Shown in pieces: positions 1-64,000 of a stretch of DNA of 64,000 bases. Made by a program: the position numbers and the translations under genes. The stretch is taken from positions 20,053-84,052 of the forward strand of contig JAZBOS010000021.1 in the NCBI GenBank assembly GCA_036351255.1, read 5' to 3'. The notes below the pieces were generated by a model. It was not told the origin of the DNA, did not search any database, and worked only from the letters and a program-made list of their open reading frames with translations. How positions within the stretch are numbered: the first letter of the stretch is position 1; each line of letters starts with the position of its first letter. Source of the stretch: Bacteroides sp. Lineage in GTDB: Bacteria > Bacteroidota > Bacteroidia > Bacteroidales > UBA7960.

Positions 1-1078
1 TCCAGCGCGAAAGAATGTCGGTCTGGAAGTTTCCCGAGGATGCCATCAGGCAACTATCAGCAGTTGACATAATGGCCGAAAAATAAGCTGCCATCATTAG
101 CCCCATCAATCCCACAGGGAGAACTGTTCTCAGGAGCAGGGGCAAACCCATTTCAGCATCGATTTCACTGATGGCCGAATAGCCCAGATATTCGAACATT
201 CCCTGTAAAATGGCCACCCTGGCAAATAATCCCAATAGCACGCCCATAAATGCCATAGTCGGCCATTCGAAAAGCCCTGCCACAAACCAGGCTTTCTGAG
301 CTTCACGCCTGTTGCGGGAAGCATAAATGCGCTGATAAAGTGTCATGCCCACAAACCAGATTGGAATGATGGTCACGCCCCAGTTGAGCAATTGCTGCCA
401 GCTAATGTTTCCCAGGCTGAAGAATTGCGGCGGAAGCGCGGCCCGTATTCCCTCCATCCCTCCAACGCTGATGTAACCAATGGGAATCCCAATGAAGATT
501 AACCCTGCCATGAGAATAATCCATTGAACCGTGTCGGTGTAAATCACGGCCTTAATACCTCCCATGGCGGTATAAAGAATGACAATAGCGCCCATGATGA
601 TCAGGGCAGTTTGCATATTAAGCTGAATAAAGGTGGCAGAAGCCAGTTTTGCTCCTGCCAGGATCTGTGAACTGGTAAAACCAAGGTATCCAATGGCAGA
701 AATAACTCCTGCCACCAGCGCCACACGCTTGTTGTAAAAACTGCCAAGGAACTGGGGGAAGGTGTAGAACTTGCGGGTCTGTTCAAGTTTTTTGACCCTT
801 GGAATAAGTAATACTGCACTCAGCCAGGCACCTATCAAGCCGGTAAAAAGCATCCACGAGCCTGCCAGGCCCATGATAAATCCCAGGCCTCCCAATCCAA
901 TGGAGAATCCTCCGCCCACATCGGTGGCAACCACCGATAAACCTATATGCCAACTGCCGATCTTACGGCCACCAACATAATAGTCCTCCACTCCCTGGTT
1001 CAGTAGAAGAAACCGGACACCAATCCCAATGACTACCAGCATATATGCAGAAAACACCAGGATGTCAATAAAATGCAT
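1..1078 (-). CDS. Sodium:solute symporter (SSF) family transporter, N-terminal 359 aa; C-terminus lies beyond window start
   Basis: Absent from the ORF track because it is open at the window edge. My minus-strand translation from the ATG (1078-1076) gives [25 protein letters not shown]...[35 protein letters not shown]...[18 protein letters not shown]... It is uninterrupted to position 1, has many TM helices and shows SSF-like blocks. Confidence 0.8.
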
Positions 1079-1225
1079 TGAGTTTTTTTACAGGTGATTA
1101 AGGATGCAAATGTACTAAAAATATATGTAAAAAACAAAATTAATATCCTAAATAATTGAAATACAATAATTAAGGAAAATGTATAATCAAAAATAATTTA
1201 TTTAAAAAAAGGATTTTTTTTCCTT

Positions 1226-1233
1226 TAATTTTG
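1226..1233 (+). promoter_or_regulatory. Bacteroidota-type -7 promoter box (TAATTTTG)
   Basis: Matches the TAnnTTTG consensus in an AT-rich intergenic region, 14 nt upstream of ATG 1248. Confidence 0.45.
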
Positions 1234-1247
1234 CCTGAAAAAGGACA

Positions 1248-2216
1248 ATGGATTTTCCGTGGGGTAACCGGAGGCGTTTCAATTCCTGGGCCGATCAATG
1301 CCGGCAGATGTATGGAAGCCGTTTGCAGCGGGTTTCCATTCATGCGGGTTTCAGTTGCCCCAACAGGGATGGGACCATTGGTTTGGGAGGTTGCGCCTTC
1401 TGCAACAATGAAGCCTTCAGCCCGTCCTACTGCCAGACAGGATTGTCGGTGACTGCCCAGATCGATCGGGGGCTTGCTTTCCTTAAAAAACGCTACAAAA
1501 ACCCGGAGATTTTTCTTGCCTATTTCCAAGCCTACACCAATACTCACGCCTCGCTAGACAATCTGAAAGCACTATATGGGGAAGCCTTGTCTCATCCAGA
1601 GATCAGGGGTTTGGCTATTGGTACCCGCCCCGATTGCATTGACGAAGAGAAACTGGATTATTTTGCAGCCTTGTCGCGCGATAGGTTTATCTCTATTGAA
1701 TATGGCATAGAGTCCTGTCATAATGCCACATTGGAACGGGTCAACCGTGGGCATACCTTCGAAGATTCAGTAAGGGCTATTGAAATGACTGCCTCCAAAG
1801 GTTTGCATACCGGTGCGCACCTGATATTTGGCCTTCCCGGAGAGACGCGCGAACAGATGCTGTCGCAGGCTAAAACCCTTTCAGCACTGCCCCTGAATTC
1901 ATTGAAGTTTCACCAGCTTCAGATCGTCAGAGATACCCCCATGGCGGATGAATATAAAGGGTATCCGGAACATTTTCAGCTTTTTTCTCTTGAATCGTAT
2001 GTGGAATTCATCGTGTCGTTTATTGAACGCCTCAGGCCGGATATCAGCCTCGAGCGGCTTTCGGGCGAAGTACCCCCACCTTTCCAGGTAAGCCCCGGAT
2101 GGGGTAAGGTCAGGAGTGACCACATCATATCCATGATTGAGGCAAAGCTGGAAGAGAAGGATACCTGGCAGGGGAAGTTATGGGGAAAACAGGCAGTTGA
2201 AATAGGCCATACATAA
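1248..2216 (+). CDS. Radical SAM protein, TIGR01212 (YhcC-like) family
   Basis: 322-aa ORF. The N-terminal block RVSIHAGFSCPNRDGTIGLGGCAFCNN is typical of this radical-SAM subfamily, and a TIM-barrel-like remainder follows. Confidence 0.75.
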   Translation: MDFPWGNRRRFNSWADQCRQMYGSRLQRVSIHAGFSCPNRDGTIGLGGCAFCNNEAFSPSYCQTGLSVTAQIDRGLAFLKKRYKNPEIFLAYFQAYTNTHASLDNLKALYGEALSHPEIRGLAIGTRPDCIDEEKLDYFAALSRDRFISIEYGIESCHNATLERVNRGHTFEDSVRAIEMTASKGLHTGAHLIFGLPGETREQMLSQAKTLSALPLNSLKFHQLQIVRDTPMADEYKGYPEHFQLFSLESYVEFIVSFIERLRPDISLERLSGEVPPPFQVSPGWGKVRSDHIISMIEAKLEEKDTWQGKLWGKQAVEIGHT

Positions 2217-2234
2217 TAGTAAAATAGAAGTCTT

Positions 2235-2804
2235 ATGAGAATCTGCGTTTTTTGCTCTTCAAGTAATTTTCTGGATGAAAGGTTTTATGAGGAAGCCCGC
2301 CTGCTGGGGACCCTCATCGGGAAAGAGAAGTTTAAATTAGTCTATGGTGGTACCCATGTTGGCTTAATGGGGGCACTTGCCCTTGCAGTCAAAGAGGAGA
2401 AGGGGCTTATCACCGGGGTCATTCCCCAACTGATTTTTAATAAGGGGATTGCTTATGATGGTGTTGATGAACTTATTGTTACCCGCGATTTGCGCGAAAG
2501 GAAAGCCACCATGGAAAGGATTTCCGATGCTTTTATTGCCCTTCCTGGTGGATTTGGCACCCTGGAGGAATTTTTTGAATTGGTGACCCTTAAACAATTA
2601 CAGGTTCATTTTAAACCTTTGGTGATCATCAATACCCTGGGTTATTTTGATGAACTGATTGTCTTTTTCGAGCGCCTGTTCAAGGAGCGCTTTGCCTCCG
2701 ATCGATTTAGAAATCTAATATATGTTGCTGATAATCCGGCAAAATCTCTTCAATATATCTCCGAATATAAACCAGAATTTATTGCAGATAAATGGACTCC
2801 GTAG
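2235..2804 (+). CDS. LOG family protein (TIGR00730; cytokinin riboside 5-prime-monophosphate phosphoribohydrolase-like)
   Basis: 189 aa. Carries the VYGGTHVGLMG and PGGFGTLEE motifs characteristic of LOG / lysine-decarboxylase-like proteins. Confidence 0.8.
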   Translation: MRICVFCSSSNFLDERFYEEARLLGTLIGKEKFKLVYGGTHVGLMGALALAVKEEKGLITGVIPQLIFNKGIAYDGVDELIVTRDLRERKATMERISDAFIALPGGFGTLEEFFELVTLKQLQVHFKPLVIINTLGYFDELIVFFERLFKERFASDRFRNLIYVADNPAKSLQYISEYKPEFIADKWTP

Positions 2805-2850
2805 GAAGAAAATAATGTGGTTAAAAAGAATAACATAATGAAAAAATATC

Positions 2851-2858
2851 TATATTTG
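2851..2858 (+). promoter_or_regulatory. Bacteroidota-type -7 promoter box (TATATTTG)
   Basis: TAnnTTTG match 73 nt upstream of ATG 2932. Confidence 0.4.
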
Positions 2859-2931
2859 TAAAGGTGAACGACTTATTTAGGAGGTAAAATCATCCCCATG
2901 TGCAGGATAAGTCTCTAAAGCGGGAGGTATC

Positions 2932-3864
2932 ATGAGCCACGCGAGAAACAAAATTCTTGTTCCTGTTGACTTCGGAGAACAGGCCGAGGTCGTTCTTGAA
3001 CAGTCCTATCCCATTGCCCGGGTGTTTGATGCCGAGATCCTTATGCTATTTGTTATTGAGGATGAAGCCGGATTCAGCAAGCTGATCTCTCCTGATGAAT
3101 ACCTCAACCGCTTAATGCACCAGGCCAAAAAACAATTTGATCAGATCGACCAACTGGTGGCTCGTTCAGGCAAAGGAACCAGTATCCCCATTTCTTATAT
3201 CATAAAAAAAGGCAAAGTTTACGATAAGATCATTGAAACCGCTCTTGAGCAGGATGTCATTCTGATTATTATGGGGCGGGATGCCGGTGACACCAAACGC
3301 GTCCGTCGCTTTATGGGCAGTAATACCTTTAATGTGGTGCGTGAAGCCAATTGCCCAGTGATCACACTGAAGGGCGACAAAGTTTATACGGCATTCCGTA
3401 ACATCCTTGTCCCCATCGACCTCACAGGGCAAACGAAGAAACAGGTTCAGAAAGCATTGGAATTTGGTACCTTTTTTGGCGCAACGATTCACCTCCTTTC
3501 GGTCATGTCAGGAGAAGGAAAAATAAGGAAGCTTAAGAAAAATGTCCAGATCAACCAGGTCAGGAATGCCATCGAACGCCACGGGGTGAAATGCACCAGT
3601 GAAATCCTGATTGGGATAGGGCAAGATATTCCTCATGATATTTGTCAGGTTGCCAGACGCATAGAGGCAGATATGGTCATCATCATGACCCAGCAAAAAA
3701 AGAATTTCCCGAAGTTCTTTGTTGGATCCATTGCCCAGGAGATCATTTTTCAGGCTTGCGTACCGGTGCTGAGCATTACTCCGAAGGCAGAATTTAATCC
3801 AAAGGTAATCACTTCCTTTATCGATCCTTTGAACGTAATGAATACCAAGCAAGATAAGGAATAA
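2932..3864 (+). CDS. Universal stress protein, tandem UspA-domain type
   Basis: 310 aa with two USP-like halves (ILVPVDFGEQ... and NILVPIDLTGQ...). Each half ends in a conserved block (NCPVITLK in the first, CVPVLSI in the second). Confidence 0.75.
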   Translation: MSHARNKILVPVDFGEQAEVVLEQSYPIARVFDAEILMLFVIEDEAGFSKLISPDEYLNRLMHQAKKQFDQIDQLVARSGKGTSIPISYIIKKGKVYDKIIETALEQDVILIIMGRDAGDTKRVRRFMGSNTFNVVREANCPVITLKGDKVYTAFRNILVPIDLTGQTKKQVQKALEFGTFFGATIHLLSVMSGEGKIRKLKKNVQINQVRNAIERHGVKCTSEILIGIGQDIPHDICQVARRIEADMVIIMTQQKKNFPKFFVGSIAQEIIFQACVPVLSITPKAEFNPKVITSFIDPLNVMNTKQDKE

Positions 3865-3957
3865 ACTGTTTTTTTTAGATTATTTTGCCCTGGGCCCTGA
3901 AGATTTCCCTCATTTTTTTTATTTTTATAAGTTTTTTTAAACCAAATCCCAAATTGG

Positions 3958-4854
3958 ATGACTGATTCTTCCCGTTATCATATCCTTGTTCCCACAGACC
4001 TTACCGAGGTTTCCAATTATTCCATAGACCATGCAACAGAAATTGCCCGAATATTCAATCATAAGATTGTCTTGCTGCACGTTGTGAGCAAAAATGTGCT
4101 GGGGACTCCCAAGGAAGAGCAAATCACCCAAAAACTTAAAGAGAACATAAAGCTTATCCAAAGCCGCGCCGCGCTTAATGTAAGCTACCTGATAGAAGAG
4201 GGAAGCATTTTTAACACCATCAGTGAGGTAGCTGACCGGATCAGGGCAGAGTTTATTGTCATGGGTATCCATGGCAAGAAAGGGGTTCAGCACCTGATGG
4301 GGAGTTATGCCTATAAGGTGGTTTGCAGTGCCAATGTGCCTGTGATGGTGGTTAAACACCTTCATCATCACGTGGGTTATAAAAATATTGTTTTACCCAT
4401 TGATTTCATGCAGGAGAGCACCCAGAAAATCCTGAAAGCCGTCAGGTTTTCCAATTATTTTGGAGCATCCATCCGGGTCTTCGGATTTCTGGGGACCCGT
4501 AATAAGGCCACAATTTTTCAAAAGGAAGCTTTATTGAAAAAGGTGAAAGACACTTTTGCAGATCTCGGCGTGGAGGTCACTACAGACCTTTGTGTAGACC
4601 CTAATAGAGACTGGGCAGAGGCATTAATGCACTTTTCTGATGGGATTGATGCAGATCTTATTCTGATTGTGGCTGAAAAAGACATCCAGGTCCCCGATAT
4701 TTTTTCATCAAATTCCACTGAACGGATCATTGATAAGGCCGATGTGCCTGTTCTAACCGTTGTTCCGAGTCCTGATGACGGGGATTCTGAAAATGAAAAG
4801 ACCCTCACGGTCCGTTCTTTTATTGACCCCTTGGGATTAACCGAAAAAAGGTAG
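3958..4854 (+). CDS. Universal stress protein, tandem UspA-domain type (paralog)
   Basis: 298 aa with two USP halves (HILVPTDLTEVS... and NIVLPIDFMQES...; VPVMVV and VPVLTV). Paralogous to 2932-3864 and 42462-43313. Confidence 0.75.
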   Translation: MTDSSRYHILVPTDLTEVSNYSIDHATEIARIFNHKIVLLHVVSKNVLGTPKEEQITQKLKENIKLIQSRAALNVSYLIEEGSIFNTISEVADRIRAEFIVMGIHGKKGVQHLMGSYAYKVVCSANVPVMVVKHLHHHVGYKNIVLPIDFMQESTQKILKAVRFSNYFGASIRVFGFLGTRNKATIFQKEALLKKVKDTFADLGVEVTTDLCVDPNRDWAEALMHFSDGIDADLILIVAEKDIQVPDIFSSNSTERIIDKADVPVLTVVPSPDDGDSENEKTLTVRSFIDPLGLTEKR

Positions 4855-4856
4855 CA

Positions 4857-6119
4857 TTATTTTTTTGCTGGTCTGGGTTCGTATACCAGTTTAAATCCTG
4901 TTGACCTCAGGCATTCCCAAAATTTTGGAAAGGATTTACCCACGACTTCCGGATCCCGGATATCAACCTGCCCTTTGACAAGGGCAAGGGGTGCGCAAGC
5001 CATTGCCATACGGTGGTCGTGATAGGTTTGGAAGGTAATCTCCCCTGGCAGCACTGGCCAGGAGGTCTTTCGAAGCTGCCAGATACCTTCTTCACGGGGT
5101 GCAAGGATATATCCAAGTTTGGCGAGTTCTGTCTGCAAGGCTTTGATGCGGTCCGTTTCCTTTAGCGGCAAGGTTTCCAATCCCCTGAACACGGCTTGGA
5201 TATTCCTGCCGGCAAATGCCATGGCCATGGTCTGTGCAAGATCGGGATTTTCATTGAAACCAAAGGAAACAAATTCGGGGTGCCCCCTGGTTTTCTCAGC
5301 TGTTGCTCCTTCTGCCGAAAAAGTAGTTGTAATTCCTAAATGATCGAACCATTGCCAGACGACCTCATCGCCTTGAAGGCTTTCGTTAGATAGCATCGGG
5401 AAGAAGATCTTCCCTTTTTCTGACAGCAGCAAAGCCTCGTAAAAATAGGAAGCGGCCGACCAGTCGGGTTCAATAGTGATGTCCTTTGATTGGTAGAGGC
5501 CAGGGCTGACCTGTATTACGTTACGTTCCCAGCGTGTTTCAATTCCAAAGTAACTCATTAACCCTAAAGTCATTTTAATATATGAAGTGGAAACCGGCTT
5601 GCCTTTCAGGGTGATTTCCAGCCCTTCCTGAAACGTAGGGGCAATAAGCAACAGGCTGGTGATAAACTGGCTGCTGGTATCTGCATCTATGTCGACTTTA
5701 CCTCCAGTGAGCCTCTTTCCTTTGATTTTGAGTGGGGGGAAGCCAGCCTTTCCCTGGTATTCAATATCTGCTCCCAGGTGCTGCAGGGCGCTGACCAGCG
5801 GGCCAATGGGGCGCTCTTTCATCCGTTCGGACCCTGTCAGGTAATAGGTTCCTGGTCTTGTCGCAAGAAAAGCGGTAAGGAAACGCATGGCAGTTCCTGT
5901 ATGGCCAGCATTGATGTCAGGTGTGATGCCAAGGGATTCGAGGGCCCGGGTCAGAATCAGGGTATCTTCAGCATCCGATAAGTTGTGAACATTGAAACCT
6001 TGAACGGATAATGCTCGGATGATCAGCACCCGGTTCGCAATGCTTTTTGAAGCCGGCAAAGATACCTTGCCATTTACAATGTTCCCTTCCGGGGCTGTGA
6101 CTAACAAAAGATTTTCCAT
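4857..6119 (-). CDS. aroA: 3-phosphoshikimate 1-carboxyvinyltransferase (EPSP synthase)
   Basis: 420 aa. Has the LPASKSIANRVLI N-terminal motif and EPSPS-like length and blocks. Adjacent to aroB. Confidence 0.85.
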   Translation of the reverse strand: MENLLLVTAPEGNIVNGKVSLPASKSIANRVLIIRALSVQGFNVHNLSDAEDTLILTRALESLGITPDINAGHTGTAMRFLTAFLATRPGTYYLTGSERMKERPIGPLVSALQHLGADIEYQGKAGFPPLKIKGKRLTGGKVDIDADTSSQFITSLLLIAPTFQEGLEITLKGKPVSTSYIKMTLGLMSYFGIETRWERNVIQVSPGLYQSKDITIEPDWSAASYFYEALLLSEKGKIFFPMLSNESLQGDEVVWQWFDHLGITTTFSAEGATAEKTRGHPEFVSFGFNENPDLAQTMAMAFAGRNIQAVFRGLETLPLKETDRIKALQTELAKLGYILAPREEGIWQLRKTSWPVLPGEITFQTYHDHRMAMACAPLALVKGQVDIRDPEVVGKSFPKFWECLRSTGFKLVYEPRPAKK

Positions 6120-6128
6120 GATGCAGGC

Positions 6129-7211
6129 TTACTGATCCTGAAGGATCTCTTTCAACTCCACCAGAACACTAATTATATCCTCTTCGCTGCATTCTTGACC
6201 AGTGATGACCTGTCCTGGTCGTCGCAACAGGCTGAAACCTGGAATGCCTCGCTGGCTCTTTTTATCGTGCTGAACAAATTCCATGACTGAATGGATGGAA
6301 GCCTCAGTAAAGTCATAATACACAGCAAAATCAAAGAGAGCCGAAAGGATTTCTTCCACATAAGTCTCGTCAAGGAGGTTCATCCTTTCGGACAGGAGGA
6401 TTTCACCCATCATCCCCAGGATGACAGCTTCACCGTGTAAGAGGGGATTTGCGTCGTTCAGCAGAGAATAAGTCTCAAAGGCGTGGCCTAAAGTATGGCC
6501 GAAATTAAGGGATTTCCGGATATTCCGTTCCAGGGGATCGCGTTGGACAATGTCAGACTTGATCTCCACCGAGATCCTGATCTGCTCTGAGGTGACATTT
6601 TCCGGGCCGCCTTCAGCAAGTTCCTTGAAAAAGGAATATTCTGAGATAAGCCCGTGCTTAAGCATTTCTGAGAAGCCATTGTTGAGGTCCCTTTCGGGCA
6701 AGGTTTGGAGGAACTCCGTGTCGATAAATACAGCCAGGGGCTGTGCAAAAGTGCCAATAACATTTTTAATACCGTGGAGGTCGATTCCCGTTTTTCCACC
6801 AATACTGGCATCAGCCATGGCCATAAGGCTGGTCGGGACATGAACAAATCGAATGCCCCTTTTAAAAACAGAGGCGGCGAATCCGCCCAGATCGCAAACA
6901 ACTCCACCTCCCAGGTTTATTAATACCGAATTCCTGTCGGCAAGCTTGTCGGTCAAAATCTCCCAAACCGATTGACAGGTTTCCAGGTTCTTGTGCTTCT
7001 CTCCTGCAGGAACTTCAATAACCTTGAGGGGAAACCCATCGGGGAGTTTTTTGCGCAACAAGGGAAGGCAATGTTCACGTGTGTTCTGATCTGTTAACAC
7101 AAAAACAGATTCCCCTGACTTCACATGGAAATCGAGAAACTTTGCAAAATACTTTTCTTCCTTGCTTTCGAAGAATACTGGATGGTTCAGCATGCGTTCT
7201 TCTTGACTCAT
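6129..7211 (-). CDS. aroB: 3-dehydroquinate synthase
   Basis: Carries the GGGVVCDLGGFAASVF nucleotide-binding motif and HGEAVILGM metal ligands. The ORF track starts at GTG 7283. I prefer ATG 7211 (MSQEERML...) because a TATATTTG -7 box lies at 7236-7229 between the two candidate starts. Confidence 0.85.
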   Translation of the reverse strand: MSQEERMLNHPVFFESKEEKYFAKFLDFHVKSGESVFVLTDQNTREHCLPLLRKKLPDGFPLKVIEVPAGEKHKNLETCQSVWEILTDKLADRNSVLINLGGGVVCDLGGFAASVFKRGIRFVHVPTSLMAMADASIGGKTGIDLHGIKNVIGTFAQPLAVFIDTEFLQTLPERDLNNGFSEMLKHGLISEYSFFKELAEGGPENVTSEQIRISVEIKSDIVQRDPLERNIRKSLNFGHTLGHAFETYSLLNDANPLLHGEAVILGMMGEILLSERMNLLDETYVEEILSALFDFAVYYDFTEASIHSVMEFVQHDKKSQRGIPGFSLLRRPGQVITGQECSEEDIISVLVELKEILQDQ

Positions 7212-7228
7212 GGCTGCCAAATTTTTAA

Positions 7229-7236
7229 CAAATATA
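7229..7236 (-). promoter_or_regulatory. Bacteroidota-type -7 promoter box (TATATTTG on minus strand) for aroB-aroA
   Basis: The reverse complement of caaatata is TATATTTG, 17 nt upstream of ATG 7211. Confidence 0.45.
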
Positions 7237-7319
7237 TTATAACTGCCAAATCTTTTACAATTTATACATTTATTTTCAAACACTTTCTTATTGTGTTATT
7301 TTTCCGCTTAGGAATTCCT

Positions 7320-7327
7320 TAATTTTG
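7320..7327 (+). promoter_or_regulatory. Bacteroidota-type -7 promoter box (TAATTTTG)
   Basis: TAnnTTTG match 17 nt upstream of ATG 7345. Divergent from the aroB promoter. Confidence 0.45.
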
Positions 7328-7344
7328 CAGCAAATTTTTTTTCT

Positions 7345-8514
7345 ATGTTCGCATTTGATAATACCCGTGTCGCTTTTCACGACAAGAGCAATTGGGAGCT
7401 GAAAAAAGCTTACTGGCTTTTCCGTTTGATTGGGAATCCCTGGCTGGTTAAGATTGGTGCAGGGTTTACCCGTTTTGCTCTTTCAGCCAAACTGCCGATA
7501 AGCTGGGCCCTTAAACCGACAGTGTTCAGCCACTTTTGCGGGGGTGAAACCATTGATTCATGTGATGCCACCATTGAACGACTGGGAAGATCTAAGATAA
7601 AAACCATACTTGATTATTCCGCCGAGGGCAAGGAACGGGATGAGGACTTTGATTATACCCGAGATCAGATTCTGGCCACCATGGACAAGGCACTGACAAA
7701 TCCCTACATTCCTTATGCAGTATTCAAACCTACAGGTGTTGCCCGTTTTGCCTTGTTGGAAAAGGTACAGGCTGGAGAAAGCCTGAACGAAGATGAAAAG
7801 AAGGAGTGGGATCGGGTCAGGGGACGGGTTCTTAAAATTTGCCAGCGTTCCCATGATTCGAAAATCCCCGTAATGGTAGATGCTGAGGAAACCTGGATCC
7901 AAAATATCATTGATGAACTGGTTGAGGAAATGATCTTCCGTTTCAACCGCGAAAAGCCCTTAATATACAATACGCTTCAGATGTACCGGCACGACCGCCT
8001 GGATTACCTGAAAGACCTGAACAGGCGTGCAAGGGAAAAAGGTGTGTTTACAGCAGTGAAGCTGGTGCGTGGGGCATATATGGAAAAGGAAAGAGAACGT
8101 GCTGCTGAAAAAGGCTATCCCTCGCCAATATATTCCGATAAGCAAGGTACAGATAAGGGTTATGATGATGCTGTGGCTTATTGCATTGAAAATGTAAAGG
8201 ATGTTGCCGTGTGTATTGGTACCCATAATGAAATAAGTTGTCAAAAAGGTGCAGAGAAAATGATCAGTTTGGGTGTGCCCAAAAACCATCCGCATATTTC
8301 CTTTTCCCAGCTGTTGGGGATGAGCGACCAAATCAGTTATAATATGGCTGCTGAAGATTTCAATGTGACCAAGTATATACCTTATGGGCCTGTCAAAACC
8401 GTGGTGCCTTATCTCATCAGACGGGCTGAAGAGAATACCTCTGTTGCCGGGCAGACTTCAAGGGAGCTCCTGTTATTGGGCACCGAACTGGAAAGGAGAA
8501 AAAAGAGTCAATAG
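7345..8514 (+). CDS. Proline dehydrogenase family protein
   Basis: 389 aa. The C-terminal block FSQLLGMSDQISYNM...YIPYGPVKTVVPYLIRRAEENTS is typical of monofunctional proline dehydrogenases. Confidence 0.75.
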   Translation: MFAFDNTRVAFHDKSNWELKKAYWLFRLIGNPWLVKIGAGFTRFALSAKLPISWALKPTVFSHFCGGETIDSCDATIERLGRSKIKTILDYSAEGKERDEDFDYTRDQILATMDKALTNPYIPYAVFKPTGVARFALLEKVQAGESLNEDEKKEWDRVRGRVLKICQRSHDSKIPVMVDAEETWIQNIIDELVEEMIFRFNREKPLIYNTLQMYRHDRLDYLKDLNRRAREKGVFTAVKLVRGAYMEKERERAAEKGYPSPIYSDKQGTDKGYDDAVAYCIENVKDVAVCIGTHNEISCQKGAEKMISLGVPKNHPHISFSQLLGMSDQISYNMAAEDFNVTKYIPYGPVKTVVPYLIRRAEENTSVAGQTSRELLLLGTELERRKKSQ

Positions 8515-8595
8515 GATTAGTCTCTCATTTCCCGGGGTGAATTCGGGAAGGAAGGAATCGAATTTTTCTGAATATCCGATAGGCCCAAAAATCGC

Positions 8596-9411
8596 TTAGT
8601 TGGGCCTGGGATTAATTCTTCTCTGCCTGACCGCCTCAAAGGTAACAATGGCCACAGAAGCGGAGACGTTCAGTGAGTCTATTATTCCTCCCATAGGGAT
8701 TCTTATCACGCGATCAGCCTCCTTGAGCCAGTCTTTGCTCAGGCCTTTGTCTTCTGCGCCAAAAGCAATGGCAGCAGGTTCTGAGAAATCCACATCGAAA
8801 TAGAGATGGGCAGTATCTGGCGATGAAGAATAATATGGAATGCCCCTTTCCTTCAGCCATTCAATGGCTTGCTTGCTGCTGCACTCAACAATCGTCTGAC
8901 TGAACACACAACCCAGGCTAGCCCGGATGGCATTGGGATTGTAAAGGTCAGTCCTTGAATCACAAAAAAATATGGCCTCAACGCCTGCAGCATCTGTGGT
9001 CCTGAGTATTGCTCCCAGGTTCCCGGGCTTTTCTACCCCTTCAAGGATTATGATCAGGGGATTTTCTGAAGGTTTATAATCTTCCAAATGCAACGGTTGA
9101 CCCTTCCCCAGCATAAGAATTCCTTCAACCCCTTCGCGATAAGCGATTTTTCGATAAACGGAATCGGAAACCTCAAAAATCAGGTTGTCATCCAGGCTTT
9201 TAATGTCAATGGGATAATTAGGATCAGGCACATAGAGTTCCGGGCATACGATCAGCTTTTCCACAACAATGCCATGCCGTAAGGCCAGTGATACCTCGCG
9301 GCGGCCTTCCACCAAAAAAGTACCGGTGCTTTTCCGCTCGTTTGCTTTCTGCTGAAGCTTAACGAGGCTTTTTACCAGGGGGTTCTGTAGACTGCTGATA
9401 TGGGTTCGCAT
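8596..9411 (-). CDS. TrmH/SpoU family RNA 2-prime-O-methyltransferase
   Basis: 271 aa. SPOUT motifs EGVEKPGNLGAILRT and IPMGGIIDSLNVSASVAIV are present. Confidence 0.8.
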   Translation of the reverse strand: MRTHISSLQNPLVKSLVKLQQKANERKSTGTFLVEGRREVSLALRHGIVVEKLIVCPELYVPDPNYPIDIKSLDDNLIFEVSDSVYRKIAYREGVEGILMLGKGQPLHLEDYKPSENPLIIILEGVEKPGNLGAILRTTDAAGVEAIFFCDSRTDLYNPNAIRASLGCVFSQTIVECSSKQAIEWLKERGIPYYSSSPDTAHLYFDVDFSEPAAIAFGAEDKGLSKDWLKEADRVIRIPMGGIIDSLNVSASVAIVTFEAVRQRRINPRPN

Positions 9412-9429
9412 ATATATAAATTCTTGCCG

Positions 9430-11856
9430 CTAAGAAACGGATTTTTTCGGAAATATTTTTAATTGCAGCGAAAAAGCTAAGGCTGCAAAAAAGTAAGCCA
9501 GGCCGGCAGCCATGAGGACTATCTGGAATCCTTTTTCAACAGCAATGAGGGTTGCCAGCGAAGTGCTGATAACGGAGAGACAAGCATTGATGCCCCAGGC
9601 CCAGGCAATCTGGCTTTCTCCTTTCTTGCTCAGAAGCCGGATGCCCAATGGGAAAAGCATTCCCATGAAAAAGGAAGGGGTTCCAATGGCCATCACGCTG
9701 ATTAATGCTTTCCAGGGCATTGCCAGAGACAGGGTTGAACGTATTAATGGCGTAAGCCCAAAGCCAACCATAAGCAACAAGGCTGATATCAATAAGGCCA
9801 GCCTTCGGATGAGGCTAATGCTGGCTTGCCTTTTCTGTGACAGCAGGCTTCCCAGACCGCTGAAAAGCATCATGGTGCTGATTACGGCGGTTACCGCAAA
9901 TACTGGCTCTCCAAGATAAAGTACAAATCGCTGAATCAGGATAATCTCAGCGAACATATACCCGATCCCCAGGGCACCAAAATATACCAGGGTCGCGGTT
10001 TTTCCTGAGGTAGCTTTTTTCAGGGCAAGCAAAGGCAGAACGATCAGAATCACCGAAAGGATAATGCTCTGCAGCAATGTTACCAGGAGGGTCAGGTATC
10101 CCAGTTCAAGAAAGGGTATCTGCACCCATCCAAACACCCCGGCAATGTGTTTCAGGCTTTTCAACCTCAGAAACTGGGAAAAATAAGGTTGGTCGTCAGT
10201 TGAAGGCTCAATGGCAAATCCGTAATTTGGCAGGGCTTTAAAATCACCCTCAACGATTTTGTCCAGATTTTCAAAATACTGAATGTCCTCCAAAAGGTTG
10301 TATTGCTGCCGTTCTTCTTCTCTGAGGTCTGGCAGCAAAAGTGGGTCAAAAAACATTTCCTGGCAGAATGCCCTGATGTTCTCACGCTCACCTGCATTGA
10401 TGATACCCTGTTTCAATACGAAAGTGGTGGAGCCCCACGACCGTATGGCTGCCAAATGATCCCGGGGATTCTCTACACCTGTTGCTATGGCTGCCTGGGC
10501 GAGGGTGGCAGGGATTTTCAGGCTGGTACGGGGCGGATAATCCTGCCAGGTAGACACGGCCAGCATCCCGTCCGGTTTTAAGTGCTCCAGCATTTCAATA
10601 AAGGCCTCCTGAGTATAGCTGTATTCCTCGCGCAAGGCATTTACCCCTGAGGTTCCGCCAAATCCCTCAAAAAGAGGAAGAACGATTAAGTCATAATCTG
10701 GTGTGCTTTCCCTGGTTAGGAAAGCCCTTGACTGCATGCGATAGATCTCGACTTCGGGTAAATGAAACAAATTACCGGATTCTTCCCTGAGTTCACCCTT
10801 CATCAATTTTGTCACTGCATGATTCTCAATGACCGCATCCACCTGTTGGGCTCCATTTGAAAGGGCATGGGAAATAACGACTCCTGTGCCGGCATTGATA
10901 CAGAGCACCCTCTCCTTCTTTCCGTTAAGATAGGGAAGCATTTGGGTGGTATAGTCAAGAATATGATCAGTTCGGGACACTTCATAAGGTATTACCGGTC
11001 CATAATAGTTCCCGTTCACAAATACGGAATGCCCCCCGGGGATTTCTTTTCCATATTTAAGACTAACCGCAGGAGCATATCGCTGGGCAGATGAATGAAC
11101 AACTTCCACTAGCCCGTAAATGGATGGCTTGCTCAGACTTACCTCTGCTTCCGGCAAATGGAGTGTTTTGGCAAGGGCTTTATATTCTGATATTTGAGGT
11201 TCAGCAGGCTGTGTCCAAACTGTCAGCAAAAGCCCAATGAGAGCTATGGGTATTGAAAACAACCTCCCCATCCGCCCCGCAAGAATTGCACCTGAAACCA
11301 ATGACAGCAAACCGATCAGTAATGGACCCTTGGTGGGGAAGAAATAGTTCATGATCACCAGGGCCAGAATGCCGCCCAGGGAGGAACCAAGCAGGTTTGA
11401 AAAATAAAAGTTTCCGATCCGGCTGCTTTTCTGAATAAAAATGATGCCAATTGCCAGCGACCCGGAAAAGAAGGGGAGGAAAAACCAGAGATAAGTAAGT
11501 AGCAGGTTCAGCCAGCCTCCTCCGCCCGAAAACAAAAGGAATACATCAAAGCGAAGGATCTCTCCACGACTTAATGGAAACACCAGCATCATCAGGATGC
11601 CGCTTAGGGCCATCGATGAAGGTACAATCCATTTTGCATGACGAAGGATTCTTTTGCGGGTCAGTGACAATAAGGTCCCGCTGGCCCCAAAACCCAGCAT
11701 GGCAATGGAAATGACCATATAGGCAAAATGATGCCACTGAACGATAGAGATCAATTGCATAAGCGACAACTGAAAAGCAATGATGGCTGCTGAGTGAAGC
11801 CCAAGGCTTATCAACAACCATTTTTCATTGCTTGGGAATGGGTTGCCGGCTTGCAT
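9430..11856 (-). CDS. Fused MFS-like membrane domain / spermidine-synthase-like (class I MTase fold) protein with additional C-terminal TM bundle
   Basis: 808 aa. About 7 N-terminal TM helices, then a central soluble domain with a nucleotide-binding-like VLCINAGTGVVISHAL block, then a second block of about 6-7 TM helices. The ATG directly abuts the pcm stop codon (TAAATG). Confidence 0.5.
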   Translation of the reverse strand: MQAGNPFPSNEKWLLISLGLHSAAIIAFQLSLMQLISIVQWHHFAYMVISIAMLGFGASGTLLSLTRKRILRHAKWIVPSSMALSGILMMLVFPLSRGEILRFDVFLLFSGGGGWLNLLLTYLWFFLPFFSGSLAIGIIFIQKSSRIGNFYFSNLLGSSLGGILALVIMNYFFPTKGPLLIGLLSLVSGAILAGRMGRLFSIPIALIGLLLTVWTQPAEPQISEYKALAKTLHLPEAEVSLSKPSIYGLVEVVHSSAQRYAPAVSLKYGKEIPGGHSVFVNGNYYGPVIPYEVSRTDHILDYTTQMLPYLNGKKERVLCINAGTGVVISHALSNGAQQVDAVIENHAVTKLMKGELREESGNLFHLPEVEIYRMQSRAFLTRESTPDYDLIVLPLFEGFGGTSGVNALREEYSYTQEAFIEMLEHLKPDGMLAVSTWQDYPPRTSLKIPATLAQAAIATGVENPRDHLAAIRSWGSTTFVLKQGIINAGERENIRAFCQEMFFDPLLLPDLREEERQQYNLLEDIQYFENLDKIVEGDFKALPNYGFAIEPSTDDQPYFSQFLRLKSLKHIAGVFGWVQIPFLELGYLTLLVTLLQSIILSVILIVLPLLALKKATSGKTATLVYFGALGIGYMFAEIILIQRFVLYLGEPVFAVTAVISTMMLFSGLGSLLSQKRQASISLIRRLALLISALLLMVGFGLTPLIRSTLSLAMPWKALISVMAIGTPSFFMGMLFPLGIRLLSKKGESQIAWAWGINACLSVISTSLATLIAVEKGFQIVLMAAGLAYFFAALAFSLQLKIFPKKSVS

Positions 11857-12558
11857 TTATTCACTCCTTCTGAAGGGTACAAAACGCACCGGCATAAGGC
11901 TTCTGGTGGTGTATCCCCGTTTTTTCTTTTCGATAAGCATTAATTGCTGGGTCAAATAAGGTGAGCCCACAGGGATGACCATTTTTCCTCCATCCTTCAA
12001 CTGCTCAATGAGAGGCGGAGGGATGGTTCCGGAAGCAGCCGTAACAACGATTGCATCAAAAGGACCGTTGTCTTCCCATCCGAAATATCCATCGGCAATC
12101 TTGATGCTGACATTGTTGTATAACTCATTCAAAAGCCGCCCAGCTGACTTGCCCAACTCAGGAATGATCTCAATGGTATACACTTGCTCGACCATTTCGG
12201 CCAGTATCGCAGCCTGGTAACCCGAACCTGTTCCAATTTCAAGTACTTTGAAATGGTGTTGGGGGTCAATGATCTGGGTCATATACCCCACCATGAAGGG
12301 TTGGGAAATCGTTTGTCCGTATCCAATGGGCAGGGGCCTGTCGGCATAGGCATTTGGTCGCTGATCGGCAGGGACAAAAAGGTGGCGAGGAACACGTTCC
12401 ATAGCCTCAAGGGTGCCCCTATGACGGATACCCCTGCCTTTAATCTGTGCTTCAACCATTTGCATGCGGGCTATTGCATAAGGATCCTGGCTTCTCTGGA
12501 AAGAAACCGACACCAGCATGGTCAAAAAGACAAACAAAAAGATTTTTCTCCTGTACAT
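11857..12558 (-). CDS. pcm: Protein-L-isoaspartate O-methyltransferase with N-terminal signal/anchor sequence
   Basis: 233 aa. Has the SAM motif VLEIGTGSGYQAAILAE and typical Pcm blocks (ISQPFMVGYM). It also carries an unusual hydrophobic N-terminus, MYRRKIFLFVFLTMLVSVSF. Confidence 0.8.
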   Translation of the reverse strand: MYRRKIFLFVFLTMLVSVSFQRSQDPYAIARMQMVEAQIKGRGIRHRGTLEAMERVPRHLFVPADQRPNAYADRPLPIGYGQTISQPFMVGYMTQIIDPQHHFKVLEIGTGSGYQAAILAEMVEQVYTIEIIPELGKSAGRLLNELYNNVSIKIADGYFGWEDNGPFDAIVVTAASGTIPPPLIEQLKDGGKMVIPVGSPYLTQQLMLIEKKKRGYTTRSLMPVRFVPFRRSE

Positions 12559-12588
12559 AGCTTAGCCCCTGTTTTTGTGCAGATAACA

Positions 12589-12596
12589 CAAATTTA
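12589..12596 (-). promoter_or_regulatory. Bacteroidota-type -7 promoter box (TAAATTTG on minus strand) for pcm operon
   Basis: The reverse complement of caaattta is TAAATTTG, 30 nt upstream of ATG 12558. Confidence 0.4.
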
Positions 12597-12802
12597 TTCA
12601 TTTAAAAACCAAAATCCAAGGACGGGAGTAGTTGCTTATCATAGCCCTTACCAGGCAAGATTTTTACCAGGGCATTTTATCAGTCAAAAACTTTTTGAAA
12701 ATTGCCAAAATAATCGGATGTTTGATGTGCCTTTGCAAAGCATTCAACCAAACATACCTAATCCTTGTTATATTTTAAGAAAACCAGAAAAACAAATTTA
12801 CC

Positions 12803-15190
12803 ATGATGATCTCCCGTCGTTTTTTGATTTTATTCAGCCTGTTGTTCATTTTTTTTCAGGGCTTTTCCCAGGTAAGCACCCGCACAAGAAGTGTGCTTGA
12901 AAATCTCCAGAGATATACCCTGGAATATCCACAGCAAAAGGTCTTCCTGCATCTTGATCGCAAGGAATATGTTGCGGGTGAGAACATCTGGTTCAAAGCC
13001 TATTTGGTCCAGGCTGGTTCTCACATCCCTGATTCTTCGAGCACCAGCCTGAATGTTGAACTGTTTAATGTGAACGGTCAGGCTGTTGCCTTGCACCTGG
13101 TGAGGATGCAGGACGGTTTGGGGTATGGGCAAATCTCCCTCCCCGATTCCTTGCCTGAAGGCAATTATAAACTCAGATCCTACACCAATTGGATGCAGAA
13201 CTTCCCGGAGTTATTATTTTTTGAGCAAGATATTTTTGTTCATAATCCAATGGAGCAAAATTTCATCCGGCGTGCAGACATCCGGCGAAACCGCAATTTC
13301 AATGAAGAACTGGAAGAAAAAAAGGAGGAAGTGCAACTTGGTTTGTTTCCTGAAGGGGGACAATTTGTTGCCGGCGTTGAAAACCGGGTAGCTTTCTTTG
13401 CTGCCGATGGGACAGGCTCTCCCTTGCAAGCCACGGGGAAAGTGATGGATGCGGATGGACAAATTTTGGGTTCCTTCAAAACCAATGAATTAGGAATGGG
13501 TTTGTTTGCGCTTAGCCCCCTAAACGGACAAACTTACAAGGTAGAGTTGGAGGTACCTGGCAAAGGCGTAAAAATGTTTTCTTTTCCCGAAGTGGTTCAG
13601 CAGGCTTATGCCCTAAGGGTTGATGCCGATGCTGAAGAGGTCTCGGTTCAAGTCCGGGCAGGATTTGACCCAGCGACCTTCAATTTGCCTGCCGACGTTT
13701 TTATCATTGCACAATCTGGCGGGAAAGCCCATTTTATTGAAGAAGGCAAATTACTTGACGGACAATTCAGCACAACCTTCTCAACCAGTCGCTTGCCCAC
13801 AGGAGTAACCCAGATTACAGCTTTTGATGCAGTGGCTACCCCTGTGGCCGAACGCTTAATTTTTGTGGATCACAACGACCATTTGCAACCTGATCTTGAC
13901 CTGAACAGGGTTCGGGTGGGTAACGAAAATGGCCTCCAGGTTGATTTTAGACTGGATTTTGTTGAAGGTAGCGGGGAATGGGCTCACCTGTCCCTGGCAG
14001 TGGAAGGCTCAGAAAATCCCTTTTATGTGCCTGCCCCCAATATCCTTACCGAGTTATTGCTTAGAAATGACCTATCCATCAACCTTCCCAACCTTCAGGC
14101 ATTATTCCCGGGTCAGGGCAATTCAGCTGAAAAGCTTGACCTGATTATGATGACACACGGATGGCGCCGTTTTCATTGGAAGGATATTCTGAGTGGTGAA
14201 TTTGCCCAACCGCAATACACCAAACCACAGGGACAGGTTCTGTCTGGCCAGTTGACATCTATGAATACCGACCAGATTCCCTCCGCGGTACTCCTTGAGA
14301 TTGCCATTGTGCAGGAAGGCCGTGATGTTTATTCAACGCAAACCGACGAAAAAGGGTTCTTTAAGTTGGAAGGCCTGGATTACAATGGTTATTATACAGC
14401 TGAATTCAGGCTGCCCAATGAAAGTCGCCCCCGGGGCTTCAGGCTAAGGGTGGATGGAACTGAAACGGCTACCCGTACTTTCTCTATGAATTCCTTTACC
14501 CGACCCGTATCGGTACTGCAGCGAGGCGAAAACTGGGAAAGGGTTTCCAATCCCAATGTGTTTGCCGTGGCTTCCAAAGCCAGGGAAATTGCCCAGGAAA
14601 CTCAAAGCATTTATGGAACCCCCGACCAGACTATATACATGGATGACGTTTCTGTGAACTACTCTAATGTGCTTGAAGTCTTCAGGGGAAAGGCAACGGG
14701 AGTCACTTTTGTTGGCAACCAGATCAGAATTAGGGGTGAAGGAAGCATTAATTCAAGCAATGAACCTCTTTTCATGATGGACGGTGTGGTGGTCACCCCT
14801 GAGGTATTGTTGAATTTGAGGCCCACTGAACTAGACCGTATTGAGATCCTCAAAGGCCCCAGTACAGCCATCTTTGGAGCCCGTGGTGCTAATGGCGTCA
14901 TCATTGCCTATTCCAGAAGAGGCGCAACCCAAGGCCCCCAGTTTCAGTACAACCTGCTTGGGTTTGCCACGCCCAGAGAGTTCTTTAATTCACGCATCCA
15001 TCTTGATTACAAAAAAGAAAGGGGTATTACGCACACACTTTTTTGGGAGCCTGGAATCATGCCTGATGAACGAGGTCGTTTCGGAATGGGCTTTCCAATC
15101 AGGGAACAATGGAAACATGCCAGGGTTATCGTGCAGGGCATTCATAGTAGTGGGAAACTGATCTGGTCTGAGGTGAATCTCAATTATTAA
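12803..15190 (+). CDS. Secreted MG2 (alpha-2-macroglobulin-like)/Ig-like repeat protein with C-terminal TonB-dependent-receptor plug domain, no beta-barrel
   Basis: 795 aa with a signal peptide (MMISRRFLILFSLLFIFFQGFSQ). An MG2-like block (KVFLHLDRKEYVAGENIWFKAYLV...GNYKLRSYTNWM) is followed by a plug-like block (GVTFVGNQIRIRGEGSINSSNEPLFMMDGVVV...IEILKGPSTAIFGARGANGVII). Only about 100 aa follow the plug. Confidence 0.6.
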   Translation: MMISRRFLILFSLLFIFFQGFSQVSTRTRSVLENLQRYTLEYPQQKVFLHLDRKEYVAGENIWFKAYLVQAGSHIPDSSSTSLNVELFNVNGQAVALHLVRMQDGLGYGQISLPDSLPEGNYKLRSYTNWMQNFPELLFFEQDIFVHNPMEQNFIRRADIRRNRNFNEELEEKKEEVQLGLFPEGGQFVAGVENRVAFFAADGTGSPLQATGKVMDADGQILGSFKTNELGMGLFALSPLNGQTYKVELEVPGKGVKMFSFPEVVQQAYALRVDADAEEVSVQVRAGFDPATFNLPADVFIIAQSGGKAHFIEEGKLLDGQFSTTFSTSRLPTGVTQITAFDAVATPVAERLIFVDHNDHLQPDLDLNRVRVGNENGLQVDFRLDFVEGSGEWAHLSLAVEGSENPFYVPAPNILTELLLRNDLSINLPNLQALFPGQGNSAEKLDLIMMTHGWRRFHWKDILSGEFAQPQYTKPQGQVLSGQLTSMNTDQIPSAVLLEIAIVQEGRDVYSTQTDEKGFFKLEGLDYNGYYTAEFRLPNESRPRGFRLRVDGTETATRTFSMNSFTRPVSVLQRGENWERVSNPNVFAVASKAREIAQETQSIYGTPDQTIYMDDVSVNYSNVLEVFRGKATGVTFVGNQIRIRGEGSINSSNEPLFMMDGVVVTPEVLLNLRPTELDRIEILKGPSTAIFGARGANGVIIAYSRRGATQGPQFQYNLLGFATPREFFNSRIHLDYKKERGITHTLFWEPGIMPDERGRFGMGFPIREQWKHARVIVQGIHSSGKLIWSEVNLNY

Positions 15191-15422
15191 TTCCACCCCA
15201 GAAAACCCGAAGGTTCTTATCACTGGTTTCTTCATTTGATTAGTTGTTATTGTTGGCTTTTGACTATAATTATTTAAATAGTCAGGCTGGATGCCCTTTT
15301 TTTCAGGGGCCGAGGTTAACGAATCTTTTAAAAATGGTTTAAATTTCGTAACTTAAACGCATATTTCGTGATAGGGGGGCGAGAAGGGAAAATTCATTAA
15401 CATAAATGCAGGAGGAATTACC

Positions 15423-17837
15423 ATGCGATCGTTAATATACTTAATCAACCTTGCCGTTTTAACAGGATTGTTTTTGCCGCAGCAGGCCATGGCTGAAGGG
15501 CCCTTAATCCCTTCTGGTTATGAAGCCTACACCCCATATCAGGTTATCAATGGTTTTTATGAGTCATTTCCTCAGCAGAAGGCTTACATCGACACCGATA
15601 AAACGAACTACCTGGCCGGGGAGGTCGTTTGGTTGAAGGCCTATGTTGTTTCGGCCAAAACCCATGTGCCCGATACTTCAACCACCAATCTTTTCGTTGA
15701 GTTGATCAGTGCCCGCAATGAGGTCGTTGATTTTATGATACTCCGCTTGAATAATGGCTTTTCAAGTGGTTATATCCAATTGCCCGATTCCCTGAAGGGT
15801 GGGAGTTACCAGTTGAAAGCATACACCAATTGGATGAATAATTTTGATAAGGATTTTATTTTTCTCAGGGAGATTTATGTTCATAATCCTGATGAACCCA
15901 ATTATATCACCAGGGCTGAGATCCGTCAGAACACCCGTTTCAACGCTGACCTTGAAGAAAAAAAGGAACACATGCAGTTTGCCTTTTTCCCCGAAGGAGG
16001 CAACCTGGTGGCCGGACTTGAAAACCGCCTGGCTTTTAAAGCCGCAGATGCCCTGGGGGCAGGGCAGGAGGCCAAAGGTACCCTGCTTGACGATCAGGGC
16101 AGGAAGGTGCTTGAGTTTGTCACAGACCACGATGGCATGGGGGCTTTCACTTTTACCCCCAATGCAGCTCTATCATATACGGCCCAGGTTGAGTTTGGTA
16201 ATGGGCAAACGCTTTTCTCACCCTTACCAGCAGCATTAACCCAGGGCTACTTGTTGCGTGTCGATTCTGACCCTGGGAATATTCAGATTCAGGTGAATGC
16301 AAATTTTGATCCAAATAGTCTGAATATGTCCTCCGAGCTTCTGCTACTTGGACATACCCGTGGGCAAGTTTGCTATATGGGAAAGGCGGATCCCAAAAAC
16401 GGAAGCTTCCAGACGGTAGTTCCCGCAGAACGTTTTCCTGAAGGCATTGCTCACTTTACCCTCTTTGACCCCAACGATACCCCCGTGGCCGAAAGGCTTG
16501 TATTCGTCAGGAGATCCCTGGATTCGGAAGATACTCCTGAAGTCGATTACGAGCTCAGTTCGGGTGACAGTCTTGTCGTTGTAGATTTGCTGTTTGACAC
16601 TGCAAGCGACCTTTCCCCATCCGAGGCCAGCTATTCGTTATCGGTAGTTGAAAAGTTTGGATCCCTTCCTGAAAATGGGCAGAATATTGCTACCTATCTG
16701 TTGCTTTCAAGTGACTTTGGTTCCACCCTTTCCGATCCCTGGTATTATTTTGCAGAAGATACCCCCGAAAGGAGGCAGGATCTTGATTTGCTGATGCTGA
16801 CACACGGCTGGAGAAGGTTTGTTTGGAAAGACCTCCTGGATGGTAAAAAACCCGAGATACTTTTTAAAGAATTGCATGGCCTTACCCTGGCTGGACAGGT
16901 TAAACCAGTTTCCTCCGCCAGAGAAACAGGTGAACTCAACGTGGAAGTTTCAGTGGGATACACCGACGACCGTAAAACCCTCAGAACGAAAACGGACAAC
17001 CAGGGATTTTTTGCCTTTACCGGTCTGAATTATGAGGGAGACTTTTCGGCGCTTCTCTCTGTGGAACGAGACCGTAGGGGCCGTATTTACAAAGTAAATC
17101 TTTTCGGGAGTACCCGTGAAACCACATCCTATGTGAAAGGGCCCGGCACCCGGCCTTACGAAACCCTTGAAAGAGGCCCTGATTGGGAACGCCGTGATCG
17201 CCCTGGATTCTTCAGCCGTCTTTTCAACCGCCCAAGCACCGGTGAAGAAATGAGCAGTCCCAGTATGTTTGGGGCGCCCGATCAGGTGATTTACATGGAA
17301 GACCTCAACGTAAATTATACCAATGTTTTCGATATCATTCGTGACCGGGTGACAGGCCTGAGGGTTATCAATGGGGAAATCACCCTGAGGGGCCCTTCCA
17401 GCATCAGGCTGAGTAATGAACCTATATTCTTTGTTGATGAGGTCCAGGTCAACGCCAATAGCTTCCTTTCCATTTCTGTTTCTGAAATTGAAAGAATCGA
17501 AGTGCTTCGTGGACCCAGCACGGCTATACTCGGCAGCCGGGGAGCCAATGGCGCCCTTTTAATCTACACCCGCAGGGCTGAACATCAGCACCAATTCTCC
17601 TATGAATACCAACTTAGGGGATATCACGTTACCCGCGATTTCTTTATTTCCAGGATTTCTACCAGCAAATACTTCGATCAGGAAGTCCCCCGTACGATTT
17701 TATGGGTGCCCAACCTGGTCCCTGATTCTTACGGACGTGTCAGGGTAAGGATACCTTATTCTGAGGATCCTGATAAATTGCATTTTAGGCTTGAGGGGGT
17801 GGATCGTCTTGGGCAAATCAATTTTCTGCAATTCTGA
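15423..17837 (+). CDS. Paralog of 12803-15190: MG2-like repeat protein with C-terminal plug domain, no barrel
   Basis: 804 aa with a signal peptide and the same block order (QKAYIDTDKTNYLAGEVVWLKAYVV..., HGWRRFVWKDLL, GLRVINGEITLRGPSSIRLSNEPIFFVDEVQV...IEVLRGPSTAILGSRGANGALLI). Collinear with the upstream paralog. By eye, roughly half of the positions in the aligned blocks are identical. Confidence 0.6.
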   Translation: MRSLIYLINLAVLTGLFLPQQAMAEGPLIPSGYEAYTPYQVINGFYESFPQQKAYIDTDKTNYLAGEVVWLKAYVVSAKTHVPDTSTTNLFVELISARNEVVDFMILRLNNGFSSGYIQLPDSLKGGSYQLKAYTNWMNNFDKDFIFLREIYVHNPDEPNYITRAEIRQNTRFNADLEEKKEHMQFAFFPEGGNLVAGLENRLAFKAADALGAGQEAKGTLLDDQGRKVLEFVTDHDGMGAFTFTPNAALSYTAQVEFGNGQTLFSPLPAALTQGYLLRVDSDPGNIQIQVNANFDPNSLNMSSELLLLGHTRGQVCYMGKADPKNGSFQTVVPAERFPEGIAHFTLFDPNDTPVAERLVFVRRSLDSEDTPEVDYELSSGDSLVVVDLLFDTASDLSPSEASYSLSVVEKFGSLPENGQNIATYLLLSSDFGSTLSDPWYYFAEDTPERRQDLDLLMLTHGWRRFVWKDLLDGKKPEILFKELHGLTLAGQVKPVSSARETGELNVEVSVGYTDDRKTLRTKTDNQGFFAFTGLNYEGDFSALLSVERDRRGRIYKVNLFGSTRETTSYVKGPGTRPYETLERGPDWERRDRPGFFSRLFNRPSTGEEMSSPSMFGAPDQVIYMEDLNVNYTNVFDIIRDRVTGLRVINGEITLRGPSSIRLSNEPIFFVDEVQVNANSFLSISVSEIERIEVLRGPSTAILGSRGANGALLIYTRRAEHQHQFSYEYQLRGYHVTRDFFISRISTSKYFDQEVPRTILWVPNLVPDSYGRVRVRIPYSEDPDKLHFRLEGVDRLGQINFLQF

Positions 17838-17841
17838 CCGC

Positions 17842-18924
17842 TCAGGAAAGATTCAGAAGAAACTCCATGGTGTCAATACCGTCGGCATAATCCCCAAGCC
17901 CAGGGTTTTGGCTGTTTCCAAAAGGCACCCGAACTGTGCCTTTTGTGTTTGGCCTGCCAACAATGCATTGGATATTTTCCCTCTCCCTTTCAAGGTGTTG
18001 TTCTAGTAATTCCTCTGAAGGATAGTGTTCATAATGGACCACGGAAACAGGAGAGGCCAGGGCCGCATCTTGTCTGAGCAGGCAAAACCCCATATCAAGA
18101 AACGGGGTTCGGTTTACCAGGTGGATGGCCTTGAAATATTCATAGTTGTTAAAATATTTGTGATGATCGGAAATGACTCTCCAATCCGACCAGGCTTCTT
18201 CCAGCTGGCTGATGTCAAAGCCTTCAGTGACCATCAGCTTGGAAACATTTCGGCAACCCAACCCAAAAAATGAGAACACATCTTCACCCAGCAGTTTCAA
18301 CTCCTCGGGGCTTTCGTTCCCATTGAGCACAGCCAGCGAATTTCGGTTCCTGCGGATGATATGGGGGTGCTTGCCAAAATAATGATCAAAGTAGCGGGCG
18401 CTGTTGTTGCTGCCTGTAGCGATCACCGCATCGAAACCGCTGATGGGATTTTCTGAAAAGCGAATTCGTTCGAGAAATAAGGGTTCGATCTCCGTTAGCA
18501 ACTCACCGACAGCCAAGGGGAGTTTTGGGTCCTGCGAGGATAATTTGCCCAGGAATTGGTTTCCCGCCATTAATACGCAAAGAAAATCGTGAAATCCCAC
18601 CAAGGGTATGTTTCCTGCCATGATCACGGCCACTTGGCGCCTGGTCAAAGGTTCTGCTGATGCCAGGGCAGGGTAGGTTCCGATCCACTGTTCAAGTTTG
18701 CCCTGGTCAAGCATCTCTGCAAGGGCAGAAAACGATCGGATGACATTATCCCGGCTAAACCAGGGGTTATGATTCGGGGTTTCACTGGCCGCCTGAAAAA
18801 GATTTTGAACGGCCTGACGGTTGAATGCCGCTCCCTTATTACGCCCAAGGGCTTCGGAAATGGCCTTTAACTCCTTACCAAGCAAGGTGAAGGCCTGTAT
18901 GCGTCTTTCAAGGGTCAGTTTCAT
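17842..18924 (-). CDS. Acyl-CoA reductase (LuxC-like) family protein
   Basis: 360 aa. The block VAVIMAGNIPLVGFHDFLCVLMAGN resembles LuxC-type acyl-CoA reductases annotated in Bacteroidota. The assignment rests on my recall of the family, not on a search. Confidence 0.5.
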   Translation of the reverse strand: MKLTLERRIQAFTLLGKELKAISEALGRNKGAAFNRQAVQNLFQAASETPNHNPWFSRDNVIRSFSALAEMLDQGKLEQWIGTYPALASAEPLTRRQVAVIMAGNIPLVGFHDFLCVLMAGNQFLGKLSSQDPKLPLAVGELLTEIEPLFLERIRFSENPISGFDAVIATGSNNSARYFDHYFGKHPHIIRRNRNSLAVLNGNESPEELKLLGEDVFSFFGLGCRNVSKLMVTEGFDISQLEEAWSDWRVISDHHKYFNNYEYFKAIHLVNRTPFLDMGFCLLRQDAALASPVSVVHYEHYPSEELLEQHLERERENIQCIVGRPNTKGTVRVPFGNSQNPGLGDYADGIDTMEFLLNLS

Positions 18925-18956
18925 GGTCGTACGTTGAAAAATTGGCTTTGGCTTGT

Positions 18957-18964
18957 TACCTTTG
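18957..18964 (+). promoter_or_regulatory. Bacteroidota-type -7 promoter box (TACCTTTG)
   Basis: TAnnTTTG match followed by C (TTTGC), 54 nt upstream of ATG 19019. Confidence 0.45.
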
Positions 18965-19018
18965 CAACAACCAAACGAAGATAAGCGTTTATCCTAATAT
19001 TTTAAAATTCGGCCTCTG

Positions 19019-19966
19019 ATGCTTTTTCACTCTCCTGAAAGAATTTCCCGCAGTATGCTGAGGCTCGGCCTTGCATTGTCAGTCTTTTGCCTTGGTGCTG
19101 CTCCGGCCTTTTCACAGAAATCTCCGGCACCAACTGAAAATCCTTTTCTCGCGCTTGAAGATTCACTGCATCGTATGGCCATGCAAATTATCGAACCTAC
19201 GGATGACAAGGCTAGGTTAGAACAAAATGCTTTGTTTCAGAAAGCTTTGGAACAAGCCCTGTTGATGGATAGTATCCTCGCCAATCCTTTCGATTCGGTC
19301 CGTACCGTGTCTTTCCTTACCGATCCCAGGGGCGACTTTAGAATCATCACCTGGTACGTGCCTCTGGTCGACGGCACTTATCAGTATTTCGGGTTTATTC
19401 AAACCTCCGCTACCAGGAAACAATCCGGAAAATTGTTTCCGCTTCACGATAAAACCAATGCACTGACGCAGGTATCCTCGCGCCAACTGGGGCAGGACGA
19501 ATGGTATGGTGCCTGGTATTATGAGCTGATCCACCAGCGCCACCGACGCAAGGACTATTACACCCTCCTGGGCTGGAAGGGCGATAATCCTGCTTCCCGA
19601 AAAAGGGTGATCGAACCTTTCCATATAACAGAGGAAGGTCCTGTCTTTGGTGCCCAGGTGTTCGATGGCAGCGAGCGCAAACCCTTCAGGATCATTTTCG
19701 AGTATTCCGCCCGGGTTAGCATGACCCTGAAATATGAGCCCGAGTTTTCCCAGGGGAAAAGGCGAAAAGTGCCTATGATCGTCTTTGACCGGCTGGCGCC
19801 AACCCACGAGACCTTCCAGGGCAACTTCCAGTATTACGTCCCAGAGGTCAATGTGCTCGATGGCTTTCGCTTTCAAAAGGGCCGCTGGAGCCTGGTCCCT
19901 GATGTCGACGCTCGCGTCAGTATCGATCCCGCACTCGTGCCCCTCAACCCTCCACGAAACCCCTAA
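19019..19966 (+). CDS. Hypothetical secreted protein
   Basis: 315-aa ORF with a signal-peptide-like region (MLRLGLALSVFCLGAAPAFSQ, alternative start 19055). I recognise no motifs. The long antisense ORF 19217-20029 is rejected. Confidence 0.55.
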   Translation: MLFHSPERISRSMLRLGLALSVFCLGAAPAFSQKSPAPTENPFLALEDSLHRMAMQIIEPTDDKARLEQNALFQKALEQALLMDSILANPFDSVRTVSFLTDPRGDFRIITWYVPLVDGTYQYFGFIQTSATRKQSGKLFPLHDKTNALTQVSSRQLGQDEWYGAWYYELIHQRHRRKDYYTLLGWKGDNPASRKRVIEPFHITEEGPVFGAQVFDGSERKPFRIIFEYSARVSMTLKYEPEFSQGKRRKVPMIVFDRLAPTHETFQGNFQYYVPEVNVLDGFRFQKGRWSLVPDVDARVSIDPALVPLNPPRNP

Positions 19967-20008
19967 AGAAAACCAATAAATCAGCCGGTTTTTCTTTTTT
20001 GTATGGTA

Positions 20009-20016
20009 TAATTTTG
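20009..20016 (+). promoter_or_regulatory. Bacteroidota-type -7 promoter box (TAATTTTG) upstream of serC
   Basis: TAnnTTTG match. It implies a leader of about 170 nt before ATG 20192. Confidence 0.35.
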
Positions 20017-20191
20017 CCAACTTTGCCAAGGAGATAGTGTGTTCGTTTGGACAACGTATTTGTCCCTGTTTCCTGATGTTTTACTTTATCGGTCGTTTTC
20101 CTTTTTGCTCTGGATAAGAAGGACAGCATAAGAATTAATGGTAAATTTCAACATAGTACTGTTTTTAAATAACTCTTAAATCCCAATCGCA

Positions 20192-21265
20192 ATGAAGAAG
20201 CATAATTTTAGCGCAGGACCCTCCGTATTGGCAAGGGAAGTGATTGAAAACACTGCAAAAGCTGTTCTTGACTTTAATGGAAGCGGGTTGTCCATTATGG
20301 AAATTTCCCATAGGAGCAAAGATTTTCAGGCTGTTATGGACGAAGCTGTAGCCTTATTCAAGGAGTTGCTGAATATCCCCGAAGGTTACCACGTGCTATT
20401 TTTGGGCGGCGGCGCCAGCATGCAATTCAACATGGTGCCCTTTAACCTGCTGAGCAAAAAAGCCGCTTATCTCGAAACCGGCGTTTGGGCCAAAAAAGCC
20501 ATCAAAGAAGCCAAACTCTTCGGCGAAGCAGAGGTTGTTGCTTCTTCCGCTGATAAAAACTTCACTTATATTCCCAAGGGATGGAAGATCCCGGCTGACG
20601 CCGATTATTTTCACATCACCACCAACAACACGATTTATGGAACTGAGATCACCGAAGATTTTGACAGCCCGGTGCCACTGGTGGCCGATATGTCGTCCGA
20701 CATCTTCAGTCGTCCGATTGATGTATCAAAGTATGCCCTGATTTATGGGGGTGCCCAGAAAAACCTCGGACCTGCTGGGGTTACCTTCGTCATCATTCGT
20801 GAAGACATCCTGGGCCAGGTCGAGCGTGTGACCCCCACCATGCTTAACTACAAAACCCACATTGACAACGGCAGTATGTTCAATACTCCGCCCTGCTTGC
20901 CCATATACACCTGCCTGGAAACCCTTCGTTGGCTCAAGAAACTGGGTGGCGTTAAGGTGATGCAGAAAATGAATCATGAAAAAGCCCAGCTGTTGTATGA
21001 CGAGATTGAACGCAACCCCATGTTTGTCGGTACGGCTGAAAAAGATAGCCGTTCGGTGATGAACATCTGCTTCGTATTCAAGCCCGAATACGAAGAACTC
21101 CAGGCCGAGTTTCTGGCATTTACCGGCCAGCGGGGTATGAGTGGTCTGAAAGGCCACCGCTCGGTAGGGGGCTTCAGGGCTTCCACTTATAATGCCTTGG
21201 CTCGCGAGAGCGTCGAGGCCCTCGTCCAGGCTATGCAGGATTTCGAAAAAATCCACGCGAAGTAA
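20192..21265 (+). CDS. serC: Phosphoserine aminotransferase
   Basis: 357 aa, begins [13 protein letters not shown] (typical SerC N-terminus), with class V aminotransferase blocks throughout. Confidence 0.9.
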
Positions 21266-21277
21266 TGGTTGAAAAGG

Positions 21278-21303
21278 GCTTTTAAAACCTTTATTTTAAA
21301 AGC
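21278..21303 (+). terminator. AT-rich hairpin between serC and serA (weak terminator or attenuator)
   Basis: GCTTTTAAAA-CCTTTA-TTTTAAAAGC, a perfect 10-bp stem followed by TTTG. No long T-run follows. Confidence 0.3.
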
Positions 21304-21448
21304 TTTGCGCCGCTGTTGCCTTTCCTGTGACGATTGCACTTCAATAACAGGAAGTACATAACAAACAGAATGACAAGGAAGGCGCCGATTGACGCAAGGT
21401 GAGAGAATAAAGGCCTCTGAGTGAAATATAAACCAAAAAATTTATAAC

Positions 21449-22372
21449 ATGAAAAAAGTACTGGTTGCAACCGAAAAGCCTTTTGCGCCCGTGGCAGTGA
21501 ACGGTATTAAGTCCGTTTTGGATGAAACGGGTTATGAATTGATTCTGCTGGAGAAATATACCAGCGTTGACCAGCTGAAAGAAGCTGCCGCTAAGGCTGA
21601 TGCCATGATCATCCGCAGTGACAAGGCTACCCGCGAGGTCATTGAGGCTGCTCCTTCCATCAAGATCATCGTTAGGGCAGGTGCCGGTTACGACAACATC
21701 GACCTTCAGGCTTGTACCGACAAGGGCGTTGTGGCCATGAATACACCAGGTCAAAACTCCAATGCCGTGGCTGAACTGGCTTTTGGCATGATGCTTTACG
21801 CCATTCGCAATGGTTTTAATGGTGCCTCGGGAACCGAGCTCCGCGGGAAAACCCTTGGCATCCACGCCTATGGAAATGTTGGGAAATACGTGGCAATCAT
21901 CGCCAAAGGTTTTGGAATGAAAATCTATGCCTTCGATCCCTTTGTAAAAAAAGAAGATATCGAAAAGGATGGGGTGAATGCAGTGAACACCATCGAAGAT
22001 TTGTACAAGACCTGCCAGTATGTCTCCTTGCACATTCCGGCCAACGACAAGACCAGGAAATCCATCAATTACGACCTCCTGAAACAAATGCCCAAAAATG
22101 GCATGCTGGTCAATACTGCCCGCAAGGAAGTGATTGACGAGGAAGGCCTGATGAAGCTGATGGAAGAACGCGGCGATATCCGCTATGTGTCGGACATCGC
22201 CCCCGACACACGGGCCGATTTTGAAGCCAAATTCCCCGAAAGGGTTGTGTTTACGGCTAAGAAGATGGGCGCCCAGACTGCTGAAGCCAATATCAATGCA
22301 GGTCTGGCAGCTGCCAAGCAAATCGTGTCATTCTTTGAAAAAGGCGACAAGACCTTCCAGGTAAATAAGTAA
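21449..22372 (+). CDS. serA: D-3-phosphoglycerate dehydrogenase (short form) / D-isomer 2-hydroxyacid dehydrogenase
   Basis: 307 aa with D-2-hydroxyacid dehydrogenase blocks (RAGAGYDNIDL, NAD-binding IHAYGNVGKYVA). Sits next to serC. Confidence 0.75.
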   Translation: MKKVLVATEKPFAPVAVNGIKSVLDETGYELILLEKYTSVDQLKEAAAKADAMIIRSDKATREVIEAAPSIKIIVRAGAGYDNIDLQACTDKGVVAMNTPGQNSNAVAELAFGMMLYAIRNGFNGASGTELRGKTLGIHAYGNVGKYVAIIAKGFGMKIYAFDPFVKKEDIEKDGVNAVNTIEDLYKTCQYVSLHIPANDKTRKSINYDLLKQMPKNGMLVNTARKEVIDEEGLMKLMEERGDIRYVSDIAPDTRADFEAKFPERVVFTAKKMGAQTAEANINAGLAAAKQIVSFFEKGDKTFQVNK

Positions 22373-22562
22373 ATAAATAAAAGGCTGTTCGTTTTTTCCT
22401 TTCGGAAAAATTTTAACACCTGCGCTTAGCCCGGTGGAATAGTTTGAAAACCATTTCACCGGGCTTTGCAAAGGGGCCTGAAAAACCCGCCAGTTGATTG
22501 TTTATGGGCGGTATCAGCAGGAACAGCGTCAAGATTGTTAAACCCTTAAATGTAAATGATTA

Positions 22563-23807
22563 ATGGCAATTTTTAAACCTTTCCGGGGCTACCGCCCTCC
22601 AAAGGAGATCGTTAAGGGCCTGGCGTCCCGCCCTTATGATGTGCTTAACTCTGAAGAAGCACGCGCCGAAGCAGGCAACAATCCATACAGCTTTCTGCGT
22701 GTGGTGAAACCCGAAATTGAACTCCCCGAAGACATCGACCTGCATTCACAGCAGGTGTATGACAAAGCCCTTGAAAACTTCAGGAAGTTTATCGAGAAGG
22801 GCTATTTGAAGCAGGATGTTAGCCGTAACTTCTATGTATATGCCCAGACCTGGGGCGAAAAGGTCCAGTATGGCATTGTAGGCTGTGCCGGCGTTGAGGA
22901 TTACCTGAACGGTAACATCAAGAAGCACGAACTGACCCGTCCCGACAAGGAGGAAGATCGTATGAAGCACGTGCGCGTGGTTAATGCCAATGCCGAGCCC
23001 GTATTTTTTACCTATCCTGCCGTGCAGCAGATCGATGCCATCGTGGCAGAGATCACCAAAAACGCTCCTGAGTATGATTTTGTGGCCGATGATGGCTTTG
23101 GCCATAAATTCTGGGTAATTGATGATCAGGAAACTGTACAGACCCTCTCGGAACTCTTTTCTGAGGTGCCTGCATTTTATGTGGCCGACGGTCACCACCG
23201 TACAGCCGCGGCCGCCTTGGTGGGCGCTGAACACAAGAAAAACAATGCCAACCATACCGGGCAGGAAGAATACAATTTCTTTATGGCCGTGGTGTTCCCC
23301 GACAACCAGCTCACCATCATCGATTACAACCGCGTTGTGAAAGACCTGAACGGGCAAACCAAAGAGGAGTTCCTCGCCAAACTCGAAAAGTATTTTGTGA
23401 TCGCGAACAAGGGCGCCAGCGAATACAAACCCGAAAAACTGCACGAATTCAGCATGTATCTCGATGGGGATTGGTATGCCCTCGAGGCCAAGCCCGGCAC
23501 CTTCAACGACAACGATCCAATCGGCGTACTCGATGTTACCATCCTGTCCAATCTCGTGCTTGATGAGATTCTGGGCATTAAAAACCTGCGTACCGACAAA
23601 CGTATTGATTTTGTAGGCGGCATCCGCGGCCTCGGCGAACTTAAACGGCGCGTCGACAGCGGCGAAATGGCCGTGGCCTTCGCACTCTACCCAGTTAGCA
23701 TGAAGCAATTGCTCGACATTGCCGATACCGGCAACATCATGCCTCCGAAAACCACCTGGTTCGAACCCAAGCTACGCAGCGGTCTGGTGGTACATACCCT
23801 TGATTAA
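22563..23807 (+). CDS. DUF1015 domain-containing protein
   Basis: 414 aa. Begins MAIFKPFRGYRPPKE and contains the YVADGHHR block, which I recognise as typical of DUF1015. Function unknown. Confidence 0.65.
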   Translation: MAIFKPFRGYRPPKEIVKGLASRPYDVLNSEEARAEAGNNPYSFLRVVKPEIELPEDIDLHSQQVYDKALENFRKFIEKGYLKQDVSRNFYVYAQTWGEKVQYGIVGCAGVEDYLNGNIKKHELTRPDKEEDRMKHVRVVNANAEPVFFTYPAVQQIDAIVAEITKNAPEYDFVADDGFGHKFWVIDDQETVQTLSELFSEVPAFYVADGHHRTAAAALVGAEHKKNNANHTGQEEYNFFMAVVFPDNQLTIIDYNRVVKDLNGQTKEEFLAKLEKYFVIANKGASEYKPEKLHEFSMYLDGDWYALEAKPGTFNDNDPIGVLDVTILSNLVLDEILGIKNLRTDKRIDFVGGIRGLGELKRRVDSGEMAVAFALYPVSMKQLLDIADTGNIMPPKTTWFEPKLRSGLVVHTLD

Positions 23808-23832
23808 GTTTTTTTATTATCTTTCCCTTTAT

Positions 23833-23870
23833 GGGGCCGGTCGTTAAGGCTGGCCCCAATTTTTTGTTTT
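23833..23870 (+). terminator. Rho-independent terminator after DUF1015 gene
   Basis: GGGGCCGG-TCGTTAAGG-CTGGCCCC stem followed by AATTTTTTGTTTT. Confidence 0.7.
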
Positions 23871-23948
23871 CGGGTGTAAGTAATTGATAATAAGTATCAT
23901 TAACCTGTTTTCCGACTGGCTTTTTTGTTATCGGATTCATACCATCTT

Positions 23949-24004
23949 CGGAGTTAATACGGAGTTTATACGGTTTAAACCGTATAAACTCCGTATTAAC
24001 TCCG
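23949..24004. repeat. Perfect 56-bp palindrome built from 11-bp tandem units
   Basis: CGGAGTTAATACGGAGTTTATACGGTTT|AAACCGTATAAACTCCGTATTAACTCCG. I checked all 28 base pairs position by position. The arms consist of 11-bp direct repeats (CGGAGTTWATA). A further partial unit, GTATTAACC, follows at 24004-24012. Confidence 0.95.
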
Positions 24005-24119
24005 TATTAACCATAAAGGTGAAGCGACCTATCTAATCCCTTAAATTAGCTGGCGAGGCATACAGGATATAAAAGGAAAAAACTTTTTTCGCGGGATTTT
24101 TTATTCAGAAAATATTTTT

Positions 24120-24127
24120 TATCTTTG
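24120..24127 (+). promoter_or_regulatory. Bacteroidota-type -7 promoter box (TATCTTTG) upstream of rpmE
   Basis: TAnnTTTG followed by C, preceded by a T-rich tract. 154 nt upstream of ATG 24282. Confidence 0.45.
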
Positions 24128-24281
24128 CAGTCCTGAAAAAACAAGCCGTGAAGGCTTTCAGGAAAAGAAAAAGAATAAAGCATCTAAAAGGGCTGTTTAA
24201 CAAGAACTTTTGAAGTCACACCCGGGCCATGGGATTCAACACTTCAGGCAGCGGGTGATCTTCAAAAAATTATCAAGTGTT

Positions 24282-24548
24282 ATGAAAAAAGATACCCATC
24301 CAAAAGATTATCGTTTTGTCGTTTTTAAAGACATGTCGAACGACTACGCCTTTATTACGCGTTCAACGGCAGCTACCAAGGAAAGCATCGTTTGGGAAGA
24401 CGGCAAGGAGTATCCTCTGGTGAAACTGGAAATTTCGCATACCTCGCATCCTTTTTATACTGGCAAGCAGCAGCTGGTGGATACCGCAGGCCGTGTGGAT
24501 AAGTTCCGTACCAAATACCAGAAGCATCTCAAGCAGAAAGAAAACTAG
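24282..24548 (+). CDS. rpmE: 50S ribosomal protein L31, type B
   Basis: 88 aa from the internal ATG: [29 protein letters not shown]...HPFYTG. It lacks the CxxC zinc motif, so it is type B. The ORF-track start at 24210 adds an implausible 24-aa extension. Confidence 0.9.
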
Positions 24549-24572
24549 CGTTTCTTCACGATACTTTTTAGG

Positions 24573-24600
24573 AAAGCCCTTTTTAAGGGCTTTTTTTTTA
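24573..24600 (+). terminator. Rho-independent terminator after rpmE
   Basis: AAAGCCC-TTTTTAA-GGGCTTT followed by a T-run. Confidence 0.7.
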
Positions 24601-24661
24601 AAATTTTTTCTACCTTTATTCGTCTTTGAGCCTGAAAAAAGAACTTTAAACCAAAACAAAT

Positions 24662-25849
24662 ATGAATTATATCCTCTTTGGTGACCAAACCAGGGAACAC
24701 CTGTTACCCTTTACCTTTTTGCGCCCCCTGGCAGATATCAGGGTGGGAATCCTGACCATTCGCGAGAAATGGGAAAGGCATCTCGGGGCGAAAACCTCTA
24801 CCCTGACCGAGGAATATCTAAGCGGTAAATACCCACTTGTAAAGGAAAAGGACAATGTGCTGATCAATTCCAGTGTGCTGCCTGATGCGCAACTGGTGAA
24901 GGAGATCGGCAAACTGAAACCCAACCAGACCCTGGTCATTGGAGATACACTCATCGCCCACCGTTTGCGGGATGTGGACATCGACAACCTGGATGCCGAG
25001 GTGCTGGAAAAAGTCAGCCCTATGGAGACCAAGGCCGAGGTAAAAAAACTGACTAACCTTTGGGACATTGTAGTGCTCAACGAACAGGCCATTGCCGACG
25101 ACTTTGCCCTGATCACCAAAGGGCGTAAGAGCCAAGCACTGGGTGAGCACGTGCGCGTTATCGCCCCCGAACAGGTCTTCGTGGAAGAAGGTGCAGTGCT
25201 TGAGATGGCTTTTATCAATGCCTCGGAAGGCCCTGTTTATGTTGGTAAGAATGCCCAGGTCATGGACGGTGCTATCCTCAGGGGACCGGTAGCCGTGGGC
25301 GAAGGCTCGAAGATTAGAATGGGGGCCAAGATTTATCCTGGATCTTCCATTGGCCCCTATTGTAAAATAGGAGGCGAGATGAGCCATTCAGTCATCTTTG
25401 GATATACCAATAAAGCTCACGATGGCTATCTTGGCCATAGTGTGATAGGCGAGTGGTGCAACCTGGGTGCCGATACCAATGCATCGAACCTGAAAAACAA
25501 TTATGACGAGGTGCGCTTATGGGATTATGCCGAGCACAGCTTCGTGAACACTGGCCTGCAGTTTTGCGGCACCTTTATGGGCGACCACTCTAAATGCGGC
25601 ATCAATACCATGTTCAACACCGGTACGGTGGTGGGCATCAACGCCCAGATCTTTGGGGCTGGGTTTATGCGTAACTTTATCCCTTCGTTCTCTTGGGGCA
25701 GCGTGGCGGGCTTCAGCAATGTCGATATAAACAAAGCAGTACAGGTTGCTCAAAGGGTGTTTGCCCGCAAAGGCCTTGAATTTGGCGAGCAGGACGAACA
25801 AATCCTGCGCAATGTTTACAATCAATCGTTTAATTACCGCAGGTTGTAG
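24662..25849 (+). CDS. GlmU-like putative sugar nucleotidyltransferase/acyltransferase (left-handed beta-helix C-terminal half)
   Basis: 395 aa. The N-terminus MNYILFGDQTREHLLPFTFLRPLADIRVGILT resembles the alternative bacterial GlmU-like family (TIGR03991, from memory). Hexapeptide-repeat-like segments are seen in residues ~190-330. Confidence 0.55.
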   Translation: MNYILFGDQTREHLLPFTFLRPLADIRVGILTIREKWERHLGAKTSTLTEEYLSGKYPLVKEKDNVLINSSVLPDAQLVKEIGKLKPNQTLVIGDTLIAHRLRDVDIDNLDAEVLEKVSPMETKAEVKKLTNLWDIVVLNEQAIADDFALITKGRKSQALGEHVRVIAPEQVFVEEGAVLEMAFINASEGPVYVGKNAQVMDGAILRGPVAVGEGSKIRMGAKIYPGSSIGPYCKIGGEMSHSVIFGYTNKAHDGYLGHSVIGEWCNLGADTNASNLKNNYDEVRLWDYAEHSFVNTGLQFCGTFMGDHSKCGINTMFNTGTVVGINAQIFGAGFMRNFIPSFSWGSVAGFSNVDINKAVQVAQRVFARKGLEFGEQDEQILRNVYNQSFNYRRL

Positions 25850-25870
25850 CACTTTCAAATTAAAGAACAG

Positions 25871-25904
25871 GGTGCTTTGCTGAACCTGCAAAGCACCTTT
25901 TTTG
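25871..25904 (+). terminator. Rho-independent terminator
   Basis: GGTGCTTTGC-TGAACCT-GCAAAGCACC followed by TTTTTTG. Confidence 0.8.
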
Positions 25905-26130
25905 TTTTATGGCTGACAAATTGATTGGTTTTTCAATAAAAAGCCGCTTGGCACGGCTGTTGTGCCATTATAAAGCATGAAAGAATAAATGTCGCCGAGG
26001 AATTGCTTCGATTTATAACCAGCTGGTTTGAGGGGAGTTGCTTGGTGGCTTTAAGGAAAAGGCTCACCGAATGTTGAGGGTGGGCTGCCTTTTTATCATT
26101 ATAAATGACATTTTGACGTAAAATTTTGTT

Positions 26131-28587
26131 ATGGATAATTTTTTTGAACGAGAAAGCATGTTTTTTTCAGAGATTATGGATGCCGACAGTGAATTCATTC
26201 CCCTGCTCAGTGCAGAGGAGGAGGAACAAATGGCTGCAGAGCAGATCCCTGAAATTTTACCCATACTTCCCTTAAAAAATACAGTTTTATTTCCCGGGGT
26301 GGTAATCCCTATTACGGTGAGCCGCGACAAGTCCATTCGTTTGGTGCGCGAGGTGTATAAAAAGAACCGCGTCATCGGAGTCGTTTCACAGAAGGATTCT
26401 GAAGTGGAGGAACCCGAGTTTGAAGACCTTAACCGCATTGGCACCTATGCCAATATTATCAAAACCCTGCAGATGCCCGACGGGAATACCACGGTGATTA
26501 TACAGGGCAAGAAACGCCTGGAAATCAAGGAACTGGTAACCAGTGAACCTTATTTTAAGGCGCGGGTAGCGGGCTTCGACAGCCAGCTTCGGGTGAAAAG
26601 CAACCAGCAGTTCAAGGCCCTGATTGCCACCATAAAGGACCTTGCCATTCAAATTGTGAAGCTTTCGCCCAATGTGCCCAGTGAGGCAGCCTTTGCCATA
26701 CGCAACATAGAGAGCCCGGCTTTCCTGGTAAACTTCATCTCCTCCAACCTTAACATAGAAAATGCTGATAAGCAAAAGTTGTTGGAGACCCTTGACCTGA
26801 ACGAAAGGGCCAATAAGGTGCTGGAGTACCTGACGAAGGAATTGCAGATGGTGGAACTGAAAAACCAGATTCAGTCGAAGGTAAAGGTAGATATTGATAA
26901 GCAGCAACGCGATTACTTGCTGAACCAGCAATTGAAAACCATCCAGGAAGAGCTAGGAGGGAATCCTTATGATCAGCAGATCGCCGAATTGAAGGAGCGG
27001 GGCAGGAACAAGAAATGGAGCAAGCAGGTGAAGGATGTTTTCGATAAAGAAATCCTTAAATTGCAGCGGATCAATCCGGCTGCCATGGAGTTTTCCATTC
27101 ATTTGAACTACCTTGAGACCTTGGTGGAATTGCCGTGGAATGAATTCTCGAAAGACAAATTTGACCTGAAAAAGGCTCAGCGTGTTCTTGACCGTGATCA
27201 TTATGGTCTGGATAAGATCAAGGAGCGCATTATCGAATACCTGGCGGTGCTAAAACTGAAAGGCAACATGAAGTCGCCGATCCTTTGCTTTGTAGGCCCT
27301 CCCGGGGTAGGGAAGACCTCGCTTGGAAAATCTATTGCCGAGGCCGTGGGGCGCCAGTATATCCGGATGTCGCTCGGGGGCTTGCGCGATGAAGCCGAGA
27401 TCAGGGGGCACCGCAAGACTTACGTGGGGGCCATGCCGGGCAGGATCATACAAAACCTGAAAAAAGCCAAAACCGGTAACCCCGTGTTTGTGCTGGACGA
27501 GATCGACAAGGTGGGCTACCAGACTTTCTCAGGTGACCCCTCCTCAGCCATGCTGGAAGTACTTGACCCGGAACAGAATGTGGCCTTTTACGATAATTAC
27601 CTGGAGGTTGATTACGACCTGTCGAACGTGATGTTTATTGCTACTGCCAACAGTCTGTCGAACATCCAGCCTGCCCTGCGCGACCGAATGGAGATTATCC
27701 CGCTTAGTGGGTATATTGTGGAGGAGAAGGTTGAGATTGCCCGCAGGCATCTTTTACCCAAGCAGCTTACGGAACACGGGATGAGAAAAGATCAGCTGAA
27801 ATTCAGTAAGAAGGTGCTCGAAAAAATCATTGAAGATTACACCCGCGAATCGGGGGTGAGGACACTGGAGAAACGCATTGCCAAGGTAATTCGTGCCAAA
27901 GCCCGTGAGATCGTGCTGGGCGAAACGGTGGATCCCAACCTGAAGGTAGAGGATGTGGAAAAGATCCTTGGCGCGCCGACCTATACCCGCGATCAATCGC
28001 AACTGCATGATTTGGCCGGCGTGATGACCGGATTGGCCTGGACCTGGGCCGGTGGAGAAACCCTTTACATTGAAGTAAGCATTAGCAAGGGCAAAGGGCA
28101 ACTGACGCTGACAGGGAATCTGGGCGATGTGATGAAGGAATCGGCTACCCTGGCCTACGAATACCTGAAATCGAAGGCGCCCACACTGGGAATTGACTCG
28201 AGGGTTTTCGAAAAATACAATGTGCACATGCACATCCCGGAAGGGGCAACCCCAAAGGACGGGCCTTCAGCCGGAATTACCATGTTTGCTGCCCTCACAT
28301 CAGCTTTCACGCAAAGAAAAGTAAAACCTGGTGTTGCCATGACAGGTGAGATCACCCTCCGGGGAAAAGTGTTGCCTGTGGGAGGGATCAAGGAAAAAAT
28401 TCTTGCTGCAAAACGGGCTGGTATCCAGACGGTTATTCTTTCTGAAGAGAACCGAAAGGATGTGGCTGAGATCAATCCCTTATATCTCAAAGGCCTTGAT
28501 TTTGTATATATCCGCGAGATGATCGAGGTGGTTGACCTGGCCATTGGAAAGGGAAAGGTAAAGAAGCCCTTGGTATTTGAGGTTTAA
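26131..28587 (+). CDS. lon: ATP-dependent Lon protease (endopeptidase La)
   Basis: 818 aa with Walker [10 protein letters not shown], the catalytic-serine block [11 protein letters not shown], and a Lon N-terminal domain. Confidence 0.95.
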
Positions 28588-28635
28588 GGTGGCCTTAAAA
28601 TCTGATTTATAGTTTGTTGTTTGTAGAAAAAATTC

Positions 28636-28643
28636 TACCTTTG
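28636..28643 (+). promoter_or_regulatory. Bacteroidota-type -7 promoter box (TACCTTTG) upstream of rpsA
   Basis: TAnnTTTG followed by C, 104 nt upstream of ATG 28748. Confidence 0.45.
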
Positions 28644-28747
28644 CAATCCCTTTTGAGGGCCTGTAATTCACTTATTGTTTAACCCGGTTGTTCCGGAGAA
28701 TGATTGAGAAACTCCGGAAAACCACAGTATTTAATCACCCTTTTTAA

Positions 28748-31147
28748 ATGTCAGAAGAAAACAAAAATCTGAACCCTTCGGAAGAGCAGCCGGCAGAAAA
28801 GCCTGTTGAGCAGACCGAAAACCAGTCCGAAGCAGTAGAAACGCCCGCAGAAGAGGTTGCTGAAACCCCTGCTGAAGAGAATGTTGAAACCCCTGCTGAA
28901 GAAGTAGTGGAGCCCCCTGCTGAGGAAGTTAAGGAAGAGCCTAAGGCTGAAGAAGTTGCTGAATCTCCTGCTGAAGAAACCGCTGAAACCCCTGCTGAAG
29001 AGGTAGTGGAGACTTCCCCTGAGGAAGTAAAGGAAGCGCCTAAAGCTGAAGAAAAACCTGAAACCCCCAAGAAAAAAACCGACGCATTCACCCAACAGGT
29101 TCCCGGCGAATTTGACTGGGATTCCGTAGGCAAGAAGCAGGAAGCTTATTCCCCCGCTGAACGTCAGCGCATGGAAAGCCTGTATGATGAGACACTGAAG
29201 TCGATTGGCGAAGGTGAAGTGATCGATGGTACGGTCGTTTCGATGAACAACCGTGAGGTGGTGGTCAACATTGGCTTCAAATCCGATGGGGTTATTCCTG
29301 CCGCTGAAGTGCGTTACAACCCAGACCTGAAGATTGGCGATGCCATCGAGGTGTATGTAGAAAGCCAGGAAGATACCAGTGGACAGCTGGTGCTTTCGCA
29401 CAAGAAAGCCCGGACACTGCGCTCGTGGGAACGCATCAATGCAGCCATGGACAACGACGAGATCATTAATGGTTTTGTGAAGTGCCGTACCAAAGGCGGT
29501 TTGATTGTCGACGTCTTCGGTATCGAGGCTTTCCTGCCCGGTTCACAGATTGACGTTAAGCCTATCCGCGACTATGATATCTATGTTGGCAAGACCATGG
29601 AATCCAAAGTGGTCAAGATTAATCACGAATACAAAAACGTGGTCGTATCGCACAAAGCCCTGATTGAAGCCGAACTGGAAATTCAGAAGGCAGAGATTAT
29701 TGCCAAACTTGAAAAAGGACAGATTCTGGAAGGAACTGTTAAAAATATTACCTCCTACGGTGTGTTTGTTGACCTTGGCGGAGTGGATGGTCTTATCCAC
29801 ATTACCGACCTATCCTGGGGACGCATTAACCATCCTGAAGAGATCGTCAATCTTGACGAAAAGATCAATGTGGTTATTCTCGACTTCGATGAGAACAAGA
29901 AGCGTATTGCCCTTGGTCTGAAGCAGCTTACCTCCCATCCCTGGGATTCGCTCGATCCGAATATGAAGGTAGGTGATAAGGTCAAAGGTAAGGTTGTGGT
30001 TATTGCCGACTATGGCGCATTCATTGAGATTGCTCCTGGTGTAGAAGGTCTTATACACGTTTCCGAGATGTCATGGTCTCAGCACCTGCGCACCGCTCAG
30101 GACTTCCTGAAGGTTGGTGATGAGGTGGATGCCGTAATTCTGACGCTCGACCGCGAAGAGCGCAAAATGTCACTGGGTATCAAACAACTGATTCCCGATC
30201 CATGGGAAAACATCGTTGAGAAGTATCCCGTTAACTCCAAGCATACCGCTACTGTTCGCAACTTTACCAACTTTGGTATCTTTGTTGAGTTGGAAGAAGG
30301 TGTCGACGGCCTGATTCATATTAGTGACCTTTCCTGGAGCAAGAAGATCAAGCACCCTGCCGAATTCACCAAGATCGGTGAAAGCATTGAAGTGGTCGTG
30401 CTGGATGTTGACAAGGAAAACCGCCGCCTGAGCCTTGGCCACAAGCAGCTTGAAGAAAATCCATGGGATGTATTCGAGAGCGTATTTACCATTGACTCCG
30501 TACATCAGGGGACCATTGTTGGGACTTCCGATAAGGGCGTGATCGTTTCGCTGCCTTACGGTGTGGAAGGCTTTGCGCCTACCCGCCACATTGTGAAGGA
30601 AGATGGTAGTCCTGCTAAGATGGACGAAACCCTTGACTTCAAAGTGATTGAATTCAATAAGGAAAGCAAGAAGATCGTTGTATCGCACACCAAGGTTTTC
30701 CAGGATGTGAAATCATCTGAAAGGGCTGCCGAGACCAGCGAACGGAAGGCTAAAGAGAAGTCTACCAAGACGGCCGTGAAGAAAATCAAGGACAACATTG
30801 AGAAAACCACTCTTGGTGACCTGAGCGTTCTTGCCAACCTGAAGTCAGAGATTGAGAAGACCGAAAAATCCGCTCTGAAGGAAAAGCTGGCTGCCATGGA
30901 CGAGAAAGAAAAGGCTAAGGAAGAAGCGAAAGCTGAGGAACCTAAAAAAGAGCCCAAAGCCGAGAAGCCCAAGGAAGAGCCTAAGGATGAAGAATCCAAG
31001 GAGGAACCCAAAGCTGAGAAACCCAAGGCCAAAACTACCCGCAAGAAAAAGGAAGAGGCTCCTGAAGCTGAAACCCCCGCTGCGGAAGAAAAGCCTGCTG
31101 ACGAAGAAAAGCCTGCTGACGAAGAAAGCAAGGAAACCAAGGAATAA
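28748..31147 (+). CDS. rpsA: 30S ribosomal protein S1 with long acidic N-terminal and K/E-rich C-terminal extensions
   Basis: 799 aa. Six S1-motif repeats are recognisable (GEVIDGTVV..., FVKCRTKGGLIV, GTVKNITSYGVFVDLG, GKVVVIADYGAFIEI, ATVRNFTNFGIFVEL, GTIVGTSDKGVIVSL). They are flanked by low-complexity tails. Confidence 0.9.
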   Translation: MSEENKNLNPSEEQPAEKPVEQTENQSEAVETPAEEVAETPAEENVETPAEEVVEPPAEEVKEEPKAEEVAESPAEETAETPAEEVVETSPEEVKEAPKAEEKPETPKKKTDAFTQQVPGEFDWDSVGKKQEAYSPAERQRMESLYDETLKSIGEGEVIDGTVVSMNNREVVVNIGFKSDGVIPAAEVRYNPDLKIGDAIEVYVESQEDTSGQLVLSHKKARTLRSWERINAAMDNDEIINGFVKCRTKGGLIVDVFGIEAFLPGSQIDVKPIRDYDIYVGKTMESKVVKINHEYKNVVVSHKALIEAELEIQKAEIIAKLEKGQILEGTVKNITSYGVFVDLGGVDGLIHITDLSWGRINHPEEIVNLDEKINVVILDFDENKKRIALGLKQLTSHPWDSLDPNMKVGDKVKGKVVVIADYGAFIEIAPGVEGLIHVSEMSWSQHLRTAQDFLKVGDEVDAVILTLDREERKMSLGIKQLIPDPWENIVEKYPVNSKHTATVRNFTNFGIFVELEEGVDGLIHISDLSWSKKIKHPAEFTKIGESIEVVVLDVDKENRRLSLGHKQLEENPWDVFESVFTIDSVHQGTIVGTSDKGVIVSLPYGVEGFAPTRHIVKEDGSPAKMDETLDFKVIEFNKESKKIVVSHTKVFQDVKSSERAAETSERKAKEKSTKTAVKKIKDNIEKTTLGDLSVLANLKSEIEKTEKSALKEKLAAMDEKEKAKEEAKAEEPKKEPKAEKPKEEPKDEESKEEPKAEKPKAKTTRKKKEEAPEAETPAAEEKPADEEKPADEESKETKE
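28838..29053 (+). repeat. Nine tandem 24-nt (8-aa) coding repeats E-[TPSEA]-[PS]-[APK]-E-E-x-x inside rpsA
   Basis: Translated units: ETPAEEVA ETPAEENV ETPAEEVV EPPAEEVK EEPKAEEVA ESPAEETA ETPAEEVV ETSPEEVK EAPKAEE. The string gaaacccctgctgaaga recurs three times at the DNA level. Confidence 0.85.
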
Positions 31148-31172
31148 GATCCTTTGTTTTTTGCAGATAGAA

Positions 31173-31215
31173 AAATGCCGTCCTGGAATTTTCCAGGACG
31201 GCATTTGTTTTTCTT
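31173..31215 (+). terminator. Rho-independent terminator after rpsA
   Basis: AAATGCCGTCCTGGAA / TTCCAGGACGGCATTT long perfect stem followed by GTTTTTC. Confidence 0.8.
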
Positions 31216-31436
31216 ATCTATAGACAAGAGCCAGGAAGAGCCTGCTATTGCAGGTTAATGGAATACCTGATCTGGAGATTTATTGTATTCCTGAATGATA
31301 TTATCCAGGCATTTTATGTTAACAAAGAATCCTTTACGGGTTTCTATAATCCCCGCTTAAAGTAAAGCTTTCCGTGAATTTAAAAAATTCAGCGCCTTTA
31401 AGACCTTTGCTAAACGGAAGAATTCCTGGTAAAAGA

Positions 31437-32351
31437 TTATTTGCAGATCTCTGCCGCTTTTTTTGAAGCTTCGGGATGCCCCAGACTGCTGGCTTTGTGG
31501 AAGTCTTCGCAAGCGCCCCTTAGATCGTTGGTTTCCATTCTCAGAAGTCCACGCTGGAAATAATTCTCGTCGGTGCGGAGACTAAAAGTGTTGATCAACA
31601 CCGTGTAATCAGCAATTGCCTGGCTTGACATCCCTGCCTGGGCATAAGCGTTAGCCCTTAACTGGTAAATATGGGCGTAATTGCAACCGTTTTCAATGGC
31701 AACGCTCAGGTCTTCGATAGCATCAGTGAACTGCTCCTGCTTAATGAAAAGCTGGCTGCGCTCAAGCCTGATGTCAGCGTGTGACGGATCGAGGGCAACT
31801 GCCTTCGAGAGGTCTTCCAGCGCTTCCATCACCTTTCCTGACTTAAGATAATGTTTTGCGCGGAGGTGAAATACATTTGGGTTTCCCGGGGCTAATCCTG
31901 CAGCCCTGTTCAGGTCATTCATGACGGTTCCGTTTCGCCCGGCATTGTAGCCTATTTCTGCTCTTAACAGGTAAGCCTCAACCAAGGTGGTGTCGACCTC
32001 AAGGGCCTGGTCAAGGTCCCTCAGGGCTTCGCTCTCCATCCCTTTTCGGATGCCTGTCAGCGCCCTGTAATAATAGGCCTCTCCATGATTGGGCTGGATT
32101 TCGATTACCTTGCTGAAATCGTGATGGGCTTCGGAAAGCTTCCCCTGTTCCAGGTGAGTCTGGCCCCGTTTAAACCATGCCTCGTAAGCCTTTGGATCTA
32201 TTTCAAGGGCTTTGGTGAAGGCATTGGAAGCCGCTTGGTAATTGTTTTCAGCAAAATATTGCAGCCCCTTGAGAAGATAGTCGCGCGAGGTCTGTGAGAA
32301 TGCAGGAAAAGTGATAAGCAGGGTTAGGATGAATACAAAAAAACGGGACAT
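31437..32351 (-). CDS. Secreted tetratricopeptide (TPR) repeat protein
   Basis: 304 aa with a signal peptide (MSRFFVFILTLLITFPAFSQ) and repeated 34-aa A/Y/L-rich TPR-like units (AYYYRA, AYLLRA, VFHLRA...). Confidence 0.7.
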   Translation of the reverse strand: MSRFFVFILTLLITFPAFSQTSRDYLLKGLQYFAENNYQAASNAFTKALEIDPKAYEAWFKRGQTHLEQGKLSEAHHDFSKVIEIQPNHGEAYYYRALTGIRKGMESEALRDLDQALEVDTTLVEAYLLRAEIGYNAGRNGTVMNDLNRAAGLAPGNPNVFHLRAKHYLKSGKVMEALEDLSKAVALDPSHADIRLERSQLFIKQEQFTDAIEDLSVAIENGCNYAHIYQLRANAYAQAGMSSQAIADYTVLINTFSLRTDENYFQRGLLRMETNDLRGACEDFHKASSLGHPEASKKAAEICK

Positions 32352-32493
32352 GAAACGTATTAAGAGAGGATGTATAAATAGACTGTTTTTCAGGGTTTTG
32401 ACTCTGCAAAGTTAAGCATTTTCATGGCCCCGCAAAAGTAAAGGCAAAGAATAATTTGACGACTCGAAAAACACCCTTAAAAAGTAAGATTCA

Positions 32494-35439
32494 TTAAGTT
32501 TCGCGCAAGGAAAGCAAAAGAACATCCACCGGATGGAGGGATTTTCTGCCTGTGCCATCCAGGATTTGGTGGCGGCAGCTGGTGCCTGAAGCCGAAATGA
32601 TGGTATCAGCAGGGGCTTTTCTTATGGCAGGCAGCAGGTTCATTTCAGCAATCTGCATGCTCAGTTCAAAATGTTCCTTTTCATAACCAAAGGAACCTGC
32701 CATGCCACAACATCCGCATTCAATAGGTGTAACTTTGTTGCCAGCCGGGATGCGCAGCATGGCGAGGGCAAAGTCGTTTTTCGACAGGGCCTTTTGATGG
32801 CAGTGTCCGTGGAAGAGGATATCCCGCTTTTCGGCCGAAAAACGGCTGCCATCAATACGGCTGGCTTCGTATTCGCGGAAAATGAACTCCTCGATGGTGA
32901 AGGTGTTTTTTGCCAGTCTCAGGGCTGCTTCCCGCTTTTCTTCAAGGCAAAGGTCAGGATATTCGTCACGAAAACTCAGGATGGCAGAGGGTTCAATGCC
33001 AATAAGGGGTCTCGATTCGGTCACTATTCCTGATAAAAGAGAGATGTTCTCATTGGCAAGGCTGGCTGCCTTCCTGAGTAATCCCTTTGAAAGGGCTGCC
33101 CGCCCGCTTTCACAGTGCTCAGGGATCTCCACCCTGTAGCCAAGTCCGTGCAACAATTGGATCGCGTGAATCCCCGTTTCAGTATCGTTAAAATTGGTAA
33201 ATTCATCACAGAATAACCATATTTTTTTGCCCCCCTTGATTTGCCTGTTGAGGGATTCAAGGTTTTTCCCCGCCCATTTTTTCAGCGTTGTTTTATGAAG
33301 CAAGGGCATGCTTCGTTTTTGTGCAAAGCCCGCTGCACTTTTTATCAAGGCTGACGTCAGGCGGTTTCTAACCAGGGCATTGTAAAAGCCTGGTACCAGA
33401 CTGACAAATTGGTTTAGGGTTGCAAAGGCTGCTACCAGCCTCGATCGGAACGGGGTTCCATTGGTTAGGTAGTATTGCTGCAAGACTTCTGCCTTATATC
33501 GACCCATATCGACATTCGATGGGCATTCGGCTTTGCAGCCCTTACAGGACAGGCAAAGATCAAGAACGTTGATCAGTTCCTTATGATCGAAGGGGTTCTT
33601 TTTCTGAGAATTGGTGACAATCTCGCGCAGCACATTTGCTCTTCCGCGGGTAGTATCGGTCTCATTGAGCGTGGCGTGGTACGAGGGGCACATGACCCCA
33701 CCCATGGATGCAGGTTTTCGGCAGTCGCCAGAGCCGTTACATTGTTCAACTGCCCTTAAGAAACTCTCTGAAGGCCCATAGTGAAAAAATGTTTTCAGTT
33801 TGCGTTCCGGATAGCCTGGCCGGTAACGCAAGAAAGTTTTAATAGAAGGGGTGTTGGTAATCTTCCCCGGGTTGAACAAGCATTGAGGATCCCAGGTTTT
33901 TTTTACCTCATGCAACAAGTTATACACCTTATCGCCTAGCATCAGGGGAATAAACTCTCCGCGTAAGCGACCGTCGCCATGTTCCCCGCTGAGTGAGCCA
34001 CGATATTTTTTTACCAGCAGGGCGGTTTCGTGGGCTACTTTGTGGAAACGCTCTACATCGGTAGGGTTTTTCAGGTTGAGGACAGGACGAAGGTGCAATT
34101 CGCCCGTGCCGATATGCGCATAATAAACACTGCTCAGGTTTAGCTTTTTCAGAATCTGGTTCAGCTTACCGATAAACTCAGCCAAATCCTTAACACTTAC
34201 AGCTGCATCTTCAATTACAGCTACTGGTTTTGCATCTCCAGGAACATTTGAGAGAACCCCAAGCCCGGCTTTCCGCAAAGCCCAGACACGGTTGATGTCT
34301 TTTCCTGTTACCAGTGGGAAATGATACCCCAGGCCTTTCTCACGTAAGGCACTTTCCATTGCTTCGGCTGCTGCCAGGATAGTCGCCCGCTCCTCGGCCG
34401 CAAATTCCACAACAAGAATGGCACCAGGATCACCCTGCACAAAGAACCGATTGCGGGCCTGGGCAATATTGGCCTTGGTACATTCAAGTACCACATTGTC
34501 AATGAGCTCAACGGCTACCGGCCCGTATTGAAGTGCAACCAGATTGGCGTGTAACGCTTCTTCCACACTATTCAGATGAACGCATACCAGTGCGTTTTCA
34601 GCGGGTGGTAAAGGAACAAGGTTCAGCTTTATTTCCGTAAAAAGGGCCAGCGATCCTTCTGATCCCGACAGCAGCTTACAAAAGTTGAATGGTTCAGGGC
34701 TCTCCCCAAATACTGCATTGTCGAGAAGCAGGTCGAGGGCATATCCTGTATTTCGCCTTTTAATCTGGGGATTAGGATATTGCCGTTTTATTTCCTCCTG
34801 ATTTTCAGGATGGGAGAGCAGGGCCTGAATCTGGTTGTATATTTTGTTTTCCAGGCTGTTTCCGATGCACTTTTTTCGGAAGGCTTCATTGTCCAGCGCC
34901 TCGAAAATGGCTTCACTGCCATCGGCGAGTAAGGCTTTTATGGAAAGGGTGTGATCGCGAGTGCTGCCATAAACCAGTGAATGCGAACCACACGAATTGT
35001 TGGCCACCATGCCACCCATCATGCAACGGTTCGAGGTAGAGGTTTCCGGCCCAAAAAACAGCCCGTGGGGTTCCAGTATCCGGTTTAGATCATCCAGGAT
35101 GACTCCGGGCTCAACCCTTACCCAACGCTCTTCGACATTAAGTTCCAGAATGCTGGTCATGTATCTGGAGAAATCCACCACCAGGCCGTGGCCCACCACT
35201 TGTCCGGCAAGGGAGGTCCCAGCGGTTCGGGGGATGATGGGCAGGGTGTGCTCACGGCAGAATGCCAGGATTTTCTTGAGATCATCGGTGTTTTTAGGCC
35301 GGCAAACGCCTGATGGCAACTCCCTGTAGACCGAGGCATCTGTAGCATATAGCATTCGCCAGGTAGGATCGTAATGCAGATCGCCTTCCAGCTGGTTTGC
35401 CAGAATATCAAAAGGAAATGGGTCTTTGGAGGATGCCAT
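32494..35439 (-). CDS. FAD-binding and Fe-S-binding oxidoreductase, YdiJ-like (GlcD-type FAD oxidase fused to GlcF-like 4Fe-4S/CCG domains); candidate D-2-hydroxyglutarate dehydrogenase
   Basis: 981 aa. N-terminal FAD_binding_4-like region (IIPRTAGTSLAGQVVG), a ferredoxin-type cluster motif CLSCKGCKAECPSNVDM, and C-terminal Cys-rich (CCG-like) repeats (CGCCGMAGSFGY). Confidence 0.7.
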   Translation of the reverse strand: MASSKDPFPFDILANQLEGDLHYDPTWRMLYATDASVYRELPSGVCRPKNTDDLKKILAFCREHTLPIIPRTAGTSLAGQVVGHGLVVDFSRYMTSILELNVEERWVRVEPGVILDDLNRILEPHGLFFGPETSTSNRCMMGGMVANNSCGSHSLVYGSTRDHTLSIKALLADGSEAIFEALDNEAFRKKCIGNSLENKIYNQIQALLSHPENQEEIKRQYPNPQIKRRNTGYALDLLLDNAVFGESPEPFNFCKLLSGSEGSLALFTEIKLNLVPLPPAENALVCVHLNSVEEALHANLVALQYGPVAVELIDNVVLECTKANIAQARNRFFVQGDPGAILVVEFAAEERATILAAAEAMESALREKGLGYHFPLVTGKDINRVWALRKAGLGVLSNVPGDAKPVAVIEDAAVSVKDLAEFIGKLNQILKKLNLSSVYYAHIGTGELHLRPVLNLKNPTDVERFHKVAHETALLVKKYRGSLSGEHGDGRLRGEFIPLMLGDKVYNLLHEVKKTWDPQCLFNPGKITNTPSIKTFLRYRPGYPERKLKTFFHYGPSESFLRAVEQCNGSGDCRKPASMGGVMCPSYHATLNETDTTRGRANVLREIVTNSQKKNPFDHKELINVLDLCLSCKGCKAECPSNVDMGRYKAEVLQQYYLTNGTPFRSRLVAAFATLNQFVSLVPGFYNALVRNRLTSALIKSAAGFAQKRSMPLLHKTTLKKWAGKNLESLNRQIKGGKKIWLFCDEFTNFNDTETGIHAIQLLHGLGYRVEIPEHCESGRAALSKGLLRKAASLANENISLLSGIVTESRPLIGIEPSAILSFRDEYPDLCLEEKREAALRLAKNTFTIEEFIFREYEASRIDGSRFSAEKRDILFHGHCHQKALSKNDFALAMLRIPAGNKVTPIECGCCGMAGSFGYEKEHFELSMQIAEMNLLPAIRKAPADTIISASGTSCRHQILDGTGRKSLHPVDVLLLSLRET

Positions 35440-35476
35440 ACTAAGTCAGGCGGTGTGTGAAGGATTCCGGTACACC

Positions 35477-36298
35477 CTACATGCCGGGTTGTTTTTTATA
35501 GAAATTGGTGCTTTCGAAAATCTTGTCGGCATTGGCAGCGATAAAACCGCTGTATTGTTTTCCATTTGCATCATTGTACCTGAGGGTGAACTCGTAGAAA
35601 CACGATGGGATCTCGAATACCCCGTCGGAAAATTCAAAAGGAATAATCTCTGCCTTCGTGGAACTTTGTTCAAGCAGTTCTTCGGGTGCACCATAAATCT
35701 CACTTCCACCAACCACGTTCATCATAAAACCATAATCCCTGATAAACTGGTTGACCTGCTGGAGGGTTTTGAAATTTTTTAGCGCATTGACCTTAATGGC
35801 AAAATGGTTGGCACGGAAACCATATACAAGGGTCCAGGCAGCATATTCGCTTTCCTGCCGAAGGGTGTCGTACATCTGGAAAGGTATTTTTCCCCATATG
35901 CTCCCCTGGTATACCAGCAAAGGATCTTCATAAACTTTCTGGTCGATGGCATCAAGTTTTTCGCGTATGATTTTCTGTAGGGAATCGCTGCATTGTTCCA
36001 GCAGGAGCTCGCTGATAAACACCTTGGGGGCCTCGGGATCCGTCTTGTGCTCATAATGACGCCCCAAAACCTTTTTTGCCTTAAACTCATATTGCCCTCG
36101 TTTTTCATATCCATTGTCAGTGAACACCCGTGCAATCACATCCATGTTCATACGGGGGTCATTGAAGGTGCGAAGGGCTATATGGTCATGAATCACTTTT
36201 TCGCCCATACCCGTGAAGATCTCATAGATTTGCATGGCTGAAGGGTTCTGGGTGGAATAAGGAATCCAGAAGCGGTTGAATATTTCTTGCGTATCCAT
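35477..36298 (-). CDS. DUF1338 family protein (HglS-like 2-oxoadipate dioxygenase/decarboxylase candidate)
   Basis: Contains the DHIALRTF block that I recognise as the hallmark DUF1338 metal-site motif. The ORF-track start is TTG 36325. I prefer ATG 36298 (MDTQEIFNRFW...). It lies 37 nt upstream of the YdiJ-like gene on the same strand. Confidence 0.55.
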   Translation of the reverse strand: MDTQEIFNRFWIPYSTQNPSAMQIYEIFTGMGEKVIHDHIALRTFNDPRMNMDVIARVFTDNGYEKRGQYEFKAKKVLGRHYEHKTDPEAPKVFISELLLEQCSDSLQKIIREKLDAIDQKVYEDPLLVYQGSIWGKIPFQMYDTLRQESEYAAWTLVYGFRANHFAIKVNALKNFKTLQQVNQFIRDYGFMMNVVGGSEIYGAPEELLEQSSTKAEIIPFEFSDGVFEIPSCFYEFTLRYNDANGKQYSGFIAANADKIFESTNFYKKQPGM

Positions 36299-36383
36299 AT
36301 CTGGGTCTTTTTTAGTTTGAATCAAAAGTCGGAAAAAAAGTGTGAAACACCAACGCTTTTCTGGTTCGCATACATTAATAATC

Positions 36384-36851
36384 TTAGTCTTCCTTTTCTT
36401 CAGTGTTTTCTGTTTGCAGCAGCAATAAGAGGTTCCTTAGCAATGACAAGGTCAGCAGGGGGAAAGCCACGGTAAACAGCAGTTTAATCCAAGTCTTTTC
36501 CAGAATGCCTGTCAGAATAAAAGTCCATATAATGGCAAGGAATACCAGGTCCACCAGAATCAGGATTACATTGCCGGGGTCTTTTCGCATCCATTTTGGG
36601 AAAGGCAGTGTGGGCTCTTGTTCCGAAACGTTGCGCACAAGCCTGTAAGTGCAAAACACCCATATACCCGGCAAGATAAAACCCAGCAGAAGCCCAACGG
36701 CACCAAAGGGCAATAAACCGAGAGAGTAAATCGCCCCCATGATACCCTGTCCCCAGAAATTCAGCTGGTAATTGTTAGAATTACCTACGGCTGCTTCTAT
36801 CAGACTTTCAAGGACTTTAGGAAGATTTAAGGGCGATGGGTTCAATGACAT
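36384..36851 (-). CDS. Hypothetical integral membrane protein (about 4 TM helices)
   Basis: 155-aa ORF with four hydrophobic stretches. No motif recognised. Confidence 0.5.
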   Translation of the reverse strand: MSLNPSPLNLPKVLESLIEAAVGNSNNYQLNFWGQGIMGAIYSLGLLPFGAVGLLLGFILPGIWVFCTYRLVRNVSEQEPTLPFPKWMRKDPGNVILILVDLVFLAIIWTFILTGILEKTWIKLLFTVAFPLLTLSLLRNLLLLLQTENTEEKED

Positions 36852-36961
36852 CTCGAATATTATCTAAAGGTGTGTAAATTCAATTCAAAAATAAAGTTAA
36901 TTTGCAAACAGGTTTTAAAGGTTTACCACTTCTTTAAAATAATCACCAAAAACCACTAAGT

Positions 36962-38335
36962 ATGAGAAAGAAAAACACTGCTGCCAGCATGCTTCTCCTG
37001 TCTTTATTCCTGTGCTTTGTATTGCTGACAGGCTTTAAAGGAATAGCCCAGAGCGGGGAGACACAACCTGACACGCCCGTTAAGACCGGTTGGAAACTGG
37101 GAGGCGTTTTGCCCACGATCACTTTCGACAGCGACCTGGGTTTCCAGTACGGCGCCCTGGTCAACCTGTTCAACTATGGTGATGGATCCAGGTTCCCCCG
37201 TTATGACCACTCCCTGTATTTTGAAGTTTCACGCTTTACCAAGGGAAGTGGCTATAACCGCTTCTTTTATGATTCCGATCAGCTCATCAAAGGCATCAGG
37301 ACCACTTTTGACCTGAGTTATATTACCGACCCATTGATGAGTTTCTATGGTTTTAATGGCTACGAATCAGCTTATCACCCCGGTTTTGTGGATGATGAAG
37401 ATGAGGACAACTACATAAGCCGGGCCTTTTATGCTCACGACCGAAAAATGTTCCGTACCAAGATTGACTTGCAGGGCAGGCTTAGTGGTGAGAACCTTCG
37501 CTGGGTCTCCGGATTTGAAGCTTACAATTTTTCGGCGGGCAGTGTTGATTTGGAGAAACTGAATAAAGGAAAGGATGAAGAAGATCTCCTGCCGGATGTC
37601 CCTTCCTTATATGACAAATATGTTGAGTGGGGCCTGATCGGCGAAGAAGAAGCTGAAGGTGGCTGGCTTAATTACCTGAAAGCCGGGCTTTCATACGATA
37701 CCCGCGACAATGAACCCAATCCCATGAAAGGGGTATGGTCGGAAGTAGTGCTGATGGTAGCTCCTGGATTTATGGTGAGCGGCGAAGAATTTGGCCACGC
37801 CAAAGTATCCGTCACCCATCGCCAGTACTTTACTTTGGTTGAGAACGACCTCTCGCTGGCCTACCGACTGGGGGTGCAAAAAACCGTTGCCGGCAATGCC
37901 CCCTTTTATGCACAGCCACTGGTGATGACATCTTTCCTGAGAGGCAATACTTCCGAGGGCTTGGGGGGCTCAAAAAGCCTGAGGGGCATTTTGCGAAATC
38001 GGATCGTAGGCGATGGCTTTGCCATGGGTAATGTCGAGCTGCGATGGAAATTCGTCCGTTTTGATATAGGGAATACCAATGTTTATCTTGGCCTCAACGG
38101 CTTTGTCGATGGGGGTTTGATTATTGATCCCATTGAATTGGACCTCTCATCGGTGCCTGCTGAAGAGCGGCAGATCCATTTCGATGCCGATAAGGATGAA
38201 CTGCACCTGAGCGCAGGAGCTGGCCTGCGTGTCGCCATTAACCAGAATTTTATCGTTGCCGTCGATTTTGGGAAAGCTTTTGATGAACGCGATGGCAATA
38301 CCGGTTTTTATATTGGGCTGAATTATTTATTTTAG
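36962..38335 (+). CDS. Outer-membrane beta-barrel protein, Omp85/bacterial-surface-antigen (D15)-like
   Basis: 457 aa with a signal peptide (LLLSLFLCFVLLTGFKGIAQS). The C-terminus GFYIGLNYLF ends in Phe, as in OM beta-barrels, and an alternating beta-strand pattern is visible. Confidence 0.55.
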   Translation: MRKKNTAASMLLLSLFLCFVLLTGFKGIAQSGETQPDTPVKTGWKLGGVLPTITFDSDLGFQYGALVNLFNYGDGSRFPRYDHSLYFEVSRFTKGSGYNRFFYDSDQLIKGIRTTFDLSYITDPLMSFYGFNGYESAYHPGFVDDEDEDNYISRAFYAHDRKMFRTKIDLQGRLSGENLRWVSGFEAYNFSAGSVDLEKLNKGKDEEDLLPDVPSLYDKYVEWGLIGEEEAEGGWLNYLKAGLSYDTRDNEPNPMKGVWSEVVLMVAPGFMVSGEEFGHAKVSVTHRQYFTLVENDLSLAYRLGVQKTVAGNAPFYAQPLVMTSFLRGNTSEGLGGSKSLRGILRNRIVGDGFAMGNVELRWKFVRFDIGNTNVYLGLNGFVDGGLIIDPIELDLSSVPAEERQIHFDADKDELHLSAGAGLRVAINQNFIVAVDFGKAFDERDGNTGFYIGLNYLF

Positions 38336-38368
38336 CATTTAATAAAACCCGGATTTGATTTTTTCAGC

Positions 38369-39079
38369 ATGGAAGAAAGCCCGGAAGAAAAAAGAACAAT
38401 AACAAAAAGGAAAGGATCGGGATTCAGACGCCTGATCCTTTTCTCCATTATTTCCTTTGCGGTATGCTTTGCCGCAGTCTATTTTCTTACCCGTAACCGA
38501 AACCGAAAAATAGCCTTGAAGGAAGGGCAGGAGTTCAACACCGGCTATTTTGAGGGAAACAAGTACACGAACCCTGATCTGGGCTGGCAGATTAACTTCC
38601 CCGAAGGGATGACCCTGCTGGATAACGAGCATTTGAAGGACTGGAACCAGTTGCCACAGGTCCCGGGTTTTGCCCCTGACTCCATTGGCGACACCGGTCT
38701 ATTCCTTGCCCTGGGCGACGCCTTTTCTGTGGTGGCTTATGCCTCCGTAGAAGCACTGTACAGCCGAGTCGTTTTTCAAACCAATGAGCAAATAATAACC
38801 CAGACTCAGCAACGCCTCAGACAATCAATCACTGCAAGGAACGCTTATCCCTGCGATTGTGAAGTTTCGGATGTGCTGATTGACCAAGTGCCATTCAAAA
38901 GAATGAGCCTCGAATTTATCCATGAAGACCAGGTTCAAAAAAGGCAGGAGGTCTTTTCGGCTGTGACAGGCAATCATTTGCTCCATGTGACGGTCGTGTA
39001 TTATAATGTCCTCAACGGGGAAAAACTGATTACGGCTATTCAGAATTCTGTTTTTGAAAAGCAGGATGGATCTTCATAA
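38369..39079 (+). CDS. Hypothetical single-pass membrane protein
   Basis: 236-aa ORF with a basic N-terminus followed by one TM helix (LILFSIISFAVCFAAVYFL). No motif recognised. Confidence 0.5.
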   Translation: MEESPEEKRTITKRKGSGFRRLILFSIISFAVCFAAVYFLTRNRNRKIALKEGQEFNTGYFEGNKYTNPDLGWQINFPEGMTLLDNEHLKDWNQLPQVPGFAPDSIGDTGLFLALGDAFSVVAYASVEALYSRVVFQTNEQIITQTQQRLRQSITARNAYPCDCEVSDVLIDQVPFKRMSLEFIHEDQVQKRQEVFSAVTGNHLLHVTVVYYNVLNGEKLITAIQNSVFEKQDGSS

Positions 39080-39297
39080 TAGCTTTAACCCAGGTATCTG
39101 GATCCTTCAAATCCTTTGGGTTTTCTCTTTCCCCCACAGGTAGGTTTTGAATATAATTGGCAAAAAAATTGGGGCATTTGCCAATTACTTTGATAACTTT
39201 GGGCTGCCGGAAACAATGCTATTATCCGGCATTTGGCTGTTAAACCGCTCCGTAGTTTGAACCATTTGGCTTTCGGAGTATATTTTTTGAAGTTTCT

Positions 39298-39948
39298 ATG
39301 ATCCGTGCAGACAATATTCATAAATCCTATGGCAACCTGAAAGTGCTGAAGGGCATTAGCCTTGAGATCAAGGCTGGTGAAATCGTTTCCATTGTTGGGG
39401 CTTCCGGTGCTGGCAAAACCACATTGTTGCATATAATCGGAACCCTCGATCCCTTCGACCAGGGTGAGGTAATCGTTAACAATCAAAATATCAAAGGGTT
39501 TAACGATCAGAAGCTCTCCGAGTTTCGCAACCGCAACATTGGTTTTGTATTCCAGTTTCATCATTTGTTGCCCGAATTCACCGCCCTTGAGAATGTTTGT
39601 ATTCCGGCTTTCATTGCCGGCAGGAACAAGGGTGAAGCTGAGAAGCGGGGCCGGGAATTATTGGAGATGCTTGGCCTGGCCGAACGCCTTGACCATAAAC
39701 CTTCGGAGCTTTCGGGAGGTGAGCAGCAGCGGGTAGCAGTGGCCAGGGCCTTGATTAACAACCCTGCCGTTGTGCTTGCCGATGAACCCAGCGGAAACCT
39801 CGACTCCAAATCTTCCGAAGAATTGCACAAATTGGTTTTTTCTCTGCGCGACCGTTTGGGGCAAACGTTTGTGATCGTGACCCACAACAACGAACTGGCC
39901 AATATGGCCGATCGCAAACTTACTATCAAGGACGGGATAATCGGCTAA
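39298..39948 (+). CDS. ABC transporter ATP-binding protein (LolD/FtsE-like)
   Basis: 216 aa with Walker [12 protein letters not shown], signature [15 protein letters not shown] and Walker [13 protein letters not shown]. Confidence 0.85.
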
Positions 39949-40141
39949 GCTTACAAATCCATTGACCTTTGACCAATTCTTGAACCTCCCTGTGTAAATA
40001 AATAATTGTAAATCAATTAGTTATAAAAACACAACAAGCCTTCACAGCAAGATCCTCCTGGATAAGGCTGAATTCAAATTAATAATATTTATTTGTCTGT
40101 AAAAATAGCTGTTTGATGATAAAAAAACAGGCTAATATTCC

Positions 40142-40229
40142 ACCATGGTCGTACCATGGTCGTGTAATGCTCTTGTCAGGGTCGTGCATGGCTCTTGTAG
40201 ACACGACCAAGGTAGGTGGATGGTAGGGG
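40142..40229. repeat. Degenerate 11-bp tandem array with embedded inverted copy
   Basis: Read in an 11-nt register: ACCATGGTCGT ACCATGGTCGT GTAATGCTCTT GTCAGGGTCGT GCATGGCTCTT GTAGACACGAC CAAGGTAGGTG GATGGTAGGGG. GGTCGTG occurs twice directly (plus a third GGTCGT). Its complement CACGACC occurs once. Confidence 0.8.
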
Positions 40230-40324
40230 CTTGTTCCAGCCTGGATATTAATGATTTGATTTAGAATGGGATTGATTCAAGGAAGGAATAATTCCCTGGT
40301 TACGTGCTGTTAAATGAACGGGAT

Positions 40325-42409
<2,085 letters not shown>

Positions 42410-42413
42410 TTAT

Positions 42414-42439
42414 AAAAAAAGCCGGTATCAACCGGCTTT
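42414..42439 (-). terminator. Rho-independent terminator after USP gene (minus strand)
   Basis: On the minus strand: AAAGCCGG-TTGATA-CCGGCTTT followed by TTTTTTAT. Confidence 0.75.
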
Positions 42440-42461
42440 CTAATTCAATGTCGTCAGGCGA

Positions 42462-43313
42462 TTATGGCCCACCAATGATAACCTTAAGGTCTTGCGAGTT
42501 TATGCAAAGCACCGGGATGCCTTCTTTGTTATAGATTAACTTTTCCTCGGGTGAGCCAAAGGGGTTCCAAGTGATCTTCTCGGGGTCGGTGCTCATCATA
42601 ATGGCATCGGCTTTTTTCTCCAGTGCCAGATTTACGACCGCCTGCTCAAAGCCTTTGATGGATTTATGGTAGCCAATGGTATAGGGAACCTTGTATTGAT
42701 CGAGGATTTTGGTTACCTGCTTCAGGTCGCCCGTCATTTTGCGCTGGATAGGCTCGTCGTTGGGGAAATAAACCAGGATGTGGAATGCAGAGCCCAGGGC
42801 TTGGTTCAGTTCAATGGCCCACTTGACCTTCTGTTTTGATCCTAGTTCAGTATCCAGGGGATAAACAAAGTTTTTGAATTTGTTATTCTCACTTTGTTTT
42901 TTTACCACAAACATCGGGGCGGGGGAGGTCGTAATCACCTTCAATGCGAAGCTGCCCAGCAAGAACTGTACCCCATTCTTCCCGTGGGTACCCATGAAAA
43001 GATAGGTGGCTTCAGTGGTTTTGGCAGTTTCGGCAATGGTGTTGAAAATGCTGCCTTCAGGAGCCATGAAATCCGCTTCTATTCCATACTGTGATTCAAT
43101 CTTTTTGCAGATATCATTAAGTCTGCTGCCAATTGAATCAATGGTCTTTTTCTCCTTTTTCAACTTGCTCTTGGTTGTTTCATTTACAACATGCAGCACG
43201 ACAAGTTTTGCCCCGGTGAGGCGCGCCATTTGTGCCGCGTTGTCAATGGCATAATCACCAATTTTGGTGAAATCGGTTGCAACGAGGATTACTTCTTTTT
43301 TTTCAGGTTCCAT
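42462..43313 (-). CDS. Universal stress protein, tandem UspA-domain type (third paralog)
   Basis: 283 aa with two USP halves (VILVATDFTKIGD..., FVYPLDTELGSK...). Same architecture as 2932-4854. Confidence 0.75.
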   Translation of the reverse strand: MEPEKKEVILVATDFTKIGDYAIDNAAQMARLTGAKLVVLHVVNETTKSKLKKEKKTIDSIGSRLNDICKKIESQYGIEADFMAPEGSIFNTIAETAKTTEATYLFMGTHGKNGVQFLLGSFALKVITTSPAPMFVVKKQSENNKFKNFVYPLDTELGSKQKVKWAIELNQALGSAFHILVYFPNDEPIQRKMTGDLKQVTKILDQYKVPYTIGYHKSIKGFEQAVVNLALEKKADAIMMSTDPEKITWNPFGSPEEKLIYNKEGIPVLCINSQDLKVIIGGP

Positions 43314-43385
43314 ATTCTGTGGGGTTAGGTTCCTATTAGCTTTATATGGTTATTGGAAAGGCTCAGCCAAATTACGAAATTTTCA

Positions 43386-44141
43386 TCATAAATAAAGTTT
43401 CTTTATACCATTGATCTTTTTTTGATCGAAATTTGTGGAGGTTTCGATCAAATCAAGGAGTTCTTTTACCTGTGAAAGGTTTTTTCTCTTCTTCTCGTTG
43501 CGTAAAAGTCTTGCCGAACGGGTAAAGAATTCATGTGACTCTACAAAATCCCGCTGCCTTTCATACCAGGTCCTGAAAGGGATCTTCTGGGTGCTGTTCT
43601 CGCTCCATTCGCGGTGCAGCCGGAGGGCGGTGATGAAAAAGTCATCGCGTCCGATATAATCCAGGTCTGCATCGCAGAGTATTTTCTCCAGCAGGGTGCG
43701 GGGTTGCTGTGGCATGGTCGTTGAAATGATCAACTGTCTGACCACCGCCAACTGTTTGTCGGAATATCCAAAACCTGGCAGGGTTTCTTCTGCAAAATCG
43801 CAGGCCAGGGGTTCATTGTTTTCATACGACCAAAGAAAGCCTGTGTCGTGATAAAGGGCAGCGGTAAGTAACAGCAACAGGTTGTCATCCCCGACCTTTT
43901 CCATGATGGCCAGGGTTTCTACTGAGCGGCAAACGTCGAGGGTGTGCTGGGCGTTATGGTAAAAAAGGGAGGGGCTTAATTCCCGTGAAAGTTTCTGGAC
44001 AATAAATTCTTTTGCACGGGTAAATTCCATAAAAACATCACTATGGTTAGAGGGCATGGATTGAAAACCATACCTTTCCTGTAAAGGCAAAAGACTTACA
44101 GGTGGATTTTTCCCGTTTTTTCGATCAAAGTAGCCTAACAT
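43386..44141 (-). CDS. HD domain metal-dependent phosphohydrolase
   Basis: 251 aa with the H...HD signature (YHNAQHTLDV, LTAALYHDTGF). Confidence 0.7.
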   Translation of the reverse strand: MLGYFDRKNGKNPPVSLLPLQERYGFQSMPSNHSDVFMEFTRAKEFIVQKLSRELSPSLFYHNAQHTLDVCRSVETLAIMEKVGDDNLLLLLTAALYHDTGFLWSYENNEPLACDFAEETLPGFGYSDKQLAVVRQLIISTTMPQQPRTLLEKILCDADLDYIGRDDFFITALRLHREWSENSTQKIPFRTWYERQRDFVESHEFFTRSARLLRNEKKRKNLSQVKELLDLIETSTNFDQKKINGIKKLYL

Positions 44142-44196
44142 TCAACATGGTATGCGTCGGACAAACGCTAACAAGGGTAAAACGAAGTTTTTGTAT

Positions 44197-44877
44197 TTAT
44201 CGTATATATAATTTATTTTTTCCGGCAGAAAATTTATAAAACAGGCTATAATGCAGCATCACAGAAGTATTTCCATCATTTTTCCCAAATCCGCTGATAT
44301 AATACGGGTCCATGTCCGAACCCGGCTTGCGTGCCAGCATCAGCCTGATGCGTAAATCCCATCCCAGGTATAAGTTCCAGAATAATTTGGTTTTCAATCC
44401 CCCGCCAATTTCTGCCCAGTGGGCCGAATACCTGGCTGCCTCGAAGGCCCCTTCCACAGAGCCCCAGTAAGGATCGTTGATGATAATCCTGGGGGCTTCG
44501 TGGCTTAGCGTACCAAAACCATAACGGAAGGAGAGGAAGATCTCTTCTCCTTTCATGGATGGATTTTTCTGAAGCAGGTTGTAATTCACTCCCGCCCGGA
44601 AAAATAGTCCCCGGGCATCGTAGTTATGGGTTTCACGTGCTATAGCTACGTCCAAGTTGCCAGCTTCAATGGCTGCAAACCAGTTTGGCTGCCATTCAAA
44701 GCTCCCCGAGATACCATGCACCATCACCTCAGGCTCAAAGTAATTTCTTGCCAATCCCGAAAGGTCATACCCTAAGCTAACCGTTGGCCTGAAAACCAGC
44801 GTGTCCATGTCTTGCGCCCTGGCTCCAAGACTAAAGGTCAGCGTCAGGATAAAGCAGTATTTTGATATGTTCTTCAA
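44197..44877 (-). CDS. Putative small outer-membrane beta-barrel protein (uncharacterised; possibly DUF6048-like)
   Basis: The ORF-track frame is open to TTG 44988. I prefer TTG 44877, which gives MKNISKYCFILTLTFSLGARAQ|D, a clean signal peptide. The mature part shows an alternating hydrophobic beta-strand pattern. The start overlaps the upstream lipoprotein gene end by 47 nt. Start choice and family name are uncertain. Confidence 0.45.
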   Translation of the reverse strand: MKNISKYCFILTLTFSLGARAQDMDTLVFRPTVSLGYDLSGLARNYFEPEVMVHGISGSFEWQPNWFAAIEAGNLDVAIARETHNYDARGLFFRAGVNYNLLQKNPSMKGEEIFLSFRYGFGTLSHEAPRIIINDPYWGSVEGAFEAARYSAHWAEIGGGLKTKLFWNLYLGWDLRIRLMLARKPGSDMDPYYISGFGKNDGNTSVMLHYSLFYKFSAGKNKLYIR

Positions 44878-45340
44878 GGCTGTGGTTAAGCAGGTTTTGG
44901 GATAGTTGAACGGTGCTGATCCGGTAATTGGTATGTGATACTTCAAGAATATCATAGAACATTGTAAATCCGCATTCGGCAGAGACAAAATTCAGGGAAT
45001 GGGTATATTCCACCCAAAGGGTGTCCGTGATGTTCTCAGGGAAAATGAAAACAAAGCCAGTGTTAGTCGATGCAGGGTTCAGTGGGACTTCAATGCTACG
45101 GACACTTTTGGTGTTATCGTAAATCAGGCTGTCGGCCCGGCCTGCACCATAAACGGTGAGGCTGTCGACGGTGTAGGCCGTTGGCGCCCCATCTATAACA
45201 GTGGGCAGGTAAAAGCCCAGCCGAAGCGGGTTGGAGGTGGCTTCCTCGCATAACTCGTCGCTTTGGCAAGAGCCCAGGAACAACATGCTGAGCAAACATG
45301 CCACCACCATCATTGCACCCGATCCTGAAATGACTTTCAT
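44831..45340 (-). CDS. Small lipoprotein (uncharacterised; possibly DUF6452-like)
   Basis: 169 aa from ATG 45340: MKVISGSGAMMVVACLLSMLFLGSCQSDE, with the lipobox L-G-S-C. It lies 70 nt downstream of the TonB-dependent receptor stop on the same strand. Confidence 0.6.
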   Translation of the reverse strand: MKVISGSGAMMVVACLLSMLFLGSCQSDELCEEATSNPLRLGFYLPTVIDGAPTAYTVDSLTVYGAGRADSLIYDNTKSVRSIEVPLNPASTNTGFVFIFPENITDTLWVEYTHSLNFVSAECGFTMFYDILEVSHTNYRISTVQLSQNLLNHSLEEHIKILLYPDADL

Positions 45341-45410
45341 ATCCGGCAAAAATAAGAAAAAATACCAAGGAGGGTGGTGGATAGTTTCTCTTACCCTTAG
45401 AAATGTAAAA

Positions 45411-47345
45411 TTAGCTTTCCGTTTTTTGAGCAAAAGAAAATGTAATACCTCCTCTGAAGTACCTCAGGGGCATGGGGCGGTTGGCAATGATCTGGTAAGG
45501 GGTGTTCCAGAGGTTCTCCACGGTCAGGTTCAGCCCCAACTGGTGATTGAAAACGCTATGTTTCCAGTACAAGCCAATATCCCCGGTGTGGTAAGAAGGC
45601 AACGACTGGCTGTTGTCGCTGTTTGTGTATCGCTTTCCAGTGATCTCGTGGTTGTAGAAGATGCCCAGGCTCCTGATGGAAAACCTCAGGTTGATGCCTC
45701 CGCGGTGATGTGGCACATAGATAAGTTGTTTGCCCATCGAAGGGTCGTCTTCACCAACTCCTTTTGAATTTTGCGCGATGGTGTGGTCATATCTTAGGCT
45801 CCATTCAATGGTGCCCTGTCCCAATTGCCAATGGCCTCCCCATCGGCTTTCCAGGCCGTAGCTTTTCACCTCCAGCCTGTTTTCGGGCATCCATATCCAC
45901 GAGTCGCCCTGAGGCAGCCAGATGATCCAGTTGCGTATGCTCCTGTGATAACCGCCGATGCTCAGATGTTCAAAGATATTGAAGGATTGCTTGTTGATTG
46001 CCCGGGCCACATTGCGTTCAACACGCATTTCGCCGCCCCAGCCCTGTTCGGGTTTCAGGTCGGGATTGCCCCCCGGGTTCCAGTAAAGGTCATTCAGTGA
46101 GGGCAGCAGATAGCTGTATCCGGCATTGCCCTTTACTACCCAGTGACGGATAGGTTTCCAGGCAAGGCCCAGAGAAGGTGAAAAGGGAATTTCCCGGTCT
46201 CTTACAATCTCCTGGCGCCCGCTCAGCACCACTTCCAACTGGTCTTCAAAGGCCTCCCACTTGGTGGAGGCAAACAGCGCCAGGCTGTTCCGGTATTTTT
46301 CCTCTTCATACTCTTCCGCCTTGGCGGTGGTTTTTTGAACATTGAAACCCCAATTCACGATCAAGCCCTTAAGGGGGTTCCAGCGAGCCTCCGCTTCCCC
46401 TGTTAACTGATTGGAATAACTGTTTGCGAGGTATTCGAAGTTGTCGCTGAAATCGAGGTAATCTTCAAAATGGGCTCCCCTGACAAATATCAGCAACCTG
46501 GGCAGACTGAGCTGGTATTGCGCGTTGAGCCGCAGGCTTTGATCCTGTTGCCTCGACTCATAATACGCCATATCAAGTGAGGGTGGAATGTCGCGGTCGC
46601 TTTCCTGCCACCACCAACGCAGATCAAACCGGTGGGCTTTCCCCAGCTGAAACCAGGTGTCGTGCATGATGCCCCTTTGGGTGATGCCTGCTAATTCCTG
46701 GGTCTCGATAGGGTTTTCCGGGAGGGTGGTGTTTTCGAAACGGTACTGGTTTCCGGCATTCCGGTTGAAGGCCCGCAAGGTCGTCGAGAAACGGGGCCTC
46801 CCATAGCTTATCTTCACTTGCTGGCTCAGGTCGCCAATGCTTCCGGTATAAAAGCCCAGGCTGCCGGAAAGGCCCTGTTTTCTGCTGGGATGGTTGTTGA
46901 TAAAAATGGCCCCTCCCATGGCTCCGCTGCCCCACAGGGCACTTCCTCCGCCATACTGTACCTGGACCTCATCGGCAAACAGGGCCGGTAATAAAGCAAG
47001 ATCAGTCTGTCCATTCATCGGGCTATGCAGGTTGAAGCCGTTCCACATCAGGGCAGTCTGGCCCGGTTGTCCACCCCGCAAGGCGGTGCTGGCAAGAATC
47101 CCCGGACCATAACTTTTGATAAACAATCCTGTTTGCCTGCCAAGTAAATATCCCAAATCCTGATCAGGTTGCCGCTGAAGCGCGAGGCTATCGAGCGTTT
47201 GGGTGTTGTGGCCAGTGCCGAAATCCGTTTGACGTCTGGCGGTAATGGAAACTTCCTGCAAGGTGATCAGGGTGTCGGGTTCTTCTGCATAAGTGGCGGC
47301 AATGAAAAGCCCGCTAAACAAAAAAAACATTAATCCTTTTTGCAT
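45411..47345 (-). CDS. TonB-dependent receptor, BtuB-like (plug + 22-strand-size barrel)
   Basis: 644 aa with a signal peptide and a plug block (ITARRQTDFG...LGYLLGRQTGLFIKSYGPG...STALRGGQPGQTALMWNGFNL). Its length matches small BtuB-type receptors. It sits directly downstream of a cobalamin riboswitch. Confidence 0.85.
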   Translation of the reverse strand: MQKGLMFFLFSGLFIAATYAEEPDTLITLQEVSITARRQTDFGTGHNTQTLDSLALQRQPDQDLGYLLGRQTGLFIKSYGPGILASTALRGGQPGQTALMWNGFNLHSPMNGQTDLALLPALFADEVQVQYGGGSALWGSGAMGGAIFINNHPSRKQGLSGSLGFYTGSIGDLSQQVKISYGRPRFSTTLRAFNRNAGNQYRFENTTLPENPIETQELAGITQRGIMHDTWFQLGKAHRFDLRWWWQESDRDIPPSLDMAYYESRQQDQSLRLNAQYQLSLPRLLIFVRGAHFEDYLDFSDNFEYLANSYSNQLTGEAEARWNPLKGLIVNWGFNVQKTTAKAEEYEEEKYRNSLALFASTKWEAFEDQLEVVLSGRQEIVRDREIPFSPSLGLAWKPIRHWVVKGNAGYSYLLPSLNDLYWNPGGNPDLKPEQGWGGEMRVERNVARAINKQSFNIFEHLSIGGYHRSIRNWIIWLPQGDSWIWMPENRLEVKSYGLESRWGGHWQLGQGTIEWSLRYDHTIAQNSKGVGEDDPSMGKQLIYVPHHRGGINLRFSIRSLGIFYNHEITGKRYTNSDNSQSLPSYHTGDIGLYWKHSVFNHQLGLNLTVENLWNTPYQIIANRPMPLRYFRGGITFSFAQKTES

Positions 47346-47479
47346 AATGCATGAATTTCGTCCCGGAACAATCCGGGAATGTTAAACAAATGATATAATT
47401 TCTATCATCTGTAACAAACGGTGAAACCAGTTGGAGAAAAAAAGAGGACTCAATTTTTCTTCGCTTTTTTCCCGAAAGC

Positions 47480-47668
47480 TACAAATTCACTGGTTATGGC
47501 AGGTCTTCTGACTTACTCCTTGTTTACCGCCTTCCCATCCCGTATAATAGGGGACAGTGGCATAGATTGGTAACAATTGGAAAGAGCTTACAGCAGCGGG
47601 AACTGTCCAGGATTTTCACCTGATTCCCTTTTCATCCGGAGCACCCGATTGGGTTCCGGAACCGTAAC
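47480..47668 (-). promoter_or_regulatory. Cobalamin (B12) riboswitch
   Basis: The minus-strand transcript contains the conserved cores AAAAGGGAATCAGGTGAAAATCCTGG, ACAGTTCCCGCTGCTGTAAGC, GCCACTGTCCC...GGGATGGGAAGGCGG and the B12 box AGTCAGAAGACCTGCC (47513-47498). These match the RF00174 consensus by eye. The boundaries are approximate. Confidence 0.9.
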
Positions 47669-47673
47669 CGGGG

Positions 47674-47681
47674 CAAAGATA
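47674..47681 (-). promoter_or_regulatory. Bacteroidota-type -7 promoter box (TATCTTTG on minus strand) driving the riboswitch
   Basis: The reverse complement of caaagata is TATCTTTG, immediately upstream of the first riboswitch helix. Confidence 0.5.
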
Positions 47682-47947
47682 GAGGATTTTTCTATGAAAG
47701 GTAGCGGTGTTGATAACTCCCTGAAAAAAGCTGGAAAGACAAAGAAAGCCAGCAAGCTAAGCTTGTTTATAAATCCTGTTTTTTCTGAAAAACGGTTTTA
47801 TTCAGTTGCTGTTTTTTCTTTTTCTTCATTTCCCTTGTGGGGACAAACAAGAATCGGGAAAAGCCATTGAATAATCCGGACCAGAGGTTCCCGGGCAAAA
47901 GGAATAAAGAATCCCTTTTAATAATGCAGGATTCGGGTTTTCTGCCT

Positions 47948-48454
47948 TCAGAGCAGGGCCAGGGTTTGTGAACCAAAGAATAACAGCCGGAGGCAGATCC
48001 AGATCACGGCAATAGAATAGACGAATTTGAGCAAAGCGCCCGCCAGCAACCCCACAAGACTTCCAAAGGCAGCCCTGACGGCCGGGGCCAGGTCCCTGTT
48101 GTTCGATAATTCGGCAATGAGGGCTCCCAAAAAAGGGCCAACAATAATTCCTGCAGGCGGGAAAAAGAAAATACCAGCCACTAAACCAATGGCCGCACCA
48201 TACATCCCCCGTTTGCTTCCCCCGGTCCTGCGGGTTCCGTAAACGGGCAAAACCAGGTCGACAATGGTGATGATGGCTGCCAGCAGGCCAAAAATGATCA
48301 GCTGTTTGCCGGTGAAATCATAACCCGGGGTGAAATGTAGAATCAGCATCCCGGCAAAGCTCAGGGGAGGGCCGGGCAATACAGGCAGAAATGCCCCCAC
48401 GGTGCCCAGTATCAGCAGCAGGATGCTAAGGGTAATCAAAAGGCCTTCAGCCAT
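47948..48454 (-). CDS. DUF456 domain-containing membrane protein
   Basis: 168 aa with 4-5 TM helices. The N-terminus LLITLSILLLILGTVGAFLPVLPGPPLSFAG is typical of DUF456 (from memory). Confidence 0.6.
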   Translation of the reverse strand: MAEGLLITLSILLLILGTVGAFLPVLPGPPLSFAGMLILHFTPGYDFTGKQLIIFGLLAAIITIVDLVLPVYGTRRTGGSKRGMYGAAIGLVAGIFFFPPAGIIVGPFLGALIAELSNNRDLAPAVRAAFGSLVGLLAGALLKFVYSIAVIWICLRLLFFGSQTLALL

Positions 48455-48457
48455 ATG

Positions 48458-48640
48458 CTAGTATTCTTTTGATGGTATGATAATGGCCAGGATCAAATAA
48501 AATATGATGCCAGCGCCGGTAAGGCCAAACAAAACAAAAAGAATACGAATCAAGGTAGGATCGATGTCGAAGTATTCGGCAATTCCACTGCAAACACCTG
48601 CAATCATCCGGTCGCTGCCTTTGGTCAATTTTTTGTTCAT
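48458..48640 (-). CDS. PspC domain-containing small membrane protein
   Basis: 60 aa. The block RMIAGVCSGIAEYFDIDPTLIRILFVLF is the PspC-domain signature. A 3-nt gap separates it from the DUF456 gene. Confidence 0.75.
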   Translation of the reverse strand: MNKKLTKGSDRMIAGVCSGIAEYFDIDPTLIRILFVLFGLTGAGIIFYLILAIIIPSKEY

Positions 48641-48686
48641 GTTTTTGGTGTTAATGGTTTATAAAATGGTCTTCCAGGAAAAAGCT

Positions 48687-50120
48687 TCATTCAACAAGGA
48701 CCTTTTGGTGAAAGTTCCCCTGTTCGGTGGTTAATATCAATAGATAAAGGCCTGGTATCATGTTATTGGTACTGATACGGGTTTCACCGGGAACCAGGGT
48801 TTCTGTGAAGACCCTTGCCCCATGCAACGTGAATAATTCCAACTTGTACGTGCCTTCGGGTGCTTCAAGAATAAACCAGTCCCGGGCGGGGTTGGGGTAA
48901 ACAGTTATTTTTGCGATAGCCTGGGGATCGCTTACCGAGACATTATTTTCGTCCCAGATTCTGCTGGCAAACTCTGGATGGTCAATGAAAGGATTCCGGT
49001 TCCCCTGGATCTCGTAAATGGCCTGGTTGCGGAGGATTTCCTTTTGGCTGACCGGATCCCGGGTATGCCATTCCAGAAACATCTCTTCCGCCCAGGCTTT
49101 CAGGCCAGGGAATTCATTGCTGGTGAACACTTCACCGGCATTGCCATTGCCAATCCATTCGCTGAGGTCGTCCTCATAGCGGGTGGCCATATAAAAATAT
49201 CCCCGGGCGATGTCACCCTTGTAAGCATCGATAGGTTCGAAGGCAATCCCTGAATAACCCGATAAGATGTTGGGTCCCAGTTTACTGCCATTCTGCGATG
49301 TCCAGCTGGGATTGTTGACCTCCCCGTAAGGGTAATTGCCTCTTTTGCCATTCACCATCTTATCGGAGGGAAAAATATGAAACAGCTCGGTGTACATTGG
49401 CATGGCGCTCTCAAACCACGATTGTGGAACCGAGTGCTCGCGGTTGTAAAATTCGCCCTCAACATTCCCCCCTGAGCCGGAATCCTGATCATCGCCAAAG
49501 GTGAAGGTGTAGGGAGGTTCCTGGCAGGGGATGTCGGAATACATATCCCAGACCTTTCCTGAATAAGTGGCGTCAGTTTCCAGGAAATGGGTCCACAGGC
49601 TTGAATAGGTTTGGGGCTGGTGGTCGTTGATGATGTCAAACAGCTGGGTCTTAAGCTGACTGCCCTGTCCGGTGGCTCCATCATAATATCCGCTGGGAAT
49701 GGTACTTTCAATCCCCAAGCCTGAAACACCAAGGATTTCGGGGCCCGAATCACCGGATTGATGGGTTATTGTCCCCTGCTTTTCACCGGTTGATTCAGGG
49801 AAAAACCTTACATAGATCCGCCTGGAGGCAATCGTTCCGTTGTTTTGGGTCAGGTTCAGGCTGCTTCCGAAATTTTCACTGCAATCCAAAGAAATCCTGA
49901 AGGGCCCATCTGCACTAATGGAAAGATCTTCGCTCAACTCACTGGCCTGAACGTAATAAAACTGCACATCGGAGAAATGCCCCGGAAAAACTCCCCGAAA
50001 ATCTGGCAGACTGGACACGGAGAGGCTAATGCTGCCCGCGGAGATGGCTTGAACATTTGTCATAATCAGCGCAAAAACCAGGAGCAAGGGGGTGAACTTG
50101 CGAGTAGTGAAAATTGACAT
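48687..50120 (-). CDS. Secreted endonuclease I family nuclease with T9SS C-terminal sorting domain
   Basis: Endonuclease-I blocks EHSVPQSWF, FHIFPSDKMVNGKRGNYPYGEV and NRNPFIDHPEFA. The C-terminal ITVYPNPARDWFILE...GLYLLILTTEQGNFHQKVLVE is a Por/T9SS CTD. The ORF-track start is TTG 50141. I prefer ATG 50120 (MSIFTTRKFTPLLLVFALIM...) because a -7 box overlaps 50141. Confidence 0.8.
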   Translation of the reverse strand: MSIFTTRKFTPLLLVFALIMTNVQAISAGSISLSVSSLPDFRGVFPGHFSDVQFYYVQASELSEDLSISADGPFRISLDCSENFGSSLNLTQNNGTIASRRIYVRFFPESTGEKQGTITHQSGDSGPEILGVSGLGIESTIPSGYYDGATGQGSQLKTQLFDIINDHQPQTYSSLWTHFLETDATYSGKVWDMYSDIPCQEPPYTFTFGDDQDSGSGGNVEGEFYNREHSVPQSWFESAMPMYTELFHIFPSDKMVNGKRGNYPYGEVNNPSWTSQNGSKLGPNILSGYSGIAFEPIDAYKGDIARGYFYMATRYEDDLSEWIGNGNAGEVFTSNEFPGLKAWAEEMFLEWHTRDPVSQKEILRNQAIYEIQGNRNPFIDHPEFASRIWDENNVSVSDPQAIAKITVYPNPARDWFILEAPEGTYKLELFTLHGARVFTETLVPGETRISTNNMIPGLYLLILTTEQGNFHQKVLVE

Positions 50121-50138
50121 TCGTTTCGTATTAATTGG

Positions 50139-50146
50139 CAAATGTA
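50139..50146 (-). promoter_or_regulatory. Bacteroidota-type -7 promoter box (TACATTTG on minus strand) for nuclease gene
   Basis: The reverse complement of caaatgta is TACATTTG followed by C, 18 nt upstream of ATG 50120. Confidence 0.45.
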
Positions 50147-50231
50147 GGGAAAAGGCTCAAGAAATAAAATGCCTCATCTTCAAAAGTCCTTGCCTGATCA
50201 TCTTTTTTTAAAAAAACCAAATTATGATTTG

Positions 50232-50293
50232 AACCGGAGTTTAACCGGTGTTTAACCAATTATAACCGGTTAAACACCGGTTAAACTCCGGTT
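50232..50293. repeat. Inverted repeat with perfect 26-bp arms and 10-nt spacer, built from 11-bp tandem units
   Basis: AACCGGAGTTTAACCGGTGTTTAACC-AATTATAACC-GGTTAAACACCGGTTAAACTCCGGTT, checked base by base. The units are AACCGGWGTTT, and ACCGGTTAAAC x2 on the right arm. Allowing one mismatch extends it to 50228-50297. It shares the CGGAGTTTA core with the 23949-24004 palindrome. Confidence 0.95.
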
Positions 50294-50443
50294 TAAAGCT
50301 GATTCAGATTTTCCAAAAGAGTTTTCCAAAGAAATGTTTTTTTTCAATCTTATTGAGCTTTGTAAGAATAATAGGGATGGGGCAGGAACAGGTTGAGCAA
50401 AGGATTCAGTCAGGGAACCTATGATTATTTATGTTCGGTGTTT

Positions 50444-50477
50444 AAGAAAAAAGATGCCCGGAGGTTTTTTCCGGGCA
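50444..50477 (-). terminator. Rho-independent terminator after the 1229-aa LTD protein gene (minus strand)
   Basis: On the minus strand: TGCCCGG-AAAAAACCT-CCGGGCA followed by TCTTTTTTCTT. Confidence 0.75.
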
Positions 50478-50507
50478 GCTTTTTAAAAAGAAAAGTTGAA
50501 TGACGGC

Positions 50508-53500
50508 TTATTGCCTGATCATTTTCCTGACGTAAACCTGTCCGGTTTTGTCAATCAATTGAATGATGTACAAGCCTCTCTCAAGGGATGAAGTGCCAAT
50601 TTGGAGGTCGCCATCCACAGCCTCATATTCCCTTACGATCTGCCCACTGCTGTTCACAAGACGAACAATGTCAATTTGTTCGAGGTTTAACAGACGGATG
50701 TGGTCGCTGAAAGGGTTGGGGTAAATGCTCACAGCGGGCATTTCTGTCAACGTGACACTGGTGGAAAGTTCAAAATCATCCAGATCTCTTGCCGTAACCT
50801 GGATGGTTGTCAGGTATTGGCTCACCAAAACGCTAAGGTTTTGTGGCTGCACAGGTACCGCAGTTCCAATATAGTCAGCATCGAAGAAGGAGGTGCGGAA
50901 TACGCCATTGCCATTTGCCGAGGTCAGTTCGTAATTCTGGCTGGTGGCAAAGTTGCCGGAAGCGTTGGCGAAACTGACATTTTCTATCTTCACCAGTTTG
51001 GCCTGGTCGTCTGATGTCAGGCTGGCCAGGGTGCGGACTTCCGGGACCACCGGGTTGCCTGTTGAGGTAGCTGCGCCGGGGTCTTCGGTTGGGACGAACT
51101 GAAGCATGCCGTTGTTGATGGTCAGGGTTCCTGTAATGCCTGTGATCCCATCACCAATGTCATAATTTGTGCTAATAACTCCATCGAAGTCGTCTATCAC
51201 AATAGCAGCGCTATTGTCCTGGATGTACTTCTGGTTACGGAAATTTTGCTGGTATGTTAGTATGGCTTCTCCAGTAAGCTGGTAAGGCATTCCTGTTTCC
51301 CCTCCACGCAAAGCCAGCAAGTTGGACACCTGGGTAGCTTCGTTGCTGATGACCTCAACACTTACGTTATCGAGTTGAAGGTGCCCCATGGCTTCGTCAG
51401 AATTGCGCAAAGAGAAAATAAATTCCGCCACATCTGATGAGTTTTCGGCAAGGATTACCTGTGAGTATTCTGCCCAGGTGTCACTGTTTACTATAATGTA
51501 TTCATTATAAAAGTATCCATAGGCATCTTCGCGTTCATCAAAAAGACCAGTGCGGATGTCACCCTTGCCCTTGAGCCAGAAAGTGACCCTGTAATTCTGT
51601 CCGTTCTCAACGCTGGTGGCCTGCGAAGTGAACCGTTTGTGGTTCCCTTCGGCATTGATAAGCTGAACCGCTGAACTTCCTGACTGCGGGTTCTCGGTGT
51701 ATTGCATGACGGCTGCAGCAACCAGGTTGGTCTTGGCTCCAAACCAACAGTCGGGCTTGCCATCTGTCCAGTTTTCGAAATCACCGTTACAGATAACTTC
51801 AATGACAGGTTCGGTCCCTATGGTAAAACTCCACTCGCCTTCGGCAATTCCCGGCAAGGTGTTGCCTCCAAGATCGGCAAAGGCACCTTCATCCACCAGG
51901 ATGTAATAAGCGGTTTCGAAGGCCAGGTCATTGGAGGGATTGATATGGATTTGGTTGTCTTCAATGTTTACCTGTGAAGAGGTGGAAGAAATGGTCTCCA
52001 CGATGGCATCATCACTGCTGGTATAGATGATGATGTTCTTCCCTGAAACAGGCCAGATATTTTCGCTTACGGTAATGATGAAGCCCTGGTCGGCTGGAAC
52101 CTCCACGGCATTATTTTCAGGGGTCAGGGCCAGAACCTCCGGATCGAGGATGTCGATAAAGGTGACGTTGGCACTTTCGGCGTAGAAGTTGAGGTCGCTG
52201 GCATCGCTGAGCCTGAAGTAATAGCTGCCGTGGGCACCGTTGGGGAGGTTCTCGGTAAAGGTGCCGTTGGCGGCAGTGATGTCAGTGTATTCGGCCACGG
52301 GTGTTGAGAACCCTGCCTGGTAGACATACAGGTTAAGGGTCTGGATGTTTTCGGAAGTCCAGCTGACGGTCACTGGTTCTCCCGTTTCGTATTCTTCACC
52401 GCCGATGGGGGCAGTGAATGCCAGTTCCCGAATCTCGTCGGTGAGGGTCACCTTGTAGTATTTGGTGGTTGTTTCATCTTCAGCCACGACAGTCACCACG
52501 ACGACATCTCCGGAGAATAAGGCCTGGGTAGGAAGGTCGGCCTCGTCAACGGGGTCGCCGTTCAGGGACACGGCGAAGGTAGCTGCAGGATGGCTGGTTG
52601 TGACTACAATACCTTCAAAATCAGTGAAGTCAGAAACGAAAATGGTAGCACCCTCTTCAGAAGGATCATTCACCTCAACGCCCGTCAAGTCGAGTGCATC
52701 CAACCCCCCAAGGGTTAAAGCTGAGAGGCTGGCATCGGTGCTGATGAGATCGAAGTTAAAGTCGCTTAAAAAACGCGGGGTGATAAAATCTCCCTCAGCC
52801 CGTGAATTGGGCAGGCCGGTCAGATGGAAAGGATTGGTGGGGATGGGCGTACCAATATAATCCACGTCGTAAAAAGTGGTCCTGAGGGTGGCGGTGGTGA
52901 TGCCATCGGTAATGGAGTATGTCTGTCCGTTTTCAAAATTTCCGCCGGGGCTTACGAACGACACATTCTGGATGGTGACCAGCCTTGACTCGTAAGTTTC
53001 GAAGTTGTTTACGAATTCAGCCAGCGAAATCTCGAGGGGTTCAATGACATTGTTGGTTGAAGTGGCAGGACCCGGGTCGGACAGAGGCGTAAACTGGAAC
53101 ATGTTTCCGTAAACGGTAAGGGTGCCTTCAATTCCTGTAATTCCGTCGTATAAGCTATAAGCCGAGGTGATTATTCCGCTGTTGTCATCAATCAGGATTC
53201 CCCCGGTTTCGTCTTCAATGTATTTTTGATTTCTGAAATCCTGCTGGTAAGTGAGGGTTGCCTCACCTGAAAGGATATAGGGGGTTGAACCTGTGGGTAA
53301 TTGCTTAAGTTCGGCAATGGTTGAAACCGTCGTGGGGAAAGCATAAACCCCGGTGGCAACATAACTTGGATCCAGGCCGGCTTTATATCCCCTGGCCTTG
53401 ATGGTCGTTGTACTGGAGATGTTTACCGGTCCTGTGTAGAGGGTGCTGGCCTCTGTTGGGTCATTGCCATCGAGGGTGTAATAAATGCTAGCACCTTCTG

Positions 53501-54197
53501 TGGTGGTACTTATTGTAACATCAATAGGGGAAGTATACATGCCAGGAGCAGGATCGAAGGAAGGCATTGCCACGCTGGGAGTGGTAGAGCATACGTGAAC
53601 AGGGGAAGCAGTATTGCTTGGGTTGGGTGTTTCCACCACAAAGTCTGCATTATTGTTGTTGGTATCAACACAGCCATCATCGAGACGGATGGCTGCAGTG
53701 GTATTCGAAATTGGGGCAGTTGCACCGCTGCCTTCAAAACAATTGGCAGTACCATATCCTACCAAATCAATGACTTCTGAGCCTGTGGGGCACGAGCCTG
53801 AAAGTGCAGTTGTGTTGTTAACCAGGGCCACTTTGCCATTGCTGGCAGCCATGGCCATTGTTCCAGTTGCATCGGGCGTGGGAAGATCTACCGTTCCACC
53901 AGAACCCTGGGCCTGTTGAACCAGGTAGTACTGACCGGGTTGAAGCGTAAAATCAGTAAGTTGGGTCACTTGCCAGCTTGTGCCAGTGGATGAGGCGTAT
54001 TGCACAGACCATCCTGCCAGATTAACAGGTTCTGAGCTTTGGTTGAAAATCTCTATAAAGTCGTTTTTCAGGGTAGCCCCTGAGTTTCCACCACCGCCAT
54101 ACACCTGGCTGATCACAACTTGCGACCAGGCAGAAAGGGAAAAGGAAAAAAGTAGTAAGGCGAAGGCCAAGGTCTTAAGAAAAGAAATTTTCTTCAT
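50508..54197 (-). CDS. Large secreted multidomain protein: lamin-tail domain (LTD), chitobiase/FN3-like domain, duplicated ~175-190-aa module, Ig-like/CBM-like regions, T9SS C-terminal sorting domain
   Basis: LTD-like N-terminus VISQVYGGGGNSGATLKNDFIEIFNQSSEPVNLAGWSVQY; GASIYYTLDGNDPTEASTLYTGPV block; C-terminal VSIYPNPFSDHIRLLN...GLYIIQLIDKTGQVYVRKMIRQ (T9SS CTD). No catalytic motif recognised. The ORF-track start is TTG 54251. I prefer ATG 54197 (MKKISFLKTLAFALLLFSFSLSAWSQ) because a -7 box overlaps 54251. Confidence 0.75.
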   Translation of the reverse strand: MKKISFLKTLAFALLLFSFSLSAWSQVVISQVYGGGGNSGATLKNDFIEIFNQSSEPVNLAGWSVQYASSTGTSWQVTQLTDFTLQPGQYYLVQQAQGSGGTVDLPTPDATGTMAMAASNGKVALVNNTTALSGSCPTGSEVIDLVGYGTANCFEGSGATAPISNTTAAIRLDDGCVDTNNNNADFVVETPNPSNTASPVHVCSTTPSVAMPSFDPAPGMYTSPIDVTISTTTEGASIYYTLDGNDPTEASTLYTGPVNISSTTTIKARGYKAGLDPSYVATGVYAFPTTVSTIAELKQLPTGSTPYILSGEATLTYQQDFRNQKYIEDETGGILIDDNSGIITSAYSLYDGITGIEGTLTVYGNMFQFTPLSDPGPATSTNNVIEPLEISLAEFVNNFETYESRLVTIQNVSFVSPGGNFENGQTYSITDGITTATLRTTFYDVDYIGTPIPTNPFHLTGLPNSRAEGDFITPRFLSDFNFDLISTDASLSALTLGGLDALDLTGVEVNDPSEEGATIFVSDFTDFEGIVVTTSHPAATFAVSLNGDPVDEADLPTQALFSGDVVVVTVVAEDETTTKYYKVTLTDEIRELAFTAPIGGEEYETGEPVTVSWTSENIQTLNLYVYQAGFSTPVAEYTDITAANGTFTENLPNGAHGSYYFRLSDASDLNFYAESANVTFIDILDPEVLALTPENNAVEVPADQGFIITVSENIWPVSGKNIIIYTSSDDAIVETISSTSSQVNIEDNQIHINPSNDLAFETAYYILVDEGAFADLGGNTLPGIAEGEWSFTIGTEPVIEVICNGDFENWTDGKPDCWFGAKTNLVAAAVMQYTENPQSGSSAVQLINAEGNHKRFTSQATSVENGQNYRVTFWLKGKGDIRTGLFDEREDAYGYFYNEYIIVNSDTWAEYSQVILAENSSDVAEFIFSLRNSDEAMGHLQLDNVSVEVISNEATQVSNLLALRGGETGMPYQLTGEAILTYQQNFRNQKYIQDNSAAIVIDDFDGVISTNYDIGDGITGITGTLTINNGMLQFVPTEDPGAATSTGNPVVPEVRTLASLTSDDQAKLVKIENVSFANASGNFATSQNYELTSANGNGVFRTSFFDADYIGTAVPVQPQNLSVLVSQYLTTIQVTARDLDDFELSTSVTLTEMPAVSIYPNPFSDHIRLLNLEQIDIVRLVNSSGQIVREYEAVDGDLQIGTSSLERGLYIIQLIDKTGQVYVRKMIRQ

Positions 54198-54248
54198 CAC
54201 AATAGGATTATGTTTAAAAAATGCCTGAAAAGATTCAATAGTAGCAGG

Positions 54249-54256
54249 CAAAGTTA
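54249..54256 (-). promoter_or_regulatory. Bacteroidota-type -7 promoter box (TAACTTTG on minus strand) for LTD protein gene
   Basis: The reverse complement of caaagtta is TAACTTTG followed by C, 51 nt upstream of ATG 54197. Confidence 0.45.
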
Positions 54257-54304
54257 ATCATTCCCTGAGTACTAAAAAAGGGACTGTTGAAAAACTGGAA
54301 GGGT

Positions 54305-55216
54305 TTAGTTCTTCCTTCTTGACCTTGGATGATAGGAGACAATGGCTTCGCGCAGAAATTCGCGGTCGAGGTGGGTATATATTTCGGTCGTAGTGATGGA
54401 TTCGTGCCCCAGCATATCCTGCACTGCACGCAGGTCGGCTCCGCCTTCAACCAGGTGGGTTGCAAAACTATGCCTGAGGGTGTGGGGGCTGACATTTTTA
54501 TGAATTCCTGCTTCTCTGCAGAGGGATTTAATGATGTGAAAGATCATGTTTCGGCTCAGACGGCCCCCCCTCTTATTCAGAAAAACGATGTCTTCATGCC
54601 CTTTTTTGGGCATGGTTTGCAGCCGACTAGAGTCAAGATAGATACGGATGAATTTCAAGGCTTCCAGTCCTATAGGGACCAGACGTTGTTTATCGCCTTT
54701 GCCAGTCACCAAGAGGTATTCTTCCTGGAAATTTATATCACTTATTTTTAAGTTCACCAGTTCTGAAACCCGCAGGCCTGAACCATAAAGGGTTTCGATG
54801 ATAGCCTTGTTGCGGGGACCTTCTGGTTTACTCAAATCAATTGCATTCAGGATGTCTTCAATTTCCTGATTGCTTAAAACGGAAGGAAGTTTCCGTTCTA
54901 TTCTGGGGGTTTCCAGCGTCTTGGCCGGATTTACTGAAATAATATCTTCAACCAGCAGGTATTTAAAAAAGGCGCGTACACCGGAAAGAATTCGGGCTTG
55001 GCTGCCACTAGACGCCTGCTGACTTCCCACCCAATTCATAAAAGCGGAGAGGTGATTTATGGTGACATCCTGTGGCTTGAGAACTGGGTGATGGGTATTT
55101 AGAAAATCAGTGAGCTTTCCAAGATCACGCAAATAGGCAGCCACGCTGTTGGACGAAAGTGATCGCTCAAGTTGAAGATATGACTCAAATCCTTTTTCCC
55201 AGGCTTTCCAGTTCAT
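54305..55216 (-). CDS. xerD: Site-specific tyrosine recombinase XerD
   Basis: 303 aa from ATG 55216 (MNWKAWEKGFESYLQLERSLSSNSVAAYLRDL). Catalytic blocks LYGSGLRVSEL, HTLRHSFATHL and TTEIYTH are present. The upstream extension in the ORF track is implausible. Confidence 0.85.
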   Translation of the reverse strand: MNWKAWEKGFESYLQLERSLSSNSVAAYLRDLGKLTDFLNTHHPVLKPQDVTINHLSAFMNWVGSQQASSGSQARILSGVRAFFKYLLVEDIISVNPAKTLETPRIERKLPSVLSNQEIEDILNAIDLSKPEGPRNKAIIETLYGSGLRVSELVNLKISDINFQEEYLLVTGKGDKQRLVPIGLEALKFIRIYLDSSRLQTMPKKGHEDIVFLNKRGGRLSRNMIFHIIKSLCREAGIHKNVSPHTLRHSFATHLVEGGADLRAVQDMLGHESITTTEIYTHLDREFLREAIVSYHPRSRRKN

Positions 55217-55277
55217 GACCGCAATATTATTGGTAATTTTGTCATTCCTTTTCAATAACGGTACAAAAATTGCATTA

Positions 55278-55847
55278 ATGCATTCAGATATATTTTTTTC
55301 AATCGTGCCCGGCGTATTTTTTAATCCACCGCGTGCCTGGCAAACAGTCAAGAGTCATCCCATATCTCTTATACGTTTTTTTCTTGTATTTGGTTTACCT
55401 TTTATTTTGCTGGGCTCTTTTGGACGGGCGCTCAGTGATCAGGATTTGGAAGCTTTTGTTGACCGCCCTCTTGGTATTTTGTTTTTATCCCATTTATTGT
55501 CGAATCTTTTGGTCTTACTTGCTGGCCCCTGGATGATAGCCCGCCTGTCAGGGACTTACAAACTTGTCCCCGATTACTCCTCAAGTCTTAAATTATCGGT
55601 TGTCTCTTATATCCCATTTTTATTGTCTCAGCTTATTGCAGCACTGGCACCGGTTATATCCTTCATAGCACTGGTTGGAATGGGCTTTTCATTGGTGCTT
55701 TTTTGGAGTGGAGCCCCCGTGATTCTTGATATCCCAAAGAACCGCCTTGCAGGTTTCACTTTTCTTTCTTTCTTCATCTTCCTGGGTCTTTCTTTGATAG
55801 GACTCTATTTGATCAGATTGATTATTTTTGCACCTGTTACAGTTTGA
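55278..55847 (+). CDS. Yip1-domain family membrane protein
   Basis: About 189 aa from ATG 55278 (MHSDIFFSIVPGVFFNPPRAWQTV...) with 5 TM helices. The Yip1-like assignment is by pattern only. The start is uncertain (the ORF track gives 55215). Confidence 0.5.
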   Translation: MHSDIFFSIVPGVFFNPPRAWQTVKSHPISLIRFFLVFGLPFILLGSFGRALSDQDLEAFVDRPLGILFLSHLLSNLLVLLAGPWMIARLSGTYKLVPDYSSSLKLSVVSYIPFLLSQLIAALAPVISFIALVGMGFSLVLFWSGAPVILDIPKNRLAGFTFLSFFIFLGLSLIGLYLIRLIIFAPVTV

Positions 55848-55873
55848 TAATTACAAATAATGTTTCCTTGATC

Positions 55874-57142
55874 ATGACGGAAAGATCCCGACCACGTTTT
55901 CTCATTATTCTTATCGTTATAAGCCTTGCCGTTTTGCTGGTATTTGGATTTTTGATGATTCGCCGCTTTTCTCAAAACCAAATCCATCAAAACCAGGAGG
56001 AGGTTCCCGAGATTACCTTTGATGAATTTGGTTTTCCTGAAGACCAATACTTAATAGAAAGCGAGGTAGTCAAGCCCAATCAAACCCTTTCACATATTCT
56101 TTCCACTTTTAGTTTATCCCCTGAGATAATTCATGTCATTGCAGGCCAGATTCAGGAAGTGTTTAATCCCCGGCGAATCAAAGCCGGACAGGCATACCAT
56201 GGATACTATTCAAACGACTCCGTACCACAGCTTCAGTATTTTGTTTACGAGATCTCAATGCTTGACTATTTGAAAGTTGGCCTGGGCGACAGCCTGACGA
56301 TTGAGAAAGGGGAGAAGGAAGTTACGACCCTGGACAGGACTGCTTCGGGGCTGATCACTTCTTCATTGTGGAATGCGATGGTTGACAACAATTTAAGTCC
56401 TGAGCTGATAATTCGCCTTTCAGAGGTTTTGGCCTGGGAAGTTGACTTTTACAGGATTCAGGAAGGCGACCGTTTTAAGGTCCTATATAAAGAGAATTTT
56501 GTTGGAGATAAATCGGTTGGTATTCCGGATGTTGATGCTTTGTACTTTGTTCATCAGGGGCGCGAGATATATGGCTTTCACTTTGAATCGGATACCCTTC
56601 AAGGCTTCTTCAATCCTGAAGGAGAGAATCTGCGCAAAGTTTTTCTGAAGGCCCCTCTTGAATTCGGGCGAATTTCCAGCCGGTTTTCTTCAAGCAGGAT
56701 GCATCCAGTCCTAAAGCACCGGCGTCCTCATTACGGAACCGATTACGCTGCCCCACATGGAACACCTATCCTGTCTGTTGGGGATGGAGTAGTGACACAG
56801 ACAGCCTATTCTTCTGGAAACGGAAATTATGTTCGGATCCGCCATAACTCGGTATATGAGACTCAGTATCTCCATATGTCGCGTTTCGCTGCTGGAATCA
56901 GACCAGGTGTTAAAGTGGAGCAAGGGCAGGTAATTGGTTATGTGGGCGCTACGGGACTGGCTACCGGGCCTCACGTATGTTTTCGTTTTTGGAAAAACGG
57001 ACATCAAGTTGACCACCTGAGGGAAGAATTTCCTTCAGCAGATCCGCTCCCAGTTGATTATATGTCTGCGTTTGTTGAAATCCGCGACAGCCTTACCCGG
57101 GAATTGAATAAGATTCCTTTCAGTCAGGAATTACCTGTTTAA
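55874..57142 (+). CDS. M23 family metallopeptidase (peptidoglycan DD-endopeptidase-like) with N-terminal TM anchor
   Basis: Motifs HYGTDYAAPHGTPI and GLATGPHVCFRFW. The ORF-track start is TTG 55844. I prefer ATG 55874 (MTERSRPRFLIILIVISLAVLL). Confidence 0.8.
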   Translation: MTERSRPRFLIILIVISLAVLLVFGFLMIRRFSQNQIHQNQEEVPEITFDEFGFPEDQYLIESEVVKPNQTLSHILSTFSLSPEIIHVIAGQIQEVFNPRRIKAGQAYHGYYSNDSVPQLQYFVYEISMLDYLKVGLGDSLTIEKGEKEVTTLDRTASGLITSSLWNAMVDNNLSPELIIRLSEVLAWEVDFYRIQEGDRFKVLYKENFVGDKSVGIPDVDALYFVHQGREIYGFHFESDTLQGFFNPEGENLRKVFLKAPLEFGRISSRFSSSRMHPVLKHRRPHYGTDYAAPHGTPILSVGDGVVTQTAYSSGNGNYVRIRHNSVYETQYLHMSRFAAGIRPGVKVEQGQVIGYVGATGLATGPHVCFRFWKNGHQVDHLREEFPSADPLPVDYMSAFVEIRDSLTRELNKIPFSQELPV

Positions 57143-57161
57143 TTATTCATAATTTGAATTC

Positions 57162-58553
57162 ATGAAACCAGAATATTTCCTGGGTATTCTTTTGATCTTG
57201 CTGGCTGGCAGCCTTCGCGCAGAAGAGGTTACTGTTATTGTTACGTCAATACCTGCTAATACTCCTGAAGGGGCCCAGATATTTATTGCGGGAACCTTTA
57301 ATAATTGGGACCCGGGTCATGCTTCTTTTATCCTTGAACCCAATGATGAAGGTGAACCTGAGATTGTACTTACAGGGGAGGGAACCATTAGTTTTAAATT
57401 CACCCGAGGGAGCTGGCAGACCGTTGAAGGCAATGAAAACGGGGGTTTTTTACCGAACCGCAGTTTTACTTTTGGTACTGCCGATACCCTCCAGGTAAAC
57501 ATCTTAAGTTGGGAAGATACTGGGGAAACAAACTCCACTGCTGCAGAGAATGTTATTATCCTGAGTACTGACTTCGAGATGCCTCAGTTGAATCGCACGC
57601 GGCGTATCTGGATTTATTTCCCTCCGGATTATGAGAATTCGGGTGAGCAATATCCGGTTTTGTATATGCACGATGGGCAAAACCTTTTTGATCAGGCCAC
57701 ATCTTTCGCAGGGGAGTGGGAGGTTGATGAAACCCTGAATGATTTGTTTGAGGAAGGCCAGCCTGTTCCCATTGTGGTTGGTATTGATAACGGGGGAGGG
57801 GATCGTATCGATGAATATACTCCTTGGTTGAATAACCAGTATGGGGGAGGCGATGGTGACCTTTATGCCAATTTTATTATTGAAACGCTGAAACCATTTA
57901 TTGACGAGAATTATCGGACCTTTCCGGGAAGGGAGCATACTGGAGTAATGGGTAGTTCCCTTGGGGGGCTAATTTCCTTTTATATTGCCCATAAGCATCA
58001 GGATGTTTTCTCAAAGGCGGGGATCTTCTCTCCCTCTTTCTGGTTTTCAGATTCTGTATACACCTTTGCCAGCGAAACAGGTAAACAACACCCTATGAAA
58101 TATTTCATCATGGGAGGCAGTAACGAAAGTTCAGGTTTGGTTGATCAAATGCAAGCCATGGTCGATACCCTGTTTTCCATTGGCTTCGGGGAAAGTGAGG
58201 TAACACTTGTGGTGGTCCCCGGGGGACAGCACAATGAAATTTTGTGGCAGTCGCAGTTTGGGCAGGCCTACCAGTGGTTGTTCAATACTTCAGCCACCTA
58301 TACACCAGTAATTTACCCCGAAAGGGAGATTAAGCTAAGGCAGCAGGGAAACAGAATATGGCTGGAACAAGGCCAAGGCAGACCGGAGGGGCCATACCAC
58401 CTGCAAATCTTTAATCTGTTTGGCCAAGCATTGTATGGTGTAAATATAATGGCCGGACAAGCCATTCATCTCCCTCCTCACCTGCGAGGTCTGGTAATTG
58501 CTAGGGTAATCGGCAATGACCTTCAGTTTACGCAGAAAATCTGGCTTCCCTGA
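57162..58553 (+). CDS. Secreted esterase-family alpha/beta hydrolase with N-terminal carbohydrate-binding (CBM20/48-like) module
   Basis: 463 aa with a signal peptide, the block IFIAGTFNNWDP...FKFTRGSWQTVE (starch/glycogen-binding-module-like), then the putative-esterase block RIWIYFPPDY...YPVLYMHDGQNLFD...GSSLGG. Confidence 0.65.
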   Translation: MKPEYFLGILLILLAGSLRAEEVTVIVTSIPANTPEGAQIFIAGTFNNWDPGHASFILEPNDEGEPEIVLTGEGTISFKFTRGSWQTVEGNENGGFLPNRSFTFGTADTLQVNILSWEDTGETNSTAAENVIILSTDFEMPQLNRTRRIWIYFPPDYENSGEQYPVLYMHDGQNLFDQATSFAGEWEVDETLNDLFEEGQPVPIVVGIDNGGGDRIDEYTPWLNNQYGGGDGDLYANFIIETLKPFIDENYRTFPGREHTGVMGSSLGGLISFYIAHKHQDVFSKAGIFSPSFWFSDSVYTFASETGKQHPMKYFIMGGSNESSGLVDQMQAMVDTLFSIGFGESEVTLVVVPGGQHNEILWQSQFGQAYQWLFNTSATYTPVIYPEREIKLRQQGNRIWLEQGQGRPEGPYHLQIFNLFGQALYGVNIMAGQAIHLPPHLRGLVIARVIGNDLQFTQKIWLP

Positions 58554-59355
58554 TACGAACCAATTTTTCCAGAAGCCCTTCTAACTTGTCAAGTTTGAGC
58601 ATATTGGCACCATCCGATTTTGCATTCTTTGGATCGGGGTGAGCCTCAATGAATAAACCATCAACGCCTGCTGCAATACCTGCACAGGCCATGGTTTCAA
58701 TTAAGTGAGGCAGTCCTCCTGTTACACCAGTTGATTGGTTGGGTTGCTGAAGTGAATGGGTGACATCAAGGACTACCGGAACACCAAGTTCCTGCATAAT
58801 GGGTATTCCCCTGAAATCCACAACCAAGTCACCATAGCCAAAAGTCGTGCCTCTTTCGGTAACAATGATTTTTTGATTTCCAGTTGAGCGGATTTTTTCA
58901 ATGGCAAACTCCATTGCGGATGGGGAAAGAAACTGCCCTTTTTTTATGTTGATAACCTTGCCGGTTTTGCCGGAAGCGACCAGCAATTCTGTTTGCCTGC
59001 ATAGAAAAGCAGGAATCTGCAGCACATCCACATGCCGGGCGGCCATATAGGCTTCCTCATTGGTGTGAATATCCGTGACCACCGAAATATCCAGTTCCTG
59101 GCCAATTTGTTGAAGGATATTCAGGGCAATGGTATCGCCGATACCAGTAAAACTCTCCAGTTTTGAACGGTTAGCTTTTTTATAGGAAGCCTTGAAGATA
59201 TATGGTATGTTAAACTTACGGGTGATGTCTGAAATTTTTCTTGCGATCTCAAAACCCATTTCTTCGTTTTCAAGCACACAGGGGCCTGACATCAGGAAAA
59301 AGGGCTTTCCTTTGAGGGCTTCACGGTTTACAATGGATTCAAGGACAGAATTCAT
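58528..59355 (-). CDS. kdsA: 3-deoxy-8-phosphooctulonate (KDO-8-P) synthase
   Basis: KdsA blocks (FFLMSGPCVLE, FKASYKKANRS, VTDIHT, LQIPAFLCRQT). The ORF-track start is TTG 59394. ATG 59355 (MNSVLESIV...) gives a typical length of ~275 aa and removes the overlap with the cupin gene. The 3-prime end overlaps the convergent esterase gene by 26 nt. Confidence 0.85.
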   Translation of the reverse strand: MNSVLESIVNREALKGKPFFLMSGPCVLENEEMGFEIARKISDITRKFNIPYIFKASYKKANRSKLESFTGIGDTIALNILQQIGQELDISVVTDIHTNEEAYMAARHVDVLQIPAFLCRQTELLVASGKTGKVINIKKGQFLSPSAMEFAIEKIRSTGNQKIIVTERGTTFGYGDLVVDFRGIPIMQELGVPVVLDVTHSLQQPNQSTGVTGGLPHLIETMACAGIAAGVDGLFIEAHPDPKNAKSDGANMLKLDKLEGLLEKLVRIREARFSA

Positions 59356-59374
59356 AGCCGGTAAATTTAAAATA

Positions 59375-59701
59375 TTATTTAAAATGAATGGCAAGCCAGA
59401 TACATGGAGGTGTTTTACTGGTGTAAGTCACCCGGTGTTTCAGACGGGCGGGCAGGAAAATATAATCTCCCGGGCTTAGATGCACCATTTCACCTTTTTC
59501 GAACTCCAGACTGGCCTTACCTTGAATCAACATAACCCATTCGTTTTCTTCCTGATCATACCAAATGTCAGGAGGCGTGACCTGCCCCTTGCTTACGATT
59601 CTTTCAATGTGAAGTTCCCGATCACTGAAGAGGGTTTCGAAATGCTCCTGGTCAGTCACAAAGGGAATCTGTCCTGTTGAGAGAATGTTTTTTGCCTGCA
59701 T
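59375..59701 (-). CDS. Cupin domain-containing protein
   Basis: 108 aa, a small beta-barrel-type sequence with the block GDYIFLPARLKHRV, which is typical of cupins. Confidence 0.6.
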   Translation of the reverse strand: MQAKNILSTGQIPFVTDQEHFETLFSDRELHIERIVSKGQVTPPDIWYDQEENEWVMLIQGKASLEFEKGEMVHLSPGDYIFLPARLKHRVTYTSKTPPCIWLAIHFK

Positions 59702-59716
59702 CTTTGTTAGTTCTTT

Positions 59717-60337
59717 TTAAAGGATCTCATCCAGGATGCCTTTCCCCTGGCGCATAACCTCCATCTCGTCGCGGGTACAGTCAATGACTGTTGAGGCCTC
59801 ATTATCCCCATAACCGCCGTCAATCACAATGTCTACCTGGTCCTTGTATTTTTCGTAAATCAATTCAGGGTCGGTGGTATATTCCAGAATTTCATCCTCA
59901 TCGTAAACAGAGGTAGAAATGATGGGGTTTCCTAATTCCCTGACGATTTCACGGGTGATATTATTATCGGGAACGCGGATTCCCACGGTTTTCTTTCGGC
60001 TCTGGAATATACGGGGCACCTGGTTGTTTGCATTGAGAATAAAGGTAAAGGGCCCGGGCAGAGCTTTCTTCATCACCTTGTATACACTGGTGCTGAATGG
60101 CCTGGTGAAGTCAGAAATGTGGCTGAGGTCCTGGCAGATTAAGGAGAAATTGGCTTTCTCAGCCCTGATCCCCTTTATCTGGGCGACTCGTTCCACTGCC
60201 CTTGACTGGTAAATATCACAACCAATAGCATAAACCGTGTCAGTAGGGTAAATCACAACCCCTCCACTGCGCAAACAACCCGCAACCAATTGTATATATT
60301 TGGCGTTTGGATTCTCAGGATATATTCGTAACAGCAT
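59717..60337 (-). CDS. tsaC: L-threonylcarbamoyladenylate synthase (TsaC/YrdC type)
   Basis: 206 aa from ATG 60337 (MLLRIYPENPN...). Carries the YPTDTVYAIGCD motif and the FTFILN/VGIRVPDN blocks. The longer ORF-track form adds a non-conserved basic extension. Confidence 0.8.
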   Translation of the reverse strand: MLLRIYPENPNAKYIQLVAGCLRSGGVVIYPTDTVYAIGCDIYQSRAVERVAQIKGIRAEKANFSLICQDLSHISDFTRPFSTSVYKVMKKALPGPFTFILNANNQVPRIFQSRKKTVGIRVPDNNITREIVRELGNPIISTSVYDEDEILEYTTDPELIYEKYKDQVDIVIDGGYGDNEASTVIDCTRDEMEVMRQGKGILDEIL

Positions 60338-60530
60338 TTTTACCTCGTTTAAAACAGCAATAAATATACACATTTTTAGAGTAATCTTGTTTCTGATGTC
60401 CATTTTATGGTCCTTGGATTTTGTATTCTGATCTCTTGCTGGCTTTTTACTGAAAAGGTCACTACTGTTTTTGAACATATGGCTTTTTGATTGGTTTAAT
60501 GTGTGAAAAAATTATTAATCGGTAATAACT

Positions 60531-61181
60531 TTGAAGACACTAAAAAAATCAACCATAATATCCAACCTTGAAACAGCCCCTGGGGCATATATTTTGAGTT
60601 TTCCTCGCAGCTTTGATTTTGTGCCCGGACAGGTGATCGGGATTGCCATGAATCCTGAGGAGAAACCCCGTTTATACAGCATAGCTAGTGGTAACAAAGA
60701 ACAGGTGATTCGTATTCTTTATACCATAAAACCAGGTGGGAAGTTAACGCCTGGGTTGGCAAGGTTGCAGGCTGGCGATTCCATATTTGTCTCAGAGCCT
60801 TTTGGTGGTTTTATCTGCGGCGAAGAACCAGCTTTTTGGGTGGCTACGGGCACAGGGATAGCCCCATTTGCAAGCATGTTCTATTCTGGAGTTTCAAACA
60901 ATAAGGTTCTTATCCAGGGGAACCGCTTTGCCAGCGGGCTTTATTTTCGTGAGGATTTTGAGAAAGGAATGGGAAATCGTTATTTCCCTTCCTGCACCCG
61001 TGAGGAAGTAGAAGGCCTTTATTACGGCCGCGTGCTGAAGTTCCTGTCTGAAAAGGAAACCCTGGACCCTGGGCTGAAATATTACCTTTGCGGGAGCGCC
61101 GAAATGGTGGTCGATGTCAGAGACCTTCTGATTGAACGAGGCGTGCCTTTTGAAAATGTGGTTGCCGAGATATTCTTTTAA
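60531..61181 (+). CDS. Ferredoxin-NADP reductase-like FAD/NAD(P)-binding oxidoreductase
   Basis: 216 aa with the FAD motif RLYSIASG and the NAD(P) block FWVATGTGIAPF. The only available start is TTG 60531. A TAACTTTG box (60526-60533) overlaps it, so the true start and promoter are unresolved. Confidence 0.6.
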   Translation: MKTLKKSTIISNLETAPGAYILSFPRSFDFVPGQVIGIAMNPEEKPRLYSIASGNKEQVIRILYTIKPGGKLTPGLARLQAGDSIFVSEPFGGFICGEEPAFWVATGTGIAPFASMFYSGVSNNKVLIQGNRFASGLYFREDFEKGMGNRYFPSCTREEVEGLYYGRVLKFLSEKETLDPGLKYYLCGSAEMVVDVRDLLIERGVPFENVVAEIFF

Positions 61182-61229
61182 CTTTGGTGTAAAATTCAGG
61201 TTATGCAAGTCCAATGAGAAATCATTGGA

Positions 61230-62297
61230 ATGGATTTTTTTTTCAAAGTTAAAAAGCTGCTGAGCATGGAAGAGAAACAAGGTGTGCTTTTTGGTAAGAC
61301 TTTAAGGCAACTGGAATCGGAGGTATTTGAATTAGGCCTTCCCCGATATACAGCCACACAGATCACCGACTGGCTTTACAAAAAGGATGTGACTTCCATC
61401 GATGAAATGAGCAACCTTTCCAAAGAAGCCCGTGAGAAGCTTTCTGAGCGATATGAAATGGGGCTTTCAGAGCCTGTGAAAGTTCAGGTATCGGTGGATG
61501 GGACAAAAAAATATCTTTATCGCGCTCATAACGGTAAGTTTATTGAAACCGCCTATATTCCTGAGCGAGACAGGCATACATTATGCGTTTCCTCACAAGT
61601 TGGCTGTAAAATGGGTTGTCTTTTTTGCTTTACTGCCAAACAGGGTTTTCAGGGAAATCTTAATGCCGGTGAAATCCTGAACCAGATTTGGAGCCTTCCG
61701 GAAAGGCAGTTGATTACCAATATTGTTTACATGGGGATGGGTGAGCCATTTGATAACATGGAGGCCGTTATGCAAAGTCTGGAAATTCTGACTGCTGAGT
61801 ATGGTCTTGCCATCAGCCCGCGGCGCATTACGGTCTCAACCATTGGTATTATTCCTGCCATAAAGACTTTCCTTGAATTAAGCTCCTGTCATCTTGCTGT
61901 AAGTTTGCACTCACCCTTTGAGGAAGAGAGACGTCGTATTATGCCTATCGAGCACGTTTATTCCCTTACCCAAGTCCTGGAGGCCATCCGGAGCTTTCCC
62001 CTAGGGAAACAAAGACGCATCTCTTTTGAGTACATTGTTTTCAAGGACCTTAACCATAGCCCGCGGCATGTTAAAGAACTGGCACGCATTCTCAATGGAA
62101 TTCGGTGCCGCATCAACTTGTTGCGTTTTCACCCAGTTCCAGGCACTCCATTGAAAGCCCCGGATGAGAAGACCCTTCAGGAATTCAAAACAGCCCTCGA
62201 AAAAAAGGGCCTTACTACAACAATCCGAAAGTCACGCGGACAGGATATTTATGCTGCTTGCGGCCTGCTTTCCACAAAGGAACAACAGCCAAGGTAA
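61230..62297 (+). CDS. rlmN: 23S rRNA (adenine2503-C2)-methyltransferase / tRNA m2A37 methyltransferase RlmN
   Basis: 355 aa with the radical-SAM motif VGCKMGCLFC, the blocks NIVYMGMGEP and ISTIG, and the C-terminal catalytic Cys block DIYAACGLL. Confidence 0.9.
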   Translation: MDFFFKVKKLLSMEEKQGVLFGKTLRQLESEVFELGLPRYTATQITDWLYKKDVTSIDEMSNLSKEAREKLSERYEMGLSEPVKVQVSVDGTKKYLYRAHNGKFIETAYIPERDRHTLCVSSQVGCKMGCLFCFTAKQGFQGNLNAGEILNQIWSLPERQLITNIVYMGMGEPFDNMEAVMQSLEILTAEYGLAISPRRITVSTIGIIPAIKTFLELSSCHLAVSLHSPFEEERRRIMPIEHVYSLTQVLEAIRSFPLGKQRRISFEYIVFKDLNHSPRHVKELARILNGIRCRINLLRFHPVPGTPLKAPDEKTLQEFKTALEKKGLTTTIRKSRGQDIYAACGLLSTKEQQPR

Positions 62298-62308
62298 ATG
62301 GAAAATAC

Positions 62309-62316
62309 TACCTTTG
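62309..62316 (+). promoter_or_regulatory. Bacteroidota-type -7 promoter box (TACCTTTG)
   Basis: TAnnTTTG followed by C, 22 nt upstream of GTG 62339. Confidence 0.45.
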
Positions 62317-62338
62317 CGATCAATAAATTTGTTGACCA

Positions 62339-64000
62339 GTGCCTTTACGTTTTCTTTCCTTTATTTTTTGGGTTATTCTGTTTGCAGTAAAGCCTTGTGC
62401 TGCGCAGGAAAGCCCTGCTAATAGCTTTCATTTTGATCAGAAAATCGTTTTTGAACCCTACCCGGATTCAAAAGAAAGAATTACCAACCACCTGTTGCAA
62501 CATATTGCAGATGGGAGTGGCCGACTCAGGTCGATGGTATCTTATTCCCTTGAAGGCCAAATTGCTCTTCAATTAGATGTGATGGATGACGGAAGGCAAT
62601 TGGCTTTCGTTTCGCTTGAAACCCTGAGGGTCAGCGGCGATATTTCTTATGGTGGCTTTAGCCTTGAAAAACTACTGATGCCCGATTTGGTGCAATTTAA
62701 TGTTTTGATTAGCCAGCCTGACGGGAAGCTTATTGGCAAAAAAGAACATAAGGACCTTCCGGTAATTGGCAGCAATGTTATTCTTCAGGAAGAAATACCT
62801 GGTGGAAAAAGCAATAATGACTTGGTGGTCAGAATTGAAGATATTCATTTCAGTTACAGTGAGTCGATGTATCATCGCTTGGATGAGTGGTTTGCATTTT
62901 TTGAAGATTATTATGCTGCAGTTACTCAGATAGAAGAATTGGAAAATGTTCTGGCAACACTGAACTTTTCCGATCCCTCACATCTTATCCTGGAAGAATT
63001 TTCCCTTTGCGAAGCCGAAAAAAAATTGGCATCTTTTGCTGTAAAAGGGTTCTTTGTTAACCTTGACCCGCAGGCAGGTGATCCTGAAGGAATTTTTCTT
63101 AAACATGGAAGGCTGAGCAAACGCGTTCAATTCCTCAGGAACGAATTTAATCTACGCATGGCCATTGTTGATAGTCTCATTTATGCTAAAGGCATGAATT
63201 TATTGGCATCAGATCAGCCCAGTGCCGCCCGTGAAAGTTTTGAAAGCTCCCTGGTCTTCAATCCCTTGTTTGTGCCTTCGTATCTGGCCCTGGCAAAGAT
63301 TGACCTTGAAGGGGGGCAAAAAAGAAAAGCAATAGAGCGTCTTGGGGAAGTCTTTTCAGTAATCATTCCACATGGGAAGCTGAGGAAGGAATCTGAAATC
63401 CTTACCGATTCAATCATGGCTCAATTTTTCAGGGATGCATTCAACTTTAACCGCGAAGGTCGTTTTAAGGAAAGCCTGGACCTGTTGGCGCCACTGGAGC
63501 AATTTTGTGAAAGGGTTGAAGGAGAATTTGAATGCCCGTACGAACTGGAGTTCCGGTTGAATCAGACTCATATGGGGATGTACCGCTCCTTCCTGGTTGT
63601 TGGTGGAAGAGCATTGCGTAACGACAACCTTTCCCTTTGCCGCACTTATGTTTCCAGTGCTCTGGATTACCAGAAAAATAACCAGCGTTTTATTCCTGAT
63701 GCCAGGGAGGCTTTCGATATTTTGCAGCAATGCGTTTACCGGTATATTGAAATATCAGGAGAACGTTTTGCTGTAGGAGAATTCCAGCGCTCCTATGAAA
63801 GCCTTAATGCTGCCCTTGAGTTATGCAGTCAATATCCCGGGCTCTTCTGCCCGGATGATCTTTCTTCCAGGCAGCAAATGGTATTGGCTTATGTTCAGCA
63901 AAAAGAAACTGATTCCCGCATCCATACTGAGTCTGTCAATCCGGCAGAATCCAATGAGAGATTTTCTGATGACATATTCTGGCAACCAGAGGAAGAAATG
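62339..64000 (+). CDS. Hypothetical secreted protein with TPR-like region, N-terminal 554 aa (continues beyond window end)
   Basis: Absent from the ORF track because there is no stop codon in the window. My own translation finds TGA at 62333, then GTG 62339, giving MPLRFLSFIFWVILFAVKPCAAQ|ESPANSFHFDQKIVFEPYPDSKER... The frame stays open for 554 codons up to position 64000. The segment SAARESFESSLVFNPLFVPSYLALAKIDLEGGQKRKAIERL is TPR-like. Confidence 0.6.
   Translation, partial: MPLRFLSFIFWVILFAVKPCAAQESPANSFHFDQKIVFEPYPDSKERITNHLLQHIADGSGRLRSMVSYSLEGQIALQLDVMDDGRQLAFVSLETLRVSGDISYGGFSLEKLLMPDLVQFNVLISQPDGKLIGKKEHKDLPVIGSNVILQEEIPGGKSNNDLVVRIEDIHFSYSESMYHRLDEWFAFFEDYYAAVTQIEELENVLATLNFSDPSHLILEEFSLCEAEKKLASFAVKGFFVNLDPQAGDPEGIFLKHGRLSKRVQFLRNEFNLRMAIVDSLIYAKGMNLLASDQPSAARESFESSLVFNPLFVPSYLALAKIDLEGGQKRKAIERLGEVFSVIIPHGKLRKESEILTDSIMAQFFRDAFNFNREGRFKESLDLLAPLEQFCERVEGEFECPYELEFRLNQTHMGMYRSFLVVGGRALRNDNLSLCRTYVSSALDYQKNNQRFIPDAREAFDILQQCVYRYIEISGERFAVGEFQRSYESLNAALELCSQYPGLFCPDDLSSRQQMVLAYVQQKETDSRIHTESVNPAESNERFSDDIFWQPEEEM

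Follow-up and report, generated by a model that had tools for sequence, protein, structure and literature searches.

The analysed window, a 64,000-nucleotide stretch of a Bacteroides sp. contig (JAZBOS010000021.1), carries two collinear genes, W1 and W2, in different frames of the ORF list (Table 1). Their lengths and the intervening gap, as given in the initial annotation, proved exact, and BLASTP bears out their description as tandem paralogs, with 37% identity over 756 aligned residues (E 1e-176). A database protein (P0001) matches W1 at 100% identity, although it was called 30 codons short. In a related genome (L001), the orthologs comprise 794 and 804 aa and the tandem order is conserved. 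The spacer contained no convincing terminator or Bacteroidota-type promoter motif, and upstream of W1 and W2 neither a sigma-70-type scan nor a search for TAnnTTTG, the Bacteroidota −7 motif, yielded a usable candidate. Because the syntenic orthologs are of the same length and sampled homologs measure about 800 aa (median 808 aa), W1 and W2 are intact, complete proteins and not receptor fragments.

Table 1. Features of the W1/W2 locus, with nucleotide positions in the window and residue ranges in each protein
Feature	Position	Strand	Extent or basis
W1, barrel-less plug/MG-array protein	12803–15190	+	ORF, 795 aa
W1 predicted Sec signal peptide (MMISRRFLILFSLLFIFFQGFS, followed by Q)	12803–12868	+	Read from sequence; putative cleavage site; without lipobox Cys
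W1 MG2-like β-sandwich, aa 45–147	12935–13243	+	PF01835, sub-threshold; eight strands in AF2 model
W1 two further MG/Ig-like β-sandwiches, aa 177–260 and aa 269–355	13331–13867	+	AF2, pLDDT >90
W1 three-strand piece, aa 366–403	13898–14011	+	Putative first part of split MG domain
W1 helical insert with signature LDLxMxTHGWRRFxW	14042–14194	+	Helices 414–464, AF2
W1 HGWRRF	14156–14173	+	Inside helical insert
W1 CarboxypepD_reg-like (SusC NTE-like) β-sandwich, aa 478–551	14234–14455	+	PF13620, sub-threshold; six AF2 strands
W1 linker, aa 552–608	14456–14626	+	Low confidence, poorly conserved; ends in conserved YGTPD
W1 plug domain, aa 609–704, SusC/RagA signature GARGANGVI	14627–14914	+	PF07715, E 8.9e-11
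W1 C-terminal β-sandwich, aa 713–795, MG-type motif TLFWEP...G	14939–15187	+	AF2 pLDDT 87–96, five strands
Spacer between W1 and W2	15191–15422	.	232 nt
W2, paralog with the W1 block order	15423–17837	+	ORF, 804 aa
W2 predicted signal peptide, aa 1–24 (…QQAMA, followed by E)		+	Read from sequence
W2 MG2-like	15579–15830	+	PF01835, 24.9 bits, sub-threshold
W2 HGWRRF	16803–16820	+	
W2 Plug	17283–17555	+	PF07715, 40.4 bits

Inspection of both N-termini revealed a basic n-region, a hydrophobic h-region and no lipobox Cys, consistent with the signal peptides predicted earlier; the complete proteins contain no (W1) and one (W2) cysteine. The AF2 model of W1 (pLDDT 88.2, pTM 0.80) consists only of β-sandwich domains and one α/β plug domain. 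PF01835 (MG2) matches each protein once, at 28.5 (W1) and 24.9 bits (W2), below its cut-off of 32.8, and scores 48–58 bits, above the cut-off, in other family members. The MG2 repeats of the initial annotation are thus upheld by the modelled fold and by these relatives, but as a Pfam assignment they come down to a single sub-threshold match per protein. Its CarboxypepD_reg-like regions fared similarly: the model contains a six-strand sandwich, but PF13620 remains below its cut-off of 32.3 (23.5 bits in W1 and 16.6 bits in W2). The HGWRRFxWKD block is present as HGWRRFHWKD and HGWRRFVWKD, and across 89 homologs conservation reaches 90% or more at residues T451, G453, W454, R455, R456 and W459. 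In the alignment of these homologs, E184, G186 and R351 are invariant in the sandwiches of aa 177–355, and W748, G779 and G784 in the C-terminal sandwich; the motif FFPEGG, within the sandwich of aa 177–260, is also invariant.

The family profile matches the MG2 domains of complement C3 (E 4e-5) and of human A2M, and the fold of the whole W1 model matches ECAM, Salmonella A2M, C3/C4/C5, TEP1 and CD109 (E 1e-15 to 1e-11, probability 1.00). The Foldseek TM-scores of these matches are low (0.1–0.3), so the likeness to macroglobulins lies in the domains and not in their arrangement. In the AF2 model, three strands lie at aa 366–403 and five at aa 713–794, and the C-terminal sandwich loses confidence when modelled without aa 366–403. 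On these strand counts, the two segments would constitute one split MG domain. Macroglobulins carry their bait region, and C3 its anaphylatoxin domain, as an insertion in MG6; the helical insert and the segments that follow it up to the plug may occupy the corresponding site in W1. W1 and W2 thus resemble the A2M/C3/TEP superfamily, including bacterial A2Ms, in their series of MG β-sandwich domains, the MG2 signature DKxxYxxGExIWFK, a probable split MG domain with an insertion, as in MG6 of C3 and A2M, and a presumably periplasmic location. They differ in being half the size and in lacking the thioester, the TED and any detectable CUB or receptor-binding domain: the thioester motif C[GLA]EQ occurs in 0 of 241 family members, the AF2 model of W1 has no helical toroid domain, Pfam returned no A2M_BRD, CUB or RBD match in either protein, and the chain stops after the split domain. 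In addition, unlike ECAM/YfhM, they are not lipoproteins, with no cysteine in the signal region of W1 or elsewhere in it, and their putative insertion is a transporter-derived NTE–plug cassette instead of a bait region.

PF07715 (Plug) matches W1 at 42.7 bits (E 8.9e-11, aa 619–699) and W2 at 40.4 bits (E 4.5e-10, aa 621–711), above the gathering score of 23.9 in both and spanning positions 21–107 of the 107-position model, that is, nearly all of it. The plug-type segment recognized by eye is therefore genuine, and its motif IRIRG...NEPLFMMDG...IEILKGPSTAIFGARGANGVI is present. The W1 plug also matches the TIGR04057 signature (32.3 bits), and SusC/RagA TIGR04056 reaches 71.8 and 60.7 bits against a cut-off of 368, with only positions ~99–224 of 981 matched. 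A fold search with a separate model of aa 470–795 (pLDDT 72, weaker than the full model) retrieved SusC (8aa4_A, E 1e-4, 117 columns, rmsd 3.2 Å), along with RagA, FepA, PirA and BtuB (~115 columns, rmsd 3.2–3.5 Å for SusC, RagA, FepA and BtuB), although homology to plugs of known structure may have shaped the predicted plug fold. The family profile aligns with residues 101–239 of SusC 5t3r_D (E 7e-18). Plugs of the W1/W2 type share 33–38% identity over ~100 aa with those of genuine ~1030-aa SusC proteins; as these are the closest, we rejected the idea that the plug was copied from a transporter of the adjacent type (~923 aa).

No barrel accompanies the plug, in agreement with the initial annotation. 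A Pfam search found no PF00593 or TonB_dep_Rec_b-barrel match in W1 or W2, whereas the same kind of search scored 110 bits for the barrel of a true transporter elsewhere in the window, and the ~96 residues C-terminal to the plug are modelled as a β-sandwich, not as barrel strands. Since isolated plug domains reportedly fold poorly outside a barrel, a stable barrel-free plug is an assumption here. Neither protein carries a T9SS sorting domain (PF18962/TIGR04183), which the same search does find in the window proteins at 50508–54251 and 48687–50141.

The cassette order of W1 and W2, a putative CarboxypepD_reg-like (NTE-like) sandwich followed by a flexible linker and the plug, is that of the SusC/RagA transporters (TIGR04056; Bt1763, RagA), where the NTE is placed, with respect to the plug, like the modelled sandwich of aa 478–551 in W1 (PMC7782687). 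The plug signature GxRGANGVI is likewise shared. Unlike SusC/RagA, however, W1 and W2 lack the 22-strand barrel, the TonB box and a SusD-type partner gene, and their cassette is internal, placed after ~450 aa of MG domains and the helical insert and before another sandwich. The linker has a pLDDT of ~54 over part of its length in the full model and below 50 at aa 553–599 in the fragment model, and with 13% identity to distant members it is the least conserved segment. In many family members, it holds a TonB box: L-x-E-[IV]-x-[IV] occurs 17–25 aa before YGxPD in 92 of 241 members (~38%), against 5.5 in shuffles (maximum 15). The family consensus 'lleevtv' aligns, in the profile comparison with 5t3r_D, onto the TonB box VDEVVV of SusC, which has been experimentally validated (PMC7782687). 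Forms of ~1200 aa open with a true NTE (PF13715, 58–71 bits), directly followed by LDEVIV, LAGVTV, LEEIVV or LGEVRV. W1 and W2 were negative in the motif test and show profile gaps where relatives read LLEEVTV; the TonB box that the initial annotation proposed to look for is absent from the pair. Judged by sequence, W1 and W2 have lost a TonB box that many relatives keep.

The family is Bacteroidota-wide and comprises 13,413 clusters at 50% identity (E ≤ 1e-30); a search with the signature of the helical insert brought up at least 592 loci among Bacteroidota genomes. An N-terminal hydrophobic segment is found in 217 of 241 members, and only 15 are lipobox-like. Between orthologs, the plug is the best-conserved domain (82.5% identity, followed by 81.7% for the MG2-like domain), and in the W1/W2 clade it is under strong purifying selection. 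Across the family, the most conserved motifs (FFPEGG, THGWRRF and YTNWM) all lie outside the plug, and a Pfam-detectable Plug has been lost altogether in many members. Databases list homologs as "hypothetical protein" or under labels derived from single domains, such as "plug domain-containing"; some JGI records call them 'TonB-dependent SusC/RagA subfamily outer membrane receptor', and neither NCBIfam nor Pfam has a model spanning the full length. Sequence searches of the PDB, run with one protein and with the family profile, returned only the transporter plug piece and the MG2 of C3/A2M, and no solved family member. We found no study of the family in the literature searched, where 'plug domain-containing protein' occurs only in rows of omics tables. 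The description as barrel-less plug proteins with macroglobulin-type domains and no known role stands. The further suggestion of an undescribed envelope system overstates the locus, which has housekeeping neighbours and is one instance of a very large, generically named family.

The genes neighbouring W1 and W2 are pcm, a LuxC-like reductase, serC and serA. Neither in the window nor in the syntenic relative L001 does a transporter or DUF4249 gene adjoin the pair. Synteny is confined to this close relative, more distant homologs having unrelated neighbours, and a conserved operon at the locus was accordingly rejected. ORFs 26131–28587 and 28748–31147, considered by size as a second tandem pair, encode Lon protease and ribosomal protein S1, and the 981-aa ORF 32494–35439, considered as a SusC, is an FAD oxidase/Fe-S protein.

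Elsewhere, family genes occur beside transporters. At 9 of 84 loci (~10%), from several orders, a transporter gene and a DUF4249 gene are followed by a family member, on one strand or divergently (L003, L007, L010, L038, L053, L064, L068, L071 and L082; at L068 an unclustered 398-aa ORF takes the lid position, and at L071 no DUF4249 ORF lies between the transporter and the family gene). Three of them, L007, L010 and L053, are from the Bacteroidales MAGs nearest to the W1/W2 pair. DUF4249 is a proposed transporter lid (bioRxiv 10.1101/2023.03.17.533168). Box-less family members are encoded directly after transporter–lid pairs of the BT2172/BT2173 type, but the W1/W2 pair itself does not stand beside one. 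The TonB box is present in 1 of 12 cases at transporter-linked loci versus 63 of 94 elsewhere, an enrichment of box-less members (Fisher p 1.3e-4). This association of a family gene, as a third gene, with a transporter–DUF4249 pair has not been previously described. Tandem arrays of family genes were found at 12 of 84 loci, with up to six copies, and in-frame double fusions exist in which the second copy lacks a signal peptide. The whole-scaffold macroglobulin/complement fold, the TonB box of the relatives, the transporter–DUF4249 link and the double fusions are all additions to the initial annotation.

Taken as a whole, the W1/W2 chain is an A2M/complement-type MG series with an embedded SusC-type N-terminal cassette and a closing MG-like sandwich. 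Our tentative proposal, somewhat short of an even chance, is that W1 and W2 are soluble periplasmic accessories of TonB-dependent uptake, acting as a heterodimer. The two proteins would stay in the periplasm, and a plug outside a barrel would give the TonB-dependent uptake machinery a module for docking or mechanical work. Box-bearing relatives probably bind TonB directly, as predicted from their SusC-type TonB box. Because W1 and W2 have lost the box and their closest relatives are often encoded after a transporter–DUF4249 pair, they would most likely be accessories of an STN-NTE-Plug transporter, engaged in cargo handling or in contact with its periplasmic face, rather than direct TonB clients. 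The tandem arrays and the double fusions with a signal-less second copy suggest that W1 and W2 may work together as a heterodimer.

A less probable, though still serious, alternative is that the fold has been reused with no link to TonB-dependent transport and that these are scaffold or binding proteins of the periplasm or envelope, whose targets might be glycans, peptidoglycan or other proteins. The cassette would in that event amount to one more domain for structure or binding, and the TonB-box-like motif of relatives a relic or a site for another partner. The unrelated housekeeping neighbours of most loci, those in the window included, agree with such reuse, as do the loss of a detectable Plug in many members and the position of the most conserved motifs outside it. 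However, the TonB-box motif lies at a fixed distance in 38% of members, far above chance, and recurs in the long forms behind their additional N-terminal NTE, a pattern not easily attributed to a relic. The strong conservation of the plug in the W1/W2 clade and the non-random operon link to a transporter and DUF4249 also argue against it.

It is rather unlikely that the family consists of unrecognized soluble periplasmic TonB clients that present a SusC-type NTE, a TonB box and a plug without a barrel. TonB, driven by the proton motive force, would in that case pull on the plug and unfold or displace it within a macroglobulin-like cage of MG domains, which might, for example, release, capture or hand over cargo; box-less paralogs of the W1/W2 type would be partners or regulators within it. 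Cellular plug domains and TonB boxes would then no longer be confined, as the rule has it, to barrel transporters.

Similarly improbable is a macroglobulin-type trap without a thioester, a periplasmic defence protein in which the linker acts as protease bait; once it is cut, the plug and MG domains would be set free or change their arrangement and so capture the intruder or signal its presence. The best whole-model fold matches are indeed bacterial macroglobulins (ECAM and Salmonella A2M), the cassette apparently sits in a split MG domain where macroglobulins carry their bait, and the linker is modelled with low confidence in parts and is poorly conserved. But capture by monomeric bacterial macroglobulins relies on the thioester, and W1 and W2 have no TED and no detectable CUB, the CxEQ motif is absent throughout the 241 members and W1 has no cysteine at all. 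The low TM-scores limit the likeness to domains and do not extend it to their arrangement, PADLOC returned no defence-system match, and no pbpC-type partner gene was seen near W1 and W2.

The initial annotation had also envisaged the plug acting in trans, as the gate of a separate outer-membrane barrel that has none of its own, which we consider very unlikely. The nearly complete Plug match with its plug fold, and the relatives encoded beside a transporter gene, would suit such a role. Nevertheless, the β-sandwiches covalently attached on both sides would, in the AF2 model, clash with insertion into a 22-strand barrel. A search of the window found no plug-less barrel, and the one transporter encoded in it comes with a plug. 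At other loci, a Plug was likewise present in each of the five adjacent transporters that were scanned; three of the five have a PF00593 barrel, and the remaining two, of the same length and cluster, show a weak OMP_b-brl_4 match or none. Finally, the idea that the genes are pseudogenes or pieces of a full-length SusC-type receptor broken by a frameshift, which the resemblance of the plug to those of genuine SusC proteins might suggest, can be dismissed almost entirely, given that each ORF is intact with its own predicted signal peptide, that the plug comes after ~600 aa of MG domains foreign to receptors, that same-length orthologs in other genomes and thousands of homologs of ~800 aa exist, and that no barrel-like sequence lies downstream in any frame, the next ORF being the paralog.

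To our knowledge, plugs have otherwise been described only as the corks of barrels. All known TonB-dependent transporters contain both a plug and a barrel (bioRxiv 10.1101/2023.03.17.533168). W1 and W2 represent an intact, conserved counter-case to the plug-in-barrel arrangement, from a family that counts over 13,000 sequence clusters across Bacteroidota. Bacteroidota are the phylum most heavily dependent on TonB-dependent uptake; if family members dock to TonB or a transporter, as the accessory reading proposes, they would be a missing periplasmic part of the way in which gut, soil and marine Bacteroidota import nutrients, and such docking could shed light on the so far unexplained function of the NTE domain of SusC. 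Without docking, the family would show that a plug fold can remain stable and serve a purpose with no barrel around it. In both cases, numerous genome annotations are in error where they list these genes as TonB-dependent receptors.

The tandem genes W1 and W2 are intact, lie 232 nt apart in different reading frames, and match in coordinates and lengths the pair described in the initial annotation. Their products are collinear paralogs with 37% identity across 756 residues (E 1e-176). Both N-termini are signal-peptide-like, and neither a lipid anchor nor a T9SS sorting domain was found in W1 or W2; the two proteins are not T9SS cargo. W1 contains no cysteine and W2 contains one. In the public (JGI) gene call, W1 (P0001, 765 aa) has its start placed 30 codons further downstream, which removes the signal peptide (window 12803–12892); the longer start is backed by 794-aa orthologs.

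Pfam searches placed a Plug domain in both proteins, at 42.7 bits in W1 (residues 619–699) and 40.4 bits in W2 (residues 621–711), above the gathering score of 23.9, and returned no PF00593 barrel match in either. The NCBIfam full-length SusC/RagA model was covered only at positions ~99–224 of 981, far under its cut-off. The window transporter at 45411–47345 gave Plug and barrel matches alike in a search of this kind, so the method can detect barrels in this window. The MG2 and carboxypeptidase-regulatory-like domains initially reported held up in part: matches exist, but MG2 occurs once per protein, and both MG2 and CarboxypepD_reg fall under the Pfam cut-offs. The sequence motifs quoted with them were found in W1 and W2, HGWRRF being nearly invariant across the family of ~800-aa Bacteroidota proteins to which the pair belongs. 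No Pfam or NCBIfam model spans this whole family.

AlphaFold2, run on W1 with an alignment of 89 sequences, yielded a confident model (mean pLDDT 88.2, pTM 0.80) containing no barrel, in agreement with the barrel-less plug proposed at the outset.

Coordinates of the gene pair (window) and of the elements predicted in W1 (residues)
Feature	Position	Strand	Basis
W1	12803–15190	+	intact ORF, 795 aa
W2	15423–17837	+	intact ORF, 804 aa
Signal-peptide helix	W1 N-terminus		AlphaFold2
8-strand sandwich, MG2-like domain	W1 aa 45–147		AlphaFold2
Long helix	W1, between the aa 45–147 and aa 177–260 sandwiches		AlphaFold2
Two 7-strand sandwiches	W1 aa 177–260, aa 269–355		AlphaFold2
3-strand piece	W1 aa 366–403		AlphaFold2
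Helical insert with THGWRRF	W1 aa 414–464		AlphaFold2
6-strand CarboxypepD_reg-like sandwich	W1 aa 478–551		AlphaFold2
Mixed-confidence linker	W1 aa 552–608		AlphaFold2
Alpha/beta domain	W1 aa 609–704		AlphaFold2
Final 5-strand sandwich	W1 aa 713–794		AlphaFold2

Foldseek matched the whole W1 model to E. coli and Salmonella alpha-2-macroglobulin, complement C3/C4/C5, TEP1 and CD109 in the PDB (E 1e-15 to 1e-11, probability 1.00); as TM-scores were low despite these strong values, W1 has macroglobulin-type (MG) domains in another arrangement. A fragment model of residues 470–795 was weaker overall (pLDDT 72; ~67–90 per 10-residue block in the plug part) and matched the plugs of SusC, RagA, FepA, PirA, BtuB and Cir over ~115 columns (rmsd 3.2–3.5 Å). 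In agreement, the family profile picked up the plug region of SusC (E 7e-18) and, in C3 and human A2M, the MG2 domain. Linker pLDDT was ~54 at residues 581–600 of the full model and <50 at residues 553–599 of the fragment. Because the 3-strand piece and the final 5-strand sandwich together have the strands of one MG domain, and the latter is less confident once modeled without the former, we infer a split MG domain, predicted to carry the helical insert and a transporter-derived cassette of NTE-like domain (the CarboxypepD_reg-type N-terminal domain of SusC transporters), linker and plug. The insertion would thus sit where macroglobulins have the bait region and C3 has the anaphylatoxin domain. 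PDB sequence and profile searches found no solved structure of any family member.

In a profile alignment, the family consensus 'lleevtv' falls on MVDEVVV of Bt1763, whose VDEVVV TonB box is needed for transport, as established by mutation (PMC7782687). The pattern L-x-[E...]-[IV]-x-[IV], 17–25 residues ahead of the conserved YGxPD, occurred in 92 of 241 sampled members, compared with a mean of 5.5 and a maximum of 15 in shuffles. Members of ~1200 aa (P0030, P0045, P0051, P0233) begin with a true SusC-type NTE (PF13715, 58–71 bits), directly followed by a TonB-box-like LDEVIV, LAGVTV, LEEIVV or LGEVRV. An unassigned stretch of ~300 aa separates this motif from the family core, so the N-terminus of these proteins, which lack a barrel, resembles that of a transporter. 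W1 and W2 have no TonB box: in the profile alignment their linker is shorter, with gaps exactly at the box positions, and their clade conserves RGxxWERV...P(E/N)T/V instead.

Most family members stand alone, without a transporter neighbor, as does the window pair. At nine of 84 loci, from several orders, a member lies beside a ~920–960-aa transporter; in seven of the nine, a DUF4249 gene separates the two. Three of the Bacteroidales MAGs most closely related to the window pair are represented among these loci. All five adjacent transporters scanned carried NTE and Plug, two STN, and three a PF00593 barrel match. A recurrent cluster (L003:3233-10412; also L010, L038, L053, L064, L071 and L082) runs from a ~250-aa secreted protein through the transporter and one to three DUF4249 genes to the family member; the secreted protein, conserved ahead of the transporter in four of the nine linked loci, had no Pfam match. 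The TonB-box motif was present in one of 12 members of such operons versus 63 of 94 elsewhere (Fisher p 1.3e-4). DUF4249 is the proposed lid of this transporter subfamily, from structure prediction and co-fitness (bioRxiv 10.1101/2023.03.17.533168), and the literature examined on DUF4249-lidded transporters does not mention the family member as a third gene. The W1/W2 plugs are closest to those of genuine ~1030-aa SusC proteins (33–38% identity), and on this greater similarity we rejected derivation from the adjacent type of transporter.

Elsewhere in the window, 44197–47345 (−) encodes a complete 644-aa TonB-dependent transporter (Plug and barrel), then a 200-aa ORF (44831–45433) and a DUF6048 protein; the transporter and the DUF6048 protein are a possible further pair of transporter and accessory. 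At 48687–54251 (−), two secreted proteins with T9SS sorting signals lie side by side: an Endonuclease I bearing a Por_Secre_tail, and a protein of 1247 aa in which LTD, chitobiase-C, Big_5, CBM_4_9 and DUF5689 domains were found. A tyrosine recombinase gene comes next (54305–55351).

A word-indexed search returned at least 883 homologs, typically of ~800 aa. When 1.84 billion cluster representatives were searched exhaustively with a profile, 13,413 matched at E ≤ 1e-30, and the THGWRRF pattern, scanned against one genome for each species, hit at least 592 loci. The best 80 of these loci are essentially all from Bacteroidota (Bacteroidales MAGs, Cytophagales, Flavobacteriales, Sphingobacteriales, Chitinophagales, Saprospiraceae); L033 and L047 among them, on short contigs (6–8 kb) in bins labelled Cyanobium and Nostoc, are suspected Bacteroidota contamination of cyanobacterial assemblies. 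The nearest species-level relatives, soda-lake-sediment Bacteroidales MAGs, reach only ~37% identity, so the source lineage is missing from the reference species. The pair recurs in tandem, at 794 and 804 aa and amid the same housekeeping genes, in the metagenomic relative L001. Among W1 orthologs, conservation is highest in the plug (82.5% identity) and in the MG2-like domain (81.7%), so the plug is functional, not decaying, in this clade. Directly downstream of pcm, window 9430–11856 (−) encodes an 808-aa protein that is rich in hydrophobic segments, apparently a polytopic membrane protein, and gave no Pfam match; it is syntenic with pcm in L001 (815 aa). A 315-aa protein at 19019–19966 (+), whose N-terminus resembles a signal peptide and which had no Pfam match, also keeps its position there (339 aa).

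Two to six tandem copies occur at 12 of 84 loci, the largest expansion seen comprising six members on one strand over ~17 kb in Pedobacter anseongensis (L083:2114-19432). P0123, P0127, P0128 and P0253 (~1600–1800 aa) are natural in-frame fusions of two copies joined by a short linker, the second copy of double fusions beginning past the signal-peptide position. Arrays and fusions suggest that two copies work together, and hence that paralogs encoded in tandem may function as pairs.

W1 and W2 partly work like the SusC N-terminus but lack the barrel and TonB box that define transporters; they are built like the MG half of bacterial macroglobulins but lack the thioester/TED and the lipid anchor, and gave no CUB or RBD match. 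They are members of neither group. We tentatively favor, at somewhat below even confidence, a reading in which both are soluble periplasmic proteins whose MG scaffold would hold the SusC-derived cassette as a module for docking to, or working mechanically with, the TonB-dependent uptake machinery; the two would act as a heterodimer. Box-bearing relatives would probably bind TonB directly, and the box-less window type more likely partners a complete transporter and its lid. The architecture is near-certain; function is the weak part, since W1 and W2 carry no TonB box and have no transporter gene next to them. Plain reuse of the fold, with no TonB link, is possible though rather unlikely. A macroglobulin-type trap baited by the linker appears improbable, and would have to work without a thioester, the CxEQ motif being in no family member examined. 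The plug acting in trans for a separate barrel, as originally proposed, is very improbable: adjacent transporters carry their own plugs, and sandwiches flank the plug on either side. That the genes are fragments of a frameshifted longer receptor can practically be dismissed, with intact ORFs, widespread ~800-aa homologs and a same-size pair in L001.

The initial suggestion of an undescribed system goes too far for this locus, which is ordinary, with housekeeping neighbors, and holds one instance of a very common family; the feature itself is real, and no publication on the family was found in the literature searched. The most far-reaching interpretation, that its members form a class of soluble TonB clients, is improbable. 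Plugs are expected to come with barrels; this unexamined family departs from that rule on a substantial scale, and a TonB box is present in many of its members.

Follow-up and report, generated by a model that had tools for sequence, protein, structure and literature searches.

A cobalamin riboswitch-btuB unit and a DUF6452-DUF6048 outer-membrane pair, probably two separate modules placed head to tail in a Bacteroidales lineage

In the stretch of Bacteroides sp. DNA analyzed here (contig JAZBOS010000021.1, 64,000 nucleotides, hereafter the window), a cobalamin riboswitch and the receptor gene btuB are followed on the same strand by two small genes that encode a DUF6452 lipoprotein and a DUF6048 β-barrel (Table 1). 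With a probability of roughly two in three, this arrangement is best explained as two functionally separate modules standing head to tail, one being the riboswitch-btuB unit and the other a general membrane protein pair. The adjacency of the pair to a transporter gene on the same strand mimics an operon with accessory factors, and wide sampling of the family corrects this guilt by association and points to an independent module.

Table 1. Features of the btuB region, in window coordinates
Feature	Position	Strand	Basis or remark
-7 promoter box, Bacteroidota-type, TATCTTTG (extended TAnnTTTGCC)	47674..47681	-	sequence; riboswitch 5' edge
Cobalamin riboswitch aptamer, RF00174	47481..47681	-	cmscan
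B12 box AGTCAGAAGACCTGCC, inside aptamer	47498-47513	-	sequence
Expression platform/leader, three conserved hairpins	47346..47480	-	fold and RNAalifold
Start-proximal hairpin TCCCGGATTGTTCCGGGA	47361-47378	-	15 nt before btuB ATG
btuB, TonB-dependent cobalamin receptor, Bacteroidota-type, 644 aa	45411..47345	-	Pfam and PDB matches
Internal -7 promoter box, probable, TATTTTTG (extended TATTTTTGCC)	45347..45354	-	ends 6 nt before DUF6452 ATG
DUF6452 lipoprotein, 169 aa	44831..45340	-	PF20050
DUF6048 small outer-membrane β-barrel, 226 aa, TTG start	44197..44877	-	PF19515
HD-domain gene	43386-44141	-	Pfam; 55 nt after DUF6048

The cobalamin riboswitch and its receptor gene

The aptamer matches RF00174 over model positions 1-189 without truncation (cmscan: 118 bits, gathering score 31.5, E 5.7e-29), in agreement with the first-pass annotation, a reading of the letters without database searches, which had described a -7 box followed by a full cobalamin riboswitch with its B12 box. 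Nine related loci have orthologous aptamers with scores of 102-122 bits in a likewise orthologous arrangement, and 8 of 10 related riboswitch loci share the position of the TAnnTTTG box. The btuB ATG lies 135 nt past the aptamer end. The leader between them gives z = -3.6 in a single-sequence fold, and RNAalifold on 7 related loci detects compensatory changes both in an AU-rich hairpin and in the start-proximal hairpin, the latter having also been noticed on first reading; a canonical intrinsic terminator was not found in this leader. The product of btuB consists of a signal peptide, the TonB box DTLITL, a plug (PF07715, 51.4 bits), and a barrel (TonB_dep_Rec_b-barrel PF00593, 110.5 bits), as expected of the plug-plus-barrel receptor proposed earlier. 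Only four PDB sequences match it at E <= 1e-5, and all are Bacteroides BtuB (8P98_A 7.7e-49, 8P97_A, 8BMX_C, 8BLW_A). TonB-B12 is the top NCBIfam model for the receptor, yet its score is far under the cutoff; the scores for the BtuB equivalogs TIGR01779 and NF007926 fall below their cutoffs (60.7 vs 599.7 bits and 34.5 vs 836, respectively). From the RF00174 match and the BtuB-only close relatives in the PDB, the riboswitch is judged genuine and is predicted to control a BtuB-type receptor by ligand-dependent repression, which upholds the assignment made earlier. B12 riboswitches of Bacteroides lower operon mRNA about 70-fold (PMC6143338).

A DUF5074/BtuG homolog was detected neither in the btuB operon nor elsewhere in the 64-kb window, and btuG is also absent from the operons, and from the rest of the available sequence, of L001-L006 and L013. 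The sister loci L009, L011, L012, and L017 encode BtuG (DUF5074; 3DSM 2.8e-48), and L012 additionally carries a gene for a DUF4465 B12-binding protein. Among gut Bacteroidetes, btuG is present in 106 of 109 btuB operons, and B. thetaiotaomicron requires BtuG for uptake (PMC6143338). In the btuG-less operon of the window, something else may serve BtuB, and such operons in environmental Bacteroidales raise the question of whether the BtuB-BtuG core is less general outside gut species.

The DUF6452 lipoprotein and the DUF6048 barrel

The first small gene begins 70 nt after btuB on the same strand and matches PF20050 with 87.8 bits (gathering threshold 27.1), and the second matches PF19515 with 115 bits (threshold 27); the names DUF6452 and DUF6048, tentatively given to such a pair in the first-pass annotation, are thus correct by Pfam. 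As the first reading had it, the DUF6452 product is a lipoprotein with the lipobox FLGS-C25. Its C31 and C123 are invariant in alignments of 15 and 72 homologs and probably form a disulfide. The monomer model (AF2, mean pLDDT 88.3) is a β-sandwich for which no significant fold was found in the PDB (best Foldseek E 0.058, TM about 0.25, Btu proteins absent among the matches), and the DUF6452 profile finds nothing below E 0.26 among PDB sequences. Homology to BtuG, BtuH, BtuJ, BtuK, or BtuL was rejected for want of similarity in fold or sequence, and Pfam reports only DUF6452 and DUF6048 in the two small proteins, with no B12-binding domain in either. The lipobox Cys opens the motif C-Q-S-D-E in the window and C-Q-x-D-E in the clade consensus, the motif being weaker or absent in many members of the broad family; in the Bacteroidota surface-export signal, K-(D/E)2 or Q-A-(D/E)2 comes after the lipobox Cys (PMC5080379).

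The reading frame of DUF6048 overlaps the end of DUF6452 by 47 nt. Its TTG start, left uncertain when the overlapping barrel-like gene was first described, is placed at 44877 since homologs open with MKNISKY there, and the overlap marks a predicted translational coupling of the two genes. The protein has a signal peptide, and its monomer model (AF2, pLDDT 80.3) is all-β with about 10 strands. Foldseek matches it to OmpA, NspA, OprF-N, Ail, and OmpX at E 7e-7 to 6e-4 and probability 1.0, and one DUF6048 homolog also matches PF13505 OMP_b-brl. The HD gene lies at the distance from the barrel gene that had been described.

Distribution of the pair and its linkage to btuB

The DUF6048 profile covers 1,235 clusters at 50% identity, and members of the family occur in Marinilabiliales, Cytophagales, and Chitinophagaceae, among others. 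A broad sample was collected by scanning metagenomes with a degenerate DNA pattern derived from the motif PYxIPG[YF]G[KR]G and covers the motif-bearing members only. DUF6048 was identified in 56 of these 60 loci and DUF6452 directly upstream in 48 of the 49 that have upstream DNA; the two frames overlap in 62/64 loci. The neighbors on both sides are heterogeneous housekeeping genes. Every upstream ORF of the broad sample that was long or truncated was scanned with Pfam, and a TonB-dependent receptor (TBDR) was the upstream neighbor in 0/30 cases. RF00174 was found in 0/33 loci of this sample; a TBDR profile built from BtuB homologs was dropped as a general detector because it barely found a SusC-like positive control (E 1.9). 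The suggestion that the pair is located preferentially downstream of B12 riboswitches or TBDRs does not hold, since the pair occurs elsewhere without either, and with the linkage confined to one clade, the proposal that the two proteins are B12-specific accessory or hand-over components is not supported. To judge from these comparisons, DUF6452-DUF6048 is a tightly coupled, Bacteroidota-wide unit that is normally unrelated to B12. The literature searched contained no published function for either family, and a pair with more than 1,200 clusters, no literature, and a lipoprotein lacking a solved structural relative is therefore a reasonable target for envelope biology.

Close relatives of the window locus were obtained as 12 loci from a scan of genome contigs, and in all 10 untruncated linked loci the pair follows riboswitch-btuB(-btuG). 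Every sufficiently long clade locus except L016 and L019 has the pair next to btuB or btuB-btuG in the same orientation, and this holds down to 40% DUF6048 identity and despite rearrangements further upstream. The gap before DUF6452 is 30 nt after btuG (L009, L011, L012) and 70-84 nt after btuB. In a simple NJ tree, L016 is basal and L019 nested, and the linkage is traced to about one evolutionary event because all linked loci form a single Bacteroidales clade. The gene order in L017 is MTase, peptide, radical-SAM, riboswitch-btuB-btuG, pair, HD, Usp, and LigA; L016 and L019 have the same flanks, yet neither riboswitch nor btuB, and the riboswitch-btuB module thus behaves as an indel. No receptor lies beside the pair in L016, L018, L019, or the P0093 locus (the last as judged from its gene and Pfam list), and RF00174 is absent from L016, L018, and L019.

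Promoter and transcription of the pair

A TAnnTTTG box precedes the DUF6452 ATG by 12-14 nt in 14 of 16 clade loci, regardless of which of btuB, btuG, or radical-SAM lies upstream, and the sequence around this conserved box has diverged. Within the window, 23 of 60 TAnnTTTG occurrences fall in the roughly 10% of the DNA that is non-coding, and the extended TAnnTTTGCC is found at 7 sites, the DUF6452 box being one. A sigma-70 promoter scan is uninformative for Bacteroidota. The internal box is probably the pair's own promoter, from which a leaderless or near-leaderless mRNA would probably start. In the broad family, the exact TAnnTTTG precedes DUF6452 less regularly (8/35 loci), and the argument for an own promoter is therefore limited to the window clade. 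Because no terminator-like hairpin was found between btuB and the pair, read-through from btuB is possible. The co-transcription proposed in the first-pass annotation is allowed by the common strand and the lack of a detectable terminator; the box conserved before DUF6452 with any upstream gene counts against a B12-specific role of the pair.

Proposed organization and alternative explanations

The probable scheme for the locus is as follows. The first module is an ordinary Bacteroidota B12-uptake unit of promoter, cobalamin riboswitch, and btuB, in which high intracellular cobamide could lead to aptamer binding and lowered btuB expression. The second is a phylum-wide outer-membrane pair with predicted translational coupling, whose overlapping reading frames are predicted to give a disulfide-stapled β-sandwich lipoprotein (DUF6452) and a small barrel of the OmpA/OmpX class (DUF6048). 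The barrel may hold or present the lipoprotein, and the two could act as a general rather than nutrient-specific component of the envelope; in the window clade, the acidic CQxDE N-terminus of DUF6452 would fit the surface-export signal. The pair is expected to be driven by its own -7 promoter at its start codon. In one Bacteroidales lineage, a riboswitch-btuB-btuG cassette was probably placed once in front of the pair-(HD)-Usp-LigA block that was already there; btuG is absent in the subclade of the window. Some B12-repressible read-through probably supplements the promoter-driven expression of the pair, which would amount to regulatory hitch-hiking and would not speak for a corrinoid function.

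It is unlikely that the DUF6452 box of this clade is inactive as a promoter and serves, for example, as a translation-initiation context, in which case the pair would be carried only on the btuB transcript and be repressed by B12 with no role in uptake. The missing terminator, the very short gaps after btuG and btuB, and the 70-fold repression cited above would suit this reading. However, the box fits the full TAnnTTTG consensus and its extended form also heads the riboswitch; this genome often has such boxes at 7-22 nt from its start codons; and the box is retained in L019, where there is no upstream riboswitch promoter and the pair needs some source of transcription.

Recruitment of the pair into the B12 operon as a lineage-specific co-option, with the lipoprotein capturing corrinoids or handing them over to BtuB and partly replacing BtuG in the window's subclade, is judged quite improbable. 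The shared strand, the 70-nt gap with no terminator found, and the constancy of the order in the untruncated linked loci are consistent with it, as are the resemblance of CQSDE to Q-A-(D/E)2 (PMC5080379) and the lack in the window, L001-L006, and L013 of btuG, which in gut Bacteroidetes is nearly universal and critical for function (PMC6143338). On the other hand, the pair is older and far wider than the linkage, its architecture and invariant residues are the same with or without btuB, and L019, nested in the linked clade, keeps the pair without btuB-btuG. The conserved promoter assigned to the pair would also argue against recruitment. DUF6452 is unlike any solved B12 binder, a 15-kDa sandwich would be too small to close a 22-strand barrel in the manner of BtuG, and btuG may be encoded elsewhere in the genome. 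That in btuG-less environmental Bacteroidales this ancient pair was co-opted to serve BtuB in corrinoid capture or hand-over, as a new device of unprecedented structure, is very improbable, and the organization into two separate modules is preferred.

Comparison with known systems

As in the Bacteroides B12 loci (riboswitch, BtuB, BtuG, and BtuH/J/K/L; locus 1-3 of B. thetaiotaomicron), RF00174 directly precedes a btuB homolog in the window, whereas the window operon lacks btuG, btuH, btuJ, and btuFCD. DUF6452 and DUF6048 are not included among the Btu accessory proteins described in a review (PMC13616437), and their linkage to B12 is confined to the window clade. The gene order recalls the lid systems BtuB-BtuG and SusC-SusD: right after the TBDR gene comes the gene of a lipoprotein whose signal resembles that for surface export. 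In contrast to those lids, DUF6452 is a 15-kDa β-sandwich, neither a propeller nor a TPR protein, and it has its own small barrel, not the TBDR, as genetic partner, with no family-wide TBDR association. The DUF6048 model falls with the small 8-10-stranded barrels (OmpA N-domain, OmpX/Ail, NspA, OprF-N, OmpW), which it matches at probability 1.0, although the TM-scores are only 0.4-0.5 and the identity is 8-13%; unlike OmpA, it has no periplasmic OmpA-C domain, and of all these barrels it alone is partnered by a dedicated lipoprotein gene. Compared with the DUF6452 (PF20050)/DUF6048 (PF19515) pair of Pfam, the window pair has the architecture of the family, namely a lipobox with a second Cys and the overlapping order DUF6452 to DUF6048, and its placement downstream of riboswitch-btuB is particular to the Bacteroidales clade of the window.

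Organization of the riboswitch-btuB unit and the adjacent gene pair

The locus is best read, with a probability of about 0.68, as two juxtaposed modules, namely a riboswitch-btuB uptake unit and an independent, phylum-wide outer-membrane pair. The first would be an ordinary uptake unit, and the second would combine an OmpA/OmpX-class small barrel (DUF6048) with a disulfide-stapled beta-sandwich lipoprotein (DUF6452), the two being translationally coupled. The barrel may anchor or present the lipoprotein in a probable complex, which would most likely have a general envelope role rather than a corrinoid-specific one. The pair's distribution, synteny and promoter footprint are shown by the data, and its complex formation, surface exposure and role are inferred.

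The RF00174 cobalamin model gave a full-length match at 47481-47681 on the minus strand (118 bits, gathering score 31.5, E 5.7e-29). The first-pass annotation, made from the sequence alone, had described a cobalamin riboswitch leader with a -7 box, a B12 box and a start-proximal hairpin, followed by a plug-plus-barrel TonB-dependent receptor, a small lipoprotein, an overlapping signal-peptide barrel ORF and, 55 nt further on, an HD-domain gene, and all of these elements are present. The names DUF6452 and DUF6048, which it had tentatively put forward, are confirmed by the Pfam scan. Homologs of DUF6048 start with MKNISKY in register with the TTG codon, which fixes the length of the barrel and its overlap with the lipoprotein gene; the HD-domain gene is followed by Usp and the NAD-dependent DNA ligase LigA.

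Features of the riboswitch-btuB unit and the DUF6452/DUF6048 pair (window positions)
Feature	Position	Strand	Remarks
Bacteroidota -7 box TATCTTTG	47674-47681	-	start of RF00174 match
B12 box AGTCAGAAGACCTGCC	47498-47513	-	inside RF00174 match
Hairpin TCCCGGATTGTTCCGGGA	47361-47378	-	15 nt 5' of btuB ATG; in minimum-free-energy fold
TonB-dependent receptor, 644 aa	45411-47345	-	Plug and TonB_dep_Rec_b-barrel domains
-7 box TATTTTTG	45347-45354	-	ends 6 nt 5' of DUF6452 ATG
DUF6452 lipoprotein, 169 aa	44831-45340	-	PF20050, 87.8 bits; lipobox FLGSC; 70 nt after btuB
DUF6048 barrel, 226 aa	TTG start 44877	-	PF19515, 115 bits; 47-nt overlap with DUF6452 stop

Across seven related leaders, compensatory changes keep both the start-proximal hairpin and an AU-rich hairpin 5' of it, and a search of the window's riboswitch leader gave no canonical intrinsic terminator. 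Three hairpins are conserved between the expression platform (47346-47480, minus strand) and the orthologous leaders of L001, L003-L006 and L013, loci of related genomes, and base changes in two of the three are compensatory; the leaders of L012 and L017 are much shorter, at about 45-50 nt. The bacteria carrying these leaders are Shine-Dalgarno-less. The receptor is assigned as a Bacteroidota-type BtuB because its PDB sequence matches at E <= 1e-5 consist only of four Bacteroides BtuB chains (8P98_A at 7.7e-49, 8P97_A, 8BMX_C and 8BLW_A) and because its best NCBIfam model is TonB-B12, albeit with a score far below the equivalog cutoff.

Elsewhere in the window, two adjacent plus-strand ORFs of about 800 aa (12803-15190 and 15423-17837) both combine an N-terminal MG2 domain with a TonB-dependent-receptor Plug towards the C-terminal end (residues about 620-710), and the first has an additional sub-threshold CarboxypepD_reg match. 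No receptor beta-barrel was detected in either, an odd architecture for proteins carrying a Plug. On the minus strand, an Endonuclease I protein with Por_Secre_tail, a type IX secretion substrate (48687-50141), lies near a 1,247-aa type IX substrate (50508-54251) with LTD, CHB_HEX_C, Big_5, CBM4_9, DUF5689 and Por_Secre_tail, which is syntenic in L013-L015; together they may constitute a system for nuclease secretion.

The two small proteins

Alignments of 15 and then 72 DUF6452 homologs show conservation of the lipobox Cys, invariant C31 and C123, D106 and G124, and C31 and C123 probably form a disulfide. Family-wide, the lipobox Cys is followed by a second Cys 4-8 residues on. The mature N-terminus reads C-Q-S-D-E and resembles the lipoprotein export signal published for Bacteroidota, K-(D/E)2 or Q-A-(D/E)2 (PMC5080379), and the lipoprotein may be surface-exposed; within the window's clade this acidic motif is strong, but it weakens in the rest of the family. 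The confident AlphaFold2 model of DUF6452 (mean pLDDT 88.3) predicts a beta-sandwich behind the signal peptide. A Foldseek search of the PDB with this model gave no significant match (best E 0.058, TM about 0.25), none of the hits was a Btu protein, and a profile search of PDB sequences gave no match. The DUF6048 model (pLDDT 80.3) folds into an all-beta barrel with about ten strands and matches OmpA, NspA, OprF-N, Ail and OmpX with probability 1.0 and E down to 7e-7.

Distribution of the pair and its linkage to B12 loci

Scanning of species-representative genomes with the DUF6048 alignment yielded 12 loci, all in Bacteroidales MAGs, and additional loci came from exact-protein look-ups. In the window's clade, the pair stands at the end of true B12 loci: RF00174 scored 102-122 bits in each receptor-bearing clade locus with enough upstream DNA (L001, L003-L006, L009, L012, L013 and L017). 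Two loci, L016 and L019, share the flanks of L017, with a methyltransferase, a 34-37-aa ORF and a radical-SAM gene upstream and (HD)-Usp-LigA downstream, and contain no riboswitch, btuB or btuG; in the more distant L018 and in the P0093 locus, the pair is present with no receptor nearby. A neighbour-joining tree of DUF6048 places every btuB-linked locus in one clade, with L016 basal to it and L019 nested among the btuB-btuG loci, so that the pair-btuB association would count as roughly one evolutionary event. The conserved upstream triad of these loci, which precedes either the pair or the btuB module (L016 7649-9824, L017 4444-6558, L019 7724-9872), comprises a class I methyltransferase, the 34-37-aa ORF and an approximately 435-aa radical-SAM (Fer4_12) enzyme, and looks like a small RiPP-type peptide-modification cluster.

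The family extends far beyond this clade: 1,235 DUF6048 clusters at 50% identity, of which 822 reach E <= 1e-10, came from an exhaustive profile search and include Marinilabiliales, Cytophagales and Chitinophagaceae. In a broad metagenomic sample drawn with a degenerate DNA pattern encoding PYxIPG[YF]G[KR]G, DUF6048 was found in 56 of 60 loci and DUF6452 lay directly 5' of it in 48 of the 49 with upstream sequence; overall, the two ORFs overlap in 62/64 loci, mostly by 29-53 nt. The only broad-sample locus with about 1 kb of upstream DNA and no detectable DUF6452 is L036 (2843-3505, minus strand), where a 233-aa same-strand ORF stands in the DUF6452 position and may be a divergent or replaced partner. 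Upstream neighbours are mixed housekeeping genes (aldehyde dehydrogenase, GT2, UvrA, MauE/DoxX, thymidylate kinase, FAD synthetase, ATP synthase, sulfatase, SpoIIE and others), and the genes downstream are just as varied (LOG family, MntP, MFS, TIM and others).

The first-pass annotation had proposed the small proteins as probable B12-repressed accessory components that may form a corrinoid capture or handover pair. Placement of the pair downstream of riboswitch and receptor genes is seen in the window's clade and not in the broad family, where a TonB-dependent receptor occurs in 0/30 upstream neighbours and RF00174 in 0/33 loci with at least 1 kb upstream; the sole receptor found upstream in the sample belongs to L075, a member of the window's clade. 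The pair thus occurs in other genomes with no link to either element, an outcome that the annotation had itself named as refuting its proposal, and the accessory role is not supported. Because loci sharing the same flanks lack the B12 module, the family is far larger and the linked loci form a single clade, the linkage of the pair to B12 is a local historical accident.

Transcription of the pair and alternative explanations

The Bacteroidota -7 consensus is TAnnTTTG, and a matching box lies 12-14 nt 5' of the DUF6452 ATG in 14 of the 16 loci of the window's clade. In the window it sits within TTTTTCTTAnnTTTGC. The box is kept behind btuB, btuG (with a gap of only 30 nt) or the radical-SAM gene (L019), while the surrounding sequence has diverged, and its extended form TAnnTTTGCC is common to the DUF6452 box and the riboswitch head. 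Because 23 of the window's 60 TAnnTTTG boxes fall in the approximately 10% of its DNA that is non-coding and several lie 7-22 nt from start codons, a start-proximal promoter giving a leaderless or near-leaderless mRNA is plausible. Some B12-repressible read-through from btuB is also likely, since no terminator-like hairpin was found between btuB and DUF6452 and B12 riboswitches in Bacteroides reduce operon mRNA levels by about 70-fold (PMC6143338). Full regulatory capture of the pair, in which the internal promoter would be inactive, is considered unlikely.

Lineage-specific co-option of the pair as a BtuB accessory is rated slightly lower still. It gains from the missing btuG (DUF5074), which is absent from the operon and available sequence of the window (45411-47681 unit), L001-L006 and L013, whereas in gut Bacteroidetes it accompanies 106/109 btuB operons, with a divergent copy in two more, and is required for B12 uptake at low B12 (PMC6143338). 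This absence makes the window's riboswitch-btuB unit atypical, but btuG may be elsewhere in the same genomes. Moreover, the pair is older than its B12 linkage, persists without the btuB-btuG module in the nested L019, has its own predicted promoter and is unlike any known B12 binder. That it was co-opted specifically as a BtuG substitute is the least probable of these proposals.

Comparison with known corrinoid uptake systems

A DUF5074 gene stands between btuB and DUF6452 in the L009, L011, L012 and L017 operons, and its product is identified on sequence grounds as BtuG because it matches 3DSM (2.8e-48), the BtuG2 crystal structure (PMC6143338), and 8P97_B (6e-51), the BtuG chain of the BtuB-BtuG complex. 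The L012 operon also encodes a DUF4465 protein (6329-7366, plus strand) related to solved DUF4465 chains (9HMU at 3.6e-18); it ends in a type IX secretion C-terminal sorting domain and is not a lipoprotein, unlike BtuH and BtuJ. B12 binding is reported for the DUF4465 family (PMC13398666). Between the DUF4465 gene and btuG in this riboswitch-controlled operon lies a 343-aa ORF (7391-8422, plus strand) with no Pfam or PDB sequence match, which may be a further candidate Btu accessory protein.

A full-text literature search found no paper mentioning DUF6452 or DUF6048, and the window holds a riboswitch-btuB unit beside a member of two catalogued, uncharacterised Pfam families. As reviewed in PMC13616437, the Bacteroides Btu system comprises BtuB, G, H, J, K and L, of which BtuG is a beta-propeller, BtuK joins PKD to propeller domains and BtuL is a large, repetitive lipoprotein with receptor-L domains; from papers on DUF4465, BtuH and BtuJ are taken to carry DUF4465 domains. 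In contrast to the DUF6452/DUF6048 pair, these Btu proteins include neither a small beta-sandwich lipoprotein nor a small barrel.
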